Shown piece after piece: positions 1-64,000 of a DNA stretch of 64,000 nucleotides. The stretch is from NCBI GenBank assembly GCA_964016885.1, contig OZ024743.1:247008001-247072000 (forward strand), in the 5' to 3' direction. The position numbers and the translations under genes were made by a program. Position 1 is the stretch's first letter; each line of letters begins with the position of its first letter. The notes below the pieces were generated by a model that did not search any database, was not told where the DNA came from, and worked only from the letters and a program-made list of their open reading frames with translations. Source of the DNA: Eledone cirrhosa. Lineage: Eukaryota.

Positions 1-395
1 TTAGGGTTGGGGCTAGATTTAATTTTATGTTTAATTTAGTTTTAGTTTCCAAATCCCAGGAAAAAAATTGATTCAGAGCAACTAAAAGGTCAGATTAGTT
101 GATAGCACTCAAAAGGAGACCGAAGAAAAATCTTTAGGGTATATATCTACAAAACGACAATGGTTTTTCCACCCGCTTTACTCCTCCTTTTTTCTAGAAC
201 AACTAATCATTTCCAACTGGTTTGGAGGTCATATTCGTTGATAACATACGAAAAATATTAGAGAAAACTCTGGGGTTAAATGAGAGATGTGCATCCACCT
301 AAGTTTTCCATGAAGAGAGAGTCAATAACAAACATCTTAGAGATCAGATTAGTTGATAACACATGAAAAAAAGATGAGGAAAAAATTTTGGGTGT

Positions 396-665
396 TATAT
401 GGTATGGAGTAGTGTGGTGTGTTTTTATGTGGAGTGGAGTAGTGTGGTGTGTTTTTATGTGGTGTGATGTAGTGTGGTGTGTTGTGTTGTGGTGTTATGT
501 GGTGTGGAGTAGTGTGGTGTAGTGTTGTATATTTTTATGTGGTGTGGTGCGGTGCACTGCGATGTGGTGTGGTGTGGTGTGGTGCAGTGCGGTGCAGTGT
601 GGTGTTGTGCAGTGCGATATTGTGCAGTGCGGTATTGTGCAGTGTAGTGCTGTGCGGTGCAGTGA
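396..665. repeat. Degenerate pentanucleotide microsatellite (GTGTG/GTGCA)n
   Basis: Runs of gtggt/gtgca/gtgcg pentamers; the overlapping ORFs are low-complexity artefacts. Confidence 0.85.
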
Positions 666-857
666 GGTTCTTCATCTTTATCTTTCTCTTCTTCATCTTT
701 GTATTCATCTTCTTTGTTTTGTCTTCCATCTAAAGAAAGAAAAAATATATAAAACATATATGTAGCCAATCTCTCAGACTTTTACAAAGCTCCAGGGAGA
801 TAAATTTAATATAAGTGGTGTGTTCCAGAACAGAGATACTACAAAATAGCTTAAAAG

Positions 858-904
<47 letters not shown>

Positions 905-908
<4 letters not shown>

Positions 909-2490
909 TACACGGGTGTGTATGATTGTGTATAGAAGATTATATTAATAAAAGGAATTCCAACTTTGTCTGATTTACTCGTTTTATTTACAATCCTTTA
1001 AAATTATAATGGTATTAGAATGAAATAGTATGGTAGAATATTAAGTGTTAATTGAACAAGTAATTTCATGCTTTCGCAATCTTCAGGTTTATATTCTGTG
1101 GTGACAGTCAAGTTTACAATTTTCAACTAGTTAGGGTTTAAGTTTGTTTTTATGTATTGTGATGTGTGATATGTAAAAGACAGACGAGCATGAAAGGGAG
1201 AAAAATATAATGAACTGAGGAGGAATAATCTAACGTCAAAAAAATGTTTATGTTTACGAAGGATTTTTAAAGGTAATGCTATAAAGTATTTAAAAGGTTA
1301 TAATAATTTTTATGGCCAATGATATGAAGAAAGATGGAAGAGTGGATATGTTGTGGTGAGTAATAATAAGAATTGAGAAGTAGTTAGGAAGAAAAAGTAC
1401 AGATTAGAGGTTAGAAATTAAAAGAAAAGAGGAAGAAAGGAAAGTGATAAATAGGAATGATATAGAATGAGTAACTAGTATTATATAATGTATAATAAAT
1501 AATATTGAAATAAGGTAGAAAGATGGGTATATTTTTGGAAGGTTCTGTATTGTTGGAAAGTTTAGATGGTAGTGTCTGAGTTTTTTGTCGATTATTAGAA
1601 TTACTGGCACTGGTTTGTTTGTTCGACTGTTTAGAGTTGACAAGTTGTTTTATCACAGGTGTCTTCCATTCTTTAAGTAAATGATTTAGAAATATCTGGA
1701 CTTGGGAGTCAGAAGAATCAAGCAGTTCTTTCATATATTCTTCAACATCTAAGTTTCATATATTCTTCAAGAACTAAGTTTTTTTCAAGACAATGGTTGT
1801 GGAGAGGACATTTATTTTTAACAGGACAATTACAATTGCGATTAGAGAAATTAACAGAGTTATTAACAAGTGACCTAGTGTTATCTATAGGAGGAATTGG
1901 ATTGGAGAAGTTATTTACGATAGGAATAATAGTTTCCTGATTTAGATTAGTATTAAGAACATTTGACGAAGTTACGTTTGACGTCGTATTTGAGTTTGCA
2001 GAATCTAGCCTAGAGTTAACAATGACGTCGGGAGTACTACTGCTATTATTATGACATTCAGTGTTGGAAGGAAGTGATTTAGTATTTAATATTTTATTGT
2101 TGTGTTTAGAGATAATGTTGGAGATGTTGGAGGAGGTGGAATAGGAAAATGTTATTGTATGTTTGTTAAATATTTTACTATAGATATGTGAGGGAGGGAA
2201 GCATTTATTTAAGGCACTAAAGAATAATTTAGGAATTTTATTATTAATAGAAATAGAGAAAGGAGCATTATACCAGATTATATTTTTGTATCTAGGTCTT
2301 TTATTTATGTTATTGGAATGATCATAATTAATTATTTCACTGTAAGATCTTCTGGGATTGGTTTCTTTACTGTATTTGATTTTATCAGGATAACCGGCTT
2401 TAGAAAGCGCATTATTATAGTAATTGGCGTTAGCATCAAAGATATTTTTATTAGATGATAGGTTTGATATTCTTTTTCCAATATTACTAA
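905..2490 (-). mobile_element. Degenerate Penelope-like retroelement (PLE) 3' portion
   Basis: Minus-strand translation of ~1780-2490 gives RISNLSSNKNIFDANANYYNNALSKAGY, KNIIWYNAPFS, KIFNKHTITFSYSTSSNISNIISKHN and CNCPVKNKCPLHNHCL. These match the RT-thumb/linker motifs (IIWxNPPFS, CNC..CPL..CL) of GIY-YIG PLEs. A hammerhead-like core at 1064-1086 and AATAAA near 985 follow downstream. Boundaries are approximate. Confidence 0.7.
1064..1086 (-). ncRNA. Degenerate minimal hammerhead ribozyme core (PLE pLTR type)
   Basis: Minus strand reads CTGAAGA-T-TGC-GAAA-GCA-T-GAAA (core plus short stem II). Stems I and III pair poorly, so it is probably inactive. Confidence 0.5.
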
Positions 2491-3035
2491 CTGTTACTCG
2501 AATCTGCAGAAAACTTCAACGAAGCACTAATCACCCTGGATACTCAATTCTTAGCCCCCAGTCGTATACTCTATGCCAGACATTAACTCCTAACATGCCG
2601 CCAAAAGCAAGAAGAAACCGTCCGAGAGTTTATTAAAAGACTCAACCTTTTAGTGGAAAAATGTAACTGTAAAGCCATCACAGCTAAAGACCACAGAGAT
2701 ATGTTGACCCTGGATTCACTAGTAGCAGGAGTCCAATCAGACGCTGTACGAGCACGTCTCCTAGAGCTGGACGATACTCAAGCAAACCTAAAAGACTGCA
2801 TAGCTATGGCAAATGCAATAGAACTATCCAGTGATTTTACTAAATCATTCAACCTAGACGTCTCTCTGAATTCATCAACACTGTCAACTACATCCTCTCA
2901 AGAACCTACCGTAGCAGCTACAAAATCAAAACAACCTCTTCTGAAATACTTGAAAAATGCTAATTCCCAAAGTGAATTTAAATGCTTTTTTTGTGGACTT
3001 TCTAGACATCCTAGAAATAAATGCCCAGCTAGAAA
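2491..3035 (+). mobile_element. Ty3/Gypsy-type LTR retrotransposon gag remnant
   Basis: One frame reads ...LYARH*LLTCRQKQEETVREFIKRLNLLVEKCNCKAITA...DSLVAGVQSDAVRARLLE..., followed by the CX2CX4HX4C knuckle CFFCGLSRHPRNKC. It has one in-frame stop; no pol or LTR is visible. Confidence 0.75.
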
Positions 3036-3375
3036 AGTACATAGGAGATGTATAATTTTTTCCTGATATGGTGGGTAGACAAACGAGCTGGACAGATCAG
3101 TTGGGAGAAAACATTAGTTGGTTTAAACGTTTCATAAATTATTTTAAATATAGCGTAATTAGATGGTAAAAAAACAAAACAAAAATTGACTGTTCTTCAG
3201 TCTCTATGCTGCTTATAACCAATTAAGATAGGGATTAATTCAAAAGTATATATTATATCAAAGGAAAAAATATTCTAGGAAAACAGTAGTATTATGAAAA
3301 TATAATAATAAAGGGAAAAAGAATTTGGATTATAGAATTTGTAGATATTGAATAAAATTGTTGTGCGTTCTAATA

Positions 3376-3503
3376 TTTGTTTCTACTTTAGGCACAAGGC
3401 CAGCAATTACCCAGTTCATTACTGGTACTTTATTTTATCGACCCCGTAAGGATGAAAGCAAAGTAAACCTCGGCGGGATTTGAACTCAGATCGTAAAGGG
3501 ACG
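3376..3503 (-). mobile_element. tRNA-derived SINE, 5'-truncated (family A)
   Basis: Minus strand has B-box-like GAGTTCAAATCCCGCCGAGG and core CTTTCATCCTTACGGGGTCGATAAAATAAAGTACCAGT; many copies in the window. Confidence 0.75.
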
Positions 3504-3770
3504 TTGTGCGTTCTAATATTGCAAAACTAAAGCTCCAATTCCAAGCTTTTATTCAATATCTAGAATATAAAAACAGTAATTAGTCTTGAAGAAATATAAC
3601 AATAATATTTGTAAGAAAAGAAAGATATGCAATAAAACAAAGTTATATTGAGGATAGATGAACTTCATAACACTAACTATAGCATTTTTAATGTTAGTCG
3701 GGTGGTTAAATTTAAAATTAATATAATTTAGATTCTCATTATATATATATATACATACATATATATGCAA

Positions 3771-4735
3771 TCTATATATATAAAACTGTGGTTGTCTGTC
3801 TGTCTATCGATTTTTGGCACACATCTCCTCTTAGAATCTCTCACGGAATTGCACCGAAATTGCTATACTTGTACATTGAGCCCTAGCGAAGACATCGGAA
3901 AAAATAAAATTTCAAATTGACCCACCCTATGTGACGAAATCGAATATAATGTATCGATTTTTGAGCGTAAGTTATCAGTTATTTCCCTTTGTTCTGTTTA
4001 CATTGAGCGTCTTACGTAAAAAATTACGCTGGCTTTCTCAGCGTTTAAAATGACATATTGACCTGCAAAATTCATCAGTTCGAACACTAAGCTTCCGTTT
4101 TGCTTCATTTCCATTTAAAAGCATTTTAAAACAATATTTTTACTTGAAAACAAGTCTATTTAAAGACTACGTAAAACAAGCAAATATTTCGTCGTTAGGC
4201 GTGCAGACAGACAGTCGTGCAGACAGATAGTCGTGCAGACAGATAGTCGTGCAGAGAGGTGATATAGGCGTGCAGACAGATAGTCGTGCAGAGAGGTGAT
4301 ATAGGCGTGCAGACAGATAGTCGTGCAGAGAGGTGATATAGGCGTGCAGACAGATAGTCGTGCAGAGAGGTGATATAGGCGTGCAGACAGATAGTCGTGC
4401 AGAGAGGTGATATAGGCGTGCAGACAGACATAACTGATAATTTGGTTACGCTAATGTTTTTCTCTGCGTTGCAGTGTTTACATTTTCGATCTTTGTTAAT
4501 AAATAACCAGTGCAGTTTTTATCCCCAGCATCCTCTTTTGTTATAACATTCGGGTTATCGTTATGTTTTCTTAACTTCATAAAGCATATTGTTGGTTGAG
4601 GGAATATTAATCAAAAACACCACATGCAAGTCTGCACAGTAGACACTACAGTTTTTAAGCCAAAAAAGAAACTTAACATTGTAACTTTAACACAGCTACT
4701 GAGCGACCCCGAGCAACGCCGGGCTTTACTGCTAG
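3771..4735 (+). mobile_element. Non-autonomous Helitron, copy 1
   Basis: 5' TCTATATATATAAAA, 3' CTAG preceded by a GC hairpin (cccg..cggg, 4708-4723). Inserted between A(3770) and T(4736) with no TSD. A near-identical inverted copy lies at 53538-54393. Confidence 0.85.
4195..4431. repeat. 37-bp minisatellite inside the Helitron
   Basis: Unit taggcgtgcagacagatagtcgtgcagagaggtgata, about 6 copies here and about 2.5 in copy 2. Confidence 0.9.
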
Positions 4736-4767
4736 TATATTAATAAATGGAAACTGATATTATTTAC

Positions 4768-4850
4768 CATTTTCTTATCTTTGGCTTCTTCTTTTCTCTT
4801 GCGTTTGTTGACGCGCTATTCACTGGAGAAAAATGGCGCCAAACCTTTCC
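4768..4850 (-). other. Putative first exon (5' UTR + ATG only) of a divergently transcribed gene
   Basis: Minus strand reads GGCGCCATTTTTCTCC...GATAAGAAA ATG|GTAAAT, so the ATG (4770-4768) is directly followed by a GT donor. It has local CpGs, a YY1-like motif and tandem E-boxes upstream. No downstream exon was recognised in the window. Confidence 0.45.
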
Positions 4851-4895
4851 TTTTGAAAGAATAATGTGATTTGTCACGTGATTGTGTTCACGTGA
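4830..4895. promoter_or_regulatory. YY1-like motif and two TCACGTGA E-boxes
   Basis: AAAATGGCG at 4830-4838; TCACGTGA at 4874-4881 and 4888-4895. Confidence 0.5.
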
Positions 4896-5113
4896 TATTA
4901 CCTCTAAATATGTGAATGCGTATATACACCACACACACACACATATATATATATATACGTGAAAAAATGGGGAGAAGAATACTGCTGGTTGCACATGGAT
5001 AACATGTAATAAAATAATATAAGTCCCTCATCAGTGATTTGCCGACGATCATAGATATTTCATTGCATTAAAAATCATATACCTCACGGTGGTGCAATAA
5101 TAACTAAATTAAG

Positions 5114-5228
<115 letters not shown>

Positions 5229-5833
5229 TATACATACACGCAGAAACACACACATACAATAATGACCTGTACTACGATTCTGGAAAGATGAAGCACTCTG
5301 CCGCAGAATAAATGGTATTTAATTTTAATAATAATACTAATAATATATATATATATTTCTTAATTGAATTGATTACCATTATCGCTTTTATGGCAAAAGA
5401 TAGTCAGAGAGGGAAAGAGATAGACAGAGGGAAAGATTTTGACATATATATGATAGAAAGAAGAGGAAAAAAACGAGACCCTTAGAAACGAATAAGAGTC
5501 ATCAAAGCGATCATATGTATTGCTTTAAACTGTAATGCGAAGGGATACACTAGTATTTGAGGTACCATCATTTGGGATTTTAACCCTCGGACTTTCCCCT
5601 CCCGGTTTTGAAATTTAGGGAAAATTTAGGGGTGACTGGGAATATTACATAATGTAGGGATTTTCTTTTCCTTTTCTATCATTTCTTATTTATGTATTTA
5701 TATATTTATTTATCTACTCTCGTGATTGATATTCCGACAAATGTTAGGGGTGTATTTTGGTTTTTTATTATGTCAGGTATAGCATCCAAAAATTTCTCCC
5801 TTCCCCCAATATATATATATATATATATACAAA

Positions 5834-5913
5834 CACAGTGTCCCAAAAAAATGTATACACACTTCAACAGCAAAGTAATCAAAGTGTGTATATATTTTGG
5901 AGGGGACACCGTG
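5834..5913. mobile_element. Short Tc1/mariner-like MITE (inverted repeat)
   Basis: cacagtgtcccaaaaaaatgtatacacactt and aagtgtgtatatattttggaggggacaccgtg form ~30-bp imperfect TIRs in a TA-repeat context. Confidence 0.55.
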
Positions 5914-6140
5914 TGTATATATATATGTGTGTGTGTATGTGTAACTAGTAAAACTGTAAAAACGCAGCGGTATATTCTAATTTGGCCCTTTTAAGGGCCA
6001 CATATATTTTCATTTAAGTAACTCCACTTACGCGTGGTAGTAATACGGAAATAAACGATGTTTTGCTTTCATCGGCTGCTTCGACTGACAGCTAATAGCG
6101 TTGTAGTGCCAATAATATATATATAACCCAAAGCAATCAT

Positions 6141-6190
6141 TGTTTACTGTCACATTATTTCAACGGCGAGCACATGTTTACCTTAGCAAC
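6141..6190 (+). promoter_or_regulatory. RFX X-box plus forkhead (FOXJ1-type) motifs upstream of TTC25
   Basis: TGTTTAC at 6141-6147 and 6175-6181; X-box-like GTTTACCTTAGCAAC at 6176-6190, about 200 bp upstream of the ATG. Confidence 0.6.
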
Positions 6191-6390
6191 GGTAGTTATT
6201 TCACCTGTGTCGTGCTTGTAGTTTCAGTGATACATTTATATTCGCCACAAAACCGCGAGTAAAGAAAAAAAGCGCCGCAATAAAAGGTGGTATTAAAGAA
6301 GTGATTGAAGAAGTCAACAACCTGTTGCGTTTAATAAAATACTAAACACAAACAAGCAAGTAAATAAACATTAACTGAAATAGTGTCGTC

Positions 6391-6552
6391 ATGCTTGGAA
6401 ATCGTAGAAAAAACAGACGAGACAAAGACGATGACAGTGAGATGGATAACGATTCTATCATAATTCCAGTGACATTCGAATCTCGTAGAGATGACGGCTT
6501 CCATTTCTTGCACGTTGGACAATATAAGAAGGCAGTCGAGAGTTTCACTAAG
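6391..6552 (+). CDS. TTC25: TTC25/ODAD4 coding exon 1
   Basis: ATG at 6391; MLGNRRKNRRDKDDDSEMDNDSIIIPVTFESRRDDGFHFLHVGQYKKAVESFTK, then AG|GTAAGT donor (phase 0). Resembles the recalled TTC25 N-terminal TPR (TF..Y..EG..L...GEFSKAAQSFS). Confidence 0.85.
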
Positions 6553-7519
6553 GTAAGTATATCATAGTAGTAACATTAATAAATTCGATTAATATTCTAT
6601 TTATATATAAAACACAGTGTTTGTAATGAATGCGATTTATAAAGGAAACAAATCAATAGAAATTAATCAAAGAAAAGTTTGAAGAGAAAAAACAGGACAA
6701 GTCTTGTACATTCAATTACAAGCAACAAGAAGCAATGCTGGTGTTGCCTTCTAAAAAAATGTGGCGAGAAGAGACACTCGTGATATTGCCACAGGCAATT
6801 ACATACTCGTGATATTACTAGGTTACGTATATACGTGGTGCCATAATTCCTGAGGGAGCTGACATACGACGTTTCTTTTAAAAACCTGGCCGAGCCCATC
6901 TCTTCAGGTTAAGGCGCTGAAATAGCCAAACACCCTCATTAGCAGCGTAGCTCCTACAGGTTGACAAAAATAGTTTACCGATAATTCATGGTAACGTTAA
7001 ACAAAAGGTGTTACCAGTTATTTACACATAGCTTAGTAGTTATGGTGTTTAGCTAACGAATGTAAGGTTCTGAGTCCGATAATCTGCGGTTCGTTGTGTC
7101 CTTTATTGCATATCTGGCAAAAAGGAGTTGTACTTGTAATTTAAAAGGCCAGCCTTGTCATACCACATGCCACACTGAATCTCCCGAGTTCTAGAAAAGC
7201 ACCTAGTTCATGCTGTAATGTGGTTGGTATTAGGAAGAGAATCCAGACCAGAAACACCTGACTTCACTTGGCTAGTCTCATATGACAACCCATCGAACCC
7301 ATGCAAACATGGAAAATAGACGGTAAACAGTAATGATAATAATGATGATGATGATAATGATGATGATGATGAGTGTGATGATGTGGATATATATAAAACT
7401 AGCAAACTGCTTTGTTAAAGTTTGGTTAAGAAACTAAATATCTCTTATTCTGTCTGTAAAACAATAAGTTACGTAACTAGTAAACCATAAAGATTTTATA
7501 TCTTCTTAAACAGAATCAA

Positions 7520-7635
7520 TAATTGTTTCTACTTTAAGCACAAGGCCAGCAATTACCCAGTACATTACTGGTACTTTATTTTATCGACCCCGTAAGGATG
7601 AAAGGCAAAGTTAACCTCAGCGGGATTTGAACTCA
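7520..7635 (-). mobile_element. SINE family A fragment
   Basis: Near-identical to 3376-3503; ends about 30 bp before the exon 2 acceptor. Confidence 0.75.
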
Positions 7636-7666
7636 ACCAATAATGAAGATATTTATTATGTTTTAG

Positions 7667-7798
7667 GCCTTAGAAATGAATGAAGATGATAAACAATGTC
7701 TTGTGACCAGATCCAAATGTAGCTTACAGCTTGGAGATGCTCAAAGTGCTTTAAAGGATGCCGAAATGGCATTATTGCAAGGGCAAGATTTTATTCCT
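7667..7798 (+). CDS. TTC25: TTC25/ODAD4 coding exon 2
   Basis: ttttAG|GCC...CCT|GTAAGT; ALEMNEDDKQCLVTRSKCSLQLGDAQSALKDAEMALLQGQDFIP resembles TTC25 DKNCLVARSKCFLKMGD...LKDAE. Confidence 0.92.
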
Positions 7799-7980
7799 GT
7801 AAGTAATATATTTATTATTTTTAGTTTATATATGATTGTCCATATAGTAAAAGATGAATATATCTATATATGTATATAGTGTAGGTGATTCAGTGAATTA
7901 CTGGTGGTGATACCAAGACAAGCACTCCATGCGCAGGCAGAGTGTATACATTTAAAAAAACTATATTTTTTGTTACATCG

Positions 7981-8070
7981 CCAGTCTGAAGAGCAGATCA
8001 ATAATAGAGTCAGGTCCATAACTCCTATGGGTGACCCTGAGACAATCCTCTGTGAAACGTCCGTAACGGG
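7981..8070 (+). ncRNA. Type I hammerhead ribozyme motif (sense to TTC25 intron 2)
   Basis: Stem I ccagt/acggg (one mismatch); core CTGAAGA 7986-7992; stem II gcaga/tctgt extended by tcagg/cctga and ccata/tatgg; GAAA 8054-8057; short stem III ACG-TC-CGT; GUA cleavage triplet ending at 8065; AATAAA at 8080. Confidence 0.65.
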
Positions 8071-8144
8071 TCAATACACAATAAAAATCTAAATACATGT
8101 AAACGTAACTTCATTGTTTTGTATATATATATATATATATAAAA

Positions 8145-8330
8145 TAATTGTTTCTACTTTAGACACAAGGCCAGCAATTACCCAGTGCATTACTGGTACT
8201 TTATTTTATCAACCCCGTAAGGATGAAAGGCAAAGTCAACCTCGGTGGGATTTGAACTCAGATTGTAAAGGGACGTAACTATGCTGGAAAGCATGGCATC
8301 CGACCCTCTACCAATACTGCCAATCCACTG
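8145..8330 (-). mobile_element. tRNA-derived SINE family A, near full length
   Basis: Minus strand has a tRNA-like head (TGGCAGTATTGGTAGAG...GAGTTCAAATCCCACCGAGG) plus the shared core and tail. Confidence 0.8.
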
Positions 8331-8381
8331 ATAAAATAATATGTGTAAGTCAAACATGTTAAAGTTGGCTTCGTTTATTCT

Positions 8382-8448
8382 AATTCGCTGCTATATATAT
8401 TTCAGTGACAGCTATTATTGGCTGTGACCTCATCAGGCAGTAAGAATT
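8382..8448 (-). ncRNA. Type I hammerhead ribozyme motif (antisense to TTC25)
   Basis: Minus strand: aattcttactgc-CTGATGA-ggtcacagc caataata gctgtcact-GAA-ATATATAT-A-gcagcgaatt. Stem I ctgc/gcag plus aattc/gaatt; stem II acagc/gctgt; palindromic stem III; AATAAA immediately downstream (8379-8374). Confidence 0.72.
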
Positions 8449-9447
8449 AATGTAGAAAAAACAGGTAAACATGGTGTTGTAATGTGTTCTACCCTGTTAA
8501 TTCATCGATATGTCCAGCTCCTGGGTGTGTTGTTAGTCCTCAAAGGAACTGGAATCATATGTGCAAGAACAAACAAATTTTAGCGTCCAGAGGATATGCT
8601 CCCACCTCATTGGTCAGCTATCATACCACCCCCCAGCCGAAAGTCTATTGAAATTCGTCAGAAACAGGTCAGCCTGTTATAGTTGCTTTCATCAGTATGT
8701 TCAAGTCCAGCTGACCTACTTTACTGTGTTGGTAGTGGTAGTGGTGTTAGCAGGTCAACCATGGTTGGCTGCTGTTATGAGGGGGAGAATTTATGTCTGT
8801 AGACTGGCAGAGTTCAGTGCTTTTCCCTTGCCACTACGTCTTATAGTGGGAAATGCTAAACCAAAAAATGCGTGTGTTAAAACCAATAAAAAAAATAATA
8901 AAATAAAAAACCTGTCAGAATCCAGAAGCGTAAAGAATTACAATTCTTATTTCAGCATAAAGTACATATGCGTATCTGTCCACCAATGCACACCATTGTG
9001 CGTACACACGTATAAACACAGGCTCGGGTGCATTCACATATTCACGTCCACACAGTCACACACATCGGAACGCATACATGCATGCATACACACAATTACA
9101 TATACGCCCACACGGACACAGGGTCAAAAGTCACCTCTTGGGGTGGGGAGAGAGGTAAGTAGTAATAGGCGCGTCCTATTTACTTGCGGTATTTAGCACT
9201 GACTCCTGCGTGCGGAGGGGGTCAGGTTTGAGGCAGGATATCCTCCGGGTACTCGGATCACAACTTTCTCAGACACTATTCTATATGTGTATATATATAT
9301 ATAAGTGGATAAAAATAGTGATCATGATTATATAGATCTATATATACATGTGTATGTGTCTGTGTATAGACACCCCCTCACACACACATACACACATGCA
9401 TGCACGTTTATATACACATTGTTGAAATAAAGCAACTGTGATTGTAG

Positions 9448-9601
9448 GCCATACTTCGGAAAGCTGAAGCACTTTACCAATTGGGAGATTTTGAAACAGC
9501 TCTTGTTTACTTTCACCGTGGAAACAAACTGAGGCCAGAATTACAAGAATTTCTTCTTGGTATTAGTAAAGCACAAGAAGCCATTAATAACAGTATTGGA
9601 A
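9448..9601 (+). CDS. TTC25: TTC25/ODAD4 coding exon 3
   Basis: tgtAG|GCC...GGA A|GTATGT; AILRKAEALYQLGDFETALVYFHRGNKLRPELQEFLLGISKAQEAINNSIG is a highly conserved TTC25 block. Confidence 0.95.
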
Positions 9602-9674
9602 GTATGTACCACTTCTTTTCCATTTTGATGTTTCATGCCCTTTGGTGTTTCTCTCTAGAACAGACGTTTACAAA

Positions 9675-9882
9675 CTGTGTCACAACACTTTAGTGTCTCA
9701 CAAAACTTTAGTATGTCACCAACAATCTCTAGGTGTGTCACAACACTTTAGTATGTCACCAACAATCTCTAGGTGTGTCACAAAACTTTAGTATGTCACC
9801 AACAATCTCTAGGTGTGTCACAACACTTTAGTATGTCACCAATAATCTCCAGGTGTGTCACCATTATTCTCTAGGTGTGTCA
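9675..9882. repeat. 40-bp minisatellite, intron 3
   Basis: Unit tgtgtcacaacactttagtatgtcaccaacaatctctagg, about 5 copies. Confidence 0.85.
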
Positions 9883-10484
9883 TTAATAATATCTAAATTA
9901 ATTATTTTTCTAATCAGTGAGGGTATACAAAACTTTTAGTTTATTTTTTCTGTCATTGGGTAAAACTAATAAATTTCAGAAACAAAGTGACACAGCCTCT
10001 GGCACTCTCTTTGAAAAGGTTGACACAGCCTCTGACACTCTCTTTGAAAGGTGTGTTCTATGTTGAGCTATGTAGGGGGTAAACTGCAGACTACAATGTG
10101 GAACATACGTACATATGTGTATGTATATATTTGTGTGTGTGTTTGTGTGTGTATGTATGTGTTTGCGTATATAATTGTGTGTGTGTCTACGTTTGTGTGT
10201 GTATGTTTGTTGTGTGTGTGTATTTGTGTGTGTGTTAGATCTCCATTTGTTCTGTTAACAAGTGTCCAAGTTGATTAATCAATGAAGCAGTTTTCTGTGA
10301 AATTACCATGCAAGTGGCTGAGCATTTAGACTGACAGCCTTAATGTAGATCTTAAGATTCAGTATGATACATTGTATGACAAGGCTAATCTTTTGAATTA
10401 CAGCTACAATTCTTTTTTTTCAGCTGAGTGGACTGGTGCAACAAAACAAAGTGTCTTGCACAAGGACATGATGCATCACCTGAA

Positions 10485-10925
10485 TATACATACAGACACA
10501 CATACATATACACATATCTGCAGATATACACACATACATACACATATATTATACATACAAACACAAACACACTTGCATACAGACACACATATATGCATAC
10601 ATGCAAACAAATACACACATATATCATACATACATACACGAACACACATACATACTGACACACATGCATATACACGTATATGCATACATGCATACATACA
10701 CACATACATATATCATACATGCATATATCATACATATACAAACACACATAAATACAGACACACATAGATGCATACATGCAAACAAACACACGCACATACA
10801 TATATCATACATGCATATAATTTACATACATACACAAACACACATGTACACATGTACACATGTACACACACATACTTACAAGCATACATATAAACATATA
10901 GACATACACACTTACATACACATAT
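10485..10925. repeat. Degenerate (CA/TA)n microsatellite
   Basis: Long cata/caca tract; the overlapping ORFs are artefacts. Confidence 0.85.
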
Positions 10926-10962
10926 TTATGTAGTATATGATGAAACAGAGTATTTTATTCAG

Positions 10963-11027
10963 GTTTCAACAGTGTGAAGCTGCTGGCTGAAGGAGATCTT
11001 TCTTTGTTTGAGAGACACCAAGAAGAG
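10963..11027 (+). CDS. TTC25: TTC25/ODAD4 coding exon 4
   Basis: ttcAG|GT TTC...GAG|GTAATG; (S)FNSVKLLAEGDLSLFERHQEE resembles SPSSIKLENKGDLSF; phase 1 in, phase 0 out. Confidence 0.88.
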
Positions 11028-11946
11028 GTAATGAAATATAGTTGTTTGACTCTTTAAAAAATATCATCATCATCATTATCACTATCATAACTATCATCAT
11101 CACCATCAATATTTGTAGCTACCCTCATCCTCACTGTAAAATCTATCCATACTCCTCCTCCTTAGTTATTCTCACCATCACTGCATGCATGGTCGGAATA
11201 CAGCAGATTTGCTCCATAAAAAGAGAGAGAGTGAGAGAATGGAAATGGGAAAGAGATATAGAGGAAGAATCAACCCCAGTATTAGACAGGAAGGTATGAA
11301 AGGATGAAAGGCAAAATTGACCTCGGTGGGATTTGAACTCAGAGAGCTGAAGCAATTACTGCAAAGCATTCTATCCAACATTCTAATGACTCTGCCAATT
11401 CGCCACCTCTCACCATTACTAACACCACAGTGAGTACCCACCCCGCCACTACATTATTGGAGTTTACCCCTTTCTTCCTACTCATCACACAGAAAGCACT
11501 TCAGTTGAGACAATGACCAACAACTTCTCTAGTGTTGGTGCCATGAAAATGCACCCAGTGCACCCTGTAAGGTGGTTGGCAATAGGAAGGGCACCTCGCT
11601 GTAAAAACCATACCAAAAAGGGTCAAGAGGAACCTTCAGTTGTGTCATTTGCTTAACATCTTCCCTAGTGTTGGTGATCTACACAATAAATGCATACAGT
11701 ACATGTGTAAAGTGATTGATGATAGGAAGGGCATCCAACCATAGAAAACCTGGTAAGACATAACAATCTTCTTAGTGCTAGTGTCATAATAAAATGCACT
11801 TTGTAGAGCACGGGATCATATGTAAGCTAGGAACAGGCCCTTGGCCCATCTGAGAAGTCAGTAGCCATGACTGAGTGCTGAATTGATCTCTGAAAATATG
11901 TCCAAATCTTGCTAGCAGGAAAAACAGATGTTAAATGATGATGGTA

Positions 11947-12215
11947 CATCATCATCATCACCGTTTTACATCCGTTCTTCCACGCTAGCATGAGTTAGAC
12001 GGGTTGTCCTCTTGTGGGCAGTGTCCGGTCGGCTGACCTTGTCTTGCTCATACGGGAACTGATTCTGGCTTGATTTCTACAGCTGGATGCCTTTCCTAAC
12101 ACCAACCTCATTTACAGTGAGTGCTGGGTGCTTTTTTTCTGTGGCGCCTACACGTCCACTTTACAGTTTGGGCTGGGTGCTTTTTGCTGTGGCACCTCCA
12201 CGACCACTTTGCAGT
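11947..12215 (-). mobile_element. 3' end of RTE LINE (heavily 5'-truncated copy)
   Basis: Reverse complement is nearly identical to the 3' UTR and (GAT)n tail at ~20985-21251. Confidence 0.8.
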
Positions 12216-12590
12216 GGAATGATAGGGACACCAGTCCTATCACCTCATTTCTACAGCTGAGTAAACTGGAACAATATGAAATAAAGTGTCTTGCCCAAGG
12301 AAACAACACATCACCCAGTCTGAGAATTGAACTCACAACTTTTCGATTGCAAGCCAAATGCTTGCAATATATATATATATTCGAATATGAAATATGTGCC
12401 AATTCAAATATAAGCCAAACCTCTATTTTATCTCTGAAAAACGGGCTAAATCGAAACACTCTTTATAAGCCAAGGCAACTAATAAAGACATTATGTTTAG
12501 ATGGTGGGGTTTTGAAATTCTCAAGATTGGAGAATATCTTTATGAAGTTTTAATATTTTGATATTAAAATGTTTTAAGTGTCATTTAGAA

Positions 12591-12892
12591 CAGCAGTGCC
12601 CAACCTTTTTGCACCACAGACCGGTGTCATGCAAGACAATTTTTTCACGGTCAGTTGCATAACAAAGCACAATGAACAATGAAGTGCATATTATACAATT
12701 TTATTATTAATTTACTTATTACATTTATACTGTAAATGTGACTCAACTCAACATAATACAGATTCAACTTAACATAAGGTAGACTGCGATAGCCAAGAAA
12801 ATGGAAAACATTTGTTATTCTTTCTGTGCGGCCCGGTATCAAATAGTCCACAGCATGGTACTGGTCCATGGCCTGGTGGCTGGAGACCGCTG
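12591..12892. mobile_element. hAT (Charlie-like) non-autonomous DNA transposon
   Basis: TIR-like ends cagcagtgcccaacc / ggctggagaccgctg; diverged 8-bp flanks atttagaa / gtttaaag. Confidence 0.6.
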
Positions 12893-13170
12893 GTTTAAAG
12901 TATAGTTTTTGTTTCACAACTCCATTACGTAATGATTTTTTTTTTACCAATTTTCGACCGTTTTGAAGGTCATAGCCTTTCAAACCACAACAAAAACAAT
13001 AAAAATTTCACCTCCAAAGTAAAACAAAGTACAAAACAGCACTCTAACTGCATCACAATAAAAAAAACATAATACTGCAAATGTTCAAAATAATATATTA
13101 TCTAGCAAAATAGCATAAATATTTGAATTGACAAACTTATTTTTAGATATTTTCTGCTGTTGTTCTCTAC

Positions 13171-13451
13171 CAGAGTTTCCCAAAACTATCCTCCATTCCT
13201 TTTAGGCAATATATTTCATCAGCACCCTTTCTCAACTGTAAAGTTAATAAAAAAAATTATACATTGAAAATTAACTTTTGATATCTATTTTTTAAATTAT
13301 TTAAGCATTTACTGAATATCTAAAAATGACAGTTTTTATGAGCAACTACTATATTCTTTGCCCCTTTTCTCCCTCACACCCATTGCCTTTCAGTGTCCCT
13401 CTTGATACTCAGTGCCCTTATAAATGTAAGCATTCCTTTGGGGAATCACTG
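13171..13451. mobile_element. hAT-like MITE
   Basis: Ends cagagtttcccaaa / tttggggaatcactg are imperfect inverted repeats. Confidence 0.5.
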
Positions 13452-13566
13452 GTCTATATATACTGTTTCATCTTTTTTATTTTTTTTTTTTGTAATGTAA
13501 AATATGTTTAAATGCTGCCCTAACTTATGTGACACTATATATATGTTGTATTGTTTTAAATGTCAG

Positions 13567-13735
13567 AAAAATAAGAAACCTCAGAGAGAAGGATATCGTA
13601 AAATGATGCAGAAAGTTGAAGAAAAGAAGACTCGACAGAGGAAAGTACCCTCTGCTGACCCCAAAGTCACAAAGAAGTTGCTGGAAGAACTTCATATTGA
13701 CAAAGAATATCTTGAACAGTTGCTTTTAGACAAAA
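13567..13735 (+). CDS. TTC25: TTC25/ODAD4 coding exon 5
   Basis: tgtcAG|AAA...AAA A|GTAAG; ...KVTKKLLEELHIDKEYLEQLLLDK resembles TVRQLLGELYVDKEYLEKLLLDE. Confidence 0.92.
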
Positions 13736-13989
13736 GTAAGTAACATCTTATAGAAACTACAGACAAATATGGTTTCTTAAGAAGTGTTTGCTTTGTAAAA
13801 ATATTGATTGGTCCTTATTGTTTAGTTTTAATTAACATTTAATGAACTCTGTCCAACCCTTGCTAGCAGAGAAAATTAACATTGAATGATAATGATGATG
13901 ATTTAATAATTTTCAAATCTTTAACTTTTTTAACATCTACCTACCCACTACCCAACACTACCTCAAGTGTTATTATATAAAACCCCTCA

Positions 13990-14465
13990 TTTTAAAATTA
14001 CTATCCTTCAGTTTGTGGTACAACCAAAAGTCACAGGGAGCAAGATCTGGGCTGTAGGGATGGGGAGGGACGTTTTGATGCCCATCTCTCTCATGTAGTT
14101 GGTTATCAGATGGAATTGTGAACTGGTGCAGGTACAACTGACCCAAGTGGAAGAGCTCTGGCCTTTTGCAATGAAATCTCTTTCTGAACTTCCTCAAAAC
14201 CTCCAAAAAATACTCATTGTTGACTGTCAGGCCAGAGGGTACCCAGTGAATGTTGATGATGCTCTTTCTGTTGAAAAAGGATATCATTATGAGCTTCCCT
14301 GTGGATTCACTCCAGCCTTCACATATCCTCCGCAGTTGCTGCCCATGTCTCACTACCATGTAGCATCACACATCTCACGCAGGCATCATACAACCGACCT
14401 TTCATTCGTAGAGAGAAACCCTTCGTTTTCAACAAAGGAAGCTCCCTAAACTTCTTCCATCCTGT
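13990..14465 (-). mobile_element. Mariner transposase pseudogene fragment
   Basis: GKLIMISFF..., TVNNEYFLEVLRKFRKRFHCKRP and the mariner signature PYSPDLAPCDFWL; frame-disrupted. Confidence 0.85.
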
Positions 14466-14469
14466 CCTT

Positions 14470-14544
<75 letters not shown>

Positions 14545-14893
14545 AGATATAACAACTTCCTAGTGCTGATGCCATGATAAAATGATAAACTGCACCTGTA
14601 GCAGGGAAAATAAATGTTCAATGATGATGGTGGGGATATGACAAGCTTCCTTACAGTTTTCGTTGACCAAATTAACTCATGAAGCATTGATCAACTCAAG
14701 GCACAAGATGCCACAGTGGGATTGAGCCTGAAACCATTTAGTTGCAAAGCAAACTTCTTAACCCCACAAACCTCATATATATACAGTTATTGCTCTGTTC
14801 AAAATATCAAATTAAAACAAGAATTGAAATAAAATTCTCACTTTTGATATATTTTGATTCTTAATTCTTCTTTGTTTTTCTAATTTTAATTAG

Positions 14894-15097
14894 CTTTGAC
14901 AGATTCTAAGATAGATTTCAATGATGAGACAATTCGTGACTTAATAATGGATGAGCTTGAGTACCTTGATACACGTATGAACTTTTGGCAACAGCAGAAA
15001 CCTTTGTATGCACATAGAAGGAAGACAACAGCCAAGAGTTCAACTCTCCGTGGTAACAGCAAGCACATTCTTAACTGTCTGGAAGAAGTAGATGACC
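14894..15097 (+). CDS. TTC25: TTC25/ODAD4 coding exon 6
   Basis: aattAG|CT...GAC C|GTAAG; TIRDLIMDELEYLDTRMNFWQQQKPLYAH resembles YLDTHSNFWRQQKPIYAR. Confidence 0.93.
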
Positions 15098-15119
15098 GTA
15101 AGATAACAAATTTACTTAA

Positions 15120-15796
15120 CCCTTCTGATACCAATCAACCTGAAACTGCATCAGGCTTTGTAATACAAAACCTCTAGCCAAAATGTAGAAAGCTATTTTG
15201 AATAATGTGATCATCAAATTTATAGATTCAATGCCTCATAAACATGATTCCATTTTGAGAAATTTTAGGTGCCCGACCAAGTATTAGAGCCCTGTGATTT
15301 TATTTTTCTTGGTCTTTAAATCTTTTGACATCAGCCTACCTGAAACTGCTTTTGGTTTTATAATACAAAACATCTAATCTATGTGGTCAGATTCAAATTC
15401 AAATAATCCATTATAATTTTATGTAAGAAACTTTTAAGTTATGTTTGAAACACCAGCTTAACCCTTTAGCATTTACATTACCCTATATTTACTATTGTAT
15501 TTTCGCGATAAAGGCTTTGTCTTACATAATAACTCACATAATATCGAATATATGGGATTTTGATATTATTTATTTTGAGAACCATACCTTAACATCAGTA
15601 TGAGTGGCCAGTTACAACCAATTTGTACTGAAAGAGGTGAGAGAACTTTGGCTGGATATGGCCAGTTTAAATGCTAAAGAGTTAATTATGAAAAGTCATT
15701 TATGTTACTAAATCCTACCAACATTTTTTTATTATTTTCAAAATTAATTGAAACACATAGGCTGTGTATTTTATTAGAAATATGGTCACAAAAGGG
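15120..15796. mobile_element. piggyBac-like MITE (TTAA flanks) hosting a nested MITE
   Basis: TTAA|CCCTTCTGATACCA ... TGGTCACAAAAGGG|TTAA. Confidence 0.65.
15462..15681. mobile_element. piggyBac-like MITE (nested copy)
   Basis: TTAA|CCCTTTAGCATTTA ... TAAATGCTAAAGAG|TTAA; related copies at 56842-57049 and 58723-58902. Confidence 0.8.
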
Positions 15797-16855
15797 TTAA
15801 CGTGGCAGAATCAGTAGAGCTCTGCACTAAATACATAACAGTGTTTTTAGTTGTTCCCAGATGTTCTCATTGACTTTGTCTTTCATTCTTTTGGGTCTAT
15901 AAAATAATTACCAGTCATGTAGTGGGGTTGATTTCGTCAGCTATGCTTGTCTCCTACAAATGTGTAGCCTTGTAACATGGGTGGTGAATTGGCAGAGTCA
16001 TTTGCACATATGTTTGATTTCTGAGCCTGAGTTCAAATCCTACAAGGTTAGTTTTGTCTTTCATCCTTTTATGACGACAATAACAACAAACAATTGTTTT
16101 AAATCCATCTTCTCTGTTAAAGCAGGGGTTAGTTTTGCCAGACCTATGACAAGCTTTGCCATTTTTCCCTATTGTTTGATTTCCACTTCACCAACCTCTG
16201 ACTTTCATTTTCTCCACCATCAATTTTAGCTTTGTTTTTCTTGATCTTTCCACATTCATTTCCATCACTCTTTTCATCCAGTTACTTTCATCCTTCTTCA
16301 ACACATGACCCAACCATCTCATTCCATTTCTTTTCACAACATTCATTGCTGGTTCTATTCCTATCATCCTCTACAATCCATTATTTGTCACCCTCTCTCT
16401 CAACAATACTCTACTCATCTATTGGACCATTCTCATTTCTGTTCTTTCCAGCTTTCTCTATTGCTCGATGTTCATCACCTATGCTTTGCTCCCATAAATC
16501 ATGGAACTTCTCACATATGTAGCATACATTTTTGTATTCAGTTTCAACAACACTCTCCTTCTCATTAGCACACTGCTCAATTTTTGGAACTTCTTCCATG
16601 CACATCTCACTCTAGATACTGTCACAGTCTGATCCACCCTCTGCATTTAAGATGACTCCAAAGTAACAAAACGTTTTCATAATCCAGAGCCCTCATCATA
16701 TATTTTTCAACCTTTTGGGGTCTATAAGATAAGTACCAGTCATATACTGAGGTTGATTCAATCAGCTATACATATTTCCTACAAATATATTGCTTTGTAA
16801 CAAATTACAAATCAATTTTGTTGTTTTTGTTGTTATTATTGGTTGCAATGGCAGT

Positions 16856-17065
16856 GGCTTGGCAGTATTGATAGAGTATCGGACAACATACTTTGCAGCA
16901 TATAGTTACAACTCTTTATGGATTGAGTTCAAATCTCTCCGAGGTTAACTTTGCCTTTCATCCTTATGTTGTCGATAAAATAAAGTACCAGTAATGCACT
17001 GGGCTCAATTTAATCAACTTTCCCCTCCCCCAAAATTGTTGGTCTTGTGCCTAAATCAGAAACCA
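16856..17065 (+). mobile_element. tRNA-derived SINE family A
   Basis: tggcagtattgatagag ... gagttcaaatctctccgagg ... ctttcatcct..gtcgataaaataaagtaccagt. Confidence 0.75.
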
Positions 17066-17327
17066 TTATTGGTTGCAATATTTGTGGCGTTTTACTATAT
17101 CAGCCCTAAATGACATCCTTTTAGCTCTAGACTCAAGGTGCTGATGATATCAGCAGTGGATGAGTTCAAATGCTGTCAGCAGAAAAGTGGTAATGCTTCT
17201 TCCAGATAGTATGAGCAATAAAAAGATCAATAGAAACAGCTTTTCCTTCAATGTAATGATTAGATTCTTTCCTTCTTTTATTGTTTACTTAAGAACTCAT
17301 GGTATATTTTTGTTGGTTCCATTACAG

Positions 17328-17535
17328 TTCTGCTACAAGGAAACTTCAGAAAAACATTGGAGAAAGCCAAGACTACTCTGAAAATAGCTGAAGCCTCTTC
17401 TATCAATAAAATACCTGAAAAGAATTTGTTCATTGCTAATCTTCACAGTTGCATTGGTAATGCTTACATGGAACTTGGAGAGTTTCAACTTGCAGAGAAA
17501 CATCACCTTAGAGACCAAGTTATATCAGAGGAGAA
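17328..17535 (+). CDS. TTC25: TTC25/ODAD4 coding exon 7
   Basis: tacAG|TT...GAG AA|GTAAG; IANLHSCIGNAYMELGEFQLAEKHHLRD resembles VGNLYSCIGNAQIELGQMEAALQSHRKD. Confidence 0.93.
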
Positions 17536-17630
17536 GTAAGAATCTTAAGCTATATTCATGTTGTTCTTTCTGTTGCTGTTGCTGCTGCTGCTGTTGTGGC
17601 AGCATCACAGAATACTGTCAAACATTGTTG

Positions 17631-20160
17631 GTATCAGAATACTGGGATGGTGGAATATAGTCAATATAGTTTGATATCAGAATACTGGGATGGTGGAATA
17701 TAGTCAATATAGTTTGATATCAGAATACTGGGATGGTGGAATATAGTCAATATAGTTTGATATCAGAATACTGGGATGGTGGAATATAGTCAATATAGTT
17801 TGATATCAGAATACTGGGATGGTGGAATATAGTCAATATAGTTTGATATCAGAATACTGGGATGGTGGAATATAGTCAAATATAGTTTGATATCAGAATA
17901 CTGGGATGGTGGAATATAGTCAAATATAGTTTGATATCAGAATACTGGGATGGTGGAATATAGTCAAATATAGTTTGATATCAGAATACTGGGATGGTGG
18001 AATATAGTCAATATAGTTTGATATCAGAATACTGGGATGGTGGAATATAGTCAATATAGTTTGATATCAGAATACTGGGATGGTGGAATATAGTCAATAT
18101 AGTTTGATATCAGAATACTGGGATGGTGGAATATAGTCAAATATAGTTTGATATCAGAATACTGGGATGGTGGAATATAGTCAAATATAGTTTGATATCA
18201 GAATACTGGGATGGTGGAATATAGTCAATATAGTTTGATATCAGAATACTGGGAAGGTGGAATATAGTCAATATAGTTTGATATCAGAATACTGGGATGG
18301 TGGAATATAGTCAAATATAGTTTGATATCAGAATACTGGGAAGGTGGAATATAGTCAAATATAGTTTGATATCAGAATACTGGGAAGGTGGAATATAGTC
18401 AAATATAGTTTGATATCAGAATACTGGGAAGGTGGAATATAGTCAATATAGTTTGATATCAGAATACTGGGATGGTGGAATATAGTCAAATATAGTTTGA
18501 TATCAGAATACTGGGATGGTGGAATATAGTCAAATATAGTTTGATATCAGAATACTGGGATGGTGGAATATAGTCAATATAGTTTGATATCAGAATACTG
18601 GGAAGGTGGAATATAGTCAATATAGTTTGATATCAGAATACTGGGAAGGTGGAATATAGTCAAATATAGTTTGATATCAGAATACTGGGAAGGTGGAATA
18701 TAGTCAATATAGTTGGATATCAGAATACTGGGATGGTGGAATATAGTCAAATATAGTTTGATATCAGAATACTGGGAAGGTGGAATATAGTCAAATATAG
18801 TTTGATATCAGAATACTGGGATGGTGGAATATAGTCAATATAGTTTGATATCAGAATACTAGGATGGTGGAATATAGTCAATATAGTTTGTTATCAGAAT
18901 ACTGGGATGGTGGAATATAGTCAAATATAGTTTGATATCAGAATACTGGGATGGTGGAATATAGTCAAATATAGTTTGATATCAGAATACTGGGATGGTG
19001 GAATATAGTCAATATAGTTTGATATCAGAATACTGGGATGGTGGAATATAGTCAATATAGTTTGATATGAGAATACTGGGATGGTGGAATATAGTCAAAT
19101 ATAGTTTGATATCAGAATACTGGGATGGTGGAATATATTCAAATATAGTTTGATATCAGAATACTGGGATGGTGGAATATAGTCAAATATAGTTTGATAT
19201 CAGAATACTGGGATGGTGGAATATAGTCAATATAGTTTGATATCAGAATACTGGGATGGTGGAATATAGTCAAATATAGTTTGATATCAGAATACTGGGA
19301 TGGTGGAATATAGTCAATATAGTTTGATATCAGAATACTGGGATGGTGGAATATAGTCAATATAGTTTGATATCAGAATACTGGGATGGTGGAATATAGT
19401 CAATATAGTTTGATATCAGAATACTGGGATGGTGGAATATAGTCAATATAGTTTGATATCAGAATACTGGGATGGTGGAATATAGTCAAATATAGTTTGA
19501 TATCAGAATACTGGGATGGTGGAATATAGTCAAATATAGTTTGATATCAGAATACTGGGATGGTGGAATATAGTCAATATAGTTTGATATCAGAATACTG
19601 GGATGGTGGAATATAGTCAAATATAGTTTGATATCAGAATACTGGGATGGTGGAATATAGTCAATATAGTTTGATATCAGAATACTGGGATGGTGGAATA
19701 TAGTCAAATATAGTTTGATATCAGAATACTGGGATGGTGGAATATAGTCAAATATAGTTTGATATCAGAATACTGGGATGGTGGAATATAGTCAATATAG
19801 TTTGATATCAGAATACTGGGATGGTGGAATATAGTCAAATATAGTTTGATATCAGAATACTGGGATGGTGGAATATAGTCAATATAGTTTGATATCAGAA
19901 TACTGGGATGGTGGAATATAGTCAAATATAGTTTGATATCAGAATACTGGGATGGTGGAATATAGTCAATATAGTTTGATATCAGAATACTGGGATGGTG
20001 GAATATAGTCAAATATAGTTTGATATCAGAATACTGGGATGGTGGAATATAGTCAAATATAGTTTGATATCAGAATACTGGGATGGTGGAATATAGTCAA
20101 TATAGTTTGATATCAGAATACTGGGATGGTGGAATATAGTCAATATAGTTTGATATCAGA
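17631..20160. repeat. 43/44-bp minisatellite, left arm (intron 7)
   Basis: Unit atcagaatactgggatggtggaatatagtca(a)atatagtttgat, highly homogeneous. Confidence 0.97.
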
Positions 20161-21251
20161 TGTAGGAAAGGTGTAGGTAGGAACTCCATTCTTTGCCCCA
20201 AATGCAAACAATGGGTACACAAGAGATGTAGCGGGATCTCAGGAAGCTTAATTAAGAATGTAGGATTCACATGCAGCAGCTGTGCTGAAACAGCAAGCAA
20301 ACAGCCACAGGAAACAAGTACCACCAATCTCTGGGAGGGCCCTGTAGAAACAGTAGACAGCTTCTGCTACCTAGGTGACCGAATTAGCAACGGAGGTGGG
20401 TGCTCAGAAAGTACAATAACTAGGGTAAGAACGGGATGGAAGAAGTTTAGGGAACTACTACCACTGCTAGCTGCAAAAGGCTTCTCCCTCAGAATGAAAG
20501 GCAGACTGTATGATGCGTGTATCCGAACAGCGATGTTGCATGGTAGTGAGACCTGGGCGCTGAAGGTGGAAGACTTACGTAGATTAGAGAGAAACGAAGC
20601 CTGCATGCTCCGATGGATGTGTAACAGTAATATACGTGAACGACAAAGCATAAATGAATTGAGAGAGAGACTGAGCATAAGAGGAATCAAATGCTGCGTG
20701 CAGGAGAGGCGGTTACGCTGGTATGGACATGTGATGCGTATGAAGGATGACAGCTGCATAAAAAGGTGCAGAGCACTAGAAGTTGATGGAAACCGCGGAG
20801 TGGGGAGACCCAAGATGACTTGGGATGAGGTGATAAAAGCCGACCTTACCCAACTACACCTCTCAAAGTCAATGACACACGACCGTGACTTCTGGCGTCA
20901 CGCAGTAATACAGGGTACCCGACCTCCCATGGGTACATGCTGAAGCATATAAACGATATGCCCCCCCCCCCCCCCCCACACCGCAAGGTGGTCGTGGAGG
21001 TGCCACGGCAAAACAGCACCCAGCCCACACTGTAAAGTGGACGTGTAGGCGCCACGAAAAAGCACCCAGCACTCACTGTAAATGAGGTTGGTGTTAGGAA
21101 GGGCATCCAGCTGTAGAAATCAAGCCAGATCAGTTCCTGTATGAGCAAGGCATGGTCAGCCGACCAGACACTGCCCACAACAGGACAACCCGTCTAACCC
21201 ATGCTAGCGTGGAAGAACGGACGTAAAACGGTGATGATGATGATGATGATG
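20161..21251 (+). mobile_element. 5'-truncated RTE-clade LINE inserted in the minisatellite
   Basis: Open frame CRKGVGRNSILCPKCKQWVHKRCSG...FCYLGD...KGRLYDACIRTAMLHGSETW...RRLRWYGHVMR...GRPKMTW ends at 20943, followed by a 3' UTR and (GAT)n tail. Flanked by ATCAGA at 20155-20160 and 21252-21257. Confidence 0.9.
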
Positions 21252-23307
21252 ATCAGAATACTGGGATGGTGGAATATAGTCAATATAGTTTGATATCAGA
21301 ATACTGGGATGGTGGAATATAGTCAAATATAGTTTGATATCAGAATACTGGGATGGTGGAATATAGTCAAATATAGTTTGATATCAGAATACTGGGATGG
21401 TGGAATATAGTCAATATAGTTTGATATCAGAATACTGGGAAGGTGGAATATAGTCAATATAGTTTGATATCAGAATACTGGGATGGTGGAATATAGTCAA
21501 ATATAGTTTGATATCAGAATACTGGGAAGGTGGAATATAGTCAAATATAGTTTGATATCAGAATACTGGGAAGGTGGAATATAGTCAAATATAGTTTGAT
21601 ATCAGAATACTGGGAAGGTGGAATATAGTCAATATAGTTTGATATCAGAATACTGGGATGGTGGAATATAGTCAAATATAGTTTGATATCAGAATACTGG
21701 GATGGTGGAATATAGTCAAATATAGTTTGATATCAGAATACTGGGATGGTGGAATATAGTCAATATAGTTTGATATCAGAATACTGGGAAGGTGGAATAT
21801 AGTCAATATAGTTTGATATCAGAATACTGGGAAGGTGGAATATAGTCAAATATAGTTTGATATCAGAATACTGGGAAGGTGGAATATAGTCAATATAGTT
21901 GGATATCAGAATACTGGGATGGTGGAATATAGTCAAATATAGTTTGATATCAGAATACTGGGAAGGTGGAATATAGTCAAATATAGTTTGATATCAGAAT
22001 ACTGGGATGGTGGAATATAGTCAATATAGTTTGATATCAGAATACTAGGATGGTGGAATATAGTCAATATAGTTTGTTATCAGAATACTGGGATGGTGGA
22101 ATATAGTCAAATATAGTTTGATATCAGAATACTGGGATGGTGGAATATAGTCAAATATAGTTTGATATCAGAATACTGGGATGGTGGAATATAGTCAATA
22201 TAGTTTGATATCAGAATACTGGGATGGTGGAATATAGTCAATATAGTTTGATATCAGAATACTGGGATGGTGGAATATAGTCAAATATAGTTTGATATCA
22301 GAATACTGGGATGGTGGAATATATTCAAATATAGTTTGATATCAGAATACTGGGATGGTGGAATATAGTCAAATATAGTTTGATATGAGAATAGTGGGAT
22401 GGTGGAATATAGTCAATATAGTTTGATATCAGAATACTGGGATGGTGGAATATAGTCAAATATAGTTTGATATCAGAATACTGGGATGGTGGAATATAGT
22501 CAATATAGTTTGATATCAGAATACTGGGATGGTGGAATATAGTCAATATAGTTTGATATCAGAATACTGGGATGGTGGAATATAGTCAATATAGTTTGAT
22601 ATCAGAATACTGGGATGGTGGAATATAGTCAATATAGTTTGATATCAGAATACTGGGATGGTGGAATATAGTCAAATATAGTTTGATATCAGAATACTGG
22701 GATGGTGGAATATAGTCAAATATAGTTTGATATCAGAATACTGGGATGGTGGAATATAGTCAATATAGTTTGATATCAGAATACTGGGATGGTGGAATAT
22801 AGTCAAATATAGTTTGATATCAGAATACTGGGATGGTGGAATATAGTCAATATAGTTTGATATCAGAATACTGGGATGGTGGAATATAGTCAAATATAGT
22901 TTGATATCAGAATACTGGGATGGTGGAATATAGTCAAATATAGTTTGATATCAGAATACTGGGATGGTGGAATATAGTCAATATAGTTTGATATCAGAAT
23001 ACTGGGATGGTGGAATATAGTCAAATATAGTTTGATATCAGAATACTGGGATGGTGGAATATAGTCAATATAGTTTGATATCAGAATACTGGGATGGTGG
23101 AATATAGTCAAATATAGTTTGATATCAGAATACTGGGATGGTGGAATATAGTCAATATAGTTTGATATCAGAATACTGGGATGGTGGAATATAGTCAAAT
23201 ATAGTTTGATATCAGAATACTGGGATGGTGGAATATAGTCAAATATAGTTTGATATCAGAATACTGGGATGGTGGAATATAGTCAATATAGTTTGATATC
23301 AGAATAC
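21252..23307. repeat. 43/44-bp minisatellite, right arm (intron 7)
   Basis: Same unit; variant order copies the left arm at an offset of 3186 bp. Confidence 0.97.
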
Positions 23308-23372
23308 AGGGTTAGCAGTTTCAAAGAATTAATGTGATATTTCTTTTGAAATTATTTTTCATATTCTTTCAG

Positions 23373-23453
23373 TAAACAAGACAAAGGGCGTGCAGTGGAC
23401 AACCTTGGCAGAACATATGCAAGATGGGGGAAAAACAGAAAAGCCATTAATAT
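23373..23453 (+). CDS. TTC25: TTC25/ODAD4 coding exon 8
   Basis: tttcAG|T AAA...AAT AT|GTAGGT; KQDKGRAVDNLGRTYARWGKNRKAIN resembles SRALDNIGRVFARVGKFQQAID; phase 2/2. Confidence 0.92.
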
Positions 23454-23569
23454 GTAGGTAACAACTTGCTTAGTATATAACATTACCTTTGTATATGTTT
23501 ACCTGCATAAATTGTAATACTTCAAATATTAACAGTACTTCTGCAAATTAACATGTAGTACTGTAAGTG

Positions 23570-24292
23570 ACATATACCTGTGTTTGTTAACATGTACCTC
23601 TGTAAGTAACATGTACCTCTATATGTTAATATTTACCTCTGTATATTAACATATACCTCTGTATATTAACATGTACCTCTGTATATTAACATATACCTCT
23701 GTATATTAACATATACCTCTGTATATTAACATGTACCTCTGTATGTTGACATGTACCTCTGTATGTTAACATATACCTCTGTATATTAACATGTACCTCT
23801 GTATGTTAACATATACCTCTGTATATTAACGTGTACCACTGTATGTTAACATGTACCTCTGTATATTAACATGTACCTCTGTATGTTAACATATACCTCT
23901 GTATATTAACATATACCTCTGTATATTAACATGTACCTCTGTATGTTGACATGTACCTCTGTATGTTAACATGTACCTCTGTATATTAACATGTACCTCT
24001 GTATATTAACATGTACCTCTGTATGTTAACATGTACCACTATATGTTTATATGTACCTCTGTATGTTGACATGTACCTCTGTATGTTAACATGTACCTCT
24101 GTATATTAACATGTACCTCTGTATATTAACATGTACCTCTGTATGTTAACATGTACCACTATATGTTTATATGTACCTCTGTATGTTGACATGTACCTCT
24201 GTATGTTAACATGTACCTCTGTATATTAACATGTACCTCCGTATGTTGACATGTACCTCTGTATGCTAACATGTACTCTGTATATTAACATG
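23570..24292. repeat. 20-bp minisatellite, intron 8
   Basis: Unit gtatRttaacatRtacctct, about 35 copies. Confidence 0.93.
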
Positions 24293-24930
24293 CCTATAGG
24301 CTCTTTAACTACTGATGGAGCCGTAGGGGTAACATAGTGACATATGTCATGTTTTGGGACATTTAAACCTAGAGGAGCTCATTCTTCTCCAAGTCTGAAC
24401 ACAGCCAATTTCTTCCAGTGAGAGAGAGATATAGAGGATGAATTGACCCCAGTATGGGACTGGTCTTTAATTTATCGACCTCTAAAGAATGAAAGGCAAA
24501 GTTGACCTTTAGTGAGATTTGAAATCTGGATGTAAAGAGCTGAAACATATACTGCTAAGTATTTTCTTGCCTCTCTAACATGTCTGCTAATCTACCACCC
24601 TCACCTTTAGAGTAATAATGGCACAATGCCAGCCATTTGAAGGGAAGGGGAATGTCGATTAAGTTGATCCTAGTGCATTACTGGTACCTTATTTTATTGA
24701 CCCCGTAAGGATGAAGAACACAACTAATCTCAGATGAGATTTGAATGCAGAATGTAAAAGGCCATAATTCTATGCTGCATAGCATGTTGTCCGATCTCTA
24801 CCAATACTGTCAATCCACCAGCCTTACTTTTATAGCAATAATAATAATATAATTTGCATTAAAATTCGGTTGTTTGATTTTGTAAGTTTATCTTTATGCA
24901 ATATTGTATCATTGTTCTTTTTACTGGCAG

Positions 24931-25127
24931 TTGGGAGACCAAACTTAATTCTGACTTGAAAAGTGTTGAGAAAACATGGTTGTATCATGAAATTGGTCGT
25001 TGTTATTTGGAACTAAAAGACTATGTACAAGCACTTAACTATGGCCAGATGTCATTGACTGTTGCTGAAGAAATTGAAGATGAAGATTGGGAAATGAATG
25101 CTGCTCTACTTTGTGCTCAAAGTTTCG
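24931..25127 (+). CDS. TTC25: TTC25/ODAD4 coding exon 9
   Basis: ggcAG|T TGG...TTC G|GTATGA; EKTWLYHEIGRCYLEL...WEMNAALLCAQS resembles EKTWLFHEIGRCYLEL...WQLNASVLVAQA. Confidence 0.95.
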
Positions 25128-25599
25128 GTATGATCATATATGAATTTTTTTCATGGGATGTAGCTGATAAATACAGACATATTTTATAATTTGATATCAT
25201 TCTAAAACTTCTTTTTCCATTCATATTCCTTTTCTTCTTTTACTATGCTTTGATAAGGGGTTTAACCTGAAACATCAGATCCCTTTCTTTCCTTTTTCAT
25301 TCAGCATAATTTTTTTCATATTGCTCTGATCGATTGACAAGATCCCAGACCTCATTTACTTGTTGAGTGGGGTGACCTCATCAATCAGACTAAGGAAGCA
25401 ATGTTTCCAATGGTCTTTCCATTGCTTATACTATCTATTGGTCGCAACTCCTGGCAGAAGGAGCAATGTGAAATAAAGTGTCTTGCTCAAGGACACAACG
25501 CATCACCCAGTCCAAGAATTGAACTCGCAACCTCACGATTGCGAATCCAACTGTCTAAGCACTATATAGCCTTCACTATATATATATATACATCATATA

Positions 25600-26290
25600 T
25601 ACTACCATCATCATTATTTTGTCTGCTTTTCCATGCTTGCATTCCTTCATCATCTTCTCTGTGAGGTTCACTGATTTGAGATCAGCTCTCACAACCTCTG
25701 CCCATGTCTTCCTTGGTCTCCCTCTACTGCAGCTTCCTTCCATTAGGATTTTTTGGCACTTCTTCATGCAATGATCATTATCCATACACATCACATAACC
25801 ATACCAACACAATCATCTTTCCTGCATACACCTTGTATCCAGCTTTTCTCTCAGCTCATCCACACTTTGTTGTTCACAAACATTAACATTGCACATCCAT
25901 CAGAGCATGCTTGTTTTATTCCTCTCTAGCCTTTGCATATTCTCTGCATTCATTGCCTGTATGCAACTTGGCACTTTACACCCAGGCATCATAGAGAGAA
26001 ACCTTTTGCTGTCAACAGATGTAGTTGTTCTGTGAACTTTTTCAATCCACTAAACAGATGACCTAGATAGCAGAAGCTATCAACCACTGTTATGGATCCT
26101 TCCTGAGATTCGAAAGGTATATTTCACTGATGCTCCTACCACCAACTATTCCTGTACATTTGCCAAATACTAAGTCTACCTTCTCTGTTAATATGCTTGC
26201 TATCTTACTACACCTCTTGTGTACCAAAGATTTACAATGTGTACATCATATAGAGTTTCTGCCTATGCTCATCATATAGATATTTCTCAG
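25600..26290 (-). mobile_element. Degenerate RTE LINE 3' fragment
   Basis: WYGYVMCM...GRPRKTWAEVVRADL remnant and (GAT)n-like tail; similar remnants at ~45190-45500 (-) and ~55990-56310 (+). Confidence 0.7.
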
Positions 26291-26601
26291 CACTTCTTTA
26301 TATAGCTATCATCTTCAATATGCATTACTCCTCTCTCTTGCACACTACATCCAATTCTTCCAGTACCTAATTTTACTCACAGTTCAATTATGCTATGGTG
26401 TTCATGCCCATTAAATATACACATTCACTAGAGCTTGGTTCATTTCTTTCTAGCTTTCGAAGATCTTCTGTTATCAATACCCATATCTTACTATCATGTA
26501 GCATTACAGTTCATGAGCAAACATCATAGTCTACTGGTGACTCTAAGAGAGAGAAGCTCTTTATCATCATCATTTAATGTACTTGTATTTGTATATTTCA
26601 G

Positions 26602-26841
26602 CATGTGATAAAAAAGTAAGCAGTGCTGTGCAACATTACCAGAAAGTTATTAACATTGCACAGAAACAAGGCAGGGTTGAAGTTGAAGATAGAATCAGAA
26701 AAGTCATGCAAGACTTGAAGTTTGGAGCATCTGAAGAGGAAGAAGAAGAAGAAGAAGAAGAAGAAGAAGGAGAGAAATCCACTGGTAAATCTAGTCCTGA
26801 GGAGGAACAGAACCATGAAGATGAACCAGGTTCTGGCAATG
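26602..26841 (+). CDS. TTC25: TTC25/ODAD4 coding exon 10 (last TPR helix plus poly-Glu)
   Basis: tttcAG|CA TGT...AAT G|GTCAGT; ACDKKVSSAVQHYQKVINIAQKQG... then 12 Glu encoded largely by (GAA)n at 26733-26768; phase 1/1. Confidence 0.85.
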
Positions 26842-27265
26842 GTCAGTTAAGTAGCCTGAATATTTATTGTTAATCCTTTCATTACCATAATTCTTTTGAA
26901 AGACATTGTCTATAATTTTCAAATCATTTTGAAAATATTTAACAATTTGGAGTAATTTAGTAAAATAACTAACTTTCTCATTATTAATATGGTTCTTACA
27001 TAAAAGTATTGCGGAATGTTTTTGATACTTTGAAATAAACAGCTTTGTATTACAGAACCATAGCAGTTTCAGACAGGTTGGTATCAAACGGATTTAAAGA
27101 GTTCATACTGGGGATAAAAAAAGAGAAAAGGAAAGGAGAGGTTAAGACACCATCTATCTGTCTAGCCATCCATATATATATATATATGCATACCATGCAT
27201 ATACCCTTGTTAGTAGAAAAAAGTTCAATGATGATGATGATGATATTATTGTTTATTATTATTAG

Positions 27266-27334
27266 AAGACTACAATGAAGACTTTGAAGGAGAAAGTTCT
27301 GAGAATAATGATGGTAAAGAGCACTATGAAACAG
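27266..27334 (+). CDS. TTC25: TTC25/ODAD4 acidic exon 11
   Basis: attAG|AA GAC...ACA G|GTATGT; 69 nt, open in frame: EDYNEDFEGESSENNDGKEHYET. Confidence 0.7.
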
Positions 27335-27364
27335 GTATGTTAGAGTGTGTTGTGAATATATTTA

Positions 27365-30300
27365 AGGGTAAAGACCCCCTTTGATCATGAATGACCATGG
27401 TATTTACACCTAGAAAGTTCCCCTCCAGGGCACAAGCCTGGGCAAGGCGTTTTTGTGGAAGACCAGATGAAGCCACGTGTGTCTGTGTCCCCACTCAATG
27501 TCACCAATGTCTGAGAGAAAGGTCATGTGTGTCTGTCTCCCCACTCAATGTCACCAATGTCTGAGAGAAAGGTCATGTGTGTCTGTCTCCCCACTCAATG
27601 TCACCAATGTCTGAGAGAAAGGTCATGTGTGTCTGTCTCCCCACTCTATGTCACCAATGTCTGAGAGAAAGGTCATGTGTGTCTGTCTCCCCACTCTATA
27701 TCACCAATGTCTGAGAGAAAGGTCATGTGTGTCTGTCTCCCCACTCTATGTCACCAATGTCTGAGAGAAAGGTCATGTATGTCTGTCTCCCCACTCTATG
27801 TCACCAATGTCTGAGAGAAAGGTCATGTGTGTCTGTCTCCCCATTCTATGTCAGCAATGTCTGAGAGAAAGGTCATGTGTGTCTGTCTCCCCACTCTATG
27901 TCACCAATGTCTGAGAGAAAGGTCATGTATGTCTGTCTCCCCACTCTATATCACCAATGTCTGAGAGAAAGGTCATGTGTGTCTGTCTCCCCACTCTATA
28001 TCACCAATGTCTGAGAGAAAGGTCATGTGTGTCTGTCTCCCCACTCTATGTAACCAATGTCTGAGAGAAAGGTCATGTGTGTCTGTCTCCCCATTCTATG
28101 TCACCAATGTCTGAGAGAAAGGTCATGTGTGTCTGTCTCCCCACTCTATATCACCAATGTCTGAGAGAAAGGTCATGTGTGTCTGTCTCCCCACTCTATG
28201 TCACCAATGTCTGAGAGAAAGGTCATGTATGTCTGTCTCCCCACTCTATGTCACCAATGTCTGAGAGAAAGGTCATGTGTGTCTGTCTCCCCATTCTATG
28301 TCACCAATGTCTGAGAGAAAGGTCATGTGTGTCTGTCTCCCCACTCTATGTCACCAATGTCTGAGAGAAAGGTCATGTATGTCTGTCTCCCCACTCTATG
28401 TCACCAATGTCTGAGAGAAAGGTCATGTGTGTCTGTCTCTCCACTCTATGTCACCAATGTCTGAGAGAAAGGTCATGTATGTCTGTCTCCCCACTCTATG
28501 TCACCAATGTCTGAGAGAAAGGTCATGTGTGTCTGTCTCCCCATTCTATGTCACCAATGTCTGAGAGAAAGGTCATGTGTGTCTGTCTCCCCACTCTATG
28601 TCACCAATGTCTGAGAGAAAGGTCATGTATGTCTGTCTCCCCACTCTATATCACCAATGTCTGAGAGAAAGGTCATGTGTGTCTGTCTCCCCACTCTATA
28701 TCACCAATGTCTGAGAGAAAGGTCATGTGTGTCTGTCTCCCCACTCTATGTAACCAATGTCTGAGAGAAAGGTCATGTGTGTCTGTCTCCCCACTCTATG
28801 TCACCAATGTCTGAGAGAAAGGTCATGTATGTCTGTCTCCCCACTCTATGTCACCAATGTCTGAGAGAAAGGCCATGTGTGTCTGTCTCCCCACTCTATG
28901 TCACCAATGTCTGAGAGAAAGGCCATGTGTGTCTGTCTCCCCACTCTATATCGCCAATGTCTGAGAGAAAGGTCATGTGTGTCTGTCTCCCCACTCTATA
29001 TCGCCAATGTCTGAGAGAAAGGCCATGTGTGTCTGTCTCCCCACTCTATGTCACCAATGTCTGAGAGAAAGGTCATGTATGTCTGTCTCCCCACTCTATA
29101 TCACCAATGTCTGAGAGAAAGGTCATGTGTGTCTGTCTCCCCACTCTATGTCACCAATGTCTGAGAGAAAGGTCATGTGGGTCTGTCTCCCCACTCTATG
29201 TCACCAATGTCTGAGAGAAAGGTCATGTGTGTCTGTCTCCCCACTCTATGTCACCAATGTCTGAGAGAAAGGTCATGTATGTCTGTCTCCCCATTCTATG
29301 TCACCAATGTCTGAGAGAAAGGTCATGTGGGTCTGTCCCCCCCACTCTATGTCACCAATGTCTGAGAGAAAGGCCATGTGTGTCTGTCTCCCCACTCTAT
29401 GTCACCAATGTCTGAGAGAAAGGCCATGTGTGTCTGTCTCCCCACTCTATGTCACCAATGTCTGAGAGAAAGGTCATGTGTGTCTGTCTCCCCACTCTAT
29501 GTCACCAATGTCTGAGAGAAAGGCCATGTATGTCTGTCTCCCCACTCTATATCACCAATGTCCGAGAGAAATGTCATGTATGTCTGTCTCCCCACTCTAT
29601 ATCACCAATGTCTGAGAGAAAGGTCATGTGTGTCTGTCTCCCCACTCTGTCACCAATGTCTGAGAGAAAGGTCATGTGTGTCTGTCTCCCCACTCTATAT
29701 CACCAATGTCTGAGAGAAAGGTCATGTATGTCTGTCTCCCCACTCTATGTCAGCAATGTCTGAGAGAAAGGCCATGTGTGCCTGTCTCCCCACTCTATAT
29801 CACCAATGTCCGAGAGAAAGGCCATGTGTGTCTGTCTCCCCACTCTATGTCAGCAATGTCTGAGAGAAAGGCCATGTGTGTCTGTCTCCCCACTCTATAT
29901 CACCAATGTCTGAGAGAAAGGTCATGTATGTCTGTCTCCCCACTCTATGTCAGCAATGTCTGAGAGAAAGGCCATGTGTGTCTGTCTCCCCACTCTATAT
30001 CACCAATGTCCGAGAGAAAGGCCATGTGTGTCTGTCTCCCCACTCTATGTCAGCAATGTCTGAGAGAAAGGCCATGTGTGTCTGTTTCCCCACTCTATGT
30101 CACCAATGTCTGAGAGAAAGGTCATGTATGTCTGTCTCCCCACTCTATATCACCAATGTCTGAGAGAAAGGTCATGTATGTCTGTCTCCCCACTCTATAT
30201 CACCAATGTCCGAGAGAAAGGTCATGTGTGTCTGTCTCCCCACTCTATGTCAGCAATGTCTGAGAGAAAGGCCATGTGTGTCTGTTTCCCCACTCTATGT

Positions 30301-33300
30301 CACCAATGTCTGAGAGAAAGGTCATGTGTGTCTGTCTCCCCACTCTATGTCAGCAATGTCTGAGAGAAAGGCCATGTGTGTCTGTCTCCCCACTCTGTCA
30401 CCAATGTCTGAGAGAAAGGTCATGTGTGTCTGTCTCCCCACTCTATATCACCAATGTCTGAGAGAAAGGTCATGTATGTCTGTCTCCCCACTCTATGTCA
30501 GAAATGTCTGAGAGAAAGGTCATGTATGTCTGTCTCCCCACTCTATATCACCAATGTCTGAGAGAAAGGCCATGTGTGTCTGTTTCCCCACTCTATGTCA
30601 CCAATGTCTGAGAGAAAGGTCATGTATGTCTGTCTCCCCACTCTATATCACCAATGTCTGAGAGAAAGGTCATGTATGTCTGTCTCCCCACTCTATATCA
30701 CCAATGTCTGAGAGAAAGGTCATGTGTGTCTGTCTCCCCACTCTATGTCAGCAATGTCTGAGAGAAAGGCCATGTGTGTCTGTCTCCCCACTCTATGTCA
30801 CCAATGTCTGAGAGAAAGGTCATGTATGTCTGTCTCCCCACTCTATATCACGAATGTCTGAGAGAAAGGCCATGTGTGTCTGTTTCCCCACTCTATGTCA
30901 CCAATGTCTGAGAGAAAGGTCATGTATGTCTGTCTCCCCACTCTATATCACCAATGTCTGAGAGAAAGGTCATGTATGTCTGTCTCCCCACTCTATATCA
31001 CCAATGTCTGAGAGAAAGGTCATGTGTGTCTGTCTCCCCACTCTATGTCAGCAATGTCTGAGAGAAAGGCCATGTGTGTCTGTCTCCCCACTCTATGTCA
31101 CCAATGTCTGAGAGAAAGGTCATGTGTGTCTGTCTCCCCACTCTATGTCAGCAATGTCTGAGAGAAAGGTCATGTGTGTCTGTCTCCCCACTCTATGTCA
31201 GCAATGTCTGAGAGAAAGGTCATGTGGGTCTGTCTCCCCACTCGATGTCACCAATGTCTGAGAGAAAGCCCATGTGTGTCTGTCTCCCCACTCTATGTCA
31301 CCAATGTCTGAGAGAAAGGTCATGTATGTCTGTCTCCCCACTCTATGTCACCAATGTCTGAGAGAAAGGTCATGTGTGTCTGTCTCCCCACTCTATGTCA
31401 CCAATGTCTGAGAGAAAGGCCATGTGTGTCTGTCTCCCCACTCTATGTCACCAATGTCTGAGAAAGGTCATGTGTGTCTGTCTCCCCACTCTATGTCACC
31501 AATGTCTGAGAGAAAGGTCATGTGTGTCTGTCTCCCCACTCTATGTCACCAATGTCTGAGAAAGGCCATGTGTGTATGTCTCCCCACTCTATGTCACCAA
31601 TGTCTGAGAGAAAGGTCATGTGTGTCTGTCTCCCCACTCTATGTCACCAATGTCTGAGAGAAAGGCCATGTATGTCTGTCTCCCCACTCTATGTCACCAA
31701 TGTCTGAGAGAAAGGTCATGTATGTCTGTCTCCCCACTCAATGTCACCAATGTCTGAGAGAAAGGTCATGTGTGTCTGTCTCCCCACTCTATGTCACCAA
31801 TGTCTGAGAGAAAGGCCATGTGTGTCTGTCTCCCCACTCTATGTCACCAATGTCTGAGAGAAAGGTCATGTGTGTCTGTCTCCCCACTCTATGTCACCAA
31901 TGTCTGAGAGAAAGGTCATGTATGTCTGTCTCCCCATTCTATGTCACCAATGTCTGAGAGAAAGGTCATGTGGGTCTGTCCCCCCCACTCTATGTCACCA
32001 ATGTCTGAGAGAAAGGCCATGTGTGTCTGTCTCCCCACTCTATGTCACCAATGTCTGAGAGAAAGGCCATGTGTGTCTGTCTCCCCACTCTATGTCACCA
32101 ATGTCTGAGAGAAAGGTCATGTGTGTCTGTCTCCCCACTCTATGTCACCAATGTCTGAGAGAAAGGTCATGTGTGTCTGTCTCCCCACTCTATGTCACAA
32201 ATGTCTGAGAGAAAGGTCATGTATGTCTGTCTCCCCACTCTATATCACCAATGTCTGAGAGAAAGGCCATGTGTGTCTGTCTCCCCACTCTATGTCACCA
32301 ATGTCTGAGAGAAAGGCCATGTGTGTCTGTCTCCCCACTCTATGTCACCAATGTCTGAGAGAAAGGCCATGTGTGTCTGTCTCCCCACTCTATGTCACAA
32401 ATGTCTGAGAGAAAGGTCATGTGTGTCTGTCTCCCCACTCTATATCGCCAATGTCTGAGAGAAAGGCCATGTGTGTCTGTCTCCCCACTCTATGTCACCA
32501 ATGTCTGAGAGAAAGGTCATGTATGTCTGTCTCCCCACTCTATATCACCAATGTCTGAGAGAAAGGTCATGTGTGTCTGTCTCCCCACTCTATGTCACCA
32601 ATGTCTGAGAGAAAGGTCATGTGTGTCTGTCTCCCCACTCTATATCGCCAATGTCTGAGAGAAAGGTCATGTGTGTCTGTCTCCCCACTCTATGTCACCA
32701 ATGTCTGAGAGAAAGGTCATGTGTGTCTGTCTCCCCATTCTATGTCACCAATGTCTGAGAGAAAGGTCATGTGTGTCTGTCTCCCCATTCTATGTCACCA
32801 ATGTCTGAGAGAAAGGCCATGTGTGTCTGTCTCCCCACTCTATGTCACCAATGTCTGAGAGAAAGGTCATGTGTGTCTGTCTCCCCACTCTATGTCACCA
32901 ATGTCTGAGAGAAAGGTCATGTGTGTCTGTCTCCCCACTCTATGTCACCAATGTCTGAGAGAAAGTTCATGTATGTCTGTCTCCCCATTCTATGTCACCA
33001 ATGTCTGAGAGAAAGGTCATGTGTGTCTGTCTCCCCATTCTATGTCACCAATGTCTGAGAGAAAGGCCATGTGTGTCTGTCTCCCCACTCTATGTCACCA
33101 ATGTCTGAGAGAAAGGTCATGTGTGTCTGTCTCCCCACTCTATGTCACCAATGTCTGAGAGAAAGGTCATGTGTGTCTATGTCACCAATGTCTGAGAGAA
33201 AGTTCATGTATGTCTGTCTCCCCATTCTATGTCACCAATGTCTGAGAGAAAGGTCATGGGTGTCTGTCTCCCCATTCTATGTCACCAATGTCTGAGAGAA

Positions 33301-36300
33301 AGGCCATGTGTGTCTGTCTCCCCACTCTGTCACCAATGTCTGAGAGAAAGGTCATGTGTGTCTGTCTCCCCACTCTATGTCACCAATGTCTGAGAGAAAG
33401 GTCATGTGTGTCTGTCTCCCCACTCTATGTCACCAATGTCTGAGAGAAAGGCCATGTGTGTCTGTCTCCCCACTCTATGTCACCAATGTCTGAGAAAGGT
33501 CATGTGTGTCTGTCTCCCCACTCTATGTCACCAATGTCTGAGAGAAAGGTCATGTGTGTCTGTCTCCCCACTCTATGTCACCAATGTCTGAGAAAGGCCA
33601 TGTGTGTATGTCTCCCCACTCTATGTCACCAATGTCTGAGAGAAAGGTCATGTGTGTCTGTCTCCCCACTCTATGTCACCAATGTCTGAGAGAAAGGCCA
33701 TGTATGTCTGTCTCCCCACTCTATGTCACCAATGTCTGAGAGAAAGGTCATGTATGTCTGTCTCCCCACTCAATGTCACCAATGTCTGAGAGAAAGGTCA
33801 TGTGTGTCTGTCTCCCCACTCTATGTCACCAATGTCTGAGAGAAAGGCCATGTGTGTCTGTCTCCCCACTCTATGTCACCAATGTCTGAGAGAAAGGTCA
33901 TGTGTGTCTGTCTCCCCACTCTATGTCACCAATGTCTGAGAGAAAGGTCATGTGTGTCTGTCTCCCCACTCTATGTCACAAATGTCTGAGAGAAAGGTCA
34001 TGTATGTCTGTCTCCCCACTCTATATCACCAATGTCTGAGAGAAAGGCCATGTGTGTCTGTCTCCCCACTCTATGTCACCAATGTCTGAGAGAAAGGCCA
34101 TGTGTGTCTGTCTCACCACTCTATGTCACCAATGTCTGAGAGAAAGGCCATGTGTGTCTGTCTCCCCACTCTATGTCACCAATGTTTGAGAGAAAGGTCA
34201 TGTGTGTCTGTCTCCCCACTCTATGTCACCAATGTCTGAGAGAAAGGCCATGTGTGTCTGTCTCCCCACTCTATGTCACCAATGTCTGAGAGAAAGGTAA
34301 TGTGTGTCTGTCTCCCCACTCTATGTCACCAATGTCTGAGAGAAAGGCCATGTGTGTCTGTCTCACCACTCTATGTCACCAATGTCTGAGAGAAAGGCCA
34401 TGTGTGTCTGTCTCCCCACTCTATGTCACCAATGTCTGAGAGAAAGGCCATGTGTGTCTGTCTCCCCACTCTATGTCACCAATGTCTGAGAGAAAGGCCA
34501 TGTGTGTCTGTCTCCCCACTCTATGTCACCAATGTCTGAGAGAAAGGTCATGTGTGTCTGTCTCCCCACTCTATGTCACCAATGTCTGAGAGAAAGGCCA
34601 TGTGTGTCTGTCTCCCCACTCTATGTCACCAATGTCTGAGAGAAAGGTCATGTGTGTCTGTCTCCCCACTCTATGTCACCAATGTCTGAGAGAAAGGTCA
34701 TGTGTGTCTGTCTCCCCACTCTATGTCACAAATGTCTGAGAGAAAGGTCATGTATGTCTGTCTCCCCACTCTATATCACCAATGTCTGAGAGAAAGGCCA
34801 TGTGTGTCTGTCTCCCCACTCTATGTCACCAATGTCTGAGAGAAAGGCCATGTGTGTCTGTCTCCCCACTCTATGTCACCAATGTCTGAGAGAAAGGCCA
34901 TGTGTGTCTGTCTCCCCACTCTATGTCACCAATGTCTGAGAGAAAGGTCATGTGTGTCTGTCTCCCCACTCTATATCGCCAATGTCTGAGAGAAAGGCCA
35001 TGTGTGTCTGTCTCCCCACTCTATGTCACCAATGTCTGAGAGAAAGGTCATGTATGTCTGTCTCCCCACTCTATATCACCAATGTCTGAGAGAAAGGTCA
35101 TGTGTGTCTGTCTCCCCACTCTATGTCACCAATGTCTGAGAGAAAGGTCATGTGTGTCTGTCTCCCCACTCTATATCGCCAATGTCTGAGAGAAAGGTCA
35201 TGTGTGTCTGTCTCCCCACTCTATGTCACCAATGTCTGAGAGAAAGGTCATGTGTGTCTGTCTCCCCACTCTATGTCACCAATGTCTGAGAGAAAGTCAT
35301 GTGTGTCTGTCTCCCCACTCTATGTCACAAATGTCTGAGAGAAAGGTCATGTATGTCTGTCTCCCCACTCTATATCACCAATGTCTGAGAGAAAGGCCAT
35401 GTGTGTCTGTCTCCCCACTCTATGTCACCAATGTCTGAGAGAAAGGCCATGTGTGTCTGTCTCCCCACTCTATGTCACCAATGTCTGAGAGAAAGGCCAT
35501 GTGTGTCTGTCTCCCCACTCTATGTCACCAATGTCTGAGAGAAAGGCCATGTGTGTCTGTCTCCCCACTCTATGTCACCAATGTCTGAGAGAAAGGCCAT
35601 GTGTGTCTGTCTCCCCACTCTATGTCACCAATGTCTGAGAGAAAGGTCATGTGTGTCTGTCTCCCCACTCTATGTCACCAATGTCTGAGAGAAAGGTCAT
35701 GTGTGTCTGTCTCCCCACTCTATGTCACAAATGTCTGAGAGAAAGGTCATGTATGTCTGTCTCCCCACTCTATATCACCAATGTCTGAGAGAAAGGCCAT
35801 GTGTGTCTGTCTCCCCACTCTATGTCACCAATGTCTGAGAGAAAGGCCATGTGTGTCTGTCTCCCCACTCTATGTCACCAATGTCTGAGAGAAAGGCCAT
35901 GTGTGTCTGTCTCCCCACTCTATGTCACCAATGTCTGAGAGAAAGGTCATGTGTGTCTGTCTCCCCACTCTATATCGCCAATGTCTGAGAGAAAGGCCAT
36001 GTGTGTCTGTCTCCCCACTCTATGTCACCAATGTCTGAGAGAAAGGTCATGTATGTCTGTCTCCCCACTCTATATCACCAATGTCTGAGAGAAAGGTCAT
36101 GTGTGTCTGTCTCCCCACTCTATGTCACCAATGTCTGAGAGAAAGGTCATGTGGGTCTGTCTCCCCACTCTATGTCACCAATGTCTGAGAGAAAGGTCAT
36201 GTGTGTCTGTCTCCCCACTCTATGTCACCAATGTCTGAGAGAAAGGTCATGTGTGTCTGTCTCCCCACTCTATGTCACCAATGTCTGAGAGAAAGGCCAT

Positions 36301-36923
36301 GTGTGTCTGTCTCCCCACTCTATGTCACCAATGTCTGAGAGAAAGGTCATGTGTGTCTGTCTCCCCACTCTATGTCACCAATGTCTGAGAGAAAGGTCAT
36401 GTATGTCTGTCTCCCCATTCTATGTCACCAATGTCTGGGAAAAAGGTCATGTGGGTCTGTCCCCCCCACTCTATGTCACCAATGTCTGAGAGAAAGGCCA
36501 TGTGTGTCTGTCTCCCCACTCTATGTCACCAATGTCTGAGAGAAAGGTCATGTGTGTCTGTCTCCCCATTCTATGTCACCAATGTCTGAGAGAAAGGTCA
36601 TGTATGTCTGTCTCCCCACTCTATGTCACCAATGTCTGAGAGAAAGGCCATGTGTTTCTGTCTCCCCACTCTATGTCACCAATGTCTGAGAGAAAGGTCA
36701 TGTATGTCTGTCTCCCCACTCTATGTCACCAATGTCTGAGAGAAAGGCCATGTGTATCTGTCTCCCCACTCTATGTCACCAATGTCTGAGAGAAAGGTCA
36801 TGTGTGTCTGTCTCCCCACTCTATGTCACCAATGTCTGAGAGAAAGGTCATGTAAGTGATGTCACAATTCATTTTTTCCCAGCTGAGTGAACTGGAGCAA
36901 TGTAAAATAAAGTGTCTTGCTCA
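27365..36923 (-). mobile_element. CORE-like SINE split by an internal satellite expansion
   Basis: The flanks 27365-27475 and 36853-36923 align in order with the uninterrupted relative at ~41185-41460. Confidence 0.6.
27476..36852. repeat. 50-bp satellite, ~9.4 kb (~187 units), intron 11
   Basis: Unit tgtgtgtctgtctccccactctatgtcaccaatgtctgagagaaaggtca with recurrent variants. Confidence 0.98.
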
Positions 36924-37534
36924 TATATATATTCTTTTATCCTTTTATTAGTTTCAGTCATCAGACTGCAGCCATGCTTGAGCACCACCTTGATTTTAAT
37001 CAATCATATTACCCACCAGTACTTATTTTTTTCAAGTCTGTTATTTATTTTATCCTACCTTCTTTATCAAATTGTTTAACAATTTAAGACATAAAACACA
37101 TACATAGACATATGGAGGGGCACCACCACTCTACACACACCTATATATATATATATATAAGGATGGATTCCGTTTGAAACTGGTTAGGCCATTACCCAAA
37201 GACTACTCGATACTTGAGATAGTAGAGTATGACTATATTGTATAAAGTCTGGAACTGGCAGTTGAAACGGCAAGAGCTCAGATGTTGGGGTCATGACTCT
37301 TTATAATTTATATATATGTGTGTGTGTGTGTGTGATCTGCAGTTTCTGTCTACCAAATTCCACTGACATGGCATTGGTGAAACCTCTAGGCTATATTAAA
37401 AGACATTTGACCAAGGTACCACCAAACATGACTGAACATAGAACCACATGGTTGTGAAGTGAATTCCTTAGCCACACAGCCATATATTTCATGTATTATT
37501 CTATTTATGATTTTTTTTTCATTATGAATTGCAG

Positions 37535-37606
37535 ATGATTACAAGACTGAGGAATGTGGAGGAGGAGATGCCACTAATAATGACAATCCAGAATCTAATG
37601 AAGCAG
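37535..37606 (+). CDS. TTC25: TTC25/ODAD4 acidic exon 12
   Basis: Polypyrimidine tract, then gcAG|AT GAT...GCA G|GTGTGT; 72 nt, in frame: DDYKTEECGGGDATNNDNPESNEA. Confidence 0.65.
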
Positions 37607-37749
37607 GTGTGTTACAGAATGTCTATAAAAATATGTACCTTTCCTAATAGTACATTAACCCATTTGTTACCATATTTTTCATGAAACATGTGTATATTTT
37701 TAAATTAATTTTGAAAATCAAGAATTTGAAGGAATTAAATAAGATAAAA

Positions 37750-38680
37750 GTGTAGTTTTCACCCCAGACATAGCACAGCTGACCAAATACTCACACTGCG
37801 GCAGGTCTTTGAGAAATCATGGGAATACTGCATGTTTGCTTCATAGACCTCGAAAAGGCATATGACTACGTTCCACAGGACCTGCCATGGAAGGTTCTGC
37901 AGGAGTTTATGATCGATGGACAACTTCTTGTTGCCCTGATGTCTCTATATGAATGCTCTAGTATTTGTGTTTGGATAAATAGTGCTAAATCAAAACCATT
38001 CAATGTAGGAGTTGGACTCCACCAAGGGTGTGTAATTGTTCATTATTTTCATGAATAGGATTGACATACGCAGCTGGGGTGGAAGTGGTATCACGACTGG
38101 CAGATGTAAGATCAGTCAGTTGGAATTTGCAGACATCATGGTATTACTTAACTAATCAGCAAGTGATCTCCGACATTCACTTGGTAGGTTTGATGCCGAG
38201 TGCTGCATCGCTGAAATGAAAATAAGTGTTATGAAGACTGAGACACCCGTCCTCTCAACATCTGAGTGGAGTTTCACTGAGGCAGGTGGTTCAAGTTTCT
38301 TGGGGCTGTGTTCATGAGTTATGGAAAGCAGGAGGCTGAATTAAGTGCAAGAATTGCAGGAGCTGGTGCAGTAATGTGCCAGCTTCAGCATTCTGTAATC
38401 AGAAGAAGGGAGGTAGGTGTAAAAGCCAAACTCGCTATCTTCTATTCAGTATTGTGCCAACCCTTACCTATGGTTATGATTCTTGGGTAATGACTGAAAA
38501 TGCACTTCATACACTCTGTAAAGTGGGTTGGCTTTAGGAAGAGTATCAAGCAGTATAAGCCATGGCAACAATGAAATATATGAGCAAGATGAGGTTCTCT
38601 GACCAATTTTGTCTCACATTATGATGCCAGCATGGAAAATAGATGTAAAATGATGATGGTTATGGTTATGATGATGATGG
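37750..38680 (+). mobile_element. Degenerate RTE-like LINE reverse transcriptase remnant
   Basis: STADQILTLRQVFEKSW, CFIDLEKAYDYVP, GVGLHQGCV and FADI motifs, with frameshifts. Confidence 0.75.
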
Positions 38681-38747
38681 CTTTTATTGTTATAACTTAA
38701 TAAAAAATAAATGCTAAAGTAAACTCTCTTTATTCTTTTTTATGTAG

Positions 38748-38755
38748 ATTCTTAA
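38748..38755 (+). CDS. TTC25: Candidate terminal coding exon A of TTC25 (D-S-stop)
   Basis: Strong pyrimidine tract, tatgtAG|AT TCT TAA; phase-1 compatible with exon 12. Confidence 0.4.
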
Positions 38756-39769
38756 GAAAAATATTGTTGGCTTCAAGCTGAAAATGAAAAAAAAAAAGAA
38801 GCAAATCCTATGCATAAAGTCATAAGATAGGGTAAACCTTTAAAAGTTTACATTTAAGTAAACATCCCAAATATTGATTTTGGGACTGGGACAATCTTTA
38901 TGGAAGAGATGTAATTCATAGAATTGAAGACATTATATTATTGCTACATATTTAATTGATGAGAAATGAGGTCAATCATGGTGAGATTTCAACTCAAAAC
39001 AAAGTAGAACCAGATTAATTGTTTCATGATCCTATTTTAAACAAAATATATGCTATTTCAATTAATTAATGAAGAAATTTGTGGGATTTTCTCAAATTAT
39101 AATTATTTCTGTATTAATAGAGTAACTTAACATACAATTCTTATATAAAATTATGTTGGAAGATTTTAATTTAAAGAGGAACTCTTTAAAATGGGTGGAT
39201 TTCTTTCATACAAACCAGAAATAGTTTGGGCTGGGTTAGTATCAAAAAGATTAAATACTAATAAAATATATATACAGTTGATTATTCTTTAGTTAAAATG
39301 CTTCAAGAAATTATATTTAAGGTAGGAGATTGGCAGTGTCAGTGGAGCATCAGACAAAATGTGTTGCAGGATTTAGTTATGACTTTCTGCATTTTGAATT
39401 CAAATCCCACTGAGGACAACTTTGCCTTTCATCCTTCTGTGGTTGATGAAATAAAGTACCAGTTAAGTACTGGGATAGATACACTCAACTTTCCCCTTCA
39501 TCCAAATTGCTAGTCATGTGTACCAATGTTAGAAAGAATTATATTACTATTATTTATTTTCTTGATGAGAAGTGAAATCAGTCATGGAGAGATTTGAACT
39601 CAAAACAAAGAGGAACTAAATAGCAGTAAAATATATAGAAAGCTAATAATCTTTTATCTCACAAAAACAAATCTGTCTTTTACACTTACATCTCAGCTTG
39701 TCAACTATACAAAACAGCAACATATTACTTTCATTTTTTACATACATATTTTATATGCTCCTACAGGCA

Positions 39770-40045
39770 GAGGTGAGCAAACTAGCGGTTAGGGCATTGG
39801 GTTCATGATTGCAAAGTCATGGATTCGATTCCTGCACCAGGCAATATATTGTGATGTTGAGCAAAACACTTCACTTCATGTTGTTCCAGTTTAGTCAGCT
39901 GAAAAAGAGTCCCAGCAGCAGCTGAGGGTTAAACCTATGACAGACTACCATCCTGTCCAGGGAAATGTTTTGTAATCTCAATTACCTAACACCAATGAAA
40001 CCACGATAAGCTCTGGCCTAATGAACCTCAGAGCTTGGGACAGCC
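39770..40045 (+). mobile_element. tRNA-derived CORE-like SINE (family B)
   Basis: A-box-like tagcggttaggg, B-box ggattcgattcc, core tgttgagcaaaacacttcacttc; a relative lies at 43440-43680. Confidence 0.7.
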
Positions 40046-40083
40046 TTTAATCTTACAATAACTTTTTTTTTTTTAATTTCCAG

Positions 40084-40094
40084 ATGAACAATAA
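40084..40094 (+). CDS. TTC25: Candidate terminal coding exon B of TTC25 (D-E-Q-stop)
   Basis: T-tract, tttccAG|AT GAA CAA TAA; phase-1 compatible; AATAAA at 40169-40174. Confidence 0.45.
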
Positions 40095-41667
40095 TATAAC
40101 TTAGATGAAGTCACTTATCCTGCCCTCCCCGTTTTCCTTTTCAAATAACATTGTAATATTTTGGTCAAAATAAAAGCTGGTCTCTTGTTTGTCATTCATT
40201 TCTCATCAGTGTCTTTTCTCTTTTATTTTCCCATTTCATTTTTTTTTTTGTACAAGGGAGAGAATTACATAAAATCAACAACAAGAAGCTGAAAAGCAAA
40301 AGATCAAATAAACATACGTGAATATTTTGTCCATTTGGTTTCCCTGCTCACCTATTGGAGATATGGACTTTCAAAGATGGGTGGTATCAGTACGAAAAAT
40401 AAGGCTCTATTAAGGATTTCAATTCTATTGGAATTTAAAAATGTAACATTATAAATAAATAAATGGAATCACTTCCAAAAATTTCTAAGATGGAAAGTTA
40501 TAAAATAGTAAAATGATTTTATCAAAACATATTTCCTCCTGATGTTGGTTTGAAAAAGTTGAAAAGGAGTTGTCAATTGATCAGCTAGAAATAGCAACCA
40601 AACCTTCCTAAACAAATGTATGTATAACAGACATGTAACTCTTGGTGGAGATGTAAGGATGCTATAGTAATATATGGTGTTTCTAGGAAATTTAAAACCT
40701 GATGGAGCTTATCATTCTCCAGGTCTGAAAACAGCCGATTTGTTTTAGAGAAGGAGAGAGAATTGAGAAAGAGAAAGTGAATTCAGAATGCAGAGGGTAA
40801 AAATGAATACAATGCATTCTAACTGACCAAGTAAATAGTAAAGATCAAATCAATATTGTTTATCAATTCTATGAAGGAAATATTGTTCATGCAGCTTGTG
40901 CTGTTACCACAATAAAAAGTACCCAGTCCAACGTTTAAAGTGGTAGTGTTGGTGCTACGAAAAATGTTCCCATTACACTGTAAAATAGTTGTCACTAGAA
41001 AGGGCATTCAGCCACAGAAAACCAAGCAAGACATGGTCACCTGACTTGTTTAATCTCATAATGTTACAATCCCATGCAAACTTGGAAAATAAACATTAAA
41101 CTAAGATGATGATGTTATACTTAGGAGAATTTGTGGTCAATATATGTAATTTACAGTAAACTAAAGTACTTTCACATTTTTAAAAGCCCCTTTTAATCAT
41201 GACTGGCCTTAGGTGTACACCTAGAAAGTTTGTCTTCAAGGCACAAGCTTGTGCAAGGTATCTTATGAAAGATCAGCAGTGGCCTATGCATGCCAGTATC
41301 CCCTCTCCATACCATCAATGTTGTCCAAGATTGGCATAACTTGGATCCGGAATTGTTACAACTAGCTTTTTTCCAGCAATGTGAAATAAAGTGTCTTGCT
41401 GAAAGACAAAAGTCACCAGCCATTCCATGGATCAAAGTCATGTCCTTACAATTTTGAGGCTAACGCCCCAATCATTATGTTTAACACCACCATATGGCCT
41501 TTGAGTGCTTTTTGCAGAGTTCTGTCTATTGCAAGCATTCAGAGCAGATCTTAGGTTTGAAAGCAACTGCTTTCCTACCACCCACCAGTCTTGGAGGCCC
41601 TGAAAAGAACCATGGCATTCCCTGCCCCACTAAACAGCAAAGAAAAAGAAATTATGTATTTATGCTC

Positions 41668-42924
41668 TATCATCATCATCATCATCATCATCGTTTAACG
41701 TCCATTTTCCACGCTAGCATGGGTCTGGACGGGAATTGTCCCACTTGAACCAAGATTGGTTGTCTTGCTCAGGACTGTCTGGCAGGTTTTCTACGGCTGG
41801 ATGCCCTTCCTAACACCAACCACGTTTATAGTATGGACTGGGAGGTTTTTACCGTGTTACCTACATGGCCACATTACAGTGTGGACTGGATGTTGTGGTA
41901 CCAACATAGCTTTACATCGAAAGAGGTAGTGTAGATGGCGGTGGGGGTAGGGTTAGTGGGAAGGGGTGTATTTTAGTTAAGAGGTGCCTACTGACAGTAG
42001 GTTTTGCTTTGTACTTAGGCAAGGCGGGTCTTCTGTATTACTACGTAGCGCCAAAGATCTCGGTCCAGTGACATTTTCTTGGAGAGGTGTAAGTGTGTGA
42101 GGTCGGATTTTATCAAGTCGTCCCAGGGTTTTCTGGGTCTGTCTACTCCATGGCTACCGTCTATTTTGATCGCCCTGCACTTTTTTATACAGCTGTCATC
42201 TTTCATGTGCATCACGTGACCATACCAACGTAGTCTTCTCTCGAGTAAACAGCATCTGATCCCTCTTATTCCTAATTTCTCACTTAGTTCATTTATGCTT
42301 TGCTGTTCGCGTATATTACTATTACACATCCAACGGAGCATGCAAGCTTCGTTCCTCTCCAATCTGCGTAGATCCTCTGCACACAAGGTCCATGTCTCAC
42401 TTCCATGTAACAACGCTGTTCGTATGCAGGCATCATACAGCCTGCCTTTTATTTTTAGAGAGAAACCTTTAGCGGCCAATAGTGGTATAAGCTCTCTGAA
42501 CTTTTTCCATCCCGTTTGGACTCTAGCTACAGTACTTTCGGAGCACCCTCCACCACTGCTGATTTTGTCACCCAGGTAACGGAAGGTGTCCACTATTTCT
42601 ATAGAACCATCTGGGCAATGGAATGAGCTAGTATTCTGTGGGCATTTGCTGCTACTTATTGCACCAGAGCACCGGCCACATATAAAATCTATATTCTTAG
42701 TTAGCTTACCTGTGATCCCACTACATCTTTTATGCACCCATACTTTGCATTTGGGACATAAAATGGAGTTTCTGCCTACTCCTTTCCTACACACTAAGCA
42801 TGGCCATTTCCCAGATGGGACCAGTGCCCTATTCTCCATCCTACATATTAGGACTTTAGTCTTAGACAAGTTAACTTTCAGGCCTTTTGATTCTAGGCCA
42901 TGCTTCCAAGTTTGGAATTTCTCT
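41668..42924 (-). mobile_element. 5'-truncated RTE-clade LINE
   Basis: ORF 42869-42015 (GKWPCLVCRKGVGRNSILCPKCKVWVHKRCSG...YLGD...RRLRWYGHV) is from the same family as 20161-21251; (GAT)n tail at 41668-41692. Confidence 0.9.
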
Positions 42925-43924
42925 GTGTATATATATATGTCTGTAAAAGTATTCTTTTATAGCTTATAACTTCAAAAAGAACGATTGAGGTAAAATAGTC
43001 ATGAACATATTTGATGTAAGAACCCAAGATATTTTATTTATAATTACACCATTAGTAATGAGTACCATAATTATCTAAATGATTAATTCTGGTTTTTAAA
43101 AATGGGAAGGTGTTTTCCTATTTAACAGTTTCACTACGTTTTGGTAATGATGTCTAATACGACTGAAATACACCTAAATAAACTTGTAGTGCACCTTAGC
43201 ACTGTACATAATAATTTATATTAAAGAGCAGATTCACTCTTTACTGTATTGCATATTTTTAAAATTAGGGTTGTCTCCCTTGCTTCTTTTTTTACTTTAC
43301 TCAGCTTTCGAGATAATTGTTTCTACTTTTGGCACAAGGCCAGCAATTAATCAGTGCATTACTGGTACTTTATTTTATTAATGAATTGTTCTTGCTATTT
43401 TAATTAAATTAACATTTACTGGCTTATACGTCACAATGAATGCGCATGGCCTAGTGGTCAGGATGTTGGGTTGGTGATCATAAAGTCATGGATTCGATTC
43501 TCCGACTGGATGGTGTGTTGTATATTTAAACAAAGTACTTCATTTCATGCTGCACCAATTCACTCAGCTGAAAATAAATAAAAGCAGTTAACCCTACGGT
43601 GGATAGGCGTCCCACCTCAAGAGAGAATCTCTTACACTTAGTCACTTAACCTCATATGAAACCATAATAAGCTCCTACCTTTGGTCATTCTGTGCAAGCA
43701 TCGAATGATGAATTTAGAAACAATTACTGACCATACACCAATTTTATATCAATTATACTTAGAGGGCTGCAACTCTACCTTGACAGTTTAATTATATAAT
43801 TTTAAGAGGGATAACTCTTCTCTTTCTGTAATAAAAAAAAGAAAAATTTCTGTTAGCATATCATCAGAAGTCAGAGAAAACCACATTTTTTCTTGGAAGT
43901 AACAGACATACACTTCAATAATAA

Positions 43925-44108
43925 CTGTTTCTACTTTTGGCACAAGACCAGCAATTACCCAGTGTATTACTGGTACTTTATTTTATCGACCCCGTAAGGA
44001 TGAAAGACAAAGTTAACCTCGGCGGGATTTGAACTCAGAATGGTAAGGGCCGTAACTCTATGCGTCAAAACATGGCGTCCGACCCTCTACCGATACTGCC
44101 AATCCACA
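43925..44108 (-). mobile_element. tRNA-derived SINE family A, near full length
   Basis: Very similar to 8145-8330. Confidence 0.8.
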
Positions 44109-44642
44109 CTTCAAGAATAATGATCTTTTAAAAGTCTTTTATTTCATTTTATATTAAACATATCATTATCATCATCATTATTTTCATCGTTCAACGTCCA
44201 CTTTCTCTGCCTGTACAAGCTGGATGGGTCATCAGCAGATTGTGATAAGACTCAAGCGGAGTTACTAGCCCATGTATGGGTCTGGTGCTTGTACCTCACT
44301 CACATATATTCCCACAATCAACTGAGTGCTCAGGTGCGATAGCAGCCTGCAACATGCTTACATATGATCCTGCACTCTACCAAGTACATTTTATTGTGAC
44401 ACCAGTATTGGGAGGGTTGTCTTTGATACAGCTGAAGAGCTCTCCCAACCCTTTGTTTGGCAAATTTTCGACAGCAGGATGCCCTTACTATCACTAACAC
44501 CATAACAGAGTGTACTGGAGGAATTTACAATGTAAATCACCGGAATGAGGGAGTTTGTCAATCTTTTGATGTAGCTGAAGAGTCCTCCTGTTCCTTTGTT
44601 TAGCAAGTTTTCTATAGCTGGATGCCCTTCCTACCACCAACC

Positions 44643-44684
<42 letters not shown>

Positions 44685-45545
44685 TGAGAGAGAGAAAGAG
44701 AGAATATCTTATACATATCACTGGTGGGTCGATAAAAATCGTTCCCTGGGGATATACACAACCTCAAGCAACTTAAAAATAAGGAGCCTGACCAAAATCC
44801 CTGACTGCAAAAACAGTCTGTGGATTGAAAAATAAATAAGTTAGACCACTTTAATAGATTGAGATGGTCATACTTATCAGATCAAATTCTTTAACTGTTC
44901 ATGCAGTTTCTGAATTGGAGAATAAATCGGAGAATAAATCAAACCATATCAATACATCGATATGATGATCAAAACCAAATATATATATATACTCTGTGAG
45001 GTTCTAGTGTTGGTGCTATGAAAAAGTCCCCCAGTATATGCTGTAAAATGGTTGAGGTTAGGAAGAACATCTAGCTGTGGAAAACCTAGCCCAAAACGGA
45101 ACATATGAGCAAGACACGGTGACCTGACTTGTCTAACCTCAGAATGTGACAACTGTCTAATCAATGCAAGCATGTGAATAGATGTTAAATGGTGTTCCTT
45201 GGTCTTGCTTTACTGCAACTTCCTTCCACTAGGAACTCATAGAACTTCTTTACTCAATGCTCAACATTGATATGTATCACATATCCAATCCTTCGTGGAC
45301 TTCTACCTTGTACACTACATCTGATTCCTCTTATACCCAAATTTTCCCTCAACTCATCCAAGCTTTGCATTTTATGCATTTTAACATCACACATCCATTT
45401 CAGCATACTTACTTAATTTCTTTCCAGTCTTTGCAGATCCTCTGTATTTACTGTCCATGTTTCATATCCTTGCAGCATCACATTTTTCATGTAAACATCA
45501 TCTAGCTGGCCTTTCAAAGATACATATATATATATATGCCTACAT

Positions 45546-45576
<31 letters not shown>

Positions 45577-45581
45577 ATAAT

Positions 45582-45740
45582 ATCGGACACCATGCTTTCT
45601 AGCATAGTTATGTCCCTTTACAGTCTGAGTTTAAATCCCGCCGAGGTTAACTTTGGCTTTCATCCTTACGGGGTCGATAAAATAAAGTACCAGTAATGTA
45701 CTGGGTGATTGCTGGCCTTGTGCCTAAAGTAGAAACAATT
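45582..45740 (+). mobile_element. SINE family A
   Basis: gagtttaaatcccgccgagg...ctttcatccttacggggtcgataaaataaagtaccagt...gtagaaacaatt. Confidence 0.78.
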
Positions 45741-45778
45741 ATATATATATATATAGAGAGAGAGATAGATAGATAGAT

Positions 45779-48299
45779 ATATTTCTTTATTAGCCACAGG
45801 AGCACAAAAGAAGGGGACAAATTCAAAGGGGGAAGTTTACATACAATAAAAACGTGTAAAATGTTATCACAGCTGGAATTTAAAAGTTAGTCGATTTTCC
45901 CCAATAGGGGGAGACAGTTTATATGGGTAACACATACCCCCGAAAAAAAATGTGCAACCCTCATCTCCAGGAGTACGAAGAGCTTGTACTCCTTTCCTCT
46001 CCTCCTCCTTTTCCTCAACCTACAGGCTGATATAGAGAGAAGGCCCATTCACTCGGGCCATTCTCGCCACTTTCACCCACCTTTCATAAAACTTGCTGGG
46101 GTGCAGCACCTCTCTCTCCATCCTGATTCTTCTTCCAAAGTGGTATTTGAAAAAAAGAATCAGTTGTTGGCCGGAGAGAAAGGTGTCTGACCTCAGCCCT
46201 TTCAACCTTGTCCACCATACAACCTCTTTCGCCATAGCTATCACACAAAGGAAAACCGCCTCTCCTTCGTTTTTGAAGGAGGGTGGCGGTTTGATCATGA
46301 CAATGGACTCGGTGGTCAACTGGATTGGTCCCACCCGCGACAATAGTCGTTCTACATAGCCCCACAGGTCAGTGACGCCCGGGCAGTGTATGAATGCGTG
46401 CGCGACGGTTTCTTCGTCTCGCACGCACCTCGGACAGATCTTTTTTGCAGGGTCCCTGCCCGGGCGCCCATGTCTGTAGAGCTTGTCTCGAACTGGTAGA
46501 GCTCCTCGGTAGCACTGCCAGGCCAGGGACTTTTGGAAGTTGTCCATCGGTCCCGGGCGGAAGGTCCTACCGAACAGACTGGCCAGTTCATCTTCCTCTA
46601 CGCCTAGAGTTTCACCGAGCGCGTCGTCGCACTTGCTGCGGACCAACCCTCTATAGAATGACGAAGTGGAGTCTCCACTGATCGCCGGGTCCGCCTGCCA
46701 GAGGGCTGTGAGCGCCTGAGCACATTCGATGTGCCAGTCGCCTATTTTCCTCGGTCTCTGCTTGACCCAGGACTGCAGCTCGGTCAGCGAGACGAGTCGT
46801 GGGAAGGCTCGCCTCACGAACGGGGCCCACACCGGTTGTCCGGTGAGGAATACGTAGAGATGCCGCAGCCTGAGCGCGTGTTTGCGCATCGTCAACCACG
46901 GCATCCCCAACCCTCCGTTAGAAGGGTGTTGGCAGCAGATGGATCTTCTCACCAAAGGAGCCCGCCTCTTCCAAAGGAATCGGAAGAGCGCGCGCTCCAT
47001 TTTGGCGAGCGTTTTGGCTGGACAAGGCACGACGGTCAAGCGGTAGTAGATGGCGGACGCTATAAAAGTGTTCGCCACCTCCGCTCGACCTTTCAAGGAT
47101 AGTTTGCACTCGGCCCACTTCTGGGTGAGTGCAAACACCTTGGCCGTCACTTCGTTCCAGTTCTTCTCCACCTGGAGGTCCGGACCAAACCAGACCCCGA
47201 GCAGCTTTACCGGTCCTTCCGTCCAGCGTCCGACGACGCCATCGGAAGGCATCGGTCTGCCTCTCCACGATCCGAGTTGCAAACCGATGGACTTGTCCCG
47301 GTTCAGCTTCGCTCCCGTGAGACTTTCGTATTCCTTTAGTAAGGTGCCGACTTCCTCGATTTGCGAGGCGCTCGACACCATTACTGTCACATCGTCGGCG
47401 TAGGCCGACGCCGCTTTCCGCAGTCCCGGTTCCAGAGGGATGCCCTGCAATAGCTCCAGCTTCCGCAGTAGTGGCTCGAGAGTCAGTACGTACAGAAGGG
47501 AGGAGAGAGAGGGCATCCCTGTCGAATGGATCGCGTAATATGGAACGGCTCCGAGAGGTAGCCGTTCACCTTGACCCTTGAGTATATGTTGCTGTTGTGC
47601 ATTGCAGGAATCCAGCCCCTGAACACGGGTCCGAAGCCTGCCGCCTCGAGCACCGCATCCAGGTAACGATGGTCAACCCTATCGAAAGCCTTAGACTGAT
47701 CCAAGTTGATCAGGGCCCCACCGATGTATCGCATGAGGTGGAGGTTGTCGTGTATGGACCTGGTCGGGATCGCGCATGTCTGCGCTTCTCCCACCAGGTT
47801 CTCGACGACAAGCGCCAGCCTCTTTGCCAACACCTTGGCCAAAATCTGTAACTCTGTGTTTAGCAGAGTTATGGGCCGGAAGTTGCCTATGTCATCCCCC
47901 TTATTCTCGTCCTTCCTGATTAGTGTGACCACGCCCCCGGTTACAGAACTGGGAATTCTCCCGTTCTGTTGCCAGTTGCAGTAGACCGCTTCCAGGAGAC
48001 CGGAGAATAAGTCCGGCATTGCTACGTAAAATTCGTAGGGTAGACCGTCGAGACCTGGAGATTTGCGTTTGCCGCATTGGCTCAGCGCGTCCCCTATCTC
48101 AGTGGCTGAAATCGGCTTTTCGCAGAACTTCGCCTCGCCGTCCGAGAGTCGCGGTAGGCCGTCGAGGTATGGACCGAAATCCATAGCCTCTCCCGGCGCG
48201 CCGCTCCCGCCGAGCAGCCGAGCAAAGTGCCGCTGAAAAGCCGCACACATCTGCTTCGGCTCACGTATCACGCGTCCGTTTTGGTCCTTCAAAGACCGA
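45779..48299 (-). mobile_element. Tx1/L1-clade LINE copy A (5'-truncated, ~2.5 kb)
   Basis: RT and zf-RVT part of ORF2 plus 3' UTR with AATAAA (45791-45786). Relative to copy C it has a 30-bp deletion (IERVGCKPGF) near 47722 and a 2-bp frameshift near 47505. (GATA)n on both sides. Confidence 0.92.
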
Positions 48300-48324
48300 T
48301 AGATAGATAGATAGATAGATAGAT

Positions 48325-48920
48325 ATGTTTCTTTATTAGACACAGGGGCACAAAAGAAGGGGACAAATACAAAGGGGGAAGTTTACATACAATAAAAACG
48401 TGTAAAATGTTATCACAAATGCAATTTAAAAAGTTAGTCGATTTTCCCCAATAGGGGAGACAGTTCATATGGGTAATACATACCCCCGAAAAAATGTGCA
48501 ACCCTCAACTCCAGTAATACGAAGAGTTTGTACTCCTTTCCTCTCCTCCTCCTTTTCCTCAACCTACAGGCTGATATAGAGAGAAGGCCCATTCACTCGG
48601 GCCATTCTCGCCACTTTCACCCACCTTTCATAAAACTTGCTGGGGTGCAGCACCTCTCTCTCCATCCTGATTCTTCTTCCAAAGTGGTATTTGAAAAAAA
48701 GAACCAGTTGTTGGCCGGAGAGAAAGGTGTCTGACCTCAGCCCTTTCAACCTTGTCCACCATACAACCTCTTTCGCCATAGCTATCACACAAAGGAAAAC
48801 CGCCTCTCCTTCGTTTTTGAAGGAGGGTGGCGGTTTGATCATGACAATGGACTCGGTGGTCAACCGGATTGGTCCCACCCGCGACAATAGTCGTTCTACA
48901 TAGCCCCACAGGTCAGTGAC
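48325..48920 (-). mobile_element. Tx1/L1-clade LINE copy B (5'-truncated, ~0.6 kb)
   Basis: C-terminal end of ORF2 plus 3' UTR, near-identical to copies A and C; (GATA)n on both sides. Confidence 0.92.
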
Positions 48921-48967
<47 letters not shown>

Positions 48968-49206
48968 TATTTCTTTATTAGCCACAGGGGCACAAAAGAA
49001 GGGGACAAATACAAAGGGGGAAGTTTACATACAATAAAAACGTGTAAAATGTTATCACAGATGGAATTTAAAAGTTAGTCGATTTTCCCCAATAGAGGGA
49101 GACAGTTTATATGGGTAACACAGACCCCCGAAAAAAATGTGCAACCCTCATCTCCAGGAGTACGAAGAGCTTGTACTCCTTTCCTCTCCTCCTCCTTTTC
49201 CTCAAC

Positions 49207-52200
49207 CTACAGGCTGATATAGAGAGAAGGCCCATTCACTCGGGCCATTCTCGCCACTTTCACCCACCTTTCATAAAACTTGCTGGGGTACAGCACCTCT
49301 CTCTCCATCCTGATTCTTCTTCCAAAGTGGTATTTGAAAAAAAGAATCAGTTGTTGGCCGGAGAGAAAGGTGTCTGACCTCAGCCCTTTCAACCTTGTCT
49401 ACCATACAACCTCTTTCGCCATAGCTATCACACAAAGGAAAACCGCCTCTCCTTCGTTTTTGAAGGAGGGTGGCGGTTTGATCATGACAATGGACTCGGT
49501 GGTCAACTGGATTGGTCCCACCCGCGACAATAGTCGTTCTACATAGCCCCACAGGTCAGTGACGCCCGGGCAGTGTATGAATGCGTGCGCGACGGTTTCT
49601 TCGTCTCGCACGCACCTCGGACAGATCTTTTTTGCAGGGTCCCTGCCCGGGCGCCCATGTCTGTAGAGCTTGTCTCGAACTGGTAGAGCTCCTCGGTAGC
49701 ACTGCCAGGCCAGGGACTTTTGGAAGTTGTCCATCGGTCCCGGGCGGAAGGTCCTACCGAACAGACTGGCCAGTTCATCTTCCTCCACGCCTAGAGTTTC
49801 ACCGAGCGCGTCGTCGCACTTGCTGCGGACCAACCCTCTATAGAATGACGAAGTGGAGTCTCCACTGATCGCTGGGTCCGCCTGCCAGAGGGCTGTGAGC
49901 GCCTGAGCACATTCGATGTGCCAGTCGCCCATTTTCCTCGGTCTCTGCTTGACCCAGGACTGCAGCTCGGTCAGCGAGACGAGTCGTGGGAAGGCTCGCC
50001 TCACGAACGGGGCCCACACCGGTTGTCCGGTGAGGAATACGTAGAGATGCCGCAGCCTGAGCGCGTGTTTGCGCATCGTCAACCACGGCATCCCCAGCCC
50101 TCCGTTAGAAGGGTGTTGGCAGCAGATGGATCTTCTTACCAAAGGAGCCCGCCTCTTCCAAAGGAATCGGAAGAGGGCGCGCTCCATTTTGGCGAGCGTT
50201 TTGGCTGGACAAGGCACGACGGTCAAGCGGTAGTAGATGGCGGACGCTATAAAAGTGTTCGCCACCTCCGCTCGACCTTTCAAGGATAGTTTGCACTCGG
50301 CCCACTTCTGGGTGAGTGCAAACACCTTGGCCGTCACTTCGTTCCAGTTCTTCTCCACCTGGAGGTCCGGACCAAACCAGACCCCGAGCAGCTTTACCGG
50401 TCCTTCCGTCCAGCGTCCGACGACGCCATCGGAAGGCATCGGTCTGCCTCTCCACGATCCGAGTTGCAAACCGATGGACTTGTCCCGGTTCAGCTTCGCT
50501 CCTGTGAGACTTTCGTATTCCTTTAGTAAGGTGCCGACTTCCTCGATTTGCGAGGCGCTCGACACCATTACTGTCACGTCGTCGGCGTAGGCCGACGCCG
50601 CTTTCCGCAGTCCCGGTTCCAGAGGGATGCCCTGCAATAGCTCCAGCTTCCGCAGTAGTGGCTCGAGAGTCAGTACGTACAGAAGGGAGGAGAGAGGGCA
50701 TCCCTGTCGAATGGATCGCGTAATATGGAACGGCTCCGAGAGGTAACCGTTCACCTTGACCCTTGAGCAGATGTTGCTGTTGTGCATTGCAGCAATCCAG
50801 CCCCTGAACACGGGTCCGAAGCCTGCCGCCTCGAGCACCGCATCCAGGTAACGATGGTCAACCCTATCGAAAGCCTTAGACTGATCCAAGTTGATCAGGG
50901 CCCCACCGAAGCCGGGTTTACACCCTACCCTCTCTATGATGTATCGCATGAGGTGGAGGTTGTCGTGTATGGACCTGGTCGGGATCGCGCATGTCTGCGC
51001 TTCTCCCACCAGGTTCTCGACGACAAGCGCCAGCCTCTTTGCCAACACCTTGGCCAAAATCTGTAACTCTGTGTTTAGCAGAGTTATGGGCCGGAAGTTG
51101 CCTATGTCATCCCCCTTATTCTCGTCCTTCCTGATTAGTGTGACCACGCCCCCGGTTACAGAACTGGGAATTCTCCCGTTCTGTTGCCAGTTGCAGTAGA
51201 CCGCTTCCAGGAGACCGGAGAATAAGTCCGGCATTGCTACGTAAAATTCGTAGGGTAGACCGTCGAGACCTGGAGATTTGCGTTTGCCGCATTGGCTCAG
51301 CGCGTCCCCTATCTCAGTGGCTGAAATCGGCTTTTCGCAGAACTTCGCCTCACTGTCCGAGAGTCGCGGTAGGCCGTCGAGGTATGGACCGAAATCCATA
51401 GCCTCTCCCGGCGCGCCGCTCCCCCCGAACAGCCGAGCAAAGTGCCGCTGAAAAGCCGCACACATCTGCTTCGGCTCACGTATCACGCGTCCGTTTTGGT
51501 CCTTCAAAGACCGAATCGTGGACTTGTTGCCACTTTTTGCCTCCGTCACTCGGGCCCAGCTAACAGCTTTGGCTCCCTCGTTTCCCAGAGCACGTATTTT
51601 GCTTCTGACAACGCAGCCCTCGTGCTTTGCGTCGAAGAACTGGTCCAAGGCCGTTCTCGTTGCTAGCACGCTGGCTACGTTGCCACTTCTAATTGCCTCT
51701 TCTACTTTATCTACCAGTTCCTTCTCGGTTCTATTTCTATCTAACGCTAATTCTTTACTAAAAACTATCGAGTCTAATCTAACTGCCCTCTTGAGAGAGT
51801 ACCACCATCTGTTGTTGACAATGGCCCCTGTCAAGTGCTGTTTAACTAAAGTGCTAATCCGTCTACTGTAGGCTTTGCTTGTCGGTAACGACAAGTTCAG
51901 CTTCCAGTAGCCGGGTCCTTGTCTATGGGTTCTATCAAGGTTGGCCATGCAGGTCACTAGTTTGTGATCTGAATAGGCAACCATGAACATTTGTGGACAG
52001 CTTAACATGTCCCTATCCTTATTTCTAACTAGAACCCTATCTAGGTACGATCTAGATGTTCCGCTACGATTACTCCACGTCCACATTGGCGCAGTCGGAA
52101 AATCTAGTCGATATCTATCGGCCAGGTCAAATCGGTCGATTAACTGTTTGAGGCTGTTACACCCCCCTTTGTCGGGACATGCTCCCACATAGTCCCAACG

Positions 52201-52644
52201 TGCATCTAGGATTCCATTCCAGTCCCCCACTAAAAGCAAGGAGCGGGACGTTCCCAGAAAAGTCTCTAGACGTTTGAAGAAGTCTGGCCGCGGTGTCCCG
52301 GATGGGGCATATGCGGCCACCAGCCTGAAGGCTCCACCTTCACTACCGTCAACGTCTAGGACCACCAGTCGACCCTCCGGGTCCAGATGTACCGTCTGTG
52401 TTACGAGGCCCAGGTGTTTCCGCAGCAAAACGGCAACTCCGCCCCCACCCCCCGGTTGACAGAGAGATGCGTAGATTTCAAAGTCATCGAAGATGGGGGC
52501 CAGCTGTCGCTCGCCGTGGATCCTGGACTCGCAAATGGCTACCACATCCAAACTGTGTGACCTGAGGTCGTTTAAGAGTTTGCCCTGTTTCCAGGGCATC
52601 CCCAGGCCGCGTACGTTAACACATCCAACTCTTATATTGGCCAT
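49207..52644 (-). CDS. LINE ORF2: APE endonuclease, reverse transcriptase, C-terminal zinc finger (premature TAG at 49401-49399)
   Basis: NVRGL, GDWN, SYLDR, SDH (APE); PGLDG, FRPITLLN, DQSKAFDRVDH, QGCPLS, YADD (RT); CPRC..ETVAHAFIHC (zf-RVT). DQxKAFDRVDH and GGLG are typical of the Tx1/L1 group. Copies A and B have TGG at the stop position, so the consensus ORF is 1145 aa. Confidence 0.93.
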
Positions 52645-52677
52645 GTTGGTGCTGAAAAGTTAAAAGAGGAAAAGAGA

Positions 52678-53310
52678 TCACTCACCCTTCGCCTCCTGGG
52701 GACCAGGCCGCACGATTTCCATGGGGGTGTTGGAGGGGTTGTCTGGATGGGTGGTGGTTTCCGGCGGGGTGGGGACGCAGATGTTTGGTGGGGTGGGGTC
52801 TGGTGGAATGGGGGTGTCTGGGGTGGGGAGGTATTTGAGAAGGACGCGGTTGAGTGGTTTCACGCAGGAATTCCCCACATCCTTCTCAAATGTTTCTTTT
52901 AGGGACCTATAAGTTTGTATAGGGACCCTAATCAGTTTTAGGTTCATTTTTTTGCTATTTTTTATAGAGTGGGCGAAAGTTTTCCCTTCGGTGAAAACCG
53001 AAGGGTCGTTCGTAATGGTCTCCATTAGTGTTTTGTTTTCAGTGTTTATGTAAGTGTAAGTGTAATTTTCTTGTGTTGTGTTTGTTTTTGTCTGTAGTTC
53101 TTGTGTGTGCTTTCGTTTTGTTGTAGGTATTTTGTTTTCAGGAGGTGGGGGTTTTGTTTGTGATATTTTTGTTGTTTGTGTTGGTGGTTGTATGTTTGTG
53201 GTAGTGTTTGCTGGTTTTTTGCTTTTGTGATGTCTTTTCTTTCTTTTCGAGCGATGGGGTTCTCCCTCGTCTTCACTGGGTGATGGCGAGATAGCCTCAT
53301 CTGTTGTATC
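52678..53310 (-). CDS. LINE ORF1 C-terminal fragment (5'-truncated)
   Basis: Open frame ending 33 bp before the ORF2 ATG; basic KRKKRHHK and Pro/Thr-rich segments. The listed start codon lies in the microsatellite flank and is not real. Confidence 0.7.
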   Translation of the reverse strand, partial: DTTDEAISPSPSEDEGEPHRSKRKKRHHKSKKPANTTTNIQPPTQTTKISQTKPPPPENKIPTTKRKHTQELQTKTNTTQENYTYTYINTENKTLMETITNDPSVFTEGKTFAHSIKNSKKMNLKLIRVPIQTYRSLKETFEKDVGNSCVKPLNRVLLKYLPTPDTPIPPDPTPPNICVPTPPETTTHPDNPSNTPMEIVRPGPQEAKGE

Positions 53311-53537
53311 GTATAGATAAGTAGATAGATAGATAGATGCATATATATATCCCACACTGTAACATAGTTGGTGTTAAGAAGGGCATCCAGCTATAGAAAC
53401 CAAGCTAAAATACAGATCAATATGAGCATGACATGGTCTCCAGACCTGACTTGTCTCAAAACGTGACAACCCATCTAACCCATGCAAGCGTAGAAAATGG
53501 ACATGAAGCAATGATGATAATGAGAATTATATATATA

Positions 53538-54393
53538 CTAGCAGTAAAGCCCGGCGTTGCTCGGGGTCGCTCAGTAGCTGTGTTAAAGTTACAATGTTAA
53601 GTTTCTTTTTTGGCTTAAAAACTGTAGTGTCTACTGTGCAGACTTGCATGTGGTGTTTTTGATTAATATTCCCTCAACCAACAATATGCCTTATGAAGTC
53701 AAGAAAACATAACGATAACCCGAATGTTATAACAAAAGAGGATGCTGGGGATAAAAACTGCACTGGTTATTTATTAACAAAGATCGAAAATGTAAACACT
53801 GCAACGCAGAGAAAAACATTAGCGTAACCAAATTATCAGTTATGTCTGTCTGCACGCCTATATCACCTCTCTGCACGACTATCTGTCTGCACGCCTATAT
53901 CACCTCTCTGCACGACTATCTGTCTGCACGCCTAACGAAATTTACAGATACATATATTTTAAATAAACTTATATAATTTTTGCTTTTTTTTACGAAATAT
54001 TTGCTTGTTTTAAGTAGTTTTTAAATAGACTTGTTTTCAAGTAAACATATTGTTTTAAAAGGCTTGTTTTACGTAGTCTTTAAATCGTGTATTGTGTTAA
54101 TGTCATTTTAAACGTTGAGAAAGCCAGCGTAATTTTTTTAATTTTTGCACGCAGACGCTCAATGTAAACAGAACAAAGGGAAATAACTGATCACTTACGC
54201 TCAAAAATCGATACATTATATTCGATTTCGTCAGATAGGGCGGGTCAATTTGAAATATTTTTTTTCCGATGTCTTCGCTAGGGCTCATTGTACAAGTATA
54301 GCAATTTCGGTGCAATTCCGTGAGAGATTCTAAGAGGAGATGTGTGCCAAAAATCGATAGACAGACAGACAACCTCAGTTTTATATATATAGA
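53538..54393 (-). mobile_element. Non-autonomous Helitron, copy 2
   Basis: Reverse complement of 3771-4735: A|TC start at 54393, hairpin plus CTAG|T end at 53538, with fewer internal 37-bp units. Confidence 0.85.
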
Positions 54394-55248
54394 TAAATAT
54401 ATATATATATATATATATTAGGGAGATAGAAGGTTTGGAAGCTAAAGGACCTCTTTCGGTTAAATATAGGATGCACTTGATGAGAAGGATGACAAGCTAG
54501 ATGCATATAACATAGAGCACAACTGGAAGTTCTTATGAGACAACATTTTGTGAACTACTGATGAGACTTATGGCTGGAGTAAAGCACCAGCCTGACAGAG
54601 GGTGATGAGGTGGTGGAACAGCATGGTAGATAGAGCTATTAAAGCCAAGAGACTGATTAGTAAAATGGGAATAGCAGAGACTTGTACCAGATAACTAAAA
54701 AAGAAGCTAGGCGATAGGTATACACATCATCATGATCATCATCATTTAACTTCTATTTTCGATGCTTGCATGGCTTAGACAGGTTGTCGTGTTATGAGAC
54801 AAGTCAGGTCCAGAGACCACATCTTGCTCATATGGATCTGTATTTTGGTTTGGTTTCTATGGCTGGATGCTCTTCCTGCTACCAACCATATTACCATGTG
54901 AACTGGGTGCTTTATGTTTCATTTCACTTTGTGCACATGGAGGGGGAAGGGTCTTCTACAGCATGATGCCAGATATCTTGATCCTATATCATCTCCTTTG
55001 TGAGATTTCATTGGGCAAGCTCATACCAAATTTTCCTAGGTCGTCTTCTTCCAAAGTTGTTATCAACTTTGTTGATGATTATTCGTCCCTCCGACGGCTG
55101 AACTCCGGCTGTTTAGACATACCTGTCGAAACGGTTGGAGCTCAGCCATTGGGGTCCTGACTCTTTTCTTATTACTCACTCTACTACCCTAAGTATTGAG
55201 TACTCTGGTGTGTTATGGTCCACCTGGTATCTTACTACACCATCTTTG

Positions 55249-55310
<62 letters not shown>

Positions 55311-55333
55311 ATATGATGATGATGATGATGATG

Positions 55334-55365
<32 letters not shown>

Positions 55366-56841
55366 TGAAGTTATATATATGTATATATATATGCTTACAC
55401 ATATACATGCATACATAATTGTATACATTTCTTCTTTATCTTTCTATTCCATGTATCTCATCTGCCATTCCTTCTTTCTAGCAGTAAAAGAGGCAGTGCG
55501 AGGAATGAGAGCATCTGTGAGTTGTGCTTGTAATTTGCTGGTTAGTATGTATATATGTATGAACCTGTAACTCCTGGTGGAGATGTAGGAGTGCTGCACT
55601 GACATTTTAAACTGGGTGAAATTCATCCCTCTAAAGGTCTGAACACAGTCCATTTCTTCCACAGAAGGAAAGGAAGTGAGGGATATAAAAAAAAGGGGTC
55701 TACCCAATACTGGACTGGTACTTTATTGACCTCAAAAGGACGAAAAGTAAAGTTGACCTCAGCAGGTGGAACAAATACCATGAAATATTCTATCCAAAGT
55801 TCTAATGACTCTGCCAATCAGCACATACTGGTTAGTATAACTTTACCATATAATTGGTGACTTTTTTTTTGTATATTCCACAATATTTTCATGAATAGCA
55901 GCAGAACCATCCCAATTATGTGAACAGTACACCAAACTTATCGCATTTAAGTTTTGTTGTATGTGTGATGTTAATGTGCATGTATGGCAAAACATGGATG
56001 GGCTGAAATAATAACCGGGTATAAGTGGAATCAAATGTAGTGTGTGAGAGAGAAGACTGTGCTGGTATGGATATGTGATGTGTTTAGATGATGATCATTG
56101 GGTAAAAAATGTTGGGAGTTCCCAGCAGAGGGAAGCTGCAGTAGAGGAAGACCAAGGAAAACTTGGGAAAGAATGGTGAGAGCGAATCTCACTGAGGAGA
56201 TAACTGAAGTATGCAACATGTGAAGGAAGGCTGCATTGGAAAAGACATGTCCAACCCATGCAAACATGGAAAACGGCATAAAAAGATGATGATGATGATG
56301 ACGATGATCTGAAACTAGCCATGGATGAAATGTTTTCAGACCCTCAAAAGAGAAACCTAGATTTTGGTGGTGAAGTTTTAATGATACTATATAAGTAAGA
56401 TCGCAACAAGAGACTGTCAGTATTTGTGAGGCCAAGCATTTATAGCAACCTTGAAATTTTTTATTGCGAACTGTTACAACAAGAAACTAGTACACTGTTT
56501 TATTAACTTTTTTTAGTTTTTTACTGGAAGGCTCTCCCAATAAGGTGACCAATAACCAGCAATATAGCAAGCCCCAAGCAGCCACTTTATTTGTTCAGAG
56601 TTACAAAAGAGAAAGAAGAAAAATCTTATGAGATACTGCCTTTGAAATCAGAAAACCCTCAGTAGAAGATTTAAAAGGATTAAGATTATACACATCTAGG
56701 AAACAAGAAGAAGGAAGAGAGTTCCATAAGACAGACATTTGAAAAAACTACTAGAGTAGAAACTCTTCTTAGAAGAGGAAACAACCATAGTGAAAGGATG
56801 AGAATTACTAGAAAGATGAGTTACTTGATTAATAACCTTAG

Positions 56842-57049
56842 CCCTTTAGTATTTAAACTGGCTGTATGCAGCCAGAATTCTCTCAACTCTTTCTGTTTAA
56901 ACCGGCCATAACCAGCCACTCATACTGATGTTAAGGTATTGTTCTCAAAATTAATAATATCAAAATATCATAAATTCAATATTATGTGAGATAAAGCCTT
57001 TACCGTGAAAATACAATAGTATATATAGAGTAATGTAAACGCTAAAGGG
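56842..57049. mobile_element. piggyBac-like MITE
   Basis: CCCTTTAGTATTTA...TAAACGCTAAAGGG|TTAA; inverted relative of 15462-15681. Confidence 0.75.
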
Positions 57050-57609
57050 TTAAGTGGAGGAATAAGTGAAGAAAGTTCAGTGAAACAACAATCATGGAAA
57101 TATCTATAGAATAGAGATAGAGATGCAATATCTCAGTGTCTTTGTGCAGTTGAGAAAACCAAATTATCATTGCTTTTGAAGTTACATTGAAGCTGTACAT
57201 ATCTGTTAGAAGATGTTTAATTTCTGTGTGAATGACACCAGTGTGCAAAAGATTAAGGAATAGGGAAGAGTGATATCATTGACATATGAGTGTGTATGGT
57301 TAGAAGAAACAGTCATATAATGATTTCATAAAAGCTTTTTCATAAAAAATGTGCCATTTAATGTAGCACATGTGTACAAGCACATATATATCAGACACAA
57401 AGTTGCTCCACACTGTCAATTTACTCATCATCCCTCTATATAAATGTTAAATGTTCTTAGTCCCCAAGCAACTCAGGTGGTTAGGTCATGCACTGAAAAT
57501 GAACCAGGACAGGATTTCAAAGGTAGTAACAACACATAGAAAGTGAAAGCTCAAACGGTCATAGTACACTTGGCATATTGAAGGCAAGCTGAAAGAAATA
57601 TATCTTACA

Positions 57610-58065
57610 TGGCACCAAGCACAGAGAGTTGCTAATAACTGGTCCTATATGGAGCAAGGTACAGAGTTGCTAAATACTAGTCTTACATGAGACAAGGTAC
57701 AGTGTTACTAAAGACTGGTCTTACATAGGACAAAGTACAGTGTTGCTAAAGACTGGTCTTATATGGTGTAAGGTATAGCATGTTACTAAGAACTGGTCTT
57801 ACATGGGACAAGGTACTGAGAGCTGCTGAAGACTGATCTTACATAGGAGAAGGTACTAAGAGCTGCTAAAGATTGGTCTTACATGAGACAAGGTACAGAG
57901 AGTTGCTAAAGACTGGTCTTACATGAGACAAGGTACAGAGTTGCTAAAGACTGGTCTTATATGGGACAAGGTAGTGAGTTACTAAAGACTGGTCTTATAT
58001 GGGATAAGGTAGAGAGTTGTTAAATACTGGTATTATATCGGACAAGGTACTGAGTTGCTAAAGAT
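57610..58065. repeat. Degenerate ~39-bp minisatellite
   Basis: Unit approximately gagttgctaaagactggtcttacatgagacaaggtaca, about 11 copies. Confidence 0.85.
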
Positions 58066-58722
58066 CAGTGTGAATGCCTTTGAAATGTCAAAGCCTTATT
58101 TCCCATTCATAAAGAAAAGTATTAGTAATAATTATCAAAATAGTATTACAAATAGAAAGAGAAAAAAAAGAAAGAAAAGGGAAAGGAAAAGAGAAATAGA
58201 AAAAAAAACACAAGCAGGTAATACATACATCTAGGACCACATGCAACAAAAGGCAAGCGAAAAGGGTAGACAAATGTACTGCTACCAGAGCAAAAGATAA
58301 TAATATCGCAAGGAGCACTGGGAAACCTCTCTAATAATTTTTGAGGCAAACCAGCATGCTCGCAGTGTTACCTCAGATATGGTAAGGCTGATACACTGGA
58401 ACAACCAGGCATCACCCATTACCTTGGTTAGGTGAGCCACCAGTGAAGATGAGAACCTCGCAGCCAGTAGCCCGACTGGTTTCTAATTTAAGCACAATGC
58501 CAGCAATTTCTGAGAAGAGGAAAGTTGATCAAATCAAACCCAGTACCTGACTGGTTCTTTATTTTATTGACCACAGAAGGATAAAAGGCAAAGGTGACAC
58601 TGGTGTGATTTGAACTCAAAATGTAAAGAGCTGGTATAAATAATGCAAAGCCTTTTGTCTGATATGCAAATGATTCTGCTAATCTTCCACCCTAACAGTA
58701 TTAACAATAATAACTATTTTAA

Positions 58723-58902
58723 CCCTATTGTATTTTCATGGTAAAGGCTTTATCACACATAATATCGAATCTATGAGATTTTGATATTATTTATTTTGAG
58801 AACAATACCTTAAGATAAGAATGATCAGCCACTTATGGCCTATTTGAACAGAAAGAGGTGAGAGAATTCTGGCCAGATATGGCCGGTTTAAATGCTGAAG
58901 GG
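58723..58902. mobile_element. piggyBac-like MITE (left end internally deleted)
   Basis: TTAA|CCC...TAAATGCTGAAGGG|TTAA; the body matches 15462-15681. Confidence 0.7.
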
Positions 58903-60017
58903 TTAAAATAGTTTGGAGTTGTACTTGCTTGGCAAAGGACTTGAACTGAGTCTGTGCATTGAAGCTAAAACAATTAAATCATGGAATAGTCACTTTAGCT
59001 ATTTGGAAACACTATTTCTATTTATCAACAATGTTAGATATTTGCTGTTAGTGTTTAATGATATACTCTACATTAATGGTTCGTAACCTGTAGTCTATGA
59101 ATCTCTTGGAGGTGCACAAAGGTAGTACTGGGGGTCCATAAGCTTGTTGGGTAGACAGGCTTTTCAAAAGCCTTAGGCCCATGAACCCCAGGGAGTCTAT
59201 AAATGTAGTAATTGGAGCTCCAATTACTACATTTATAGGGCAGACAGACCCTTTTAAAATCCTGGGGCCCGTGGGAAAATTCATTTGGTAGTGAAAAAAT
59301 TGAGAATGCCCTGTTTGATGTTAATCAATTCTACAAAGTTGATAAAATCTTCAGTTTATCAGCTCCATGTTAATTTTCTCCTTGTGGCATCCCGCCAAAC
59401 TAGCTCTGCATTTCCTAATATATCTAACTCACTCACAAGGTTTTTAAAAGGTCAATAAAGCTCCACTGAAGTAGTAGTATGTAGTTTAAGGGAAACAATC
59501 CAATGAGATGGCATAATTAATTTAGTGTGGTATGAATAAATAAAAGCAATGTCATGTAAACAGATGTCAACAAACGGCTTATTTATTGTAACAACTGATG
59601 TTATCACTCAGTAAACATAGACAAACTAAAGTGGTTTACTAAATTAATTCTTTACTAGAAACTGGTTTAGTTCTAGAGTCATCTATGTTTGCAGTGTTAT
59701 CCTCACATTGAAGTATCAAACAGTCTGGCCCAGTTAAGCAAACATGTAAGTCCATGTATATGATGATTTTTCTTCCATTATTTGTCGTTGTTCTCTCCTT
59801 TTCTATCACTTATAAATCTGTCAGTTCAGTGACTCATACAGTAAATATTTTGAACTGGTATTTTAAAAAGATGTTGCTGTGTTCTTAAGGAGTTTGTTTT
59901 GCAGCATGTGATGTGTTAGGTTCACTGTTGCAGTGTGGCACCTTGGGCAAGGGAATTCTACTATAGCCTACAGGTTAACAAATGAAGCTTATCATATGTG
60001 TTTGATGTGTATGTGTA

Positions 60018-60088
<71 letters not shown>

Positions 60089-60420
60089 ATGTAACTTAGT
60101 AGTGATTGATAAAATAAGTACTAGTTTCAATATGATCAACTATATCAAGGCAGTGCCCCAGCATGGCCGCAGTCTAATGAGTGAAGAGGGTAAATCATTA
60201 CAAGTGACATTTGATTTTGTTTATTTCTACTTAGTTTTTCTGCACAGTTTTATCTAATTAGTTCTATGAGAAGTTTCCAAGCAACCGTCACTTTGTATAG
60301 CAGTGATTACTACCTTATTTCAGGTGCCATGAAGCTGTCTTTATACTGGAGAGGAAGGTTATTAAAAAATTGTGAGCACACATACACACATCACACTATA
60401 TATATACATACATACATACA

Positions 60421-60502
<82 letters not shown>

Positions 60503-60744
60503 TTTTTAATTTTATTTGCGAGATTTCTTATCTGAAAACGTGTTGAAACAGATATTGTTATACTTTGGGAGCATGACCCTCCCAAAGTATAACACTATAT
60601 ACATATCCATGCTAGCATGGAAAATGGATGTTAAATGATGATGATGATGATGATGATGATATATATATCATCATCATCATCTTCATTTAACGTCCATTTT
60701 CCACACTAACATGGGTTAGACAGGGATATATATATATATATATA

Positions 60745-60780
<36 letters not shown>

Positions 60781-62074
60781 CTGCAGGATGTCCAAAGTCA
60801 CCCCCCTCACCAAGAAACCTTGGTAGAGTTGTCAGTTTAGTCGCCAATGACCCGACCATGAGACAGGTTGTACTGGGATACATGTTACCAGTAGCACCAA
60901 CTGGTGACCTGACATAACAAAACCTGTCAAAGGGCAAAGGAGCTCTTAAGAGTCAATGGCCATCTAAAATCACCGGGAGAGATGACCCTTTAGCCTTTGT
61001 CAAGGCAGAATTCTAGGAGAAGGAAAACTCTGATATAACACCTGCAACCCTGATGGTATCCAATGATGTTGACTTGTTCTTCTTTTTGGTAATTATCATC
61101 TTGGTTAAGAGCGTGGGACTGTCTTTGTGCAGTGCCTTTGCTCACTATAAAAGCTTCACGGCACAGGCATTGCTTTATATCTGGAGATCTCTCTGCACTT
61201 GTCGTCACATGGTATCATGGGCCCAGCACTATGTGTCAATAACTGTCACAGGTGTAGTGTTTGTACCAGAGTTTTCAAGTCGCTGGCTGGACTAAAAAGT
61301 CACACTCGTTCAGCGCATCGGTAGGGGTTCTACATGGATATAAGGTAGTGGCCGTACTCGAAAACGAGTTGGCAGCCACCATATATATATATATATATAA
61401 GCTTTATATATATATATATAAAGAGAGCTTGAATGAATACCACAAAGCATTCTATCTGACTTCTAATGACAGCCAATTTGCTGCCTGTAGCTTATCATAT
61501 AATCTCCTTTCCACTGAGGCTTTGTATCTCTGTAGAAAATCTTTATTTAAATATGCTAATCACAGCTACAATTGATTAACTGAATTCACGAGCTAATTTT
61601 TCTTCTTTTTTTTAAATAAATCCCTTTGCCTCTACCAAAAAAAGAGTCGAAAGGGCTCTTCAATTGTGTAAAAGGCATGGCAACTTCTCTAATGTTGGTA
61701 AAACAATAAAACATATTCACTACACTCTGTGGAGGGGATGGTGATAGGAAGGGCAGGGCATCCAACAATAGAAAATTTACCAGACAAAGAATTGAAAGAA
61801 CACTTCAGTTGTATCAAAGATATGACAACCTCCCTACTGCTTGTGCCATGATAAAATACAACCTGTGCACCCTTGAGTGATCAGTAGTTCTGATTTAGGA
61901 CTGACTTGCTAACAGAGAATAAACATTAAAAATAACCTGCTTTGTATCATGGTTTTGGATGGCTTTGTATCAAAAAAGTTTATGTAATGATTGAATTGTG
62001 TTGTTTTTTAAATATAATTGTAATGATAATGCTATTTGTGTCACACAGACACATTTTAACCCAATTGTCGTACA

Positions 62075-62253
62075 ATGAACGAAGTGCACGCTATGGGGGA
62101 ACACTGTTTACTATCAGTTATTGATGAAGAGTCTCAGCTGAAGGTACAAAAAATGGATGAAATTGAAGAATTAAAAGAAAAGCTCAAACAGAGTCAAGCT
62201 GAAACTGGGAGAGTTCTAGAACAATTAAATAACCTAATTCTCCTTATAAAACG
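62075..62253 (+). CDS. First coding exon of an unidentified coiled-coil protein gene
   Basis: Acceptor cacAG at 62048, in-frame stop at 62057-62059, ATG at 62075; MNEVHAMGEHCLLSVIDEESQLKVQKMDEIEELKEKLKQSQAETGRVLEQLNNLILLIK(R) with heptad-like pattern; donor CG|GTATGT at 62254. Confidence 0.6.
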
Positions 62254-63723
62254 GTATGTAATATCATTGTTCTGCAATCTTCCTTCTTTGTCCCTCATTT
62301 ATTCATAGTAATCAAGGTGTTGTATACATACATACATATATACATACATGATGGCTGCAACTCAATTTCCAGTAATGCCATAGCTTGATACATAAGCATG
62401 AGCATCACAGACGTGGCTTTCTAGTTCTGCTAGGGACTTGTCTATGGCCAGCAATGCCATGCATCGCAAAAAATGTCACATATCAAGTGATGTCTGTGCT
62501 TGAAACTTTTTTAAGTGTGGAGAGGCTTTGCACAGGGCCAATCCCCCTCTCTAAACATCGAATACATTTGCCCAAAAAGTAAAATTAGTCTACATCATTG
62601 GATGCAAACGATGTCGCAGTTTTATATCAGAGTGACCTTCTCTTAGAAAGATGTCTTAATGAAGACTAGGAGTCTCTTGCTCCATAAAAAAAACGTTATT
62701 GGATGGCCGTTGACTCTCCTGAGTTCCTCCACCATATGATGAGTTTTGTTTTTCATCCCCCAGGATGTCCAAAATCACCCTCCTCACCAAGCAAGCTTGG
62801 TGGGGTTGCCGGTTTAGTTGCCGATGATCTGACCATGCACAGGTTGTACTGGATTTCATGTTCCCAGTAACACAGAAGAGCAACCTGACATAACATACAT
62901 ATATACCAAAAATGCTGACCAGCAATTTTAGGGTCAAGCTGATCCAGCAATAGCCTATGACTTGGGAATGGTTTACATAAAGTTGTTCATAGACTTGTTT
63001 GAAGGTTTTTATTAATATCCTGTTTTTTAGCAAGTTCCCTGTAATGGAAGCCCATTCATTTCTTTGCCCATCTGCACTGAATTTATCTTGTTGGTGAAGT
63101 GCAGTAATACGAGTGGAACTACTTGACATGCATGTGTATGTTGTGTATACCTCTAGTGTAGTAACACAACACACCCTCTCCTCAGTCAGCTGGCTTATCT
63201 GTCAATACATGTAGATATTGCTCTTCATAGGTTAAATAAATACTTGTTACAATATTACATAATATAACATGAAGAACTGTAGATTTTAATGCAACATTGT
63301 GGGAGATTGGCTCTTCCTCACAATTGTTGCTTGCCTTATACTATGTGAAGCTTCAAGTAGAAAAAAAACTGTTTTTGTCACATAATGCTGCCATGCAGTT
63401 TTTCTTTCATTTAAATGTTCTCTCATTTCTTTCATTTAAATGTTCAGAAAATTTATCTGTTGCAACATACCTTTTCAAAAGCTGAAACTGGCTCTCCATT
63501 CAAAATTCTATTGTTACTGTTATTTGACAAAACTATACTGTGTGTGTGTGTGTGACTGTTGGTGTTTTGGTCAAACATATTGCTCAGCAATATTAATCTC
63601 CACAAAAATGTCAATATTTTGCCTCTTTAAGGTGTATGTATCTTCCGGTAAAATGCTCTAGTTAGTTTTCTTTTTTGTGTGCCTAAAAAAAGGAAAAGGA
63701 AAGAACCAATCATCTGATCAGAC

Positions 63724-63915
63724 CACTGCCAGATTTACCATTGTGCTTAGGTGTGCTTAAGCACAGGGCCCCGTTGGCCAGGGGAGGAGAGGGGCATCTT
63801 CCTGTCCAAAAAATGTTTATGATGAATTTTTCAAATTTTTTTCAAATGTCAAACATTCAAAAGAATCTCTTAACCTAACTAGCATAGGACCTCATTTGTC
63901 CTAAATCCGACACTG
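63724..63915. mobile_element. hAT-type MITE with perfect 8-bp TSD
   Basis: GATCAGAC at 63716-63723 and 63916-63923; TIR-like ends cactgccagattta / taaatccgacactg. Confidence 0.8.
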
Positions 63916-64000
63916 GATCAGACCATGGATATTATATTTTCATTGGTCTTTCCATTGCTGATACTATCTACCGGTTGCAAATTTTGGCAGAGAGAAGCAA

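Follow-up and report, generated by a model that had tools for sequence, protein, structure and literature searches.

In this work, we describe a tandem stack of three LINE copies with a GATA tract at each boundary, found in a window of 64 kb, the whole stretch of DNA that was analysed. To form the stack, a young L1-group LINE probably inserted three times independently into (TATC)n/(GATA)n, with target-site duplications and no tail of the element's own, likely because its predicted APE endonuclease nicks the strand bearing GATA at the boundary of two repeat units. The source element is a 5.84-kb L1-group (Tx1-like) LINE with two ORFs.

The stack in the window

The three copies lie on the minus strand in one orientation, at 45780-48297, 48326-48920 and 48968-53312 (2.5, 0.6 and 4.3 kb). 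They have a common 3' end (...AATAAAGAAAYA), three different 5' truncation points and a pairwise identity of 96.6-97.6%, in full agreement with the original prediction of near-identical, same-strand copies truncated at different points. Copy 1 spans the RT, the C-terminal part and the 3' UTR, and is 97.8% identical to L074, a full-length element on another contig; its private changes, a 30-bp deletion at 47722/47723 and a 2-bp insertion at 47503-47504, break ORF2. Copy 2, of 595 bp and ending in ...AAAGAAACA, is the most diverged, at 97.1% to L074. Copy 3, of 4345 bp, is the youngest (99.66% to L074) and is likewise 5'-truncated, the first 1.5 kb or so of the full element of about 5.84 kb being absent. 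It retains the C-terminal third of ORF1 (52678-53312, minus strand), the full 638-aa version of which, with a CCHC knuckle, is found in L074, and an ORF2 (49207-52644, minus strand) featuring APE endonuclease (PF03372), reverse transcriptase (PF00078) and zinc-binding (PF13966) domains, with a premature stop at 49399-49401 absent from other copies. An AATAAA signal at 48974-48979 on the minus strand lies 6 bases ahead of the element's last base; the motif is also present in copies 1 and 2.

The boundary tracts are (GATA)4 at 45764-45779, the target repeat that borders copy 1 on its 3' side, which continues into (GA)n and (TA)n down to 45740; (GATA)7 at 48298-48325, which separates the 3' end of copy 2 from the 5' junction of copy 1 and shows 2 bases of microhomology with the element; a tract at 48921-48967 between copies 3 and 2, including 11 perfect units at 48924-48967; and an imperfect tract at 53313-53338, where the outermost copy has its 5' junction, with three perfect units at 53324-53335. 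That all four boundaries are GATA tracts had been claimed from the start, and the claim is borne out: no other (GATA)3+ or (TATC)3+ tracts are found in the 64-kb window, so it is not by chance that they fall on the four junctions. Copy 3 features 11 repeat units at its 3' end versus fewer than two perfect ones immediately beside its 5' junction, an asymmetry which requires either slippage or an added tail. Copy 2 is likely the founder of the stack; copy 1 would then likely have entered its 3' tract, and copy 3 its 5' tract.

Target-site duplications and the predicted cut

Among 188 distinct copies in which both ends are present, the informative ones are the 27 whose duplication ends on the right in sequence other than the repeat. 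At 24 of these 27 sites the repeat on the 3' side is not longer than that on the 5' side, while the 3' side carries excess repeat in three. Four of the 24 were dropped as unreliable (L148, L150, L001 and the second L162 row), and the 20 clean sites left show duplications of 9-21 bp, with a median of 15. The duplicated stretch begins directly after the element's last base. At all 20 clean sites the element is followed at once by TAT, and in two cases, L004 and L199, no TATC unit comes after it. Ahead of the cut, the four unduplicated bases conform to TRYC at 19 of the 20 clean sites and at 8 of the 9 where the array is short, against a background of 1 in 112 TATCT sites, taken from one window only, outside the stack. 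Imperfect sites locate the cut to within 3 bases, and the resulting pattern, in element-sense letters, is TRYC^TAT(C)T. The degenerate upstream units (TGTC, TACC) could stem from decayed arrays.

Judging from these flank patterns, ORF2 would nick the opposite strand at 5'-AGATA^GRYA-3', and a second cut 9-21 bases further on would yield the duplication. The transcript likely runs a few UAUC units beyond the element end, and this read-through likely pairs with the freed GATA end, priming reverse transcription at the element's last base; both read-through and internal priming are likely because AATAAA lies only 6 bases before the element end and poly(A) was found in none of the 188 copies examined. 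Full-length transcription probably begins in the repeat upstream of the element, given the inheritance of a fixed CTATC leader; CTAYM precedes 412 of 436 5' heads. Target specificity would be encoded by the endonuclease, whose catalytic APE motifs and hairpin loop, WTWxN[RH]SGxSR[ST]YLDR, are retained in all seven aligned ORF2s of the clade. Specificity set by the endonuclease has been demonstrated for Tx1L (PMC1950540) and for SART1/TRAS1 (PMC7265360). A predicted endonuclease structure (single-sequence fold) was set aside, its pLDDT being 41.

The target might instead be set by RNA-DNA pairing, with a loosely specific endonuclease nicking widely and only GATA ends pairing with the read-through UAUC and being extended. 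We consider this unlikely, even though internal UAUC priming is itself probable, TAT follows the element at every clean site, and some slack is suggested by 7 of 188 junctions, where AAAGAAA is joined directly to TCTATC. Pairing would not constrain the TRYC bases ahead of the cut, which stand out so clearly from background in short-array sites and are predicted neither by pairing nor by a tail; moreover, L004 and L199 have only 3 bases in common with UAUC.

Flanking repeats and the origin of stacks

The exact 27-base 3' end occurs 5,946 times in the 3.0-Gb genome, followed in 4,895 instances (82%) by YATATCT. For 5' flanks, the first 100 listed copies on C1 provided 99 copies and, leaving out L085, L094 and L100, where chaining reached the locus edge, 96 with a usable 5' flank; these counted as carrying TATC when at least 11 of 12 bases fitted the repeat no more than 8 bases away from the 5' junction. 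A TATC tract was found in 69 of the 96 consecutive copies, while random positions reach the same score at a rate of 0.12% in the window and 0.7% in the loci. At both ends the preference exceeds the figure of more than 20% of flanks used as a criterion in PMC4494074. Among the 27 failing flanks, 4 are still element sequence by BLAST, and others are stacked on very short tracts or belong to older copies; three young solitary copies (L207, L229 and L247) show no clear TATC at the junction. The original prediction had proposed the GATA repeat as insertion target, and had set against it the case of TATC at the 3' end only, with random 5' flanks; the copies do not follow that pattern, and the duplications without added tail at imperfect sites also favour the proposal.

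According to a different explanation, the element carries the repeat as a 3' tail to random sites, and 5' repeats come from stacking only. This would fit the YATATCT following most 3' ends, the excess 3' repeat at three informative sites and the 40 of 96 copies located behind the end of another clade member. It is nevertheless very improbable, and largely refuted: of the 48 truncated copies that lack a clade member upstream, 26 have 5' TATC (10 of 14 young ones), most informative sites gained no repeat and two have none at all, and a tail-type LINE in the same window, unlike the GATA-targeting one, carries (ATG)n at its 3' end only. An adjusted tally of 26/41, obtained by removing 7 non-primary junctions, was not used, because one of the 7, L237, adjoins another repeat and not element sequence. 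The 5' TATC bias, the duplications mostly without added repeat and the TATC-like unduplicated bases thus identify the repeat as target, not tail. The tail-seeding type of LINE (CR1/L2/RTE, with the repeat at the 3' end only and an unrelated 5' flank) is not matched. In snake CR1 LINEs the repeat is a tail, whereas here it precedes the insertion and gets duplicated. The 3' ends of these microsatellite-seeding snake elements are described as associated with simple repeats (PMC6050309, PMC3157835).

Random insertion, followed by better survival of copies in or near microsatellites, is scarcely credible: simple repeats are abundant in this genome, and passive accumulation has been proposed for Drosophila Waldo-A/B (PMC3812793), but it is the youngest copies that show the strongest TATC bias (30 of 34 truncated ones with at least 98% identity, 14 of 29 copies below 95%), and the preference is limited to one repeat in one orientation, with its phase fixed to the base.

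By landing inside GATA microsatellites and duplicating a short piece of the landing site, the element accumulates side by side: each insertion would leave repeat on both flanks, both of which would stay targets. Contact with another clade member is seen in 58 of 99 copies, and at least 22% of the (TATC)4 array starts counted come after a clade-type 3' end. At least eight sister families share the TATC/GATA target, a clade which the original prediction had missed. Elsewhere, some stacks have copies truncated at the same point (L010/L011, L018/L019, L028/L029, L198, L129, L130, L001) and are duplications, so the process does occur in the element family. That the window stack is itself a tandem duplication, or an assembly error, can nonetheless be practically dismissed, given its private indels and distinct truncation points, the closeness of copy 3 to an unlinked copy on another contig (99.66%, versus 97.1-97.6% to its neighbours), the 3' ends of copies 1 and 2, which match at 100% only themselves among 40 scored candidates each, and the finding of the same junction type in contigs of public runs; independent insertion, rather than segmental duplication, had been correctly anticipated.

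Lineage and known microsatellite-targeting elements

The element is an L1-group non-LTR retrotransposon, with the expected ORF2 domains, two ORFs, 5' truncation and target-site duplications all present. In ORF2 (1145 aa in L074), an N-terminal APE endonuclease is followed by the RT and by a C-terminal zinc-binding domain, all three scoring above the Pfam cut-off, and the top match among solved structures is L1 ORF2p (E 6.7e-52; R2, 1.7e-22). Fish Tx1-like elements have a Gag-like ORF1 that combines a CCHC knuckle with RNA-binding domains. A CCHC motif is visible in ORF1 of the present element, with a score below the Pfam cut-off; an Atlas look-alike with ZCCHC3-type domains (0.90) is a lead only, and profile comparison with fish ZCCHC3-type ORF1 gave a probability of 6%. 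Intact two-ORF copies are present elsewhere in the genome.

The element is Tx1-like and may belong to the Tx1 clade. In an RT tree, the clade groups with P0001 (support 100/100), sister to unnamed proteins (100/100); its link to a fish/amphibian group has a support of 82/67, deep support being weak in a tree composed without vertebrate L1, Tx1L or curated Tx1 references. P0001 and the unnamed group are the closest outside relatives, with 47-53% RT identity. Identity of the RT to three fish proteins presumably of the Kibi/Koshi type, BAD04856, BAC82621 and XP_077060974, is 33-37%, and the RT falls outside the fish group holding the first two. A metagenome scan for such relatives yielded distant elements (best matches about 25-33% identity), and none of the 80 shows a GATA array.

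Microsatellite-targeting LINEs, such as Kibi, Koshi, Waldo and Togen, are already known, and GATA would be a new target among them. No GATA-targeting LINE was found in the papers searched, though one may already be recorded in Repbase or in the full lists of Tx1 targets. It is possible, and we propose it tentatively, that these families form an undescribed L1-group lineage, separate from Kibi/Koshi, which evolved GATA specificity independently, radiated into at least eight co-existing families with the same target, takes both its transcription start and its priming site from the target repeat, continues to be active, and, because its insertions split and duplicate arrays, now borders around half (a rough estimate) of the GATA microsatellites in the 3-Gb genome. 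The finding overturns no principle. It adds a tetranucleotide to the few microsatellites that serve as targets of site-specific LINEs, and links the abundance of GATA microsatellites in this genome to a clade of transposons, a connection relevant to marker design and repeat evolution. Microsatellite targeting by APE-type elements has been reviewed as not well understood in its mechanism (PMC3812793); with young insertions in their thousands, a cut position mapped by imperfect sites and several sister endonucleases with a common loop, protein recognition and RNA pairing can here be directly told apart by experiment.

Kibi and Koshi, Tx1-clade elements of teleost fish, and the crocodilian Tx1 families are likewise APE-type L1-group LINEs found in microsatellites; the former are specific to (TC)n and (TTC)n, and the latter to TTCC/TTTC (PMC4494074, PMC3812793), instead of the TATC/GATA site described above. 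Tx1L of Xenopus laevis is also site-specific, by means of a sequence-specific APE endonuclease, as we infer for the window LINE; its target, as the source describes it, is a unique site in the Tx1D transposon and no simple repeat (PMC1950540). In the length of its hairpin loop the window LINE matches L1, whereas Tx1L is described as having a longer loop than L1. Short tandem repeats are targeted by further non-LTR elements, namely Waldo and Mino (R1 clade), Dong, Togen, HERO and SART1/TRAS1, reported to use ACAY, AC, TAA, TG and telomeric repeats (PMC3812793, PMC4640811, PMC7265360); these are other repeats and other clades, Dong, Togen and HERO having a restriction-like endonuclease or belonging to other clades, and SART1 retains the poly(A) tail that the window LINE lacks. 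Tandem copies sandwiching a target-site duplication, as here, are known from SINEU-3/Tx1-Mar in crocodilians, where, unlike here, the target is a Mariner transposon and the stacked elements are SINEs (PMC4494074).

The GATA-flanked stack and the role of the repeat

Three LINE copies of one family, all on the minus strand, lie at 45780-48297 (copy 1), 48326-48920 (copy 2) and 48968-53312 (copy 3) of the window; as originally predicted, they have a common 3' end (...AATAAAGAAAYA), three different 5' truncation points and boundaries in GATA, the four junction tracts being the only (GATA)3+ runs of the window. Pairwise identity is 96.6-97.6%, with private indels, and copy 3 carries a premature stop absent from other copies. 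Relative to L074, an unlinked full-length copy, identity is 99.66% for copy 3, 97.8% for copy 1 and 97.1% for copy 2. Since copy 3 is more similar to the unlinked L074 than to copies 1 and 2, the stack is not a duplication; independent insertion, as predicted, is supported for the window, and some stacks elsewhere are duplications. The truncation at 48920 recurs almost exactly (reference 5249-5250) in the unlinked copies L088 and L103, perhaps because truncation is favoured at this point or because a short master copy was the source.

The repeat, TATC in the sense of the element, was proposed to be a target rather than a 3' tail. Flanks were tabulated for 99 of the first 100 copies listed on contig C1, in positional order, 96 with a usable 5' flank: TATC (a match at ≥11 of 12 bases, at most 8 bases from the junction) was found at the 5' junction in 69, versus 0.12% and 0.7% of random positions. 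Among truncated copies it was present in 54 of 81, in 30 of 34 at 98% identity or more, in 14 of 29 below 95%, and in 26 of the 48 (10 of 14 young ones) without an upstream member of the clade, that is, this family and the sister families sharing its target. Among the 27 misses, BLAST shows four to result from internal deletion or rearrangement, L199 has TATC just past a long duplication, and three young solitary copies are unaccounted for. In copy L184 the 5' flank consists of part of the copy's own ORF1 in inverted orientation (5' inversion).

In a non-random set, pooled across searches, of 188 distinct copies with both ends and at least 94% identity, 27 show a duplication whose right edge lies outside the repeat; at 24 of these 27 informative sites the 3'-side repeat does not exceed the 5'-side one, being larger at three. 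Removal of 4 unreliable rows from the 24 left 20 clean duplications of 9-21 bp (median 15, counting up to 4 bases of microhomology), all beginning at, or within one base of, the last base of the element. L004 and L199 lack any TATC unit after the element. Poly(A) was found in none of the 188 copies. Given TATC at 5' junctions, duplications without extra 3' repeat and lack of poly(A), the repeat is target sequence, as predicted; in contrast, a tail-type LINE of the window carries (ATG)n at its 3' end only. It is thus very probable that the element inserts site-specifically into GATA repeats. YATATCT directly follows 4,895 of 5,946 exact 3' ends.

Contigs from public sequencing runs (three studies, three organism codes) contain, among the few rows listed, stack joints through GATA (X1, X5) and truncated copies continuing into GATA (X4, X6); X1 is possibly the source sample itself, and the remaining runs may contain DNA of the same host.

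Family, sister families and stacking

The natural full-length copy (L074:1218-7059, 5,842 bp) encodes a 638-aa ORF1, with a CCHC knuckle scoring below the Pfam cut-off, and an open 1,145-aa ORF2 with APE, RT and a zinc-binding domain, whose top match among solved structures is L1 ORF2p. The family is large and young, as its 27-base 3' end and its 5' head have 5,946 and 436 exact occurrences in the 3.0-Gb genome, and all 40 scored matches of a 303-base probe from copy 3 are 100% identical.

The GATA target is common to the clade, not to a single family: neighbouring elements with other 3' UTRs and at least 8 distinct 5' heads likewise begin and terminate in TATC. Sister-family ORF2s are 74-84% identical to that of the window family, and all 7 clade ORF2s that were aligned retain the catalytic motifs and the hairpin loop of the endonuclease. 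D(TATC)4 array starts number 27,717, and 6,193 of them (22%) come straight after a terminus of clade type, compared with 4 in the reverse control. Twenty hand-picked arrays without this motif include 7 adjoining ORF2 sequence and 2 more opening with a sister 5' head; by this small, non-random sample, contact with the clade may extend to about half of the (TATC)4 arrays overall.

Stacking is common, a clade member lying on the 5' side of 40 of 96 copies, on the 3' side of 43 of 99 and on either side of 58 of 99, yet its frequency differs no more than about twofold from what array availability would give, and need not imply any preference for the junction of the element itself. Tandems repeating one truncation point (L010/L011, which also have an internal deletion in common, L018/L019, L028/L029, L198, L129, L130 and L001) are duplications, and suggest either unequal crossover between the GATA tracts on their flanks or a template used more than once.

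Another recurring end, ...GGTCTCACATA, is seen in L303 and L304; it runs into (TATC)n but lacks the AATAAA-GAAA motif, and possibly belongs to another GATA-associated element. A repeat starting TA(A/G)GGCGGGTAAAATT, absent among ORF1 matches, recurs immediately after TATC tracts (L301, L230, L104, L245).

Determinants of the target

In element-sense letters the insertion site reads TRYC^TAT(C)T. Ahead of the cut lie four bases that are not duplicated and have no partner in the RNA end; they are TRYC at 19 of 20 clean and 8 of 9 short-array sites, but at just 1 of the window's 112 TATCT sites that lie outside the stack. This speaks for recognition by the protein on both sides of the nick, as shown for Tx1L (PMC1950540) and SART1/TRAS1 (PMC7265360). 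Judging from these sites, the endonuclease is fairly likely to be the main determinant of the target. With AATAAA 6 bases ahead of the element's end, and no poly(A), reverse transcription would be primed on read-through UAUC. Full-length RNA likely initiates within the upstream repeat, because CTAYM precedes 412 of the 436 exact 5' heads, leader variants, CTACC for example, are found repeatedly at unlinked loci, and L063 has a CTCTATC leader separating duplication and 5' head.

Placement among LINEs and other elements of the window

In a 42-row RT tree, built without curated Tx1 or vertebrate L1 sequences, the clade groups with the outside protein P0001 (support 100/100), with unnamed proteins at 47-53% RT identity as sister (100/100); it falls outside a fish group (BAD04856, BAC82621, XP_077060974; 33-37%), deeper support being weak. 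The LINE behaves like a microsatellite-targeting Tx1 element, and Tx1 membership is likely, though unproven; it differs from Kibi and Koshi by its target. The closest outside relative after P0001, the P0002 group of unnamed high-copy ORF2 proteins, whose clusters reach 732 members, has a different hairpin loop.

Microsatellite-targeting LINEs are already known, and the accessible parts of PMC4494074, PMC3812793 and PMC4640811 record TC, TTC, TTCC, TTTC, ACAY, AC, TAA and TG as targets; the finding is well supported as real, its new part being the GATA target. No GATA-targeting LINE was found in the literature searched, and earlier annotation is quite possible, since that literature did not extend to Repbase, to the founding paper of 2004 or to the figure and supplements of PMC4494074. 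For Octopus vulgaris, 13 L1-Tx1 families are annotated as recently active in a study with its text and one supplement lacking the word "target" (PMC13282606); the available text of PMC9004415, PMC3862624, PMC4889948, PMC2684134 and PMC6515669 holds nothing further on the target.

The window also contains a decayed gag-like fragment (2587-3063, plus strand) and a mariner-like transposase fragment (13976-14365, minus), both below the Pfam cut-off, and an open frame of 257 codons without Pfam match (1745-2515, minus). A satellite of 50-bp units (about 188 copies, 95% identity) spans 9.4 kb at 27477-36853. Another, of approximately 43-44-bp units (17628-23311), is interrupted at 20161-21253 by a LINE-like 3' fragment of 1.1 kb, presumably of the RTE-like class, which has an (ATG)n tail and what looks like a short duplication; a second copy of the fragment, 72% identical, lies at 41669-42791, and both have the repeat on the 3' end only.
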